Shown here: positions 1-64,000 of the stretch, one piece after another | Layout of the letters: each line of letters starts with the position of its first letter | Position numbering within the stretch: the stretch's first letter is position 1 | NCBI GenBank assembly: GCA_016748015.1 | Contig: JAAOMT010000003.1 | Coordinates: forward strand, 376,373-440,372 | DNA: 64,000 nt | From: Geosiphon pyriformis uo1 | Lineage: Eukaryota > Fungi > Glomeromycota | Direction: 5' to 3' | Made by a program: the position numbers and the translations under genes | The notes under the pieces: model-generated | The model's input: only the letters and a program-made list of their open reading frames with translations | What the model was told of the DNA's origin: nothing | Databases searched by the model: none

Positions 1-1
1 T

Positions 2-175
2 TTGCAATATCGGAGCTTCTATACTCCAGTCAAAAGCGTCGTAGATGGAGACCTTTGTGAACAATACAATTTGTTACCAATAGAGAAGAAAAGGATGATA
101 GCGGAAGAGTTAGATCGAACACCAGCCGAGATACAAAAGAAAATTGAGGATATGAGGGTAATGGCCGCGTTCTAA
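2..175 (+). CDS. RSE1: 3' end of pre-mRNA splicing factor SF3B3/Rse1 (partial, runs off window start)
   Basis: Frame 2 translates [57 protein letters not shown], the characteristic SF3B3/Rse1 C-terminus; stop TAA at 173-175. Confidence 0.9.
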
Positions 176-519
176 TTTCATCTTTCTGCTTTTAAAACTT
201 TGCCTATTAGTTATGTTACCAATTTCAAATGCTGATTCATATGCAAATTCCATAAACTATGGTGTTGTCGAAAATTATCAAATCTGAGCATGGCTCTAAT
301 TTTATTCTAAGAGCTTTAAACAGGCAGATTTATTTTTTGAGTATTTTTCATTATTCAATAAATACTTATTCAAAATAAAATAAGAATTTAATTTTACTTA
401 GAAATTTTACTTTTTTTTTTTTAAGTCATTTTATGAAATGGTTTTAAGTAAAAATATTTTATTTATTTAATATGCTTTATTAAGTGTAATTTAATTATTT
501 ACAATATTAAAACAAATTT

Positions 520-842
520 ATGCATTTAAGCTGAGTGCGAGAAATTGGGGTTGGTCCGTGATGGCAGTTTTGTGATTGTTGATGTGGTTCGGCGGTCTTG
601 TGTCTACAATAGGAGATGTGCGTAGAGATGGTTTTAATGGTTCATTTTGGTCTAGGTGTGGATAGTTGCCTGGTTTCCGGTCCTCTGCTTGTTGGTCTTC
701 ACTCACCTGTTGTTGTGGGCAGGGTAGGTTTAGTTATAGGGGTATAATCGGCTCGGGTGTCTGGTCACGTGTAGCAAGAGCATGAGTCACGTTGTATAAC
801 ATTAGATAGTGATTGGGCCACACTCGTTATAGCAAAAAAAAA
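520..842 (+). mobile_element. 5'-truncated LINE 3' end (ORF2 C-terminal tail, 3'UTR, short A-tail)
   Basis: Encodes AECEKLGLVRDGS, similar to AYMEKSGMISSDDS of the other LINE copies. The reverse complement of 750-830 aligns with the LINE 3'UTR seen at 9548, 17180, 19467, 25491 and 32447. Ends in an A-run at 834-842. Confidence 0.65.
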
Positions 843-3336
843 TTATATTATTTAACATTGAATATATAAAATATAATTAACCAAATTTAAATTTTATATT
901 TTAAACTTCATTTTAAAAACATTAGCTAAATGTTTTAATATTTATTTATAATTTATGCTTTAATTTAATATTAGTTTTGCTCATAAAAATATAATTCAAT
1001 AATTTTAATTTGTTTTACTTAATCCATGTAATATTGAAATGTTGGAATACTAAATATATCCTTGTTTGATTTTGATTTCAAAATCTTCAAAGTGCTTTAT
1101 ATAGCTTAATTGCAAAAAACCCTATTGCCTATTGAGGTAAATATATTAGTAAATTTGGGACGTTTCACGAAAGGAGAATTATACATACTGTTTCTCTTTG
1201 GACAAATATCTTCTTTCTTAAAGGCAATAAAAAAACGCAAATTTTTACTCCTACCCTCTTTAAAAAAAGAGCAATGCGGAACCTACAAGGTTTAATCGTT
1301 TAGATTAAAATAAAACTTGACCAATTTAGAGATTAGTTTAAATGGAAGCTCACTCGAATCCTAAGAACAAGATCAAAGATAGATTTTTATTACTCTTAGA
1401 AAATCTAATGCTTGGAACTTAAATTTACTTTAAATAGATTCTATTGTCTTAACCTCAAATTAGACCATATTTTAAGTAAACCAATAAGTTTTATGATTCA
1501 TATAAGAGGAAATACAAATTCTACAGATTAAAAATAATAATGAAACAAAGAGGAGGATGCTAGAATTTCTAGTTAAAAATTCAACCTAATAGATGCATAT
1601 GATGAACAGTTAAAGCAGAAATTTTCGTGCTCAGATTTCAACGTTTAAATTTTCGGACATCAGGGCAATGTTTGCACTGAACCATAATTCCATTAATGAA
1701 ATTATTTTATTTTCTTAAAATTAATGTATGTTCAAAAAATGTAAAACAAATTTGGGAAAATTCTAATCATTACCCGTATTGCCAATTGTGAGATATAATC
1801 GATAAAAAAATTGAATTCGCTTGCAATGTATATAACGTCCAAGCTTCTTGAAACAGTTTCGCCAATCTTGGGGACCGTTGCCAAAATAAATTGACTTCAT
1901 CAGCATCTAGTCCAATAAGATAATTTTAATAATAATTTTAGATCATCTTTGGAAAAGTTTTAGTTATGAGTTTGAGGAAGCGAGATTTTTACTAGAAATG
2001 TTTCAAATCTACAGTGAGGTTTTTGGTACAATTAAATTTATTGATGCCATTGGTCTATTGATTAAAGTTATAAACACTCATTCCTAGTGCCCATCATACA
2101 CGACCGCATACCTTTATTTCCAGTTTTAATAAAGGGGAAGTGATATTCGAGTGATTTTGTTTAATTGAGCTTTCGATATGCAGATGTAACATATGAACTT
2201 TAGCGTAGTATTGCTGCATCTGCCATTTCAGCAATGCTATCAAATTTTCAAAGTTACAAAACTGCAACCATCGTCGATCAAATTGTAAGACCAGAATGAT
2301 GTAATAATTTCTATTTTGCTTGATATCTAAAAGGTTCCTTCATCAAAAAATCGAGAGTTAGAATTGAAAATTTTGCTTCAACCTAATAAACTTATAGATT
2401 TTTGAATCTGTTTCAGGCTACAGTTCCATTAGGTGATCGATATGTTCGTAAAACGACATCCGTAACCTAATAGGGAAGCGCTACAACATATTAGAAATTC
2501 TGGCACTAAGTTGAAGAGTGAAAAAGATGAAAATAAAAATATACCAATTTCTCTCCAATAATCTGATATTACGCCTGTTTCGACTCAGATGATGGTTTTG
2601 CAGAAGTTAAAATAATTCAATTGGATAAAATGAGGCCCGATCAAATATGCCTAATCCAATCAACGGGACAAATAGTTATATATCAAGATCACAAATAGAT
2701 GGGTTTGTAAAAATGATTCGTTAGGTATCTACATTCTCATTGATCTTTGTTCGTTTTATAACACTTGAATCTTGTCTAAAAGCTAAAAAACCATTATAAA
2801 TGCTGAATCGAAACACAGCATATAAGGACCCCCTTCATATGTTTTTTGTGGTAAATGAAAGGCGTTCTCCTTGTCCTCGATATAGCACTCTTATTGGAAT
2901 TGTGTCTTTAATGAACGTGTTAGAGTAGGTCGACAGACCCACTCTGTGTATTAGTTGACGATTAATAGTTATTTTTGTAAAAATTAAATGTCAAACTGAA
3001 TTACATATAAAGAAGGAAAATGTTTTGATTAATTTTGTTTCTTTTTCTTGGTTAAAAGTAGATTACTTTTTAGTGGTGGTTTTCCCTTAAAGCTTAAACT
3101 CAGAAAAACCAGTTAAGAGTTATGATTGCTAATATGCTCTCCAAAGTGGGGCATTCCATCAAAAAACCCCGTTTAGAAATGATATGACTCATTACATTAT
3201 CTCCAAGTGTCACGTGGAATTAGGAAGGTATAAGTTGTATCAACAATGGTTGATTCTCAAGCAGATTCGATGAGTACTTTTCAAAGGTCCATATCGGAAT
3301 GTCCGTTGTCGCATAATAAACTTTCCACATTCAAGG

Positions 3337-4904
3337 ATGCCTGCAAGCAACGAAAACAAATATATAAAAGATGTATGGGCAGAAAACCTCGAAGAAGAAA
3401 TGGCTGTTATGCGTGACCTTGTTGAACAGTATCCTTACCTTGCAATGGTACTTTGCCCAATATACAAAGTTTCAACAGTTTGTATTCATTCCCCTGTTGA
3501 TTACCTAGTCGTTTATTTTCTTCTTTTCACCAGTTTTTGTCTTCCTATGTAATTTTCTTCTCTCTAACATTTTTGTCTTTAACTGGTTGGATCGTCACTT
3601 AGGATACAGAATTTCCTGGGGTGGTTGCCCGTCCTATTGGCAATTTTCGCACAAGTTCAGATTATCATTACCAAACACTCCGTTGTAACGTCGATTTGCT
3701 CAAGATTATCCAGCTAGGACTTACTTTTTCCGACGGGGATGGGAATTCGCCACAGGAAACCTGTACATGGCAATTCAATTTCAAATTTAATTTAGCGTAA
3801 GTATTAATTTTAATAAGAGTTCTGTTTGATTTTTTTAATACTTTTTGATTATAGTGGTTTTTAGTTTCCAAAGCTTTTTAATACCAATCTTCGTTCAGAG
3901 ATGATATGTACGCGCAAGATTCCATTGATTTATTATTAAAGTCTGGCATAGATTTTAAGAAGCATGAAGACTTTGGTATAAATGTAGAGCATTTTGGTGA
4001 ATTACTGATTAGTTCAGGGTTCGTATTGCTAGATGATGTAAAGTGGATTTCATTTCATAGGTAAGAAAATAAAATTATCTATGTTTGAGGATTTATCCTA
4101 ATAATACAATTCCATTAGAAAAAGTAAAGGGGGTTGTATTCATTTTTATTTTTATTCCCATTATTTTTAATATATGTACGGGAAATTTACACTAGTGGAT
4201 ACGATTTCGGATATCTGTTAAAATTGCTCACCTGCTCACCTTTACCAGCCGAAGAGGCGGATTTTTTTGATCTACTGAGAACTTTTTTCCCATGTATATA
4301 TGATATTAAATATTGTATCAGGGCTTTTAAGGCTTTGAAAGGGGGATTACAGGATATTGCTGATGATATGGGGGTAATTATCAACTGATATTATTTAGAC
4401 TCGAGATTTTGATGCGCTTGACTAAAGCTTTGAAAACTTTTCTATAACGAAGGTAACTCGAATTGGTGCTCCACATCAGGCTGGCAGTGATAGTCTTCTC
4501 ACCGCTTCAGTCTTTTTTAAGATGCGTGAAATTTACTTTAGCGATAAGATCGATGACTCGAATTACCTGTACGTTAAACCTGTCAAATTATATTCTTGAA
4601 TTATTATTAGAGCCCTTACTAACCTATGAATTTGGCATAATTACCAAGAGGCTTCCTATATGGGTTAGGAGCTGGCACATCCACCACACCAAACGTTCAA
4701 AACATGCAGCTTGCTACAACCGGCTCAAACATTAATCTCTCATTATCCGATGGCATAACTCAATTAGCGACAACACCACCCTTGTCTTCAAACGCTGTTC
4801 CCACTGTCAATGGCAAGATAAGCGTAATTCGAGAATCCAGTCCGGAAAATAATCCCAACAATACGAACACTAATGGTACCACAACTCCAATAAACAGTAC
4901 TTAA
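3337..4904 (+). CDS. CAF1: CCR4-NOT deadenylase subunit Caf1/Pop2 (CNOT7/8), 6 exons
   Basis: Exons approx. 3337-3447, 3603-3796, 3899-4060, 4196-4373, 4453-4568, 4649-4904, all GT-AG introns. Motifs [23 protein letters not shown] and HQAGSDS (DEDDh nuclease). Confidence 0.95.
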
Positions 4905-5183
4905 AAAAATATTTTGGTATTTTGGTTTGCGAAGATTTTAGATCAGAGAAAAAGAATCGCCCAACTCTCACCTCGTAAAACATTGATAGATGCATTTAAA
5001 ACAGAGTTATATTATGTACAGTCTAGGCTAATTTGCATATTTTATGGCTCTTTTTGGGTAGAGTAATTAATTCGTTCAATTTTACTTTTAATATTTTTCC
5101 CTTTCGAGCCTTTTTGTTCAACATTTTTTTTTGGAAAAACTCAAGATTACCCACTCAATATTTAAGAATTGAGAACTTTTCAT

Positions 5184-6391
5184 CTACACAACTTTTAAAG
5201 GTTCTGTGTCGACCTTACTGACAATAACATCGATTCTATCGATTTCTTCGTCTGCTAATAATATCTTTTCCAATCGAGGTTTTAAAACAGTGGAGAGATA
5301 GCCCCTCTCCGTATTTGAATGTTCACCTGTTTGAATAAAGTCACTTAATATTGTTATTAACTCGTCTAAATACAGAAGAAAACTCACATAATATTACACT
5401 CGTTTCGTGAGCCAAAGCATCCAATACTTCATGATGCGACATTTCCCCTGTAAAGTATAGATCAGGTCTTATGGGTGATAGGACAGAAGAGCCTGATTGC
5501 ATGAGTACTCGATATTAGTGAATTTTGATTGAGAAATTCAAATGATTATCAAATAAAATTACTTCCGAACCAGAACCCGCACAGATTCCAACAGTGGAAA
5601 TCAATTCCTTGGAGTTTATCGAATGCCTTGCAGCAGTAGCTACTCTTACTGATTCACATCCAAAAATTGGAGATCAATTATATTAAAGCCAAACCCATAT
5701 CAAAAAAACGCACAGACCATGCTGAAGTTGTAAATAATTTTTGACTCGTTCAATCACCACCGATAATGGGATTGGTTCATCAAAAGTGAAAATGCGTCCA
5801 GAGCCTGCATTTTCCTGTCCTGTGAATAAAATAAAATGAATAATGATTCAATAAATTAATAAATGAATTTTAAAGGTTCTTACCAACAGGATAATTTCTA
5901 GCAGGGATAATTGGCACAGAACTTCCTTGACCAAGAGCTTTAGACAACCAATCATTTACTATTTCATGATAAAGAGTGATAAAGTTTTGAGGTCAAGGCT
6001 ACAAAGCAGACTTAATGGAGAATTTGCGAATTAAGCTCGCTGCTCCCTCACCTCCCCCAAAACTGGAGTCGAGGGCTGTATGAGGGCTATAAATGCTAAT
6101 CCCTCTTGCCACGCATTTCATTACCATAGCTTGTTTTACAGCTGCCAAAGTTAACTGCTTCCAAGCACGAAATATAGGTGGATGGTAAGCAACAATCATA
6201 CCCACTTTGGGATCAGAGAAAACCTCTTCCAGCACAGCAGGTGTCAAGTCTATAGTGAGGAAAACGCGTGAAGGAGATGAATGGGGATAAGGCGGTTCAA
6301 CAAGTAAGCCAACATTGTCCCAGGAAGTCTCTGCAAGAGATAAAGGAGCTATCTTTTCCAAAGCATTAATTACACGTCGTAGGAAAGTCAT
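5184..6391 (-). CDS. NIF3: NIF3-like protein (GTP cyclohydrolase 1 type 2/NIF3L1 family), 6 exons
   Basis: ATG at 6391. Motifs LAETSWDNVGLLV, AYHPPIF, IYSPHTALD, GVNDWL, GICAGSG, TGEMSHHE and CEHSNTERGYL are joined across GT-AG introns; stop at 5184. Confidence 0.93.
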
Positions 6392-6542
6392 GGTGCAGCG
6401 TAAATAAACCTCCAAATATTATTTAAAATTTTTATCGAGTCACTTGTTGGCAACGTGACAATGCTTATCCTTCTGATTAGTGCTTATCATAGTTAAAGTC
6501 TTCCCTACAGACAAGTAAAAAAACATTTATAATTTAACTTCA

Positions 6543-7860
6543 ATGATTCTCGGGCATCTGCGAACCAGAGGCGTTCCGGGTAGGAGATCTTCTAGTTAAT
6601 CCCTTTTCTTTTTGGGCTCATGATTTGAATTTTGGAACTTTTCCATAAAGCATTTACCCGTCGTCCTCTCTTGTCAATTGCTCAACGGAGCTCTTACCTT
6701 TCACGGTAATTTACACTTGTATCTAAAGAGAAATTTTTGTGCAGTTGAAATATGCCTATACAGACTCAAACATTTAATTGCTTTTTTGAAAATTACTTTT
6801 TGTAAAAAGTCATGGGCTAACTCTTCCCTCTTCACTATTAGTTGTTATACGACTCCGGCTCAAAATGGTACGTATATTTTTAAATTTTGGTATCTGATCC
6901 CTATTCTTTCTCAACCAATTATTTTATTTTAAATCTTCAGAGAAAAAATTGGAACCTAAAGAAAAAGCTCGTAGCATAATTGATTCCCTACCTGGGAATA
7001 GTATTATTTCTAAGACAGGTTACATCACGCTTGGTGCTGGATTGGCCACAATTGCAATATCCAAGGAGTTGTATGTGTTCAACGAGGAGACCTATATTGT
7101 CGTATCCTTTATTGGTTTATGTACAATCCTTTACAAGCTCCTCAGGCAACCCTTAAATGATGCTGTCGAAGCACACTCACAAGTATTTATAACTTGTCTA
7201 TATTAATGCATATGGCTTTATATAAATGATGTTAATCGCTTTTCTTTACTTAAAAAAAGCGTATCTATGGGACTTTGAACAAGGCGCGTGAAGATCACAA
7301 GCTCGCTGTGCAAAACAGAATAGAGCAGGTCGCTCAATTAGGTGATATTGTAGATGTAACCAAAGGATTATTTGCCATATCAAAGGTAAGAAGTTGTTAA
7401 ACACTGAATTTTAGTTCAATTATTGCAGTGCAACTTATGTGGCTTCTGCGTCAATTAATGTGGAGAAAAGGAAACCGCTAGGCTGGAGGCTGAAGCTTTC
7501 GAATTAAAACAAAAGGCTGAACTTGCCGCAGAAGTTAAATCGGTGCTAGATGCTTGGGTTCGCTATGAGGCATCTATTCGTGAACGCGAGCAGCGTGCCC
7601 TCGCAAATACCGTAATTGAGAAAATAAAGCGCAATTTGCAGGATACGAAATTCGTAAGCATTAAATCATAACGTTTCTAATTTAAAACGAACCAATTAAT
7701 TATTTTTGAAACTTTTATCTATAAGCAACAACAAATCTTAAATGAATCTATTGCAGAAATTGAGAGTAGAGTATTCAGCTTAATTATCACTTGGAAATTA
7801 AATGCTTCTAAAAATTTGTCTAAATTTCACATTTATATTTTTTCAGGTCTTGTCAGATAA
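6543..7860 (+). CDS. ATP4: Mitochondrial F1Fo ATP synthase subunit b (subunit 4), multi-exon
   Basis: Arg/Ser-rich presequence in three short exons from ATG 6543. Core PKEKARSIIDSLPGNSIISKT...ISKELYVFNEET, then SKETARLEAEAFELKQK and VKSVLDAWVRYEASIREREQ; stop TAA at 7858-7860. Start exon is less certain. Confidence 0.92.
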
Positions 7861-9547
7861 TGGGACTTTTCTTATATATACCCTTAATATTTCAAAGATG
7901 GATTTTATCGGGAAATGCTAATACTTTAAAATAGCAACTAGTGTGCTCATCAAGGATCTTCATTCTCCCAATATAGTGGATCTGGACGTATAGAGGAGCA
8001 ATAAAACGCTCCAATGAACCTTTTTCTATGCTGCCGACAAAGCTTTTTTATCATCAATTCGCAAGACTTTTTACTGTTTCAAAATTATATATAATCAATT
8101 TATGGTTAGAACAGTTATCATCTCCCACCCAAGATCTCGAAGTTTTTGTTTTAGCCGTCTAATTTCTGGGGTTTCTTTTCGATTAACAGAGAAGCAAAAC
8201 GTTTGCTTATTTTTCTTATGCTAGAACTCGACCTACAAAGATTCAAAGTCACAATTTTTGCCGCTATTCATCGTCCTTTTGTGAGCTGCCAATACCCAAA
8301 AAGGGAATATGACAAGAGACTCCATTTTATTAGTTGAAGCAGAAGTAATATACATCTTATTTCATTTAATTCTTTTACCCTTTATTTATTTTTGTTTTAC
8401 TGCAAAAAATTTGTTATTTACAACCATTTTGTTTTGTTTTTTTATTATATATGCGTTATAAGTTAAAAAATTATTTATAAAATTATTTTAATTATTAATA
8501 TTAACTTAGTATTTAATATTGTTTTTGTATTTATTATTAATTTTTTAATTTTGTTTCAATTATTATTTGGTTTCAAAATTACAATGTGACTGGTTACACA
8601 CAGAAATAGTCGGTGGTTGGACTATATTTTATGCAAAAAATTCAAACTTTTTTATAATTGTTAATAAAAAATAATACAATTATTATAATTATAGTAATGC
8701 AATATATTTAATCTTAATAAATAAATCAATTTCTTTTAAAAATTATACAGGTTATAAAAAACTAAAAAGGCTGTTTTTGTAAGTTATAAATCATTTTGTA
8801 TTTATATTTATATTATATAATAAATTATTTACTATTTAATTTATTAATAATTTTAATTATTAATTATTAATTAATGTATAATTTTATTATATAAAATTAT
8901 AATATTATGTAATATTGTTAATTATTTGTTTTTAATATTACATAAATTTTATTGAGCTAGTAAAACATTATAATTATTGTTTTTTAATTTAAATATTTAA
9001 TTACTAATTGTTTTAAATTATATTAAATTATTTAGTATTTTTTAAATTAATTATATGTTTTTTGCTAATTTATTAATTATTTTTATATTATATATTTTAT
9101 TATATTTTTTTAAATTTTTTGTTTCTTGAATAATAATTTATTAAAATACAATAATTTTTTCATTTTAATTTTATTATTTTATAATATAATAAATTGAATT
9201 TAAAGTTAAAAATTATTTTTAATTAATATTTTTAACAGTTTTTAATTATAAACAACAGTTTTTTTTTTAAATAATAATAATAATAATAATAATATATTTA
9301 TTAAAATTAATATTATAAATAAGTATATTAAGTTATATTTTATAATTTAGTACTGTAATTTTGTTATATTATTTAAAAATTTTAGTAAATTTAAAAGTTT
9401 TTATAATTCAATATAATAATCAGTTTATTTTATCTTTTTAATAAGTATTTAATTATTAATAAATTAATTTTATGTTATTTTTGTATTTTTTATAAAGTAA
9501 AAAAAATTATTATTTTATTAATTTTTTTTTAATAAAAGTTATTTATT

Positions 9548-10265
9548 GAGTAAAGCCCAACTACTATCTAGTACATAAAACCAAATTAAGTAACTCAAAC
9601 TAAATACAACTTATGTACTTACTATATGTGGCTAGTTACTCAAGCCAGATAAGGCAATATTATACACTTATACTAACACTTATATTATAATCTAAACCAG
9701 AAAAAAAAAGACATAGCCTATAATAGCCAAAACTAACAATAAAAGATTTAATAATACCAAGTATTCTGACCATATCATCTAACAGTATTGATACCAAACT
9801 ACATAACAAACCAGATATTACACTGCTATTTTCAACCAAACCAGTCTTTTTTATATTAATCTTAAACTTAGATCTTGTTAGCCAGACTCTAGAACAATAC
9901 AACTCCATTAGATATCTTACAAAATTAACAACAGCAAAAGTGGCCTTCTTCCTATTATCAAAAATTCCAATAGTTTCTATATACCAATTTTTCAACACAA
10001 ACTCTTTACACACAACTGCATAAGTCTCAACATCCAATAAATAACAAGAGAGCATCCTTAAAACAGCAGAAAAAAATAAATCATAAGTATTTGCTAAAAC
10101 AGCCCATTGTGTAAAGATCTTAGCCAAAATTTTTTTTAAACACAAACATTCTAAGCACAAGTGAAAACATGATCTGATAACTCCATCTTATTACACAGCA
10201 AATACAGCACACCAAAATATTCTCTATTATACAATCTTTTTCTAATGATTACTGGCAACTGTTGT
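9548..10265 (-). mobile_element. Decayed LINE 3' fragment
   Basis: ORF 9660-10160 matches the ORF2 C-terminus of the other LINE copies; degenerate CxxC...DHVFTC zinc finger near 10160-10215; family 3'UTR at 9548-9660. Confidence 0.8.
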
Positions 10266-10714
10266 TATTAGTGGTTTTTGTTGGTATTAAAAAACATTTT
10301 CTAGCTCAACTGATAACATATATTACCATAATTATGCTATTGACTATAGCATATTATGGGTGTATAGACTATTTCAATAGATGGAAAAGCAAAAAAGAAT
10401 ACATGATAAGATTATTAAAAGTAAAAAAAAGTATTGTTATTATTATTTGTTTTTGGGCAAGAACTAGTCTTAGGTATTTGAAAAGGGAAAGAGAAGTCAC
10501 ATCTTTTTATATGTATCAAAAACACAACCAACAACAGAAATGAAACCAACTACTCTAATAAATACATAACCAGAATTTTTTTAATTAGTCATTGAAAGAA
10601 TATGATGTTCAAATGCCCACTTTGAAAATGAAGTTATAGGAATTATAAAAAAGATTATAAAAGTCAAATATAACTGAAATAGATTTTGCTTAAACTTTTT
10701 ATTGTTGAAACCAC

Positions 10715-11543
10715 TGTTACGGGATGGTTTTCTTGTTATATTTAATTACTGATATCCCGCTTTAATTGCAATCAGTCTTTCGTGAGTTCCTCAATTCTAT
10801 TTGTGTGATAGTGTCACTGTTACACTGAAGGCTTTCTTTTTACTGTTGTGATGTAAGTTATTCTTTAATTCTTGATTGTTGTGTGTGTTTATGTACTCCT
10901 TCTCAGAGGCTGAACTGAAATCTACCCACTGTCTGGGGTCTTCTCTGAGGCTATCCTTGCAATTGCCTAATGTGTTTCTCTAATCTAAAAACACAGAATG
11001 TTAATGGTCTTTAGCGCTTTTCTAATTCTCACAATAAAGCTTTTATCAATTAGTAACAACGTGAATAATCTTGATCAAGGATTATTCTTCCAAGGAATTC
11101 AGTTGATGAATGATAGTTTCATTCAATAAATAATACAAGTAAGTTTCTTAATACTTTGGGTTGTGATAGTTCCGTTTTAAATATTCTTTTTCATTTCTTT
11201 TTGATTTTTAAAGGTTTCTTGGGATATTTAATTTGAAAGTATGATTTGATAAGTTATGATTTTTATTACTTGATTTATTCTTTCCCAATATTAAAACTAC
11301 TGTATATATACATGTTTGTAGTTCTACGAGAAAATACTTTCTTTTTGATATTTCAACCTGGTGCTTGCTGCTATCACCAGTTGGTGTTGACTGCTATTGT
11401 GAACTGGTGCTTGCCACTATTGCAAGATGGTGTTTACTACTATGTTAATCATTACCTTTCTAAGATTATTACTGTGCTATATTATGATTGAATAGTTTGT
11501 ATTATTTTTATGATTCTTTTTGCTAAATTCTTAAACCATAACA
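10715..11543 (-). repeat. 3' LTR of LTR-1 (829 bp)
   Basis: TG...CA ends; direct repeat of 15969-16405; TATA-like TGTATATATACAG near 11300-11312; four ~22-bp TGGTGCTTGCTGCTAT-type repeats at 11358-11445. Confidence 0.92.
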
Positions 11544-11639
11544 TTATCCCTTCCTTTCAAGATTGACCTCCATCGAAATCGAAGTTAATTTCTTCATTAA
11601 ATTCTAAGTTACTATAGTGGTTCAATACTGTGTTATTAA

Positions 11640-14600
11640 TTTGTTGAAGTGAGTTCACAGTAGAGGGCGATTTCTGGGAAATTTAGAATTTCTTGTGGTG
11701 TTGACGCGTTTTCTATCTCCGTTCCGAGGTATCCAATGATGGTATCTTCCAGAATGTAGACGGGTTCTTCTGTGGTGTTTGCAATAGGAATTTTTATTCA
11801 TTGAGCTTTATCAGCTGGAATAAAAAGGTTAGTAAGTCCTATGAGAAACTGTTGGCAAGTTTCTGGGTAGGGCTCAAATATTAGGTCTTTTTCTTTAATT
11901 GTCCTTTTTATTCTTATTTCTGATTTTCCATATGGTAGGAGCGTGATGGACCGCTCATTTTTAATTACTTCGCCTTTTTCCTTTATTGTTTCAGCGAAAT
12001 TCGCTTCAATTCCTTTTCCTGTCGATCCAAAACCAAAAGTTCCTCTCGTTGTTTGTGACAATTCCTCACGATTTTCCACTGGCACGAATTTCCCAATTTT
12101 TACCAATGGTAGGAAAATTGCTTGTGCAATCTTTTCCTTAGATTCAATGGTATAAGGCTTTTCTGAATTGTTCTGTAGCAAAACCATCAAATTTCCAGTG
12201 TATCTGGAGTCAATTACTCCTCCTTGAACGCTTATTCCTTTTTTCGCGAGGCTTGATCGCGACGCCATTTGAACCATTATTCCTGGTGGAATTTCAACCG
12301 CTATTTTTAGGTCAATTTTGGTGATGCTCCTGGGTGGTAATGTTGTGAATTGGTCTTCCGGATAACATAGATCGAATCCGGTGTCGGTTGGATGAGCTCT
12401 TTCGGGTATTATTCCTAAGTGCCCGTTGTCGAAATATTGGATGTCGTTCACCTGTTCTAGGTCGGTATAGGCTACAAATTTTTCTGACTCAGGACCATCA
12501 GATGAGTCTTGTTGATTTATTGATTGATTTTGAGACTGCTGATTCTCAATTTCCATTTTTCTTTCTAAGTCCCTTTCATCTTGACACTCTTCACAGCACT
12601 GACTTTGGCACGGGATGAGACAGTTTTCGCAGAGGTAAGTGTTGATTTAGGCGAGGTATTGTTCTTGCTCTTGTCGAGTGGGGCATAGTTGTTGGTAGTA
12701 GTCCTGGAATTCGTCTACTGGGTTGAACATGTTGTAGCTGGCAACTTTGTCGGCTACTTCGGCTGACTCTTTCCAACGTCGTATTTCTTCGGCAGTTCCT
12801 CCTCTTACTTTGGCTTGTGCGGTGTTGTACAACTCGTCCTCGTCATGTGGGTAGTGCTGTAGTCTTTTTAACGCTCTGTTGAATGCTGCTTCGAATGGCG
12901 TTCCTCCTCTTATCCAGTCACAGATGAGGATCGTATTGGCAAGTTGCGTCACACGTTCCTCCTCTGTCTGGTAAGTCGTTCCAGTCGCACCCTCTTGGTA
13001 ATGGTTCTCCACAAGCGAGGCACGGTTCCTCATCCCATTTTCCGTGTCTTTCTGGGTAATCGTATTTTTCTTTGTTACAACGGTTACAATAGTAGTGGGT
13101 GGGGTTTCTTGGGCATTCGGTGCGCTGCATGCAGTCATAGACGAGAGTTTCTTCTTGCAAACCGAGCATTCTAGCTTTGGTCTGCATCGCTGGTGGTTTC
13201 TTTGTGAACTTACCTAGTTCCATTCGGATCTTTCTTCGCTGGTTCACGTTGGTACGGCTGGTAGTCCTGTTCTTTGGTCATCAGCCCAAGAGAGCTGATA
13301 GGTTTCGATGGCTGGTAGTGCTGGATTTTCCTCAAATTCGAAGGTAGGTCTTTAGTTGGCGCTGGGTTTTTGGAAGTGGCCACAGGTGGTTGGAATTTTG
13401 GCCTGGTGGCCATTATAATTGATCAGAAGCTCTTGGGTGGTCCAGTCTAGGGTGGCGTTGGCTTTTGTTAGCCAGTCATTTCCTACTAACACTTGATATT
13501 GTGTAGCGTCCATTACTAATACTTTTGTAGGTATTACTATGCCGTTAATTTCGAAAGGAAATGAGTCGATTTCGCCATAAGGCAGCTTTGTACTTCCATC
13601 GGCTGTTATAATTTGGGACGTCGCGGCACGATCAACTTTGAAACCCAGTTGGTTTACTAGTTGAAGCATTACGATGCTTCCAGCGGATCCGTTGTCTAAG
13701 ATAAGTTTGATTGGGGTATTGTTTACAGTGGCTTCCATATACATAGCAGTGATTGGGTGTTTTTCGTCCAATGCTGCTCCACTGAACATAGCCTCGTTTT
13801 CCTCTAATTCAAAAGGAAAAATAGCTGCGAGGCTGCTATCTTCAGTGGCAACTGCTGGTGGTATTGTCTGGCTCAATTTGGAGGAATTCTTGGTTCTGTT
13901 TATGTTTCTACCGTCATTGTTTCCGATGATCAGGTTTTCCAGTATATTAAGGTAAGTTTGTTGATAATTTTGGTAGTTTGGATTGGTTTGCTGATTGGTT
14001 CCGGTGCGGTTTGAATTCCTCTGGACCAACATATTCTGGTTCCATATGGGCTGATTTCGGGCCTTGGGACGCCAATTCGGGTTGGCTATCATGGGCTGTT
14101 GCTGGTAAGCTCCTTGATTTTGATACGTGGTGGGATATTGGCGTGGTATTGGTGTGTACTGGTTTCTGGGCATTTGGGGTGGCACGTAGTAATTATTTTT
14201 GCGTGCTTCCTACATCATTCGCGTTCGACATTGACTAATCAAATGTCCTACGCGTTTGCAAAAATGGCAGGCACGTGTTTCTGTTCTGAATTCCTGGTGC
14301 GACGAGCAATTATTTCAACTGTCGCTGACTTCCTGGCTGCGTCTTTGGGGTGGTTGGTATGTATTTTTTCTCGGATCCGGGATGAGGTAACTTTCTATTT
14401 TCTTAGAAAGTTCCTTCCCTAATTGCATTACTCTTTTCTCTAATGTTTCTGTCTTATTTTCCTCCATTACCATGTTAACCATTTGACTATGGTTAGCTTC
14501 TTTCTCAGCCAATTCAAGGGCTCTGGCGAGTGTAACGGCTTTTGGTAAGGAATTAGGATGGGCAGGGCGTACTCTTCCTAAAATGCTGCTTTTTAATCCT

Positions 14601-15886
14601 CTAATAAACTGATTTAAAACCTGAGAATCAGTGTAGTATCCTTGTTCAATCGCTTCAATCTGACGGCGAATTCGATTGAATCGAGCAAGGTATTGGGTGA
14701 CAGTTTCACTGGTATTTTGCTTGATAGTATTGAATTTGTTCTGTAGTTGGATTACGGCGTTTGGGTCGCTAAAATACTCCAGGAGTGCATTTTTAAATTC
14801 GGCAAAGCTCGTGGGTTTTGTTTCTAGGCTTTGATACCACGAGTCGGCTGTGCTTTTCAGGAAGAAAGGTAATGTTTGAATTGCTCTTTGGTCGTTCCAG
14901 TTATTTGCCTGGATGGCTTTTTGTGCTTCTCTGAGCCATGTGTGCACGTCCATTTCTTCTTCCTCTCCTGAGAAATCTGTTAGTCTTGCAATGTATGGTG
15001 TGGTCATTTCATTGCCGTTTTCTGCTGGTGGGTTTATTGGTCTAAGAGAAGGTGGGATGATATTTCCTTGAATATTCCTAAAGGTGGCTTCCTTTATATC
15101 CGGTTCTTCCTCTTGATCACGAGTTTCTTGGTTTCTGGACTGGCTGCTTGTTCCAGTGACTGGTCTTGTAATTGTTTTTTCGCTGGTCTCTTTTTCGGAT
15201 TCTGATTCAGACTCCTCTTCACGGTTTTCAAACCCCGTTCTAAATTTTGGCTGAAAAAGAGGGTTTTGGAATAGTGATGAATATCCTCCTGTAATTGGTA
15301 TGTCTCCCCAGTTACGTTGTTTAATTTTATCAATATAACTAGGAGTTTTTGGCGTTTGTGGAGTTGATGTTGATGATAATGCAGCTCCTAATGGAATTTG
15401 TATCTTATTTTCTGGTGAAAAATAGTATGATTTATCTTCTGGTGAATAAATACGTTGTTTCTTTATTGATTGAGTGACAGTTTTCTTTGGCGTTTGAGCT
15501 GGTGTTCCTAGTTTTTGCTGGTTACTTTCCTGATTAGTTTTTAAATTTTCTTTGGTTTTGTTGGCGCGTTCCTTAGTGTTTCCTGTGGATATTGGAAAAT
15601 TTTCGTTGGCATATTGCTCAATTTCTCGATGGATTTTGACAATAGTTGCGGCTATTACTGCTACTTCTTTTGTAGTGTATTGTGAGAATTCTCTATACAA
15701 TCCAAGTTTTGCGTCGTGTGGTTCTTCTTCCTTTACTATATGATAATTTATTCTGGCGTTGATATAATAAGTGAAGGCAAATTCTGCTGGACAACACCCT
15801 TCTGGTAATCCAAGATCACTTTGATTTTGTGTGTAAATAGCATGGCAGAATTCAAGAACAGTAAGATTAGGGGTTTTTGTCACCAC
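11640..15886 (-). pseudogene. LTR-1 Gag-PR-Cys-rich-dUTPase polyprotein, few stops/frameshifts, truncated before RT
   Basis: ORFs 14315-15886, 13352-14185, 12647-13138 and 11798-12556 share one frame. Capsid region, knuckle CHFCKRVGHLISQC, protease LILDNGSAGS, and dUTPase motifs TGFDL, SRSSLA, GVIDSRYTG, KIAQAIF, RGTFGFGSTG. Confidence 0.9.
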
Positions 15887-15968
15887 TTTTGTCTTTTCCT
15901 TTTTAGCAATGAATTATTGCTAATTATTATTTCTTTTTTGATTTTCTTTCCTCGTAGGGTTCACCAAA

Positions 15969-16405
15969 TATTACGGGATGGTTTTCTTGTTATATTTAAT
16001 TGCTGATATCCCACTTTAATTGCAATCAGTCTTTCGTGAGTTCCTCAATTCTATTTGTGTGATAATGTCACTGTTACACTGAAGGCTTTCTTTTTACTGT
16101 TGCGATGTAAGTTATTCTTTAATTCTTGATTGTTGTGTGTGTTTATGTACTCCTTCTCAGANNNNNNNNNNNNNNNNNNNNAGTTCTACGAGAAAATACT
16201 TTCTTTTTGATATTTCAACCTGGTGCTTGCTGCTATCACCAGTTGGTGTTGGCTGCTATTGTGAACTGGTGCTTGCCACTATTGCGAGATGGTGTTTGCT
16301 ACTATGTTAATCATTACCTTTCTAAGATTATTACTGTGCTATATTATGATTGAATAGTTTGTATTATTTTTATGATTCTTTTTGTTAAATTCTTAAACCG
16401 TAACA
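15969..16405 (-). repeat. 5' LTR of LTR-1 (about 410 bp replaced by assembly gap at 16162-16181)
   Basis: Both sides of the N run align with the 3' LTR with 10 substitutions in about 417 bp. Confidence 0.9.
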
Positions 16406-17164
16406 CCACTCTCTAATAACATAATACTTTATTACTTATTTTTATATTTAACAACTTGTTTAGTAAAACAAGACTTAATGTGAAATGGTAATAACACATG
16501 ATTTGAAAGATCAAAAGTAATAGAATAACTTGAAATGGTAATAACAAGTAAGTAAAAGATTATAAACAATGTAATTCCAAATGATAATAAAGAATATGAG
16601 AAGGCATACTTGAGATTGTGATAACAAATATTTAGAGCATAGAAAAAGAGAAAGAGAAAGTGAGATATAAAAGAAAAAACTAACTGCTTACTATAAAACT
16701 ATAGTAAAAAGTTGGCTTAGTATTGAACTAATACTTTTCTGAACTAACAGAGAGACTATATATATAGTTAAATTATATTAGATCTACATATTATATTAGA
16801 ACTATTTAAAATACATCAATTATTTATATATATTGAATTAATTAATTCATAATAAGTTTATTCAGCTTATTATTTATTCAAGAACTAGTAATTTAAATGA
16901 TCAGATTTTAGATGGCTGAATCTAAAACATTGATTATAAATCAATAATATCAATTGTGATTATGATTAACATAATCAGAAATAGATCAATTGATTATATT
17001 TCTTGGTAACTACTTTTAACTATTGATTGCAAATCTGAAATATTAGATTGTTCCAATAAGAGTGTATGAGAATCTTGAAACATAAAAAAGTCTGTTGTTA
17101 TTAGATTATATGTATTAATTATCTATTTTCATTGGTGTTTCTTGGTTTGTTAAGATTTTTTTTT

Positions 17165-18400
17165 TTTTTACATTTCACAAGCGAAGTCCAAACACTACCT
17201 AGTACAATACATCAATTAACTGATTTAAACTAGACATGAATCATGCATTTTCTACATATAACCAGCCACTTGGGCCAATTAGGACCACACTAAATATCTA
17301 TATGTACTAAGACTGAGTCTTCAACACTTAAAAAAAACAAACAAAACTTACAAAAACCAAAACCAACACCAATCATCTCAGCAATACCCAGCAACTTAAC
17401 AATACCTACAGAAAGCAATGCAGACAGCCCTGAAACTAAAACTAAAGCTGAATCATCACTAGATATCATCCCACTCTTCTCCATGCAGGCATAATGCTTA
17501 GCATAGACCAACTAAATCTTGTTCTTAAAGACAAGACACAAGTTACACACAAATTTTACAATCTTCTGACCAGCTATTTTAGCACCTCCAAAAACAAACA
17601 CAGCTTCCTGAAACCAATCCTTAAAAACAAAGCCCTTGCAAAGAGCCATGCAAACTGCAACATTTGAAGCACAGAAAGATAAAAATTGAGAAACACTTGA
17701 AAAGAAGATGAAAAGACCAGAAAGAAGACCCCAAGCAACAGTGTAAACATTCAACAAGCAATAATGAGCAGAATCATCTACTGCACAAGAAACCAAGATT
17801 TCTTTGTATTCAACTTAGTTAAACTATTAAATTGTGTTATATTTCTTTATTGTAATTAAACTGATTGCTGATCATTTATTTTCAGATTGCTGGCTGATTT
17901 TGTTAATTAAGTGCGATAATATAAGTCTTTTTTTCATGATTTTGATGTTAATTTTTATTGTATGTGTTGTAATTTTTGCATTGAAAAGTGTAAAAATCTT
18001 TCAGCAACACTATCTATACACAGCTTTCATCAATTATGTATGAAGATTTGATGACTTTTGACTAATAAAACCAGTAAGCATGTGTGAGTCAGAGTGCTAA
18101 ACTTTTGTAGTGATTTCTCAATCTATACCCTTAATTAACATATTAGAAATTATATTATGAGCAGAACCAGTTTCTCAACAAGCATAACAAACAGACCTAA
18201 AAATGTTTTTGACAAAATAATGAGTATTGTCAAATATAACAGTATTTTCAGTCACCAAAAAATGTTTTCATATTTCCACCAACAAAAAAAAAAGCCAGCA
18301 GTTATGTCTACAATGGTGTCTGCTTTCATATTACTACTTTTATTAATAACTATAACCAAAAATTATTATTTTAATATATTAAAATTCTTAAATATTTTTT
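17165..18400 (-). mobile_element. Decayed LINE 3' fragment(s)
   Basis: T-run, then family 3'UTR at 17180-17290; ORFs 17290-17511 and 17512-17796 match the ORF2 C-terminus; HSDSHMLTGF-like motif near 18070-18100. Probably more than one copy. Confidence 0.8.
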
Positions 18401-19459
18401 TTAATATTAATTATTTTGAAAAAATAAATAGAATAAGTAATTTTAATAATGACAATTATAAATTATAAAGTTTTTTAGTTTTAAATAATAAGTTTATTAA
18501 ATTATAAATTAAATTAAATTAATTATTTAAGTTAATTAATTTTTTTAATTACAAGATAATAAAATTGAAATTTTTTTTTTAATATTATTATTATATATAT
18601 AATTTTTATAATATAAGATGTTCTAATATTTCAAATTATTTTTACACTTTATTTAATTATTATTAATATTTTTAATATTATTAAAATTTTAAAATTTCTA
18701 ATATTTTTAATATTCTTAAAATTTTTACAAATATTTCTGAAATTTTTGGTATTATTTTATTTTATTAATTTTAATATATAATTAATTAATATATACTATA
18801 AGCTAAATATTAATTATTATTTTTATTTTTTTTATAAATAATACTGGTTTTAATTAATATATAGTTAAATTGTTTAATAAATTAAATTTTAGTTAATTTT
18901 TATTAATTTTAAAACAAATTAAATTATGTTTTTACAAATAAATTTTATGAATTAATCTATTAAATAAATAGTTTTTATTTTAATGTTTAATAAATTGTTA
19001 ATATTAAATTAAATTATGTTAAAATTATGTTTTAATTTCTAAATAATTCTATTAATTTTAAATAATTTATTAAAAATAATATTAAATTTTTTTGTATAAA
19101 GTTTATATTTAAATTTTTTTTGAATATTATTATTAAGATTGAAATTTTTAAACTATTTGTTTATTATCTTTAAAATTGTAAAAATTTTTGTAATTTTTGT
19201 TTTTATACTTAATATTAAAATTTTACTTAATATTTTTGGTAATTTTTTTAACAAAATTAAAATTTTTTAATGTTTTTAATAAAATTTAATATTAAATTAA
19301 AGTTTATTAATTTATAATAATATATTATTATGTATTATAAGTTATTAAAACTGTTTTTACTTATTAATTAATTTTAATAATAAAAATAATTATTTTTTGC
19401 AATAAATTTAAAACTTAGTTAATTAATTTTTAATTATAAAACTGTTTTTTTATTTATTT

Positions 19460-20500
19460 ATTTTATGAGTAAGACTCAAATGCTATTTAGCATAATACAT
19501 CAAACTAAATAATCTAAATTAAATACAAATCATGTATTTTTTACATGTAACCAGCTATTTAAGTCAATCAGAGCAATATTATGAATCTATTCTAACAGAA
19601 ACCATACTATTAACACCAAAAAAAAAATACAAACCAAAACTAACTAAAACTAACTCTATGTATCTCCATAATTTCAAGCAACTTAATAATACTGTCTAAA
19701 AACAGAGATAACAGATTATAAATTATTAAAAATACAGAACTATTATATATAATTAAATTATTTTTTTCTAAAATTGCTTTATATTTAGATTTTACCAATT
19801 ATACATTAATACAATAGACTATTTCCAAATCTTATACAAAATCAACAATCCTCTTATTTGTTTTCTTAACACACTTAAAAATAAAAACAGTTTTCAAAAT
19901 TCATTTTTTTAATATAATACTTTTGTACAAAACAGTATAAACAACATTATTAAATATACAGAAAAAAAGCATTTATAAAATACAAGATAATAACAAGTCT
20001 AATCTTGACATAAAATTCTACTGAACCAAGCAACTTTTTATAAACATAAGATTTCATTTTGTATGTAAAAAAATGATTAAAAACCCCTATTTCTCTGCAA
20101 TAAAGACATAATACATTAGGATATTTCTTATTATACAAGTGTTTATAAACAGCAATAGACAACTAATAATATACAGCTTTTATAAAATATAAATACAAAT
20201 TAGCAGTAAATTTACTTGTAAAACCTAAAGCCATATGCAAATTAGGATGCCAAACTGATGATATTTAAACTCAATTCATATTTTTAATTATGTTTTCATT
20301 AACAATATTAAATCCAGATCCAATTTTCTAGTAAGTATAATTAATAGCTCTAAAAATATTGTGAACAAAATAACAAACAATTTTGAACACCACTATTTTA
20401 TCAACTTTAATGTATTTTTTTTAATAAAAACAGAAAGCACTAAATTTAAACATGAAGTTATGTTAACTAGTTTTTCAGTATACTTATTATTTAAGATACT
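19460..20500 (-). mobile_element. Heavily decayed LINE 3' fragment
   Basis: Family 3'UTR at 19467-19580; ORF 19950-20162 YPNVLCLYCREIGVFNHFFT (C-terminal zinc finger); WHPNLHMALGFTS near 20215-20255. Confidence 0.75.
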
Positions 20501-21671
20501 TAAATAGGTTTTAATTTTAGACCAAAAAATATTAAATTTTTTATTTTTAACAAAATTTACAATACTATGCTTTTTTAGTTAATATTACTGTTTTTTTGGT
20601 TTTTAAAATTTTTTTAAAGTTTTTTATTCTATTTAAAATTTTTATTAATAGTTTGTCAATTTAATATTTTATATTAAATATTGTTATTTTTTATTATATA
20701 TGTTTTTTGATAGAATACATAAATTTAGTTTAAATTTATTTAAATTAAAATTGTAAAGTTTGTTTAATATAATAAAATTTATTATAAATAAAATTAAATT
20801 TTAATAAATTTAATAATATTTTTTATGACTGTTTAAGTAAATTAAATTATAAATATAAAAACATGTTTTATTTTTTTAAAAATTAAGTTTATAATTGTAA
20901 TTAATAAATTTATAATAATATATAATTAGAAAAAAAAATTTGTAAAAAAAAACTGAAAAATAAATATATAAATATATATATAATAAATAGATATTTATAA
21001 TATTTTAATAGAATAAAAGTATTAAATATTTTTGATTTAAAATATAAATAAGTATTTATTAACTTAAATTTAAATGACTGGTTATATATTAAAAATGCAT
21101 AATTTATATTATAGTTATAATATTTTGTAAAAATTAAAATAAATATTAAATAAATTACACTTTGTTAAAACAATAAATAATAAAATAAATAAATTTTTTT
21201 TTCTAATATAATTTATTTTGGTTATTTATTTGGTAAAATATTAATTTTAAGTTTAAAATTAAGTGTTTATTACATTTAAATTGAAATTTGAAAAAATTAA
21301 ATTTTTTTAATAAAATAAAACTTGTAATTAAAATTTTTTTATTTCCAAAAATTCAACAAAAAAACATTGGTAATTTATACTAAAATTTTTAGTACTAATA
21401 TTTATTAATATAATGGATAACCGTTTTTATTAAATAAAATTAATTGTAAATTACTATAATAACATTCAAAGCTACATATAGGGCGAACATTAAATCTATA
21501 TATATTAATATATTTCAAGATTAAAAAATAAATTCAATAATAAATTATTCAATTTAAAGGTAGATATACAAAGTCTAAATATTTAAGGGTTAATATTAAT
21601 ATGATTAAATACAAGAAATAGTTGAATGAAAATTAAATAGTAAAATGATTGATAAAGTGTAAGGATTTAAC

Positions 21672-24597
21672 CTAGTAACCAAGTATGAAATGCATAATTA
21701 AATAACCAATGGTCATAATGACCAACATTACGAGCAGTGATGCAGGCACACCAGTTTTCAGAAAGTCTTGGGTGGAAAGATATCGGACACCCATCTCATC
21801 CTCCATCATAATCGCATTCATATTTGGAAAGCCGGAAACAGGTAAACCCATAGCCCCGGAGCACATAAATGCTGATGACTAAATAGGTGAGAAATAAATA
21901 GATAAATAAATAAACAATCAATCAACCCATCTATCTGTCATCAAAAGCATTAAAATTTATGATTGTAAAAATGTGAAATAACTGAAAAATGGAAATCAAG
22001 ATTTTTTTTGGCCACTTACCAACACAAGCAAATTACGATATGATACTTCACCATGGCCTATACTATCTCCCACTTGAGATACAATAGGCAGAATTATCAA
22101 AGCACCAACCGTGTGGCTGATAAAAGTAGCCACTACAAGCACCAACCAACAAAAAGCCAGCATCACTTCCCATGGGGATAGCTCTTGAACCATATCTTTG
22201 ATCTGATGAGCAATAGTAGCAAGAAGTCCAGAGCTATACACTGCTTTGCCCAACGCTATCCCTCCCATCGCTAATATAATTACAGTCCATAAAAAATTGT
22301 TGAAATCTTCTTTGGTGAGAATGCCAGTTCCAAAGAACAACACCAAAGGTAATATAGCAATGATCCCCATATCTCCAAAAAAGGACTCTAGTTGTTTTTC
22401 GATACACCACAATATAATGGTCCCAACTGTGACACAACAAACGAATATCTGTGCATTAGTCCATGGATCTTTTGAAGCTCGAATTGGATGGATGGTGAGA
22501 GAAGTTTTGGAAGGCTGATAATTCCAAAGAAGTAAAAGCCAAATCAAGATGTCGGCAATAACACATAATGGAATAGAAACGATAAACCATTCAATCCAAG
22601 ATGGTTCAGGTTTCATATTTTGAATGGCTATAATGTTCTGTGGCGAAGATATTGGAGAAGTCATACCACCAACGTTCGACGCAAGAGCAATGCCCAAGAT
22701 CAGGCATCGACCAAATGAGCTATTTGGCGGTAGATTACGAAGAATCGGCTGATGAACGGCAATGTAAAATTATTTTCAACCACATTACCTTAATCATATA
22801 GTGCAAAACAAAAACGTTATATAAGAGCCATCACCTGAATTAATGAAAGACAAAGAACAGGAGCTGCAACATTACTAATCCACATGCTTGCGACCGTTGC
22901 TACCAACATGTTTGCCAATAAAACCCAGCTAGGTTTCGTCCCCGCTTTTGAAAGGACGAAAGTGGCCATCATTTTTGCAATATGGTATTTGCTCAAAGCA
23001 GCTGCTATCGCAAATCCTCCTAAAAGTAACATAACGACTGGTGAAAACATGGCGGCGAAGATGGCTTTGGTCGCTTCGTTTGCACTAAGTCGCGTGAATT
23101 GCCCATCATCTGAGCGCATTACGCGTAAAGAAACGACCAAAAAAGGAACAAGGAGCGAAGTTACAAAGAGTGGTATAACCTTGAATTTATGATAAATATC
23201 CGGATAAATCGTAAGAAATTGAAATTGTAAATGTCAATATAAAATGAGAATATCAAGTTAAAAAGTACCTCAGTTGCCCAGAGTAAACTCGCAAGTACTA
23301 AAAGGGCGAAGCAATTTCCGACTTCGATATCGCGGAAAATTCTGGCTTCTAGAAGAATTACAAAAATTCCAATACAAGTCGCCAAAATAAAAGCAGTTTT
23401 CGAATATTCAGCGGATACATTGACTTTCCCAAAAGGCGTTCTGATTTTTGAAACTTGAACTTCTCCCTCTCCCACATCACGAGCTTTGAAACCAACCCCA
23501 TAAGACCTTCTTTCCAAACCAATAATATCCCGCCATATGGTGTTACGCTCCCATACAATAAACTCTCTTAGATGAGTTTTCAGTTGTTTCACAGCAGCTT
23601 TGATATCATTATAAGTGCAAAGTTTAGCATAAATTTCTTCAATTTCTTTAAGATGTTCATCGAGTGTCTGACGAACAGGTTTTTTGAAAGGATAGCCTTC
23701 GCCTACCATGTTGGTCATATAAGATGATTTGAGTTGGCGACTATTGGTTATTTTGTCGTATTTTTTAAGAATCTTACTGAAACCAGTATAATTTAAATTA
23801 ACAAAAGATTTCAATTCTGAAAGCCAAACATAAAGTTCAATACTGCGCTTCTTGAAACGAATTCGCTCTTCTTCAATCACAGGATGAGTCCAAAAGTAAG
23901 TATTTCGACGATCCGACTCAAGATTCTCGGGTGCATGTGCTGCCATTAGTGAACTTCTGTCTTCAATCACTGGAGAGCTTGTTCCAAGTTGGTGCTCTTC
24001 ATCATCACTACTGAGGAAGGAAGCAGCTCCTTCAGAGCCGGATCTGAGGATTCCCGGCCTTCTCAATTGTTGATGAAATGAGTCTATCGTATCAAATGAA
24101 TGACTATACCGATGTGATGGAATATTGACGGGCAGTGTGCCTTCCAGACTTTCAACATAGTTAACATCAGAAATTAGGGTCTTCACTTCCTCAAAAAACT
24201 CATTTTCTTTCCCAACATAGAATTTGGTGATTTTATCAAGCTCCTTGTCAAGGGCAGGAATGAAGACAGTATTTGCGCGCGATTTTGCATCAAGTAGAAA
24301 TGTTTCCTCGTTGCCATTGCTGGATCCCTCAATGTCCCCTTGACCATTCAAAGACACTGAAACAATGTCCTTTTCAATTTGATAAATCAATTTTTTTAGA
24401 TAGGAATAACTGTGTGTCGGCAAAGAAATCAATCATGCTAAGGAAATAATTAGATTCTGGATTGAAAGTATCTCGAGTTTTAAGAAACGATCATAGCGTA
24501 AATCATACCCATCTTTATATTAGGTAAAAGGATACCCAAGATAGTGCTCAGCCCAGTCTGGGACCGAGTTGAATTGAATAGAGTGAGAAAACTTCAT
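21672..24597 (-). CDS. PHO91: SPX-domain low-affinity phosphate transporter (Pho87/Pho90/Pho91, DASS/CitMHS family), 5 exons
   Basis: ATG 24597: MKFSHSIQFNSVPDWAEHYLGYSYLKK (SPX). Also LNYTGFSKILKKYDK, VWERNTIWRD, MWISNVAAPVL, GIALASNVGGMTSPISSPQN and LPVSGFPNM; stop at 21672. The exact paralogue (PHO87/90/91) cannot be resolved. Confidence 0.92.
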
Positions 24598-24859
24598 AAT
24601 GCAAGTCCAATTCCAATCAAAACCAAGATAGAATGACAAAAAGAAACTATTTAATTGAACCTCAAGTAAAGTGGATCTTTTTTCAAAGCTTCGAAATCGA
24701 AGGTTCTGAGAAGCTCTAGATAGAGGCTAGTGTTGAAAGAAACTTGTGAAAAATCGCGTTTCTGACTCAAATAAATTTTTTAGTTTGGATTAGGATCATC
24801 TGGTTCAAGCGATAAGAAATCCCCCAAGTTTGATTGACCAATCAAATCAAATTTCTTGT

Positions 24860-24868
24860 GCACGTTTT
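24860..24868 (-). promoter_or_regulatory. Possible Pho4/bHLH E-box (GCACGTTTT on the + strand) upstream of the phosphate transporter
   Basis: CACGTT core about 265 bp upstream of the ATG, next to the palindrome TGATTGACCAATCA (24831-24844). Motif match only. Confidence 0.3.
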
Positions 24869-25601
24869 ACCCATTTTATTTTCGCTTAGTAACGAATTGA
24901 AATGCAAAAAACCACAAATGGCTAAAACTTGCTTTACCCCCAATAATGTGGAAAATCTTCCAAAAAGTGGAGCGAAATTTAAAATTTAAATTATTTATTT
25001 CCAACTGGAATATAAAGTGTATAATTTTAAATCAAAATCTTATTATGCTATTTTTCATTAATTTTAATGTGGTTTAAAAAATAAATTACCAAATTTTATT
25101 ATAAATAATTAATTAAGAATTATTTAAATAATGTTCATATTATTGTTTTTTTGTGAATATATTTTTATATCTTATGTATTATTGTAAAAAAAATAACAAT
25201 ATTATTTTTGTTAAAATATTTTCTAAATTTATTTATTTATTAATATTTTAACTAAATATAATTTTTTTATTAATCAAACTAGTTAAATTAAACATAAATT
25301 AAACATTTTTATCATATAACCAACTATTTAAATTTAAGTTTAAATTAAAAACATTTAATACTTTAATCTTATTAAAATAGTTGGCAAATTTTTGTTTATT
25401 TTTTAGTTATATTTTAATACCAAAATTTTTAAAATTATTAATTTTTACAAAATAAGTTTTATATATCTTTTTTTTATTATTATGCTTTATAAGTGAGGTT
25501 CAAATACTGCCTAAAACTATACATCAAAAAAATGATCTAAACTAGGTGTGAATCATGTACTTTTTATATACAATCAGTTACTCAGACCAATTAAAACAAT
25601 A

Positions 25602-28600
25602 CTATTCAGTTATATGAACCAAAACAGAATTACCAACATCTGAAAAAAATAAACAAGGTCTACAAAAACCAAAGCAAACACTAAATGTTTTAGTGATGCC
25701 AAGTAATCTAACCACACCAGCTAACAATTTTGAAGCCAAACCAGAAACCAAAATAAGAGACAACTCATCTAAAAGGATTAGGCTATTTTTTTCTATGTAA
25801 GCACAATACTTAGCATAAACCAACCATATATCATCTCTAAAAGTAATACAGAAAGAATGCACAAACTCAACAATCCTTACACTAGCAACCTTGGAATTAT
25901 GGAAGACAAAAATAGTCTTACAAAGCCAATTATTAAAAACAAAATGCTTGAAAAGAGCCGTGAAGACAGAGGCATTAAAAACACAGGATAACAATAGTTG
26001 TAACACATATGATGAAGAATAAAAAAGGCCAGAAAGAGTCTTCCAAGAATTCACAAAAGTATTCAATATTTGAAGATGAGTAAGACCATTAATGTCATAA
26101 GAGAAGACATAATCTAATACTTCTACAGAATTACAATACAAATACAATACATTTGGATAATATCAGTTATAAAGTTGCTTCTAAATAGCAACAGGCAGCT
26201 GATAATGCAAAGCTTTTATAAAATAAATACATGCAGAAGTTGAAAGTCTGTCAGTAAAACCAGTGGCCATGTGCAAATCAGAGTGCCATACCAACAATGA
26301 GCTGAACCAATCAATGTCAGAACACAGATTATTCTCCAAAAATGTACAATCAGAACCAATCTCCCAGCAAGCACAACAAACAGAACAAAAAACATCACAA
26401 ACAAAGTGTTTAGAGTTGCCAGAAACCACACAACTATTAGCTACCAAAAAGCATTTATCTAAATGGAGGGGAAGGTACCAACCAGAGAGAAAAACAGTAT
26501 CAGCAAGCATATCAGCATGCTTATTTCCCAAAACACCAAAGTGGCCTTTTACCTTAAACCAGAAAACCCTCAGATTTTTACTGTAAACAACATTAACAAT
26601 ATGTTGACATTCAACTCAACACTGATTGTGAAAGTCTGGAAACACCAAATCCAGTTCTAACTTACAAACATTCAAAGCAAATTGACTATCTGAAAACAAA
26701 CAAACAGAGCTAAAAAAGGAAATATATTTTAAGACTAATATAATAGCTTGTATTTCTGCCAAGATAGAAGACATCAAACCTAAAACACCCACACCTAAAC
26801 CTAAACCAATGTCTTTAAAAAAACTGCAGCACTAGCTCTCTTGTTAACTGTACCCAGGTTCTTTAGAGAACCATCTGTATACACCAAAAAACTGCCAAAA
26901 GCAACCTAAGAAAGCTGACCACAAACAGAGCCAAAGCTGCAAAACTTAAGAATATTCATAAAACCAATGCCATTCAAAACAGCAGGATGTGTATGAGAAG
27001 AAGTCTCACTAATAAGAAATGCAGTAGAAAGCTTAAACTATTCAGGAGAAGGGCCATGGGAGTTCAATCTCTTCTACTATTTAAAAGTGTACTAATCATA
27101 AACAGCACTATAATGTTCATGAAATTGATTTACAAAAGCAACATCATACCTCTGGAAAGACAGAAAACACTTGAAAAATTTTGATTCACTAAGAGCAACA
27201 GATATGAACACTTTATCACAAAAACAAAAAAAACTGATAAAAGAGCCACCCAAAGACAAATTGCACTTTAGAAGAATCTAAACCATGCCAACTAGAAAGT
27301 TATCAAAAAAATTAACCCAAATACGAACAGGAAAACTCAAAAAATGAACAGAATGCCAACACAAAACTTACAAGTTATGAGATTTGTGAGCAAAAAATGA
27401 TCCAAAATTCCATTAAAATTTACAAAACTAACAAAAAAAGCCACTTTACTCTCAGACTGAAGTTGGACAAAAAATTTCAAACCATAAAATAAAAAGTGGT
27501 AGATTGTATTACCAGAAAAGTCTATAAGAAAATCTGATTTGGATTTTAGGTCTTTATAAATTAAGGCATTTTACTTGTTACATATATTAACTGAAACAAA
27601 ACTAAATTGTGTTCTATAGTTAACAATAGGATGAAAAACAGCTAACACCAAATACAAGAACTGCTTATCCAAAATAGTTTTTTTTAGAACCATGTTAACA
27701 AAAAAGCAAATGTCTAAATATGTCTTAGCCAAGCTAGGTTTCAAGAAACCATCCATTGAGAAAAAAATACCCAAGTATTGATGAGATTTCCTCTTTTTAG
27801 CAATAGAAATGAGCAGTCTACTAATAAACAAAGAAGGTGTATCAACTTTGCAATTGATAGGAATGGCCACTGTTTTGTTATTGTTAATGACAATGTCATT
27901 AATTTGAAAAAATTCACTAGCAATGTTGAGAATATGTTAAGTACAGTCTGACTGCTACCAACTCAAATCATATTATTAACAAAGGCACCAGCAGCAAAAA
28001 AAAAAAAGCCCAGCCCGAAACTTAGCACAACCACTTCCAGAAATAAAATAAGAATCCAATTTGTATCCATACACACTCTTTTGTCTTTTGACTTTACACA
28101 AAAAAAAATCGTAAAATATATGCCACAAGAGAAGAGAAAAGATTTTTTTCTGATCTAAACTATCATGAACATGATAACCACTTGTCAAACCAAAATCAGT
28201 CATAACCTTATTGGTATGACCTCTATAAATATGACCAAAAAATCAAATAAATTTACTATACATCTTGATCCTAACCAAACTTTTCTTAAGATGTTTCCAG
28301 CCAACTGAATCATATGCTTTTTGCATGTCTTACAAAACCAGCCAGAGCTTCTGGTTTTTCTCCAAAGCATTCTTGACTACTAAACCAACTGCAAAAATAG
28401 AAAACTGAATTGTTATACCTTTTAAAACCGAAAAATTATCCTTACAAAGAATGTTAAAAGTGTTGTAAGCCAATAAAATTCTATCAGAGAGAATTTTGGA
28501 TAGGATCTTGCAAGCTGTCTCAATCAAAGCAATAGGCTATGTGTTTGTCAGAACATCCTCTCACTCATATGGTTTGGGAATTATCAAGACCCAAGCTTCT

Positions 28601-30270
28601 TTCCAAAAACTGAGTACTGATTCATTAAAAAGACAAGAATTTAAGAACACCAAAAGCATATCCAGGATAAATCTGCCATAATGTTTCTAAAGCTCATTTG
28701 AAATACCTGAGAGACCAGCAGCTTTGTCATCAAGCAGATTGGAAATCACACCAAAAAGTTTATCATATTCAACTGAACACATCACACCAGAAAAAGCTTT
28801 ATCAAAAACATACTTCAAAGATTAATATTGATAAGACCATACATTAAGAATATTAGTAACCATATCACATTTCTTAGTCCAACTTTTCACTTTAGATTTA
28901 ACTGCATCAGACTCCAAAATCAGTTTATTATTAACAATCAGATGGTCCAGCACCACCTTGTGAAAGAGATGCTCCAACACACTTCTGATAGTATGACTCT
29001 TATTTATCATAAAGCTTTCCATCTTTTTATCTATAGCAGACTTAATGTTTGTTTCATTAACTCTCAGAGATTTAGCAAGCTTGAATACATAATAAAACTT
29101 TTTAATATCATAAAGAACAGAATGAACATGATCAAAGCTCACACCAGCATTCACAAGATTCTAAATAATTAAAGATTTAGCATTGTCCAAAGAGTTCCAA
29201 TGCTTCATAAGGAGGACAAAATTAACAATACTCTCCTTATGAGAAGCCTTAACAATCTTTGAAACCAAAAGCTCTAGCTTATGAAATCTCGAAAAATTTT
29301 TGGTGAAAACACCATCAAAACTCTTGAACCATTTTTTTTTAAAAATTTCACCAGCCAAAAAAGTCATTATTTTGCAGATAATATCTCACATTATGTCTAG
29401 ATCTGAGAATTTTACAGCAGTAGCAAACTCAACAGAGAATATTGCAGCATTGGCCAATGTGGCCTTCTTAAAATTGCTCTACTTATCCTCATTAGCACTC
29501 CTGAAATCAAACTTCCAACAATTTTTGTTTGCTTGTTTGTGAATAAAGTTCAATTGCATATCCAAAAGTCCATCCAAACTCACAGACACAGAAACAGTTT
29601 GGTAATCCATGTCAAAATGCTCATTGACTTCTGAAACATTACACTATATTATAGCATTGACCAGATTAAGAGAAACAAATACATAATTAATTGTCTTCAT
29701 GGTGCCTCTTGAATTTTCTCAAGTAGGCTTTTTCACAGCCAAGCTACCTACCAAAGAATTAACCAGCTCCAAATCAAAGCATTTTTGAAAACTTGCACAT
29801 TTATGAGAATTATCTTCATTGAAATTACCACCAAGGATGACAAAAAATAATTCATTAACAGTCTTTGCAATAAGAAAATTAATATCACCAATTAGAGAAA
29901 ACCAAACCACAGAAAAAGCACCAGCATAAAGCCCCAAAATTAAAACAGAAAGTTTATTTTTAAAGAATAGTCTAACAAAGAGGATTTGACCAGGCACCTC
30001 AGAAATTTTACATACATGATGGGCCAGAGAAATGTCTATAATAATGGCAACACCAGAATTCAAATAACCAGAGTTCACACTAAAAGTAAAGACACGGATA
30101 TCATTAAACTTATCAACAATTTATGAACAAATCTTATTTCTTAACTTAGTTTCAGTAATAATCGAAATCGAAATCAAATTGCCTATATCCTTGTGCCAAC
30201 AAGCAATATCTTTCTGCTTTGCAGAATTGTTCATACTCTAAGCATTGCATATAGCAATTTTCCAAACCAA
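25602..30270 (-). pseudogene. LINE ORF2 (endonuclease-RT-RNase H), many stops and frameshifts
   Basis: Fragment ORFs from 29719-30078 down to 25602-26147 carry the domain motifs in the expected order. Confidence 0.85.
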
Positions 30271-30275
30271 ACTGA

Positions 30276-32128
30276 TTATTGAGATGAAAAAAAAACTGAT
30301 AAACCCAAACCAGAACACAAATGATTCAATCTTTTCAAAACCAAACTAACTAATGTCTCTAAAGCCACTATTTTTGACTTCAATCCACCCATCTTAGTGG
30401 TCACAATCTTAGAACTACTAGAGCTGAAATCAGCAACCACATTAAAACCAACTGAAAGTAGAAAAGTAGACAACACTAACACTTTATCCAAAACCATATT
30501 TGAATCCAAAACAGGAGCCAAAGAAACAGAGACAACTGTAGAGAGAGCATGAGAGGATGTAGCCAAGGACACTAACTCCATAGAACCCAATTTCTTCACA
30601 AGAGCAGAAACCCAATCTGTCAAAAGTCCAAAGAGCATTCTAAAACCACCAAATGATCACTTATGCCAGAAGTATTAACAGAAGTGGGAGAAAGAGTACC
30701 ACCCAAACTCGAAACATTAAGAAAAAAGAAACTAGAACCAGACTTAAAGTGAGCACCACCAAAAGAATCAGCTAGCAAGACCACTTGGGCCCAAGATTTG
30801 CCATTAAAAACAGCAGAATGAAAGATTGGAACATGTTTTTTCTTATACAACTTAGCAAGCTGAAAGCAAACATTCTTTAAAGCAATCTTTTTATATAATT
30901 TCTTAGATAATAACAGCACAAATACATCTAAAATATCACACTCAAGAGCTAAATGCCCAAAATACCCATACTTTTTACAACAAACCAAATTCATTCTAGT
31001 CCAAAACAGTTTTACTTCACCAAAAATAGGCTCTATGTAAAAAGCAGATTTCAAATCATCATCAAAGTCAAAACCAACCATAGCACAGTAAATCTTATTA
31101 CCAGTTTTTATAGATCTGTTTATGATACAAGTTTTTTTACCAGCCCTTTCTAAAAGAGTCTTAAAATCATGTGCTATTGTTTTTACTGGCAAAGTAAACA
31201 AAAGCACTCTGAACCAATCTCTCAATGCCCAAATTTCATGATCTCTCACAGCTTTGGCTATGTGCACAAAATCTTTTTCAATCAGAAATGACCACTTTGA
31301 GGCCAACAGATTAGCTTGATCTAATTCAGTAAACTCCATTATAGCTTTTTGCCACATTCCAATTAATTGAATTTTGATTGACTTAATTTCTCCAAATTCA
31401 GATACTGCAGCAATAATCATATATTTAGGTGTATTTATAGAAATTTCTTTGATTATTACAGCCTGATCTGACCTTATTCCTTGTCTTTTAAGATCACTGT
31501 TTACATTAATCCCTTTTTCTCTGGCCAATAATGTGGCTATTTTCATGCTCTTTTTTGAAGTAAAAATAGATTTGATAATCTCTTCAAATTTTGAAGAGAT
31601 AGTGGCCCCCCCAAAACCATTGATTGATGAAAAAATTTTTCTAACCAACTGAGTTTTTGCCATTGCCAATTTCTCTTTTATAGCTAAGAAATCAATATCT
31701 AAAGCAAATAATTTTTTGATCGACATTTCCATTGAAGTTTTGATGATTTTAGGGTCAATCCACTTTTTGTTAAGAGAGATGGGCAAGTGAAGAGGGAGAA
31801 CAACTTTATTATCATCTATACTAAAATTAGAAAAATGGAGTGGAGAGCCAAAAACAGCACCAGTATTAACTCATTTTGCCTTGGATGTGGTGGCAGCTGA
31901 GCCCAGAAGAGACCCACTATTTGCACCAGACATGCTAACATCTTCATCATCACCAGATAGACTTTTTACATCAGAATATACATTATCACCAGACCCAGAT
32001 TTACTTAAGGAGATATCTCTTTCATCATCAGAGTGTTTAATATTTCCAAGAATGACTTTCTTCTTCTGAAAAAAAAAACCACTAGTAAAGCCATAAAAAA
32101 CACCCTTGGGTGCCTTTTTTTTAGACAT
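30276..32128 (-). pseudogene. LINE ORF1 (RRM-like region and degenerate CCHC knuckle)
   Basis: MSKKKAPKG start; IIAAVSEFGEIKSIKIQ and RVLLFTLPV RRM-like segments; CCKKYGYFGHLALEC knuckle. Confidence 0.8.
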
Positions 32129-32415
32129 AATGCTATTTGTAAAAGCCTCCAAATTCACGAAAAATAGGTTATTATTAAGTAAAGAAATATTAATATAAAC
32201 TAACAAAAAAAATAAAAAACTTCTTTTTTAGAAAATATGCTTTTTAAGAATTTTTGGAAGTAAGAGAGAAAGAAGTTTTTTGTATTTATCTTTTTTTAAA
32301 TTAATTAAAATTTTTAAGTATTTTAATAAATAAATTAACTATATAAAAAAATTTTTTTATCCAAAAAGTTTTTTTGTTTTTTTTGTTATATTTTTTATAA
32401 TTTTTTAAAATACAA

Positions 32416-35141
32416 ACTTTTTTTTATTTTTTTATTATGCTTAATGAGTGAGATCCAAACATAACCTAGTGCTATACATCAAAGAAATGATCTAAACTAA
32501 GTGTGAATCATGCATTTTCCACACATGACCAGCCACTTGGGCCAATCAGAACAACACTACACAGCTATATGAACAGAAATTGGGTCACTTACACCAGAAA
32601 AAAACAAACAAGACTTGTGAAAACCAAAGCAAACACCAACAGCATTAGTTATACCAAGTAATTTAACCACACCAGCAGAAAACCTCGAAACCAAACCAGG
32701 AATCGAGATGACAGCTGAACCATCAATTGGAATCAACTCATTTTTCTCTATGTAAGCATAATGCTTAGCACAAATTGATCAAACACCAGTTCTGAATACA
32801 AGACCAAAAGAATGCACAAATTTGACAATCTCCAAACTGGCAACCTTGAAATCATGGAAGACAGAAACAGCCTTACAAAACCAACCATTAAAAACAAAAC
32901 CTTTATGAAGAGCTGTGAACACAGAAAAATCAGAAATACAGGATGACAACAGCTGCAATATGTCCAAAGAAGAATGAAAGAGACCAGAAACCACCTTCCA
33001 GGAATTCACATGAGACTCCAACAAATGATGCCAAGCAGATTCATCAATCTTACAAGAAAACACATGATCTGATACCTCCACTTTACCACAATATAAGCAT
33101 AACACACTAGGATACAGCCTATTATAAAGACACTTCTGAACAGCAACCAGTAGCCAGTGATACAAAGCTTTTATGAAATATGTGCATGCATTAGCTGAGA
33201 GTTTGCTGGTAAAACTGGTAGCCATGTTCAAGTTAGGATGCCACACCAATGATGAGTGACACTAATCAATCTCTGATAGCAAACTGCTAGCCAAAAACTT
33301 AGAACCAGAACCAACCTTCTAGCATGCACAGCAAACCAAACAATAAATGTTATGGACAAAATGTCTAGAATTGCCAAAAACAATACTACTATTAGCAATT
33401 AAGAAGTGTTCATCCAGGCAAGAAAGAAGATACCAATCAGAGAGAGAAGCAGCACCAATAAGTGCGTCAGTGCACTCATTTTCTGAAATGCCAGAGTGAT
33501 CTTTTACCTTATGCCAGCTAACCCTCAAATTCTTACTATGAATAACATTGATTATATAATAACACTTGACCCAACATTGATTACAAAAGTCAGAACACGC
33601 CAATCTCAATTCTGATTTACAAGTATCTAAAGCAGATTGACTATCTGAAAACAGTTGAACAAAGCTCGATGAGAAAACAAACTCCAGAGCCAGTACAATA
33701 GCCTGCAATTCTACCAACATAGACAACATCAAACCTAACACATTAATTTCCAAACCCAAACCAATGTCTTCAAAATAAGTGGCAGCACCAGCTTTATAGC
33801 TGGCTGTGCTCAGATTACTAAGAGACCTATCCGTGTATACAGACAAGCTACTAGTACCAGCCTGTGAAAGATGATCACAAACAGACATGAAATTACTAGA
33901 TTCAAGAATGTTCAAAAATCCAACACCATGTAATACTGAGAGGGGAGCAGAAGAAAAACTCATACTATTGAGAAATACAACAGAAAACTTGAACTACTCA
34001 GGAATGGGACCATGGGGGTCTAATCTTTTTCAATGCTTAAAAGTATATCAATTAAATACAGCACCATAATGATCACGAAGTTGGTTAATAAAGACAATAC
34101 TATGCTGCCAAAGAAAAGGAAAAAACCTGAGAAACTTTGACTTGCTTAAAACAGCAGACATTGGAACTCCACTATGGAATTGAAAGGGAGTGGCCAAAAA
34201 GCCACCCAGAGATAAATTGCAATCAAGAAGAACATGAACCATGCCTGCCAAGAAATTATTAAAAGCACTGACACGAATATGGATAGGAAAACTCAGTAGA
34301 TGGACAGGATTCTAACACAAAACTTGCAGGTTATGGGACCTGTAAGAAAACAAGTGACCCACAATACCACCAGAGTTTGCAAAACTAACAAGGGAGGCAA
34401 CTTTACTTTCAGACTGAACTTGGAAGAAAGGTTTCAAACCATAAAAAGAAGAATTGTGAATTGTATTACTGGGAAAATTGAGTGGTAGACTGGATTTAAG
34501 CTTCAAGCTTTTGCGAATAAGAGCATCCTATTTGTTGCACACTTCAACAGGAACAAAGCTAAACTGTATTCTATAGCTAACAATAAGATGGAGAACCACC
34601 AACACCAGATACAAGAGCTGTTTATCTAAAACAGTCTTCTGTAGAACCAGATTGGTAAAAAAACAAATATCCAAATTCATCTTAGCCAAACTAGACTTCG
34701 AGAAACTCTCAATTGAAAAAAAAACACTTAAATACTGATGAAGTTCACTCTTTTTGGTGATAGATATTGGTGAGCCATTAATAAACAGAGAAGGATTGCC
34801 AACTCTGCTATTGATGAGAATGACCACTGTTTTGTCATTATTAATAGAAACATTATTTATCTGAAAAAATTCACCAACAACATCAAGAATGTGTTGAGTG
34901 GCATTCTGACTGCTACCAATCCAAATAGTATCATCAACAAAAGTGCCAGCAGCAAAGAAAGAAGAAAGTTCAGCCTGAAATTTGGTGTTCTCATTTTTGG
35001 AAATAAAATGAAAATTCAATCTATACTCACATAGACTCTCCTGACACTTGACTTCACATAACAGCAGATCATAAAATATGTGCTACAGAAGGGGAGAAAA
35101 TACCTCTTCCTGGTCCAAACTATCATGTACCTGATAACTAT
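32416..35141 (-). mobile_element. Second LINE, 3' half (RT C-part, RNase H, zinc finger), interrupted at 35141 by LTR-2
   Basis: FAAGTFVDDTIWIGSS, VYTDRSL, WHKVKDHSGISENECTDAL and CLYCGKVEVSDHVFSC; 3'UTR at 32447-32560. RT coding (YQVHDSLDQ) breaks off at the LTR-2 terminus. Confidence 0.9.
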
Positions 35142-35968
35142 TATTACAGGTGTGTTGATAATTATTGAAGTAAATAACAAATCTGTAATTTGGTGCTCGA
35201 AGCTGTTTGTCGATGATAGAAATCTGAAGGTGTGTTTATCTGAAGGTTTTGGTTGAGTCCTTTGTATAATAGACAGAGATTCAGTGGTAATAGTTTTATC
35301 CATAGCTTCCCAAAACAGCAGTTTTGTCAATTTTTTTCTCAGTGTGATGGCTGGTGTTTCTCCTGATAAGCTAACCTTAATCGAGTGTCCTACTCTTATT
35401 TCTGGGTTTTTTACTAGTGCTATATCCTAACATCAGTACTCTACACATTAATTCTCAATAGAATTAGTAATAACAACAATTAAGACAAGAAAATAAAAAA
35501 AATAACATAAAAAAATAAGCCAAGGCAATAAACAAGTTAGTATCCTGTCAATAGCTGTGATTAAGAGCTATTGTTCCAGCATGGTTAATTATCAATTACT
35601 ATCAACATAAAGTGTTAATAGTGGAGAGTGGATTTGGATGATGAATGATTTATTTATTTAATATTTGTGAATAGAAAATTTCTAATTAAAAGATTCTGCT
35701 TTTTCTACTTCTAATGCTATTACTATATATACATAATTGATGTTCTATGAAATTGCTCATATTTCCAAGTGATGTGCTATGATTTCTTGAACAATGCTCA
35801 CATTGTTGAGCAATATGCTCTAATTTTCTAATATTGCTCCACATTGCTGAGCAATGTGCTGTGTTTTCTGACATTGCTCCATATTGCTGAGCAATGTGCT
35901 TACATGCTAAATATTATTCTCTTATTGGTCTGCTATTTTTTATATCTGTTTTCTTTTTATGAGTAACA
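35142..35968 (-). repeat. 3' LTR of LTR-2 (827 bp)
   Basis: First ~213 bp repeat 55357-55569; ends GAGTAACA next to the PPT; ~40-bp tandem units with palindromic CACATTGCTGAGCAATGTG at 35790-35900. Confidence 0.88.
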
Positions 35969-35981
35969 TTATCTCTTTCTT

Positions 35982-36617
35982 TTAATATTGAGCTTTGTCA
36001 AAATTTTCATTTTAAATTAATTTTAATACTTCTTTTTCAAGTATTGTTTGTTTGACTCTGTTTTTTACATTTTTTACTTGTGTATTGTTTATTCTTCCCC
36101 ATTGGTTAATGGTTATGGTTTCCATGTCAGAGTGTAACAGTATTTCTGAATAGTTCTGAAATATGTTATGTAATTGGTACATTGTTTTAACATGTGGTGT
36201 TGAATTAGTTTTCTTTCCGATAAATTTTTCAATTTGTTGTATCATGTCTTGGTTGAATATTCTCTTGGATTTGTCAATATACAACTCCTGAATATTCAAT
36301 TTTTGACTTAATTGGTAGTAGCAATATGATATTAGAAGTTGTTCTGTCCATTGCTTCCAATTTTCTTTTGTAAGTTTTTCTGTTGGTGCCATAATAGGTA
36401 TTTTTCCAAAAGTGTTCTTCACTTTTTCTATTAAGTTATCTGTCCAGTTTTTATTATTCTTTGGTGGCCACTGATATAGTGTATTCTTTGTCTTTCTTTT
36501 TGTGTTTCGATAGCAAATTGTTTGGTTGTTGATGACAATTTTCATGTCTAACTGTTGTTGACTTAGTGCCTAAGACAGTTGTTGAGCTATGTTGTGAATA
36601 TGATCTGATATTTCCAT
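35982..36617 (-). pseudogene. LTR-2 ORF3, unknown ~211-aa protein
   Basis: MEISDHIHNIAQQL...YCYYQL...NFDKAQY* in one frame with two internal stops; homologous to ORF3 of LTR-3 and LTR-4. Confidence 0.75.
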
Positions 36618-36672
36618 TTTTTTTGGTTGCTTTTGTCATGTGTACTGTGTCTTTATATACTCTTTTGGTTGT

Positions 36673-38054
36673 TTAATTCAATATGTTTGGTTCAATAACT
36701 ATAATTGGTTCCAGATCTCATGGAATCTCATCTGGTTGAACTATTATTCTTTGTACTTCCAACTGTGGAATGATATTGGTGGATGATGATGCTATCTGGT
36801 AATATGGTTTTAGTTGATCACCATGTGTTGCTTTGGCTAAGATTTTGTTGTTTCATCTTAATTTATAAGCTCCATTTCCTAGAATTTCTTCTATGTAAAA
36901 TAGTCTGTCCCATTTGGGGTCGAATTTTCCACTCCATTGTTTTTCCGCTTTGGTACAATGTAGCAGTACTTTGTTTCCAATCTTGAATTCAACTGGTTTG
37001 TCTGGTAGTTAATTATCATGTCTTTTTTTCTGTCTTTTTTGTGCCTTCTAAATGTTATCAGCTGCTTTTCGCCATTTATTTTCTAATGTTTCCATTAAGT
37101 CATATGTTTTTTTTAGCAACATTTTCTGAAAATTGTCTTCAGTTATTGGTTTTGTTAGATAAGTAGTGACTTCTATCTCAATTGGTAATGTTGCTGTTCT
37201 ACCATATACTAATTCAAATGGTGTTGTTTGTGTAGTGTCTTGCTTTATTGTCTAATAAGCAAATAATACTGATGGTATGAACAAATCCCATTCATTCTGA
37301 TTTTCTTGACTGATCTTGGCGATTGCTTTATACAATGTTTTGTTAAACCTCTCAACTAACTCATTTGTTTGTGAATGATATGGTGATGATAATAGTCTTT
37401 TGATTCCAAATTTTTGACTTAATTCTGCTAATGTTCTGTTCACAAAGTGAGTTCCTTGATCTGATAATAGTTCTTTTGGACATCCATGTCAACAAATCAA
37501 ATCTTGATAAACAAATTCGGCAACAAATTCTGCATCCGTTCTTTGAATTGCTTTTGCTTTTGGTCATTTAGTAAGATAATCCATGGCTACTGCAATATAT
37601 CTGTTGTCTCTGCTAGTTATTATTAATAGTTTAACTAAGTCAATTCCAATATGATTAAATGGTTGTCCCACTTTAATTGGTCTTAATAGTTTACTGGGTT
37701 TTGTTCCATCTCTTTTCTGACAAGCATTACAATTCTGAACATATTGAATGATATCTGGATACATTGATGGCCAATAGTATTTTTTTCTGGTTCTTTTTAT
37801 GGTTGCTTCTTTATGAAAATATTCTGCTGTTGGATCTGAATACATGTTGAATAATATTGTCTCTTTCTCTGGTTTTGTGATGACTTTTATTGGTTGATTT
37901 GGATTTTTTCTGTTTTTCTGATAAAGTATATTTTTATAATTGATAAAATGTTTTAATTGTTGTTTGATATTATTTCGCTTATTTTGAGATAATTCTCCTT
38001 GAACTGTTAAGTATTTATATAATATTGTAGTTGTTGATATTTTTGTATGTTCAT
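36673..38054 (-). pseudogene. LTR-2 integrase (HHCC, DDE, GPY/F), separate ORF
   Basis: YYWPSMY...CNAC, IGIDLV, SDQGTHF, NELVERFN, KWDRLFY; begins ATG AAC ATA CAA AAA TAT after the RNase H stop. Confidence 0.85.
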
Positions 38055-39427
38055 CTTTTGTTATATTTTCATTGAGTTTGTTCTGGTTTTGTTATATTTT
38101 TATGTTGAGATGTTTTTAGATTTGTCTCATTTGTGACAAACCATCAGTATTTCCATTGTCTTTTCTCTTTTTATAATATATAGTGTAAGTATATGGTGTT
38201 ACTGGAGGTTTTTGGTCTCTTCTTAACTTTTGTATGTTTGTTGTGGTGCTGTTAATTCATGACTATAGGAAGTGTTTAAACCTCCGATAACTGAATTTTA
38301 TCTTCAAATTATCTCTTATAATTTGAACTGCTGGGCTTATAAGTGGAATGGCCAATTCTATGCCAGTTGCTTCATGTAGTTATGTTGTAGTAAACGTTGT
38401 TACCAGACAAAATTAGAGATATTGTTTAGCATAAAATTACTCTTATAAATCTTATCATCAATTAGCGTATATTATCATTTGAAATTATCACTTATTACAT
38501 TAGCAAAATATCTGAAATTATCATTTAATTAATAACCCAATTTGTACATAACACAAATGTAACCTAATTGCAATGATCAATCATGCAATACCCCGAACTA
38601 TGTAACATTCAAAAAGTTCGCCAAAATTTGTAAGAAATTCGCCGAAATAATTGATAGTTTGCCGAAATATCTAATAGTTCGCAGAAATAACTTGTAGTTT
38701 GCCAAAATGTATCTTTAGTTCAGCAAAATTATAGAAAATAGCAAAGTTCAAGTTCATAGAATAGTGTTACAACAAGTTGTATAAAAGAAGAGCTTCTCTC
38801 TTTGAGAAAATATATCTTACTTCAGATTTAAACAATTAGAATAATCCTTTACACCCAAAAGATAAATAAATATCAAATAATTCGAAAAGCCAAATTCTTA
38901 AATTATTTCCCTTGAAATTAACCAATTTCTACTAACAGTTTGAAATTGACTAGCTACTAATTTCAGTAAACTGTTAAAGCACTTCCAGGCCTGGATCTGA
39001 AACGATTTCCATAAATCAGTTTTTTTACTTTTCTTTTACATTTCTTTTGTTTTTTTTCTTTTCTTATTACAATCATTAAAGTAGCCTACAGATGAGATTC
39101 CTGTAAAAGAGTTAACTTTTACAGCAAAGTAACTACACATATTTTGTGAGCTTCCAGATGAGCAATTCTTAAGAAAGAGTTGATGTTTACTACAACATAA
39201 CTATACAAAGTAATGAGCACAGAATTGGCCATTCCACTTATAAGCCCAGCAGTTCAAATTATAGAAGATAATTTGAAGATAAAATTCAGTTACTGGAGGT
39301 TCAACCACATCCAGAAAACGTGAATTTACAGCAAACAGGCATCAACAATATTGAAAAAAAAAAACCAAAAACCTCCAGTAACATTTGGTGCTCTTCCACG
39401 GAAACAACACAGCAAAACAACTTCAAA

Positions 39428-42400
39428 GTGGCAACCACACCAGATGCAACAACTCTAGAGTATTACCAATCAATTTACACTCACTGCAAGTAAAGATTCA
39501 ACATTCCAGACGGAATTGAAGTTGTCAAGAAATCAGTATACCAATATATTGAAAACCACATCAACAATTATTTTTTTGGAAATTACAATATCTCAGAAGT
39601 TAGAAGCAACTTTTACAACAATTTAGCACACTATTTACAGTTGGGAACTGAAAACCTTAACAGCAAAACACTTGCCACTTACTTTCAAGAACTTAATTTT
39701 AACATTATCAAGTACTGTGAAGAAACATATCTAGTGCAGTCTCAATACTCTATTGATTTTGAATCAAAGACAGAAACAAGCAACAAAGGCAAACACAAAT
39801 TGAAGCAATACTCAAAAACCACCCCAAATACTCCAATACTACCAAAAACAACTGTCAAACACTTACAAACACCTGAACAAGGAACCAGTTCAAAACTTCC
39901 ACTTACCATCACACCTTTTCTAGCTTTACTTGCACTAGCACAAACACCTAATTCACCCTTAAATCAATTTGCAACACTAGAAGATTTTACATCACCCAGA
40001 AGTCTCACCAGACAACAAAAATCCTTTCAAACTAGCTCTAATCTTCTTGATTTTCTAGCTGAAAATCAAAGTGAACACTCTGAGACAGCAGCAAATGAAA
40101 AAAACGACTCTGAAATAACTGAAGAAGAATCAATAGACAGTGAAAACGAAGAAAACAAAATGACAGCATACATTGCAAAAATCCCTGAATTTAATAGAGA
40201 AGACATTAAGACCAGTCCCCAAGAATGGCTCGACCAAATTATTAAAGCTGGAGATGCAAATGGATGGAATGCTGCCAGAATGTTAAAAACAATTCCCTAC
40301 TTTCTCAAAAGAACAGCAGGAGAATGGTTTGAAAATTTGGCTACTCCATTTAATAATTGGAACGCTTTCAAAGCAGCCTTCCTTGAACAGTTTACTGACA
40401 ATAATACCTCCATCACCCTTTGAAATCATTTTCACAATATTAAACAAGAACCCTCTGAATCTGTTATGACTTATATTGAGAAATTCAACAAACTTCTCAG
40501 ATGAATTTGCCAACTTGAAACTAATGATTATTATTTCGATGCTCAAATCTTGGATCAATTTGTCGCTGGTTTAAAGGATAAACTGATTAAAAAAGTTCAC
40601 CCACATGTCCCAGAAGATTTAAACTCTGTTATTCAGTATGCAAAGAGATATGAAATAGCCATGGAAGAAGCCAATCGTACAAAACTCGTGAACTTAGCCA
40701 TTGAAGAAACCAGCTCAGCAGCTGAAGAAAAAATTGACCAACTCGCAAAGAAAGTCGAAAACTATTTCACCAACCAACAACAACAGCAACCCCAAAGATA
40801 TCAACCACTCCAAAGACAAAATCAAAACAACTTTACATCACTCTTTAATAACCAGCCTCAGAGTTGCCATTACTGTGGAATTCTTGGCCACTGGAAAAGA
40901 GATTGCAGAAAGCTACAACAAAACCAACAAAATAAGAGTAATCAATGTTACCTTCCACCACAGCAATCTTATTATCAACTACCACCACCAGCTTACTATT
41001 CACCAAGACCCCAATATCAAAGTAACTATTATCAGCCTGCCCTACAGCCAATTCAACAGCAATACCAACAACCATCCACACAACATTATCAAGTGCCTGC
41101 TCGAAGATTAATCTTGCAAAATCAATTTACACCACAAAATCAATACCAAGTAAACAACAATAGAATCAATTCAAACAACCAATTAGTTCTCCAAAATCCA
41201 GTTCAGCCAAGACCTACTCATTATCATACTCAATCCAGTTATTTAACAATGCCAAAAGAACAGGATTTTCACCATACTGCACCCTCAGAAGGTAGAGCTG
41301 CAGCACAACAACAAAACCTTTCTTATACTTCCACCATAATCCCACCAGCCAGAATCGCTGAAAACGCCAACCTTTCAGATATATTCCCTTTTGAGTTCGA
41401 AACAAATGAATCACCATTCCTGCTTAGCAATGCAGCCGCCAATAAACAAAAAGCAATCACGGCTATGTACACTGAAGCAGAAGTCAAAGAAAAGACAATT
41501 TGCTTGATTCTAGACAATAAATCTATCGGAAGCATTATTACCTACCAGTTAATGCAACAGTTAAAGAGAAATGTCGACCAACCAGCTCAAACAGTAATCA
41601 TTACTGCTGATGGCATGAAAAAGATTCCAGTAAGAGAAATTGACAATTTTCTATTCACACTTGATGGAATCACCATTCCAGTCAAAGTTCTTGTAATGGA
41701 TGCACCCCAGTACCAAGCTCTTGTTGGAAATAATTGGCTTCAAAAAGCCAATGCTAATCTGAATTGGAAGACACAAGAGTTAACAATCTTCTACCAAGGA
41801 CAACACGCCCGGGTACCTGCCATTTGTGGTACATTCAACAAACACTCCAAAAAAGCCCCGGCTTTTGAATTTGAACCAGAAAAAGAAAAGCCCATCATTG
41901 AAACATTTATGGCACTTAGATCAATCTCCAATTGGGCCAATGAAACTAAACAACAGTACTTTTCAACAAATGATTCTCTTGAAACAGAAGAACCAGTGAC
42001 AACCGGATGGAATGTTCCCTATTCAAAACCAGAACCACGAAAACAACGCCCCTACATCCCACTCAAATGCAAGGACTGCCACAAAAAACTCTCCTCAATG
42101 GGAGCCTGCATTTCACCTGAGGAAGAATATGAAAATCATACTTGTTATTACTGCAAGGCTTGCCATAGAAAACAATAGGGCCATCTAATAAAAAGAAGCG
42201 GAAAATGGGATAACACCCCTTGTTTGACTTGTAGAGATATGCTACCAGAAGAATGCAATTGGATTAATGTAGCAATAAGAGGAGGAGTCTGCGATCAGAC
42301 CTGCCAATATGCTTTATCAATTTCAGAAAAAGTAAAAAGAGAAACACCCTTTGATGCAGCATACAACAGTGCTCTCAACAAACTGTACTATTACCTTCAT

Positions 42401-45053
42401 GATGCCAAAATGATTTTCGACCTAGCAATGGCTTTAATTAATGGAGCCACTTAAAAAAATGTTCGTCAAATGAAAGAATTAGAATACATTGCATACACCT
42501 TTGAAATTGCTGGATACAACTATAAAAATGAAGTAGAAGTATATCACCAAATTGCCAGTCACACTTACTCGACCAAAGAAGCTCAAGCTCAATGGCTAGA
42601 GCAAATAAATGTTAAATTGTGTGAAGAATGCATAATGCCCTGCAATGAGCAATGGTGCCCTGAATGCTATGCTCTTAGCATTCCTCTGCCCAGTGAAAAC
42701 GATAAAAACAAAATTGAATTTGAAGAACCTGAAGCAACAGAAAAAATTGAAACAACACCCATCTATCTTATCAAAAATCAGTCTGCCTTACAACTCAAAT
42801 ACTTTAACAACAACGGACAAAGAATAAAACCCAAAAAAGCACATGAAATTGATGCTGGATATGACCTAAGATATCCAGACAAAGATACTCTTGTTCTCAA
42901 ACCCAAATCTCTCACAAAAATCAACCTCAAAATTGCACTCGAAATCCCACCAGAAGCAATGGTTCAAATTGCCTTCCAGTCCTCTCTGGCAAGCAAAGGA
43001 ATCAATGTCAGAGGAGAAATAATCAATGCTGGATATACTAGAGACATTACAGTAATGCTTCAAAATGAAACTGACAAACCATTCAAGATTGAACATGCTG
43101 AAAAAATTGTCCAAGCTATTTACCTATTCCTAATCAACATTTTGGGTTTGCAACTAGTCAATCAAAAAAAACAATTAGGAAAAAGCGATAGAGGAACCCA
43201 AGGTTTTGGTTCAACTGGACAATTCACAGTTCCAGTTAATATAGTTCTTAATACACAGAACAAATCCCACCAGATTCTCAGACTTCCACAACCAATTACC
43301 ATTTCACCCTTTGGAAAACATCCAGAAATCTACACCTGCCCAAAGCCAACAACCACACAACAAATTTTTGAGTCCAATGAACAAGTCTGCTTGGAACATA
43401 ATATTTTGATCCCAAACATTTATATTTCAGAAGGAACAAAAAAAGTCCGAGTTACTTTTTACAATCCCAACAATTACCCCATAGTTTTATTAAATAACTT
43501 AAAAATTAGAGTCATTTACAGTAACATTTTTCAACAAGAACTACTCCAGACAGTTTCCAATTTTTCAGAAATCATTGGACATTTACTACCAAAAATCAAC
43601 CCAAACCCTAGCTCTGAAAACTACCATGTTGTCATGGAAAAACTATCTCGAATCAATATAGGACAACTTGAACCACAACAACAAAACCAGTTCAAAGAGC
43701 TAATTGCAGAATTTGCTAATATTTTTGCTGAAAACAACAATGACTTAGGAAGAACCAATTTGGCCCAACACTAAATTTATACAGGAGATGTCAAACCAAA
43801 AAGACAACAAGCATATTGAGTTGCTCCAGAAAGTCACCAATTCATCTAAGAAGAAGTACAACAAATGCTTAACAATGGGCTCATCCAACCCTCCATGAAT
43901 CCTTGGGCTTCACCTGTAGTGCTAGTTAAAAAGAAAAATGGAAAGATACAATTTTGTGTTGACTATCGACAACTCAACAGTATTACAATTGGAGATGCCT
44001 ACTCCCTTGCCCAAATTGATGACATGTTAAATGCCCTTGGAAAATCCAAATACTTTTCAACACTAGATTTAAAAAGTGGTTACTGGCAAGTTGCTATGGA
44101 TCCCAAAGATTGTCCCAAAACAGCATTCACCACCCAAAGTAGAAATTACGAGTTCAATGTAATGTCTTTTGAATTATGTAATGCACCAGCAATATTTCAG
44201 AGATTAATAAATGTTGTGTACCAAGGACTCCTTTGGAAGTCAGTAGTCATTTATCTTGACAATACTGATGTTTATTCTTCATCATTCGAATTACACTTAA
44301 AACACTTGCGAGAAGTTTTTCAATAATTACAAAAAGCAGGACTAAAACTCAACATCAAAAAATGCTACTTTGGAAAAACAAGCTTGGCCTTCCTTGGTTA
44401 TATCGTTAGTAAAGATAGAATCAAACTGGACCCTAGAAAAATCAGCACTGTCAAAAACTTCAAAACTCCTTGAAACACTACAGAACTAAGAGGATTTATA
44501 GGGTTAGCCTCCTACTATTAGAAGTTTATCAAAGAATTCTCAGAAATCGCAAAATCTTTCAACCAGCTTACCACCAAAAACGTCAAATATGAATGGACTG
44601 CTAAATGCCAAAATGCATTAGAAATTCTCAAAAAAAAACTAATGACAGCTCCAGTTCTCGCCTACCCAGATTTCAGCAACTGATTTCGATTAGCAACAGA
44701 TGCCTCTTATACTGTCTTTGCTATTCTATCACAATTGAATGACAATAGAAATAAGCAAGTAATTGTCTATGCTAGCAGAACATTAAAACCAGTTGAGAAA
44801 AATTATCCTGCCACTGAATTGGAAACAGCAGCTGTAATTTGGGCCCTACATCATTTCAACCTTTATTTTCAGCCAAAGGAATTTGATATTATCACTGATA
44901 ATATTGGACTCAAATGGCTTCAGAACAAAAATACTCAGCTAAATGCAAAACAAACCTGATGGACAGAATTTCTAGCAACCTATTGATACATAGTACATCA
45001 CAAACCAGGAAAACTCCACACCAATGTTGACTGTCTCTCTAAAATGAAACAAG

Positions 45054-45058
<5 letters not shown>
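39428..45058 (+). pseudogene. LTR-3 single-frame Gag-PR-Cys-rich-dUTPase-RT-RNase H polyprotein
   Basis: ORFs at 39641, 40550, 42224, 42470, 43865 and 44735 all share frame 2, broken only by point stops. Motifs CHYCGILGHWKRDC, LILDNKS, AGYDL...RGTQGFGSTG, LDLKSGYWQ, YLDNT, TDAS, ELETAAV; ends LSKMKQD*. Confidence 0.92.
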
Positions 45059-45087
<29 letters not shown>

Positions 45088-45124
45088 AACACTCAACTTA
45101 ACCAACCAAAACAGCCAACAAACA

Positions 45125-46510
45125 ATAAATTCAGAAAACTACAACAATCTCAAACAATATTTGGAAACATTAACAATCCCAACAGATTGGTTTCCAGATG
45201 AAAAACATTGACTACAACAACAAGCCAAACAATATTTTCTACACAACAACATTATTTATCATTGAAATTTCAAAAACCCAAACAAACCACTCAGATTAAT
45301 ACAAGAACAGGAAAAAGAGACTATATTATACAACATATACTCAAATCCTTTATCAGCACACTTTGGAAAAGACAGCACCACTCAAAAAACACTAAAATAC
45401 TACTTTTGGCCTCGAATGAAAAAAGACATTCATGAATATGTCAAATCTTGTGATAGTTGTCAAAGAAAAAGAGGAGCATGTCCTACTGAACCATTAAACC
45501 CAATCAAAGTTGGACAGCCTTTTAACCGAGTTGGTATCAATTTAGTTGGACCACTTCCTATTACAAACCAAGGAAACCATTATATTGCAGTAGCTGTAGA
45601 CTATCTCACCAAATGGCCTGAAGCCAGAGCCATTCAACAAGCAGATGCAAAATCAGTAGCAAACTTCATCTACAAAGACATCATTTGTAGACATGGATGC
45701 TCAATAGAACTTTTATCTGATCAAGGAACACATTTCGTGAACAATTTAATCCAGGAAATTTGTGGACAATTTAATGTCAAGAGACCATTATCTTCGCCCT
45801 ACCATCCACAAACCAATAGACTTGTAGAACATTTCAACAGAATATTGTGTGAATTATTAGCCAAAGTTTCAACCAATTTTGAGCAAAAATGGAATCTTTT
45901 CATTCCATCAGTGTTACTAGCATATAGGACACAAAAACAAGATACCACAAAATACACACCATTTGATTTAACTTATGGAAGGACAGCAACATTACCAATT
46001 AGTTTTACAGTGGAAACATACCCAGCACAACCAATTGATAAAAACAATTTCCAAGAAACACTACAACAAAGAGCCTACACTCTGCTTAGCACATTGGAAG
46101 GAAAACGACAAATAGCAGCAACTCATATTGAACATTCTCAAGCTCAATAAAAAGAAAGACATGACAACAAATTACCACCTATTACCAACAAATTTAAAGT
46201 TGGAAATAAAGTTCTCTTACACAGAACTAAAGCTGAAAAACAATGGAGTGGAAAATTCAAAAATAAATGGGATGGACTATTCTTTATCCATGAAATTCTA
46301 GACAACAAATCATACAAGCTAAGACTTGATGACAAAATCCTAGCAAAAGTTGCACATAGAGATTATTTGAAACACTATAATTCCAGAAACAATTTTGAAC
46401 CATTAATTTCCCAAATTGGCACATATTCCCTTTTAATCAATTCCGAAGATATTCTCTGAAATTTAGAACCAGTAGTTGTCATTAAACAACCTCCCAACTT
46501 GAACACTTAA
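45125..46510 (+). pseudogene. LTR-3 integrase (HHCC, DDE, GPY/F-like, no chromodomain)
   Basis: YFWPRMKKDIHEYVKSCDSC, SDQGTHF, KWDGLFFIHE; N-terminus (I)NSENYNNLKQYL aligns ungapped with MNTQKYQQLQHYI of LTR-4. Confidence 0.9.
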
Positions 46511-46631
46511 TTTAAATTTATTATTATAGTTATCTTCTTATAATTTAGAAACAATCTCACAAAAACAAAACAAAAATAACATAAAAACCCATACACCAAA
46601 ATAATTTTCTTTTATTTTCAAATTTCTTATA

Positions 46632-47308
46632 ATGACTATTCCTTAAAACATTCAACAATTATCCCAAAAACTAATGTTAGCTTTAAAAACAATACCCAAA
46701 TTATTTATTACTATTACTGGAAACCACATTAATTATATCCAAACAGAAGTAGTCACAAATTTAGTCCCAAATTCACGAAAATATCACTCATATAAGAAGA
46801 ACACAAGAAGTTATTCTGGAATTCATTTACCAGAACTTTTGAAGCTTGCTTTAAGAAAAAACTTATTGTTCACTTCTATTAGTATTCCACCAAATACTAC
46901 CATTCAACAAAAACTTTAACTGTGTCTTAATGAAGAAAATGGCAAATACCCCCCAATATATAGATATTTTTATATTGGAAAAACACTTTATGAGCGAAAA
47001 CTAGAGCTTACAGCAGCAAACCTCACAAAAGAAGCTATTCGGAAACAACTCCACAATGAATTCAAGACAACAGCTGGACCTACAAACAGTCATTATAAAC
47101 TAAGAGCTGCTCTTAAACTTTATAACCTATTCCACACCTGTGAAAACGTCCTACAAAACCCAATTTTACAGCCTTTGAAGATTCAATACATTGGAAAGCT
47201 CACAGAACTGAAATTTCAACAATTTTCAGACCAAATTTCTTCAATAATTTTGGATTATTATCTGGAAATTACAGACAGTACTTGGACTTTGACAGAGTTT
47301 AGTCTTGA
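46632..47308 (+). pseudogene. LTR-3 ORF3, unknown ~225-aa protein
   Basis: MTIP*NIQQLSQKL...YRYFYIGK...AALKLYNLF...IGKLTELKF, with a likely frameshift near 47280 into DFDRV*S*. Confidence 0.72.
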
Positions 47309-49089
47309 GAAGGAGGTTATGTTACCAGACAAAATTAGAGATATTGTTTAGCATGAAATTACCCTTATAAATCTTATCATCAATTAGCGTATATTATTGT
47401 TTCAAATTATCACTTATTACATTAGCAAAATATCTGAAATTATCATTTAATTAATAACCCAATTTGTACATAACACAAATGTAACCTAATTGCAATAATC
47501 AATCATGTAATACCCCAAACTATGTAACATTCAAAAAGTTCGCCAAAATTTGTAAGAAATTTGCCGAAATAATTGATAGTTTGCCGAAATATCTAATAGT
47601 TTGCAGAAATAACTTGTAGTTCACCAAAATGTATCTTTAATTCAGCAAAATTATAGAAAATAGCAAAGTTCAAATTCATAGAATAGTGTTATAATAAGTT
47701 GTATAAAAGAAGAGCTTCTCTCTTCGAGAAAATGTATCTTACTTCAGATTTAAACAATTAGAATAATCCTTTACACCCAAAAAATAAATAAATATCAAAT
47801 AATTCGAAAAGCCAAATTCTTAAATTATTTATCTTGAAATTAACCAATTTCTACTAACAGTTTGAAATTGACTAGCTATCAATTTCAGTAAACTGTTAAA
47901 GCACTTCCAGGTCTAGATCCGAAATGACTTCCATAAATCAGTTTTTTTATTTTTCTTTTACATTTCTTTTATTTATTTTCTTTTCTTATTACAATCATTA
48001 GGGTAGCCTACAGACAAGATTCCTGTAGAAGAGTTGACTTTCACAGCAAAGTAACTACACATATTTTGTGAGCTTCCAGATGAGCAATTCTTGAGAAAGA
48101 GTTGACGTTTACTACAATATAACTATACAAAGTAATGAGCACAGAATTGGCCATTCTACTTATAAGCCCAGCAGTTCAATTTATAGGAGATAATTTGAAG
48201 ATAAATTCAGTTACTGGAGGTTCAATCACATCCAGAAAACGTGAATTCACAGCAAACAGGCATCAACAACATTAAAGAAAAGAGACCAAAAACCTCTGGT
48301 AACAACGTCACCTCTTTTTCAGGAATTGCTCGTCTAGAAGCTTACTAAAAATGTGTAGTTACTTTGCTGTAAAAGTCAACTCTTCTACAGGAATCTCATC
48401 TATAAGCTACTTTAATGATTGTAATAAGAAAATAAAAGAAAAAAAATCAAAGAAATGTAAAAAAAATAGAATTTTGTCAAGAGAAACGTTTTCTATCCAG
48501 GCCTGAAGTCACTACAGTTTACTGAAATTGGTAACTAATCAATTTCAAAATGTTAGTTGGGTTTTAAGAATTTTCCAAGTGCAATAATTAAGGAATTTGG
48601 TTTTTCAAATTATTTGCTATTTATTTCTTTTTGTGTGTATAGGAATGGTTCTAAGTGATAAATCTAAAGTAAGATATATTTTTTTGAAGAGAGAAGCTCT
48701 TCTTTTATACAACTTGTTGTAACACTATTCCATGAACTTGAACTTTGCTCTTTTCTACAATTTCGCTGAACTAAAGATACATTTTGGTAAACTACAAGTT
48801 ATTTCTGCGAACTATTAGATATTTCAGTGAACTATCAATTATTTCAGCGAATTTCTACAAATTTCGGCAAACTTTTGAATGGTACATATTTTGGGGTATT
48901 GCATGATTGATCATTGCAATTAGATTACATTTGTGTTATGTACAAATTAGGTTATTAATTAAATGATAATTTCGAACATTTTGCTAATGTAATAAGTGAT
49001 AATTTGAAACAATAATATATGCTAATTAATAATAGGAATTATAAAGATAATTTCATGCTAAATAATATCTCTAATTTCATCTAATAACA

Positions 49090-52000
49090 ATGGTAATAGT
49101 GCTATTTTTTATCTTGATTGTCTTCTATCTTCAAATTTCTGTTTATGAAGTGCTGTTAATTCCTTATGATCTGTATATACATTAAACTTCTGGCTTAAGT
49201 ATTCGCTCCATTTTATGACTGTCCAATAAATTGCTAAGTGTTCTAATTCTGGTGTTCCATAATTTCTTTCAGCTGAAGTTAAACCTTGGCTGGCATATGC
49301 GACTGGATGTTCTTTTTCATTCAGTCCTCTCTGTGATAGTACTGCTCTTAATACTTGGCCTGATATATTGGTGGTAATAATAAACAGTTTGTTGTGATCT
49401 GGATAGATTAGTACTGGAGCTTGTATAAGCTTTTTTCTTAGAATATTAAAAGCTTTTTGTTGTGCTTCTGTCCATTTGTATTTCACATTCTTGGTTTGGA
49501 GATAATTGAGTGGTTGGACTATCTTGAAAAAGTTTTTGATGAAGCATCAATAATAACCTGTGAATCCCAAAAATGACTTTAACTCTGTTATATTGGTTGG
49601 TACTGGAAAGTTTTTGACTATCTCTATCTTTTCTGAATCTGTTTTGATGCCGTTTTTGCTTACTATGTGTCCTAAAAAGTTTAATTTTGTTTTGCCAAAG
49701 AAGCACTTATTGGCATTTAACTTTAGTTCTGCTCATTGTAGCCTTTCAAACACTTGTTGTAGATAATGCAAATGATCATCAAATGTTTTGGAGAACACAT
49801 TGGTGTTATCTAAATAAACAACTATTGATTTCCACAACAAGCCAGTATATACTATTTCTATTAGCTGTTGAAATATGGCTGGCATATTTGTTAAGCCAAA
49901 TGGCATCACTTCAAATTCAAAATTTCCCTCCCATGTTGTAAATACAGTCTTTTCTTTGTCCACTAGATCTATGGCTACTTGCCAATAACCACTATCTAAA
50001 TCTAATGTTGAAAACCATTTGTTTTCTCTAAAAGCATCGAATAATTTCTGAATCTGTGGAGTTGGATAGCTGTCTCTACGCATGACTCTATTAAGCTTTC
50101 TGTAGTCCACACAAAACAGATTTTCCCATTTTTTTTCTGAATGAGTACTACTGATGATGACCATGGGCTCATTAATGGCTGAATTAATCCATTGTCAAGC
50201 ATCTGGTTGATTTTTTAATGAATAATCTCATGGCTGGCGGGTGGTACTCTGTATGTTTGTTGTTTTATTGGCATAGTATCTTCAGTTTTGATCTAGTATT
50301 AGATAATATCAGTTCTGCTGAATTCATTCTCACTGGCAAAGATGTTATTGAACTTGTTGAGCAACATCTTCAGCTGCATGCATTGAAATGAGTCTAGATT
50401 TTCCATGTTTATTTGTTCCAATTGTTCTGGTTAAAGCAAATAACATTTATTTTGTCCATATATTGTTTGTGATGTGATGTCAACATATTCACAAAGCTGT
50501 GGAAAGTCTGAAATAGAGTTTGGTGGTTGGTCCTCTATTTCAGTAGTTAAATGTCTTATGATAGTTCTTTCTAGTATCTTTATAACTTTTCTGGTGTTAT
50601 TATAAATGGGAATTTTGATGTGGCTATAGTTCTTGGCTGGTATGTAAAGATTGATGAGTCCAATTTCTCCTGATTCACAACGTGCTGCTTCTGCCTCAAA
50701 AATTTGGTTCTGATCCTTTACTTTCCTTTCTATGACTACCATATACTAGTTATATAGTGGAATAGAAATTGGTTAACTGGTGGAGATAATTTCTCCCTTG
50801 TCAATAATCTCTTCTTCCACCATATTAACTGGTATATCTACTCTACTCATTGATCCAAATCTCTGTATTCCTCTTGCTGTTATTCCTAATTCTTCCCTAT
50901 TCCCTATTGATACTAACTGAGCTATTTTGACCAAAGACAGGAATATTGTCTGTACTATCTTTTCATTTGGCTCTATTACATAGGTCTTTTTTGAATTGTT
51001 TTGTAGTATAGCAATAATATTTCCCACATATTCTGTGTCAATTATTCCTTCTCTGATGTTAATTCCTCTTTTTGCTAGACTACTCCTAGATACTAGTTGA
51101 ACTATTGTGGTTGCTGGAATTTCCAGTGCTATTTTCAGATCAATATAAGTGCACGAATGTGATTCCAATTTGATGGCATCTTTTTCAGGATATCTCAAAT
51201 CAAACCCTGCATCAGTATTATGTGCATGTTCTGGCATAATATCTTCATTATTGTTACTGAACTATTTTAGTTTCTGCTTCTTGGTGAGGTTAGGAAGTGC
51301 AATATATTGTTCATAGTTTGAATCAGAGTTTGAATCTGAGTTGGAATCATTGTCATTGTTATTGCTATTTTGAATGGAGCTGGAACTGTTATTTTTATTG
51401 TTATCATTGTCAGGGTTTAAGTCGAAATTGAAAATTGATTCTAATTCTAATATGCAGCTGTTGATTGGTTCTTCTTCTTCTGGAATCATGTAGATTATGC
51501 AGATTGGTGGGTTGTAAATGAGGTTATATTTATTACAATATTGAAAGTTACATAGAATTAAACAGTGGTCACATAATCGAGTGTTTAGTTATGCTAAACA
51601 CTCTTCCTGTTCTTCTCTGGTGGGCGCCAAGTTTTGGTAATGCTCATGGAAGTCTTCTGAGTTGGTTTTTATGTCAAGAAAGGCATTTGGATTTGGAACA
51701 AAGATGATGTCAACCTGTTTAGGTGGGTTGTTTTTAACTTCCAGAATTTCACTGGACATGGCTTCTTGGACTTTGGCATTTGCCATTTGCCAGATCTCAT
51801 TCTCATTATGTGGGTAGCCATTCAATCGGTTAATTGCTTTATGCCAAGCTGCTGTTATGGACATGCCACAACTCACCCAGTCACTGATGAGAATTGTGTA
51901 CTGGCATGAAGTGTCGCATGTTTCTCTTCGACCAGGAATGTTGTTCCACATCCCTTCGTTGAATAGCTGTTTGCCATAAGCGAAACATGGTTCATTGTCC

Positions 52001-55000
52001 CATTTCTCTTGACACTTTGGATATCTGTAGCATTTGCGATGGCACAGTTTGCAGTAATAATGTGTTCATGTTTAGTGGTTTTTGTTTGGCATAATCCATG
52101 CTTCCATAAAAGAGAGTTTTTTTTCACAGTTTTTGCATTTAAGTGGAATAAATGGTGGCTGTAATAGTGGCTGGCGAACAGAGTATGAGCTTGTCCATTC
52201 TTTGGTTGTGTCTTCTGTGGGTTTGATTTCTTCAGATACATTTTCTTCTTTTTTTTTCCTTTTTCCTTTTTCTTTCCAGCTTATTGTTGGTAGCAACTCA
52301 CTTTGGCTGTGGTTAGTTCAAGTGTCAATGGTGGTTTTCCAGGTATGTTCTTCTCTTTGTTTTCTTTTTTCATTGTCATTGTCATCCCAAGAAAGTATTG
52401 ACAGTAGTTCATTGTGGTCATTGTCAGCCCATGAGACTTGATAGGCTTTCCAAGTAGGTTTTTTCACTTTTTCCTCAAACTCAATAAGTGGTGCTGATGT
52501 GTTGATGATCTTGAAGTGACTGCACGTGGCTGGTACATGTATATGTCGACCATTTTGGCTGAGTTGGAGCTCTTGTATTGTCCAATCCAGTATGACATTT
52601 GTTTTAGTGAGCCAGTCATTATCAATTAGTGCTTGGTATTGAGTGGCTTCTATTACCAAAACTTTAATAGAGACTATAATGCCATTGACTTCAAAAGAGA
52701 AGTCATCAATCTCACCAATAGGAGTTTTGGTTGTTTCATCAGCTGTGATAATTCTTGCACTAGCAGCTCTGTCAACTCAGTGATCTAATTGATTCATGAG
52801 TTGTTTAGTGATGATGCTGCCAGCTGATCCACTATCCAGGATCAGTTTGATATACTGACCATCGACTTTGACATTAGTATATATTATGATTATTGATTTA
52901 GTATTCAGAACGGCTCTACTGAATAATGTAACTAATGTGATTTTCTCAAGTTCAAATAGAAATATGGCAGCAAGTGATTCGTCTTCGGTGCTGGCGGCTG
53001 GTGGAATGTTGTGGGTAAGTGGCTTCTGGTTGGTTTCTTGTTTGCTAGATGCAGCATCTTCTGGGGTAATCAGAAGACTTAAGTAGTTTTAGAAACTTGG
53101 GTTTTGGTTATATTCAGTTCCTGAACTCCGCTGGTGTGATCCTGATGGTTGATTTGTTGAACTGGGGATTGGTTAGTGAACCACCATTGCCAATCTCCAA
53201 TTTTGGGTTACTCTGGATCTGGGGTTTCTAGATGTTATTGTAGCTGGGTTTTGTGGTGGTGTTTGAATTGATTGTTGTGGTTGATAGACTATTTGTGGCT
53301 GCAGTTAATATATTACAGGTGACTGTGGTTGATATATTTGAGGTTGATATACCAGTGTTTGATAGATTGGTGGCAGCATCATTGGCAAGTAAGTAGATTG
53401 ATATTGATTTTGATTTGAGTAATGATTCAGAGTTGGGAACTGGCAATTGGGATTCCAATATTGATTTCCTGATTATGGGTTACTATAAGCACGGCAATCA
53501 GCTCTAAGATAACCTTGTTTACCACAGTTGTGGCAAATTCACATTTCTTGTTGCCACGGCTGATTTGTTAATGATGATGGACACGACTGATTTTGGAAAC
53601 AATTTGCATTTTCCTAATTATTACATCGTTGAGAAAACTGATAAATTGGGTGATTGTCAGCTAAGTATCTCTCTAATTTCTGATTAATGGAATTACTAAA
53701 TTGTTTCAATTTAGAATTCAAGTTAGATAATCTATTCATTACTAAATTCACAGCTTGAGTGTGGTTGGCTTCTAACTTAACAGCTTCAAAATCTCTAGCA
53801 TGAGTGACTGTGGTAGGAAAATCTACTGAATGCATCAAATGTACTTGTTGGAGTATGCTGCTGCATAAGCCTCTAATGAACTGATTTAAGATTTGTGGCG
53901 CTGTAAAATAATCAGCTTGGATAGCTTGGATTTGGCACAGATTTCTGTAGAAGTGTCCCAAGTAGGTAGTGACTGCTTTTGTGTCCCCTTGTTTTAAGAT
54001 GGTAAAAGTACTTGCCAGACAGTTGATACTATTATTATCACTAAAATATTTTAGGAATTTTGTTTTGAATGCATTAAAATTTTGGGGTTTTTGGGCCAAG
54101 CTATGATACCATGAGTTAGCAGTATCTTTTAGGAAATATGGGATGACTTGTATTGTTCTTGCATCATCTCAATTATTTGTAGTAATGGCTTTGCCGACGT
54201 CATTGATTCATGTCTGGGCATCGTTCTTTTCACCAGTAAACTTCTTAAGTTTTGTGATTAGTACAAAAGCCATTGGTGTGATTAGTTGCTGTTGTTATAT
54301 TGGTGGTTAAAGTGGTTGTTGTGGTTGCTGAACTGGTTGCTGGATAAGTTGCTGTAGTGATGACTGTTGAAGGAGTATTTGCTGCTATTGAATCAGTTTG
54401 ATAATTAGTTTAATTGGTGGCTGATCAATGATGATATTTGAAGGTAAGTTTTGTTGATTAATTAAGTTGGAGTTTTGGTCGTTCTGATTTGGTGGAGTTT
54501 TGATTTCTGGATTTTCTAGATTTTGATCTTGCTAAGTCTGAAAATTTGGAGTTTCTATATTCAGGTTCTCAGTAATTGGGTTTTGGTAAGTGAATTCTTG
54601 ATCTTCAGATTCTTCTTCCTCTTTTTTTTCTTGTTCTTTTTCTGATTTGGTTGATTCCCACAGATCAGTAATTCCAAAATCTGGTTAAAGTGGTGGTGAT
54701 CAAACTTCTAATGGTGTTGGTGATCTCAATTTGAATCCCTCAAAGTATGCGTCATATGATCCTAATAGATCTTCTTTCCTTTGTTTACTTTGAAATGGAA
54801 ATTGTCCAAATGTTAATGTTGCGTTTGATGTAAACATGCCTGCTGATACGATATTAATAGCACTTCCAGGAGTATAATGATATGATGAATTTGTAGGTGA
54901 TTCAATTTTGTGTTTCTTCCAAGTAGGTAGTTGATTTCATTGAAGTGTTACTGCTGGTGTTTGTAATTTTCTTTTGCCTTTACTGGCATAAGTGATTGGG

Positions 55001-55296
55001 TATCTTTGTTGTGTGTAATGTTCAATTTCTTTATTAATCTTAGTGATGATGGATGCAAAATTATAATTTGTTGGTAAGCTGGTGTTTTGGATTAATTTGT
55101 GGTAAAAAGTTTCTCTCGCTAATTCAGTGTTTACTGGTGTTCCTAACAAATAGGCAATTTTTTTATTGACATAGAAATTAAAGGCTGATTCTGCTGATAT
55201 CTGATTGTGGTTCAATCCTAAGTGTTGACAGTAGTGTTAAAATAAGGATTTTGGGAATTCTAAATAGTTTGCTTCTATACTTTCTGATTCTGCCAC
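49090..55296 (-). pseudogene. LTR-2 Gag-PR-Cys-rich-dUTPase-RT-RNase H polyprotein
   Basis: ORF track fragments 54937-55215, 53614-54099, 52318-52659, 51589-51951, 50773-51237, 49733-50164 and 49109-49486 carry the domains in order. Confidence 0.9.
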
Positions 55297-56422
55297 TGTT
55301 GATTTATTTGTTGGTGCTGGTTCTCTGTAGAATTATATCTCACAGGGAGCACCAAATATTACAGGTGTGTTGATGGTTATTGAAATAAATAACAAACCTG
55401 TAATTTGGTGCCCAAAGCTGTTTGTCAATAATAGAAATCTGAAGATGTGTTTATCTGAAGGTTTTGGTTGAGTTCTTTGTATAATGGACAGAAATTCAGT
55501 GGTAATAGTTTTATCCATAGCTTTTTGAAACTGCAGTTTTGTCAATTTCTTTCTTAGCATGATGGCTGGTGTTACAAGTGACTATTTCTGGTGTTAGATT
55601 AGATAACAAACCCATAACTTGGTGCTAAAAGTTATTCGCATTGATGTTATTAATCTGAAGGTTTTGTATCTGAAGGTTTCAGTTTGAGTTCTTTATATAA
55701 TAGACAGAGATTTAATAGTTGTTTTATCTGTAGCTTCCCAGAATCACAATTCTGTCAATTTTTCTCTCAGCATAATGGCCGGCAATCCTCTGGTAAGTAT
55801 TTCATTTTTTTGTACATGTCCTACCCTCTCGCAGGGGTCTTTTACCAGGCAATTCTTGACGTCAGTAATCTAGCACTTTATTCAACCAATTAGTACACAA
55901 CAATAAAATCAAAATAAAATAAAATAAAGAAAAGAAATAAAAAAAAATCATAAATAAGCCAAGACAATTTTGCAAGTCAGTATCTTGTCAATAGCCATGA
56001 TCAAGAGCTATTGTTCTAGTGTGTTTAAGTATTAATTACTATCAACACTCTATATTGATAGTAGAATTAGGTTTGAGATACCAAATAGTTATTTATTGTG
56101 TTTGGAAAATTGTCTAAATAAAATCTAAACTTGGAGGTCTGTCTTTTTTAGCTTCTCATACTACTGCTATATATACATAATTGAGATTCCTCAATTCCTC
56201 AATTCTTCACAACAGGAATTCTGGAATCTTGCAATTCTTTTGAGAGGAATCCTGAAATTCTGGAATCCTGGGATTCCTTGTGAAAATCCTGTAATTCCTG
56301 GAATCTTGCAATTTTTAAGAGGAATCCTGGAATTTCACATTTACTATGTCTACTTCTGATTGGCTAATAACTATGCTAATATATATTCCCTATATTTCTA
56401 TGAGTAACATTATTCTCTTCTT

Positions 56423-57052
56423 TTAATATTGAGTTCTGTCGAAATTCAATTCTGTTAATTCTCTCTTTTGAAGTATTTCTTGAATTTCGTTTTTAAGAAT
56501 TACATGTGCTATTTGAGTCTGTAATTCTTCAAATTGAGCATTGGTGATCTTTCCTAATTAATTACTAATAACCGTATTCATTGCTTTGTTGAGTAAGATT
56601 CTTGGTTGATCCTGAAATGCTGTGTGTATTCGGTATATGGCTTGGGCCTGTGTGGATAAGTTGTTCTTTCCCACAAAATGTTCTAATTGTTGTAGTATTT
56701 TTTTGTCAAATAATTGTTTTGTTTTATCCATATATAGATTCTGAATATTCACGTGTTGTCCCAAGTAAAAATAACAATAGTTTCTTGGAAATTGTTGTAT
56801 GCACCAATTCCAAGTTTCTTTAGTCAACTCTTAATATAGTGACTTTTTTGACAACTTTTTTATTGCTAATTTTACTTTTGCAATGATTTTGTCAATGGTA
56901 TTTTCTGTTTTCTTCTGTGTTCTATGTGGTGATGTCTTTCTAGTGTTTTGATATTGGATGGTTTGTTGATTAATTGTAATTTTCATTTTTTGGTATTGAA
57001 TCAATTGAAAGAGTTGTTGTGCTAGTAAGTGAATGTTGTCTGTAATTTCCAT
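56423..57052 (-). pseudogene. LTR-4 ORF3, unknown ~209-aa protein
   Basis: MEITDNIHLLAQQL...YCYFYLGQ...AIYRIHTAF...LGKITNAQF...NFDRTQY* in one frame with two internal stops. Confidence 0.78.
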
Positions 57053-57106
57053 TTTTCTGATATTTCTTGTTGTATCTATCATGTCTTTATATATTCTTTT
57101 GATGGA

Positions 57107-58490
57107 TTAATTTAATGTGTTGTTGTCAATAATAATGATTGGTTCCAAATTTTGTGGAATCTCCTTTGGTTGGACTAGTATCTTCTGTACTCCTAATTGT
57201 AGAATATTACTGGTGGATGGTGGTATAATGTTGTGGTATGATTTCAGTCGATCTCCATATGCTGCTTTGGTTAAGATTTTGTTATTCAGTCTTAATTTGT
57301 AAGCTCCATTCCCTAGAATTTCTTCTATGTGAAATGGTCTATCCCATTTGGGGTCAAATTTTCCACTCCATTGTTTTTCTGCTTTGGTACAATGTAAGAG
57401 TACTTTGTCTCCAATCTTGAATTCAACTGGTTTGTTTGGTAATTAATTATCATGTCTTTCTTTCTGTTTCTCTTGTGACTTTTGTATATTATCAACTGCT
57501 CTTCTTTGTTTGTTTTCCAATGTTTTCATTAAATTATATGTTTTTCTTAATAATGTTTCTTGGAAATTTTCTTCTGTTATTGGTTTAGTTGGATATGTGT
57601 TAACCTCTATCTCAACTGGTAATGTTGCTGTTCTACCATATATCAATTCAAATGGTGTTGCTTGTGTGGTGTCTTGCTTTATTGTCCAATAAGCAAATAA
57701 TACTGATGGTATGAACAAATCCCATTCATCCTGGTTTTCTTGGCTGAGTTTCACTATTGCTTCACACAATGTTCTATTAAATCTTTCAACTAATCCATTG
57801 ATTTGTGAATGGTATGGTAATGATAGTGGTCTCTTAATTCCGAATCTTTGGCTTAGTTCTGCTAATATTCTATTTACAAAATGGGTTCCTTGGTCTGATA
57901 ATAGTTCTTTTGAACATCTATGTTGACAAATCAGATCTTGATGAACAAATTTGGTAATGGATTTTGCATTCACTCTTTGAATTGCTTTGGCTTCTGGCCA
58001 TTTAGTAAGATAGTTCATGGCTACTGCAATATATCTGTTGCCCTCTGCTGGTAATTGTCAATGGTCCGACTAAATTGATTTCAATATAGTCAAATGGTTG
58101 TCCCATTTTGATTGGTCTTAATGGTTTACTGGGTCTTGTTTCTTTTTTTCTTTGACAAGCATCACAATTTTGCATATATTGGATAATGTCTGAATACATT
58201 GATGGCCAATAGTATCTCTTTCTGGTTCTTTCTATGATTGCTTTTTTATGAAAATGTCCTGCAGTTGGATCTGAGTGCATGTTGAACAGTATTGTCTCTT
58301 TTTCTGGTTCTGTAATTACTTTGGTTGGTTGATCTGAATCTTTTCTACTTTTCCGATAAAGTATATTTTGGTAAGTGATAAAATATTTGGATTGTTGTTT
58401 GATCTTCTTTTGTTCTGATTGAGATAATTTCTCCTTGAATTGTTAAGTATCTATATAATGTTGAAGTTGTTGATATTTTTGTGTGTTCAT
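57107..58490 (-). pseudogene. LTR-4 integrase, separate ORF with own ATG
   Basis: MNTQKYQQLQHY is in frame with MHSDPTAGHF...CDAC; SDQGTHF, NGLVERFN, KWDRPFH. Confidence 0.87.
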
Positions 58491-59484
58491 CTTTTGTTAT
58501 ATTTTCGTGAATATTGTTTTGGTTTTGTTATATTTTTGGGTTGAAATGTTCTTAGATTTGTCTTATTTGTGACAAACTGTTAGTATTTCTATTGTCTTTT
58601 CCCTTTTTATAATGTATGATATAAGTATATGATATGAGTGCCATTTTCTATCTTGACTGTCTTTTGTCTCCAAATTCTTGTTTTTGGAGTAATGTCAATC
58701 CTTTGTGATCTGTGTACACCTCAAACTTTTGGCTCAAGTATTCTTTCTATTTTATAACTGCCCAATAGATTGCTAAATGTTCTAATTTTGGTGTTTCATA
58801 ATTCTTTTCAGCTGGTGTTAAACCTCGGCTGGCATATGTAACTGAATGTTCTCTTTCATCTGGTTCTCTCTGAGATAGTACTGCTCTCAATGCTTGATCT
58901 AATGCATTAGTAGTAATAATGAATGGTTTACTATAATCTGGATAGATCAATATTAGAGCTTGAATAAGCTTTCTTCTTAAGATGTCAAATGCTTCTTGCT
59001 GAGTTTCAGTTTATTTATACTTTGCATTTTTGGTTTGAAGATCATTGAGTGGTTGTGCTATTTTTGAAAAGTTCTTTATGAAGTGTCTATAATAGCTTGC
59101 GAATCCCAAGAATGATTTCAGCTCAGTTACATTGGTTGGTATTGGAAAGTTTTTTACTATCTCTATTTTCTCTGGATCTGTTTTTATGCCATCTTTGCTA
59201 ACTATGTGTTCCAAGAATTTTAGTTCTGTTTTGCCAAAAAAACACTTTGCTGCATTCAATTTTAATCCTGCTTGTCATAGTCTTTCGAACACTTGTTGGA
59301 GATAACGTAAATAATCATCGAATGTTTTTGAAAACACATTGGTGTCATCCAAGTATACAACTACTGATTTCTATAATAAGCCAGTATACACAATTTCCAT
59401 TAGCCATTGGAATGTAGCTGGAGCATTGGTTAAGCTGAATGGCATAACTTCAAACTCAAAGTTTCCCTCTCTTGTGGTAAATGC

Positions 59485-60497
59485 TGTTACCAGTAGAATT
59501 TTAGCTATTAATTAGCATGAAATTACTCTTATAATTCCTATAATTAATTAGTATATTAATATCATTTCAAATTATTATTTATTATTTAATCAATTATCAC
59601 ATATCACAATTCAATTAAAATAATCTAATTAGTATAACAGAAAGTAAGATGATCAAATTACACAATACCCTGAACTTTGTAACATTTTAAAATTCGCCAA
59701 AATTTACAGAAATTCGCCGAAATTTATAAGAAATTCGCCGAAATTTACAAAAATTCGCCAAAATTATGAATAGTTCATCCAAATTAATCAATAGTTCAGC
59801 GAAATAACTTGTAGTTCATCAAAATATATCTTTAGTTTACTGAAATTTGAGCAAAAAGAAAAAGTGCAAGTTCATAGACTAGTACTACAACAAGTTGTAT
59901 AAAAGAAGAGCTTTTCTCTTCAAAAAAATGTATCTTACTTTAGATTTATCACTTAGAACCATTTCTATATACACAAAAAGAAATAAATATCAAATAATTC
60001 GAAAAACCAAATTTTTTAATTATTGCACTTGAAAAATCTTCAAAACCCAACTAACATTTTGAAATTGATTAGCTACCAATTTCAGTAAACTGTTAGTGAC
60101 TCCAGGCCTAAATAGAAAACGTTTCCCTTGATAAAATCTTATTTCTTTTATATTTCTTTTATTTTTCTTTTCTTTTCTTATTACAATCATTAAGGTAGCC
60201 TACAGACGAGATTCTTGTAGAAGAGTTGATTTTCACAGCAAAGTAACTACACATTTTTAGTAAGCTTCCAGATGAGCAATTCCTGGGAAAGAGTTGACAT
60301 TTATTACAACATAACTACATAAAGTAACTGGCAAGGAATTGGTCATTCCACTTATAAGCCCAGCAGTTCAAATTATAGGAGATAATTTGAAGAGAAAATT
60401 CAGTTACTGGAGGTTCAATCACATCCAGAAAATGTGAATTCACAGCAAACAGATATCAACAACATTACAGAAAAGAGACCAAAAACCTCTAGTAACA
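59485..60497 (+). repeat. Solo LTR-b (LTR-3-related family, 1013 bp) inserted in LTR-4 RT
   Basis: TGTTACC...GTAACA ends; TSD ATGC/ACGC at 59481-59484 and 60498-60501; RT reads DKEKMA|[10 protein letters not shown] across the insertion. Confidence 0.92.
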
Positions 60498-63400
60498 ACG
60501 CCATTTTTTCTTTGTCGGCTGAATCCATAGCTACTTGCCAGTAATCACTATCCAAGTCTAACATTGAGAACCATTTGTTTCCACTGAAAGTGTCAAATAG
60601 TTCTTGTATTCATGGAGTTGGATAGCTGTCTCCACGAGTTACACTATTGAGTTTCCTGTAGTCTACACAAAATAAGATTTTTCTATTCTTCTTATGGACA
60701 AGTACTACTGGTGACAACCATGGGCTTATTGATGGCTGAATTAATCTGTTGTCAAGCATTCAGTTGATCTCTTAACAGATGATTTTATGGCTGGCTGGTG
60801 GTACCTTATATGCTCACTGTTTGATTGGCATTGTATCTCCAGTCTTAATCTGATGCTGGATAATATCAGTTCTGCAAAATTTGTTTTTACTGGCAAAGAT
60901 GTTATTGAAATTATTGAGTAACATCTTTAGTTGCATCTGTTAAAGTGGGTCTAGATTTCCCATGTTCATCTGTTCCAATTGTTCTGGCTGTAACAGATAA
61001 CATTTGTTTTGTCCATAGATGGTTTGTGATATAATGTCCATATATCTACAAAGCTGTGAAAAATCTGGAATGCTGCTTGGTGCTTGATCTTTAATTTCTG
61101 TGGTTAAATATCTGAGAATGGTTCCTTCTGGTATCTCTACAATATTTCCAGTGTTGTTGTAGATGGGAATTTTGATATGGTTATGGCTCTTGGCTGGTAT
61201 GTATAGATTGATAAGTCCAATTTCTCCTGATTTACAAAAAATTGCTTCTGCTTCAAAAATCTGTTTTTGCTTCTTCTCTCTCCTTTCTATTGCTAACATG
61301 TATTGGCTATATAGTGGAATGGAAATTGTTTGACTGGTTGAGATAATTTCTCCTTGGCCAATAATTTCTTTTTCCACCATATTGACTGGTACATCTATTC
61401 TACCTGTGGATCCAAATTTCTGTATCCTTCTTGCTGTTATCCCTAATTCTTTTCTGTTTCTCACTGGCACTAATTGAACTACTTTAACCAGAGACAGGAA
61501 TATTGTCTGTGCTATCTTTTCATTTGGCTCTATAATATAGGTTTTTTCTGAGTCATTTTGTAATATGGTGATAATATTTCCTACATATCCCATGTCAATT
61601 ATTCCTCCTCTGATATTTATCCCTCTTTTTGTTAGACTACTCCTAAATGCTAATTGAACTATTGTTGTTGTCAGAATTTCTAGTGCTATTTTCAAATTAA
61701 TACAGGTATGTGAATGTGGTTCCAATTTGATAGCATTTTTTCCTGAATACCTCAGATCAAATCCGGCATCAGTATCATGTGCACGTTTTGGCATGATACC
61801 TTCATTGTTATCACTGAACCATTTAAGTTTTTGTTTCTTTGTAAGGTTAGGAATTGCAATATATTGTTCATATTTTAAATCGGAGTTTAAATCTGAGTTG
61901 GAATCATTATTGTCATTATTGTCATATTAGACAGAGCTGGAACTGGTGTTTTTATCATCATCATTGTCGGAGTTTGAATTGGGATCGAACAGTAATTCTG
62001 ATTCTAATGTGCAGCTGTTAATTGGTTCTTCCTCTTCTGGGATCATGTAGATTATGCGTGGTAGTGAATTGTAGATAAAATCACACTTATTACAATACTT
62101 AAAGTCACTGAGGATTAAACAATGGTGATACAGTCTTGTATTTAATTGTTCTAGCCATTGTTTTTGCCCTTCCTTAGTGGGAGCTAATTCTTGGTAGTGT
62201 TCATGGAATTGTTCTGGATCTAAAAGATTTATAACTGGTTCTGAGTCCCAATCAAGTTCTATGAGTTCTGGTGAGTTGTTTTTAACTGTCCTGATTTCTT
62301 CTAGCGATGTGCCTTCAATTTTGGCAAGTGCCATTTGCCATATTTTGTTGTTATCATGTGGACAACTGTCTAATCGATGCACAGTCTTTCTCCAAGCAGC
62401 TTCGATTGGTGTCTCTTTCCTAATCCAGTCACTAATGAGAATTGTGTATTGGCACAATTCATCACATGTTTTCTCTCTCCTAGGAATGTCATTCCACATT
62501 TCTTTGTTGAAGAGAGTTTCTCCATAAGCTAAACATGGTGTATTATCTCATTTTCCCACTCATTTTGGTCTTCCAAAGTGTTTAACGAAGCATGCATGGC
62601 AATAGAACTTAGTTGCCATCTGGTATTCCTCATTGTTGCCACAGCATGCACCCATTGATGACAATTTCTTGTTACAATCAGCACATATTAGCTTTGGACA
62701 ATGATAGGTGGATCATTGTGGTATAGTGTAAGCATAGGGGTTATAAGTGGTGGTGGTTACTTCTTTTTCCTTTTCTTTTTCTTTTCTCTTTGTGTTCCCT
62801 TTCTCCCATACCCAGCTTGTTATTGGTTTGCTTTTATTGTGGTCAGTCCAGGTCAGATCATCTGTCTCTCAGATAGGTTCTTTTCTTTGTTTACCCTTTC
62901 TGTTATTATCCTATGAGAGTATTGGCGGCAGCTCATTGTGTTCTTCATTGGCCCACAAGATTTGATACACTTTCCAGATAGGTTTTGGTTTTTTTTCTTC
63001 GAAGTCAATTAGTAGTGCTATGGTGTTGGTAGCCTTGAAGTGACCACACATTCCTGGTATTCGTGTGTGTCGACCATTTTGGCTCAGCTAAAGTTCTTGT
63101 ATGTTCCAATCTAGTGTTATATTAGTCTTGAACAGCCAGTCATTCCTAATGAGTGCTTGGTATTGAGTGGCTTCTATCACCAGAACTTTGATGAGTACTA
63201 CAATGCCATTGACTTCAATTGAGAAGTCATTGATTTTGCCAATTGGGGTTTTGGTGGCTCCATCCATAGTGATAATCCTGGCACTGGCAGTGCAATCAAT
63301 TCAGTAACCTAATTGATTTATGAGTTGTCATGTAATGATGCTGCCTGCTGAACCACTGTCAAGGATTAATTTGATGAAGTAGCCATTAACTTTGGCATTA

Positions 63401-64000
63401 GTATACATGGCAGTAATTAGTTTCTCTTCAAGTACAGCTCTACTGAATAATGGTGTATTTGACAGTTCTTTGAATTTGAATAAGAAGATGGCATCCAAAA
63501 ATTCATTTTTGGTAATTGTAGTAAGTAGAATATTATTGGTATGTGGTTGTTGTTGTTCAATTCCTGGATTGCTAGATGTGGCGTCTTCTGGAGTTACCAG
63601 AAGGCTTAAATAGGGTTGGGAATTCAGGTTTTGGGTGGAACTGGTGTCCAAATTCTGCTGACAAGATTCTGATTGTTGGTGGAAAGAGCTGGGGATTGGT
63701 TGATATACAACCATCGCCGATCTCTAGTTTTGGGTGATCCTCAATCTTGGGTTCCCTGATGTTATTTGAGCTGGGTTTGCTGGTAATGTTTGAATGGTGG
63801 GTGTTTGATAAATTGCTGGTGGCTGTGGTTGATATATTACTTGTGACTACACCTGATAAATTGCTTGTGGTAGCGGTTAATAAACTGGAGTTTGATAAAC
63901 TGGTGGTTGATAAATTGGTTGGTGTGTCATAGGCAGGTAAGTGGGTTGGTATTGGTCTTGATTTGGGTGATAGTTTGGAGTCTGGAACCAGCAATCAGGG

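Follow-up and report, generated by a model that had tools for sequence, protein, structure and literature searches.

A Ty3/Gypsy lineage of Geosiphon and Rhizophagus elements with an integrase frame outside Pol and an accessory ORF3

The integrase (IN) normally reaches the particle as part of Pol, and in retroviruses, too, it stays within Pol. Retroviruses also possess accessory ORFs that overlap the polypurine tract (PPT) and the LTR (nef and bel), a dUTPase in some lentiviruses, a long, non-AUG-started Gag in the glyco-Gag of MLV and, in foamy viruses, a Pol that is expressed independently of Gag and joins the particle in trans. Totiviruses, caliciviruses, L1 and caulimoviruses employ termination-reinitiation or polycistronic translation, and reinitiation after long ORFs usually requires an upstream element of the TGGGA or structure kind. 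The accessible parts of two reviews describe the integrase as part of Pol (PMC3248453; PMC12440569). A dUTPase between protease (PR) and reverse transcriptase (RT) is known from Tmt1 of Tuber, PosPlaTy3-5, Phanerochaete elements and the bdelloid Juno, Vesta and TelKA, and the rotifer elements carry varied ORF3s of env, GDSL, DEDDy or membrane types, as far as the accessible text of these papers goes (PMC2864245; PMC5408684; PMC6431247).

Here, we describe four LTR elements, E3, A, B and C, in a 64-kb window (the whole stretch of DNA that was analysed) of Geosiphon pyriformis. Their features are as follows.

38398..39383, + strand: E3 5' LTR, TGTTACC...GTAACA, with the target-site duplication (TSD) ACGT 5' of it at 38394-38397
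39386..39403, + strand: putative PBS-like site, assigned from the sequence, beginning TGG
39428..40159, + strand: N-terminal extension of Gag, 244 codons with one stop; probable GTG start in the context AAA-GTG-G
40160..41430, + strand: Gag capsid; Met start kept in three families, CCHC knuckle at 40865-40906, Gln/Pro-rich tail
41441..41821, + strand: aspartic protease, decayed
42062..42697, + strand: Cys-rich domain of no family, in which six CxxC-type pairs surround a helical core
42785..43219, + strand: dUTPase (PF00692, E=1e-17)
43274..43519, + strand: second insert, about 100 aa, conserved
43649..45058, + strand: RT and Gypsy-type RNase H, closing TAA at 45056-45058; relatives stop at the same place
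45059..45124, + strand: spacer of 66 nt, a poly(A) run followed by A/C-rich sequence, no ATG
45125..46510, + strand: integrase frame with N-terminal extension, HHCC, core, GPY/F and SH3-like end
46632..47351, + strand: ORF3, 239 codons, helical; extends across the PPT and 32 nt into the 3' LTR
47307..47316, + strand: PPT, within ORF3
47320..48304, + strand: E3 3' LTR, followed by the TSD ACGT at 48305-48308
35142..55573 (ends approximate), - strand: element A; RNase H stop 38118-38116, 61-nt spacer, IN ATG 38054
56100..64000 (approximate; cut by the window end), - strand: element B; RNase H stop 58554-58552, 61-nt spacer, IN ATG 58490
10717..16405, - strand: element C; an internal deletion fuses Gag-PR-Cys-dUTPase-second insert to the PPT region, without RT, IN and the body of ORF3

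Element E3 (38398-48304) is bounded by LTRs that are 94.5% identical, with TG...CA ends and the 4-bp TSD ACGT, and holds a PBS-like TGG site and a purine tract as putative PPT; no tRNA gene was found within the 64-kb window. A single decayed frame from 39371 passes through Gag capsid, CCHC knuckle, protease, Cys-rich domain, dUTPase, second insert, RT and RNase H to the TAA, and the integrase and ORF3 follow 3' of it. The LTRs, the TSD and the domain matches, which include Retrotrans_gag (E=1.6e-12), zf-CCHC and an RT/RNase H of Ty3 type (RVT_1, RT_RNaseH), confirm in E3, with a PBS-like site in place of an established PBS, the layout LTR-PBS-Gag-PR-Cys-dUTPase-RT-RH-stop-IN-ORF3-PPT-LTR that had been proposed in the initial annotation. 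The top PDB match is Ty3 Gag-Pol (E=4e-112), and the nearest named proteins come from G. pyriformis. E3 resembles Ty3/Gypsy elements (Metaviridae, e.g., yeast Ty3) in its TG...CA LTRs, short TSD, PBS-like site, putative PPT and PR-RT-RH-IN order, but its lineage differs from them in an IN outside Pol on its own Met, and E3 adds ORF3, the GUG extension and the inserts between PR and RT. With the dUTPase-bearing fungal and rotifer elements it shares the position of the dUTPase, whereas a separate IN is not described for them in the accessible parts of the papers; none of the rotifer ORF3 types matches its ORF3, and the Postia elements come, according to the part available, from a chromovirus survey, whereas no chromodomain was matched at E<=1 in the E3 read-through frame or appears in the Pfam lists of the best 120 IN matches. 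E3 is a dead copy, its read-through frame being interrupted by 20 stops.

The split between Pol and IN is unprovable from E3 alone because its IN lies in the Pol frame across a spacer free of stops. The integrase start position, ATG in A, B and the relatives, is ATA in E3. In both A and B, the RNase H stop is followed by the 61-nt spacer and then by an undamaged IN ATG, with IN in a different frame from Pol. The RNase H region of element A is interrupted by a solo LTR in inverted orientation, which in turn holds E3, and element B, with ORF3 at about 57050-56400, has a solo LTR within RT. The initial annotation had counted four divergent families; A and B are 70-82% identical and hence close kin, so that the window offers two families with the split instead of four. 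It was right that element C (its LTR-1) lacks the part from RT to IN, but ORF3 is also gone, with at most the last ~25 codons left.

Relatives of these elements were surveyed at the protein and DNA level. With an RT query, which is independent of IN, 79 matches with complete RNase H were counted; at an RT identity of at least 52%, 43 of 46 end within 25 aa of RNase H, and below 52% only 4 of 33 do so. The IN protein search admitted only 251-800 aa and another IN search used stand-alone integrases as queries, both being biased toward split forms, and one search left out proteins of >2000 aa; the best 120 IN matches are 390-453 aa long, 116 have a Met start, and in most this Met stands five residues before a conserved Tyr, in the register of the E3 ATA and the ATG of A and B. 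In metagenome DNA the junction was spanned in 41 of 79 loci, and it is split in all 29 with an IN identity of at least 41% and fused in 11 of the 12 below 41%. In 29/29 loci, the residue after the IN Met is Asp, Glu or Asn. Among 26 non-redundant split loci there are nine start/stop overlaps (1-14 nt), 13 spacers of 24-93 nt and four longer ones of 159-727 nt (24-727 nt overall), and the relative frames of IN and Pol are distributed 9/10/7. A viral_contigs search gave just seven integrases, all distant. The same split occurs in intact relatives from three databases and in long Rhizophagus contigs.

In a 100-row RT tree, 61 of the 63 split rows fall into one group (SH 85), and in a 50-row tree, made after near-duplicates and seven rows with long branches or truncations had been taken out, 29 split rows and one fused row lie on one side with a support of 93/92; the fused protein P0114 sits among the split group there, and the branch support is under the starred level. 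Both trees consist of search matches only. The three-frame layout is conserved in intact relatives, which support the earlier claim that IN lies outside Pol with at least three separate reading frames; the contrary outcome named with that claim, a continuous Gag-Pol-IN with a non-coding 3' region, did not appear in them. Judged from these sequences, the split characterizes the lineage and does not stem from decay. The lineage proposed in the initial annotation was real as regards the split and too narrow in scope, since split IN and ORF3 extend over a far larger clade, of which Rhizophagus elements are also members.

The reading we prefer, with a probability of roughly 0.55, is that in this Ty3/Gypsy lineage the Pol frame closes after RNase H, a separate Met-started IN is made by translational restart and ORF3, a predicted regulator, follows. 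The junctions suggest that three or more proteins are likely made by restart, and not one cleaved polyprotein. After the end of Gag-Pol, the ribosome would reinitiate at the first AUG of the unstructured A/C-rich spacer or at an overlapping AUG, a step toward which the junction statistics incline us somewhat. The short spacers are depleted in ATG (4 vs 9.8 expected, P=0.024), no such depletion is found upstream in RNase H (ratios 0.94-1.61), and a purine stands at -3 of the IN start in 20/26 loci against a background of 56%. The AUGA and UAAUG overlaps and the short, AUG-poor spacers between successive ORFs recall totiviruses, caliciviruses, L1 and caulimoviruses, but the lineage differs from these in that neither a TURBS-like TGGGA (1/25) nor a shared fold (mean z 0.1) was found upstream of the IN start and in that some spacers are far longer. 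Two of the four long spacers (L003 and L038) hold 7 and 12 ATGs, equal to the chance level, and one 93-nt spacer holds two; these are unexplained by simple reinitiation. Leaky scanning alone, from the cap down to IN, was discarded in view of the many ATGs upstream. Under reinitiation, the free integrase would have to reach the particle through contacts with RNA, Gag or RT instead of within a polyprotein, as an enzyme that is produced separately from Gag and packaged in trans in the manner of foamy virus Pol.

The main rival to termination-reinitiation keeps the same layout and assigns to IN and ORF3 separate subgenomic RNAs, which arise by splicing or at an internal promoter by the stop, or else an IRES, as the retroviral analogy of the initial annotation implies. 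This would free the IN level from the low Pol yield and accommodate the ATG-rich spacers of L003 and L038 as well as IN-to-ORF3 gaps of up to 1358-1600 nt in two loci, and spliced messages are typical for the ORF3s of LTR elements according to the accessible text of one study (PMC5408684). We nevertheless consider it the less probable account, as YAG acceptors are not in excess before the IN start (14/26 vs 15.9 expected), ATGs are undepleted in the 600 nt upstream, so that other AUGs would precede IN on a transcript starting within RNase H, and start-stop overlaps, for which subgenomic RNAs have no need, are present in 9/26 loci.

That recoding, i.e., stop read-through or frameshifting, keeps IN attached to Pol until the protease releases it is improbable; the E3 IN does share the Pol frame, from which a TAA and a poly(A) run separate it, and the gag-pol junction of the lineage, where 5 of 14 mapped loci have in-frame stops, seems to be recoded, but at the IN junction all three relative frames are found, most spacers have in-frame stops a few codons 5' of the IN ATG, and the IN Met is conserved in position and in the acidic residue or Asn after it. 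Least credible is an ordinary continuous Gag-Pol-IN element in which the stop and ORF3 arose by decay or assembly error. E3 with its 20 stops, a CpG o/e of 0.24, 49 transitions vs 4 transversions between its LTRs and a homopolymer at the junction would invite such a reading, which is refuted by the intact split relatives and is also opposed by the intact ORF3 homologs. We also discarded a Ginger-type DNA transposon as the source of the lone integrase, given that LTRs and RT-RH adjoin it directly upstream.

At the 5' end, the GUG-started Gag extension of the initial annotation is supported as likely by a GTG at the identical point in E3, C and A, by Val at this point in 17/19 Geosiphon proteins matching the motif and by the scarcity of ATG in the extension (2 observed vs 8.6 expected). 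It is quite probable that a long GUG-started Gag would be made together with a short AUG-started Gag by leaky scanning. Between PR and RT, the Cys-rich domain of E3, 41% identical to that of the intact relative P0157, is predicted to bind zinc; its structure model is poor (pLDDT 59.8), and the best fold match (Z 6.0) is not significant, the matches being generic. The five trimeric dUTPase motifs are intact in P0157 and decayed in E3. The second insert, also present in P0157 and labelled dUTPase-like in the initial annotation, may possibly be a degenerate dUTPase repeat; a profile comparison with the dUTPase gave P=0.016 and a probability of 2.8% (hhalign), another comparison gave E=0.2, and a search of PDB gave no dUTPase match for it. 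These inserts, initially regarded as part of the whole layout, are indeed common to all four window elements, but they occur in 0/9 metagenome loci having the protease region and are an add-on of the Geosiphon-type sub-lineage only, in which the dUTPase would limit uracil in cDNA and a predicted zinc-binding module is added.

The earlier claim of a coding ORF3 after IN is borne out by stop counts (2 in its frame vs 14 and 15 in the other two) and by intact homologs at 29-32% identity, all unnamed proteins. The E3 ORF3 profile matches a compact metagenome family (probability 92.9%, E=3.8e-7), and ORF3 is present in 17/26 split loci and missing in 7/26, the remaining two being ambiguous. No clear family was found in Pfam, PHROGs and NCBIfam, apart from a weak DUF1016_N match in 1/23 members, nor a clear match among PDB sequences or by Foldseek (PDB, viral); ESM Atlas gave unnamed prokaryotic clusters at low recognition and, in a second search, no match. 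ORF3 represents a new family of proteins associated with these elements. Its structure model (pLDDT 83) is a soluble helical protein for which VIA-align gave no clear identity (best Z 4.7). ParB-family structures stood at ranks 8, 30 and 36 of this comparison (Z 3.4-4.1), with Spo0J at Z 4.1 (rmsd 5.3) and KorB at Z 3.5 (rmsd 4.4), each with 92 aligned residues and scores usual for any helical bundle. For the accessory ORF3 we predict a regulatory role with binding to nucleic acids; that it might be a helical protein of the ParB/KorB kind that binds DNA and has the LTR as its target is a tentative suggestion.

The comparison with a complex retrovirus made in the initial annotation is too strong. 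ORF3, the sole ORF after IN, has no env-family match, and without env the comparison is loose; no splice signal, in terms of an excess of YAG acceptors, was found before the IN start, and E3 lacks a tether or second RNase H, its Pol ending after one Gypsy-type RNase H. E3 also shares a dUTPase with some lentiviruses and a probable non-AUG long Gag with MLV, but in organization the resemblance goes no further than an accessory ORF running over PPT and LTR, in the manner of nef and bel. Lokiretroviruses as a precedent for a separate IN are unsupported by the accessible literature on them. No description of the whole architecture was found in the open literature, with Repbase, GyDB and subscription papers outside the scope of the search, and this search does not contradict the view of the initial annotation that the combination is undescribed.

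A large natural clade without the link between IN and Pol makes the dosing and packaging of integrase on its own testable, and its many natural junctions, with overlaps and spacers, can serve the study of reinitiation after a long ORF in fungi. In Geosiphon, where LTR elements make up 41% of the genome according to the accessible part of the report (PMC11952901), many 'hypothetical proteins' are pieces of the split-IN clade, and so are stand-alone 'integrase core domain proteins' of Rhizophagus, with consequences for gene counts and TE classification; the laboratory fungus Rhizophagus irregularis has intact multi-copy integrase genes, which in strain DAOM 197198 stand alone (GBC53574, GET57239). 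A more far-reaching picture, which we hold to be doubtful as a whole, is that of an undescribed clade of LTR retrotransposons in mycorrhizal-type fungi that has given up the Pol polyprotein for a polycistronic RNA (GUG-Gag, AUG-Gag/Pol, integrase and ORF3) translated by repeated reinitiation, with integrase packaged in trans and a ParB-like transactivator of its own. If this were true, an expression programme like that of caulimoviruses or foamy viruses would have arisen independently within Ty3/Gypsy.

The window consists of nested LTR elements, the main one being the Ty3/Gypsy element E3, with three further LTR elements termed A, B and C. Two solo LTRs related to those of E3 as members of one family are also present, and both show a 4-bp target duplication.

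38398-48304: E3, LTR pair 94.5% identical, TG...CA ends, 4-bp target duplication
45056-45058: TAA, Pol stop of E3
46632-47351: ORF3 frame of E3, with 2 stops (the two alternative frames have 14 and 15)
38197-38397 and 48304-49090, minus strand: solo LTR 1, within RNase H of A; E3 is inserted in it
59472-60497, plus strand: solo LTR 2, within RT of B

The LTRs of E3 differ by 49 transitions and 4 transversions and the CpG observed/expected ratio of the element is 0.24, from which we infer methylation-type decay. Read through its 20 stops (as X), a single frame encodes Gag capsid, CCHC, protease, a Cys-rich domain, dUTPase, a second insert of about 100 aa, RT and RNase H up to the TAA, followed by integrase (IN); the accessory ORF3 frame downstream extends across the PPT into the 3' LTR. 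The 66-nt spacer between RNase H and IN keeps the reading frame and lacks stops, and ATA stands at the IN start position, so that E3 alone cannot separate a true split, with IN in its own reading frame after the Pol stop, from decay. Among named proteins the nearest are from Geosiphon pyriformis, whose gene models make up 53 of 55 matches, with identity up to 84% across the entire query. Dozens of database "hypothetical proteins" (P0122-P0176, P0297-P0318; those with a named source mostly from Geosiphon) are gene models stitched across decayed copies of these elements, and some, such as P0176, join two families.

The integrase split is a trait of the lineage. An RT query blind to IN returned 120 proteins, 79 with a complete RNase H; 43 of the 46 at 52% RT identity or above, including one from Rhizophagus clarus, end within 25 residues past RNase H, as do 4 of the 33 below this value. 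The best 120 IN relatives, drawn from proteins of 251-800 aa, a range in which fused forms could not appear, stand alone at 390-453 aa, and Met comes first in 116, mostly in the register of E3. At the DNA level, a query made from stand-alone integrases found 79 metagenome loci, of which 41 extend across the junction. Every one of the 29 whose identity to the query is 41% or higher is split, and 11 of the 12 below it are fused, with IN within Pol. An RT-RNase H tree (FastTree) gathers 61 of 63 split rows, E3 included, in one group (SH 85), and a 50-row IQ-TREE analysis places all 29 split rows and one fused row on one side of a branch (93/92); a single origin of the split is likely. Hosts known by name comprise Geosiphon and two species of Rhizophagus, and the metagenome contigs appear to come from related fungi. 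In four split loci (L009:4347-5166, L017:3496-4441, L022:2419-3274, L038:4950-6705) Pol extends 270-580 residues beyond RNase H before its stop; this extension has a Cys/His motif, and the two that were scanned match no Pfam family. In a distant element that also has a dUTPase match, RNase H and integrase overlap as ATGA (L073:2785-2794).

The two other copies with a junction, A and B, lie on the minus strand and are 70-82% alike. In both, RNase H ends at a stop, the spacer measures 61 nt, and IN has an intact ATG, five codons ahead of its conserved Tyr and in a frame different from that of Pol. C runs from Gag up to the second insert and then jumps to the PPT region; its 5' LTR contains a 20-N assembly gap (16162-16181). 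Very AT-rich, self-similar tracts occupy 8669-9541 and 18371-19442. Two LINE-like tandem copies, about 70% identical and with RT and RNase H matches, lie at 25435-35138 (minus), with another LINE-like fragment near 17156-17725. SPX and citrate/sulphate-transporter domains at 21996-24432 (minus) mark a fungal phosphate transporter of PHO87/90/91 type, and pieces of NIF3 (minus) and ATP synthase b (plus) genes stand head to head at 5999-7206.

Across 26 non-redundant split loci, start and stop overlap (-1 to -14) at nine, spacers measure 24-93 nt at 13 and 159-727 nt at four, and the IN frames relative to Pol number 9/10/7; such varied overlaps, spacers and frames are not accounted for by any one frameshift or read-through. 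The residue after the IN Met is Asp, Glu or Asn at 29/29 loci, and a purine occupies -3 in 20/26 (background 56%). ATG is depleted in the short spacers (4 observed vs 9.8 expected, P=0.024), whereas the 600 nt upstream show no such depletion. A restart of ribosomes past the stop accounts for this better than does an RNA whose 5' end lies within RNase H. These sequence patterns point to termination-reinitiation, whereby ribosomes would resume after the Pol stop and start integrase at its own Met, a reading to which we assign a probability of roughly 0.55. Counting against it, neither a shared fold nor a TGGGA motif was found at the junctions, and two long spacers contain 7 and 12 ATGs. Supply of integrase from a subgenomic RNA or by internal entry is a more doubtful alternative; YAG acceptors show no enrichment at split junctions, which speaks against a subgenomic or spliced RNA.

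The initial annotation proposed a GUG extension of Gag, and this is supported: homology in E3, C and A begins at a GTG flanked by A (-3) and G (+4) and placed 244-341 codons ahead of the conserved capsid Met, and Val holds this position in 17 of 19 motif-matching Geosiphon proteins. Between the two starts ATG is depleted (2 vs 8.6, 3 vs 12.1 and 5 vs 11.8 expected; P=0.004, 0.002 and 0.022, respectively), with no depletion downstream of the capsid Met. The pattern supports two putative forms of Gag, one long and started at GUG, the other short and started at AUG. Gag starts with ATG in several metagenome relatives, and the GUG trait is therefore local. Within the clade the gag-pol junction varies from an in-frame stop (L003, L024, L026, L038 and L046, the last with two) to a short overlap in another frame (L006, L025) or continuity (L009, L017, L022).

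Between protease and RT, the database protein P0157 (44% identity to E3 over 1112 columns) carries the Cys domain, dUTPase and second insert uninterrupted and intact, which rules them out as decay products. All three are missing from the nine split loci with a protease region, and a different branch (P0063, P0077) has dUTPase without the Cys domain. The Cys-domain structure model is of poor quality and yielded no significant fold match. The likeness of the second insert to dUTPase is marginal. Its earlier "dUTPase-like" label exceeds the evidence, as does the analogy with complex retroviruses; the overall layout proposed in the initial annotation stands in the main.

The E3 ORF3, searched against 1.84 billion representatives, gave 26 matches: 23 at 61-90% identity (the one checked is a Geosiphon gene model), two proteins of 230-234 aa at 29-32%, and one weak match. 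Of the two distant proteins, one is the ORF behind the split IN of locus L002 and the other, whose contig equals that of P0157 in length, probably belongs to the same element as P0157. A compact form of 120-280 aa lies downstream of IN in many loci; a profile of it from which Geosiphon-type members were left out still matches that type (92.9%, E=3.8e-7) and has E3 ORF3 as its best match in the window (E=0.016). Where 600 nt or more follow IN, as in 26 loci of the lineage, the family is present in 17 (one broken), ambiguous in two and absent in seven, and is therefore accessory. Its structure model is confident and mainly helical (pLDDT 83), and fold comparison gave no significant match; three ParB-family DNA-binding domains appear below significance (Z 3.4-4.1), and DUF1016_N gave one weak match to the family. 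A role as DNA-binding regulator is a tentative suggestion. Other ORFs occur behind integrase: a coiled-coil-like ORF of 266 aa before ORF3 (L006:7458-8258); a pair of unrelated ORFs, of which a 608-aa one is Cys-rich (L031:2945-5367); and, after fused Pol, two ORFs resembling deoxynucleoside kinases by a P-loop motif (L075:9158-10974), or one ORF of SGNH/GDSL appearance and a long one resembling env, as judged by eye (L060:7401-10192).

The available text of published accounts describes dUTPase between PR and RT, varied ORF3s and IN within Pol (PMC2864245, PMC5408684, PMC6431247, PMC11952901, PMC6839031, PMC7947760, PMC9040795, PMC12440569, PMC3248453, PMC13465315, PMC2774666, 10.1101/2021.03.30.436303, 10.64898/2026.05.21.726589). 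In the full-text literature as available, neither a Gypsy clade whose integrase has its own ORF nor such an ORF3 was found; an earlier description in Repbase, GyDB, the Geosiphon genome paper or supplements (e.g., the TE libraries of PMC11952901) is conceivable, if rather unlikely. Whereas IN is part of Pol in the Ty3/Gypsy elements so described, the E3 lineage encodes it in a separate ORF. The departure from the polyprotein organisation of Ty3/Gypsy is thus real and holds across the clade, and ORF3 is a new accessory protein family tied to the split-integrase clade.
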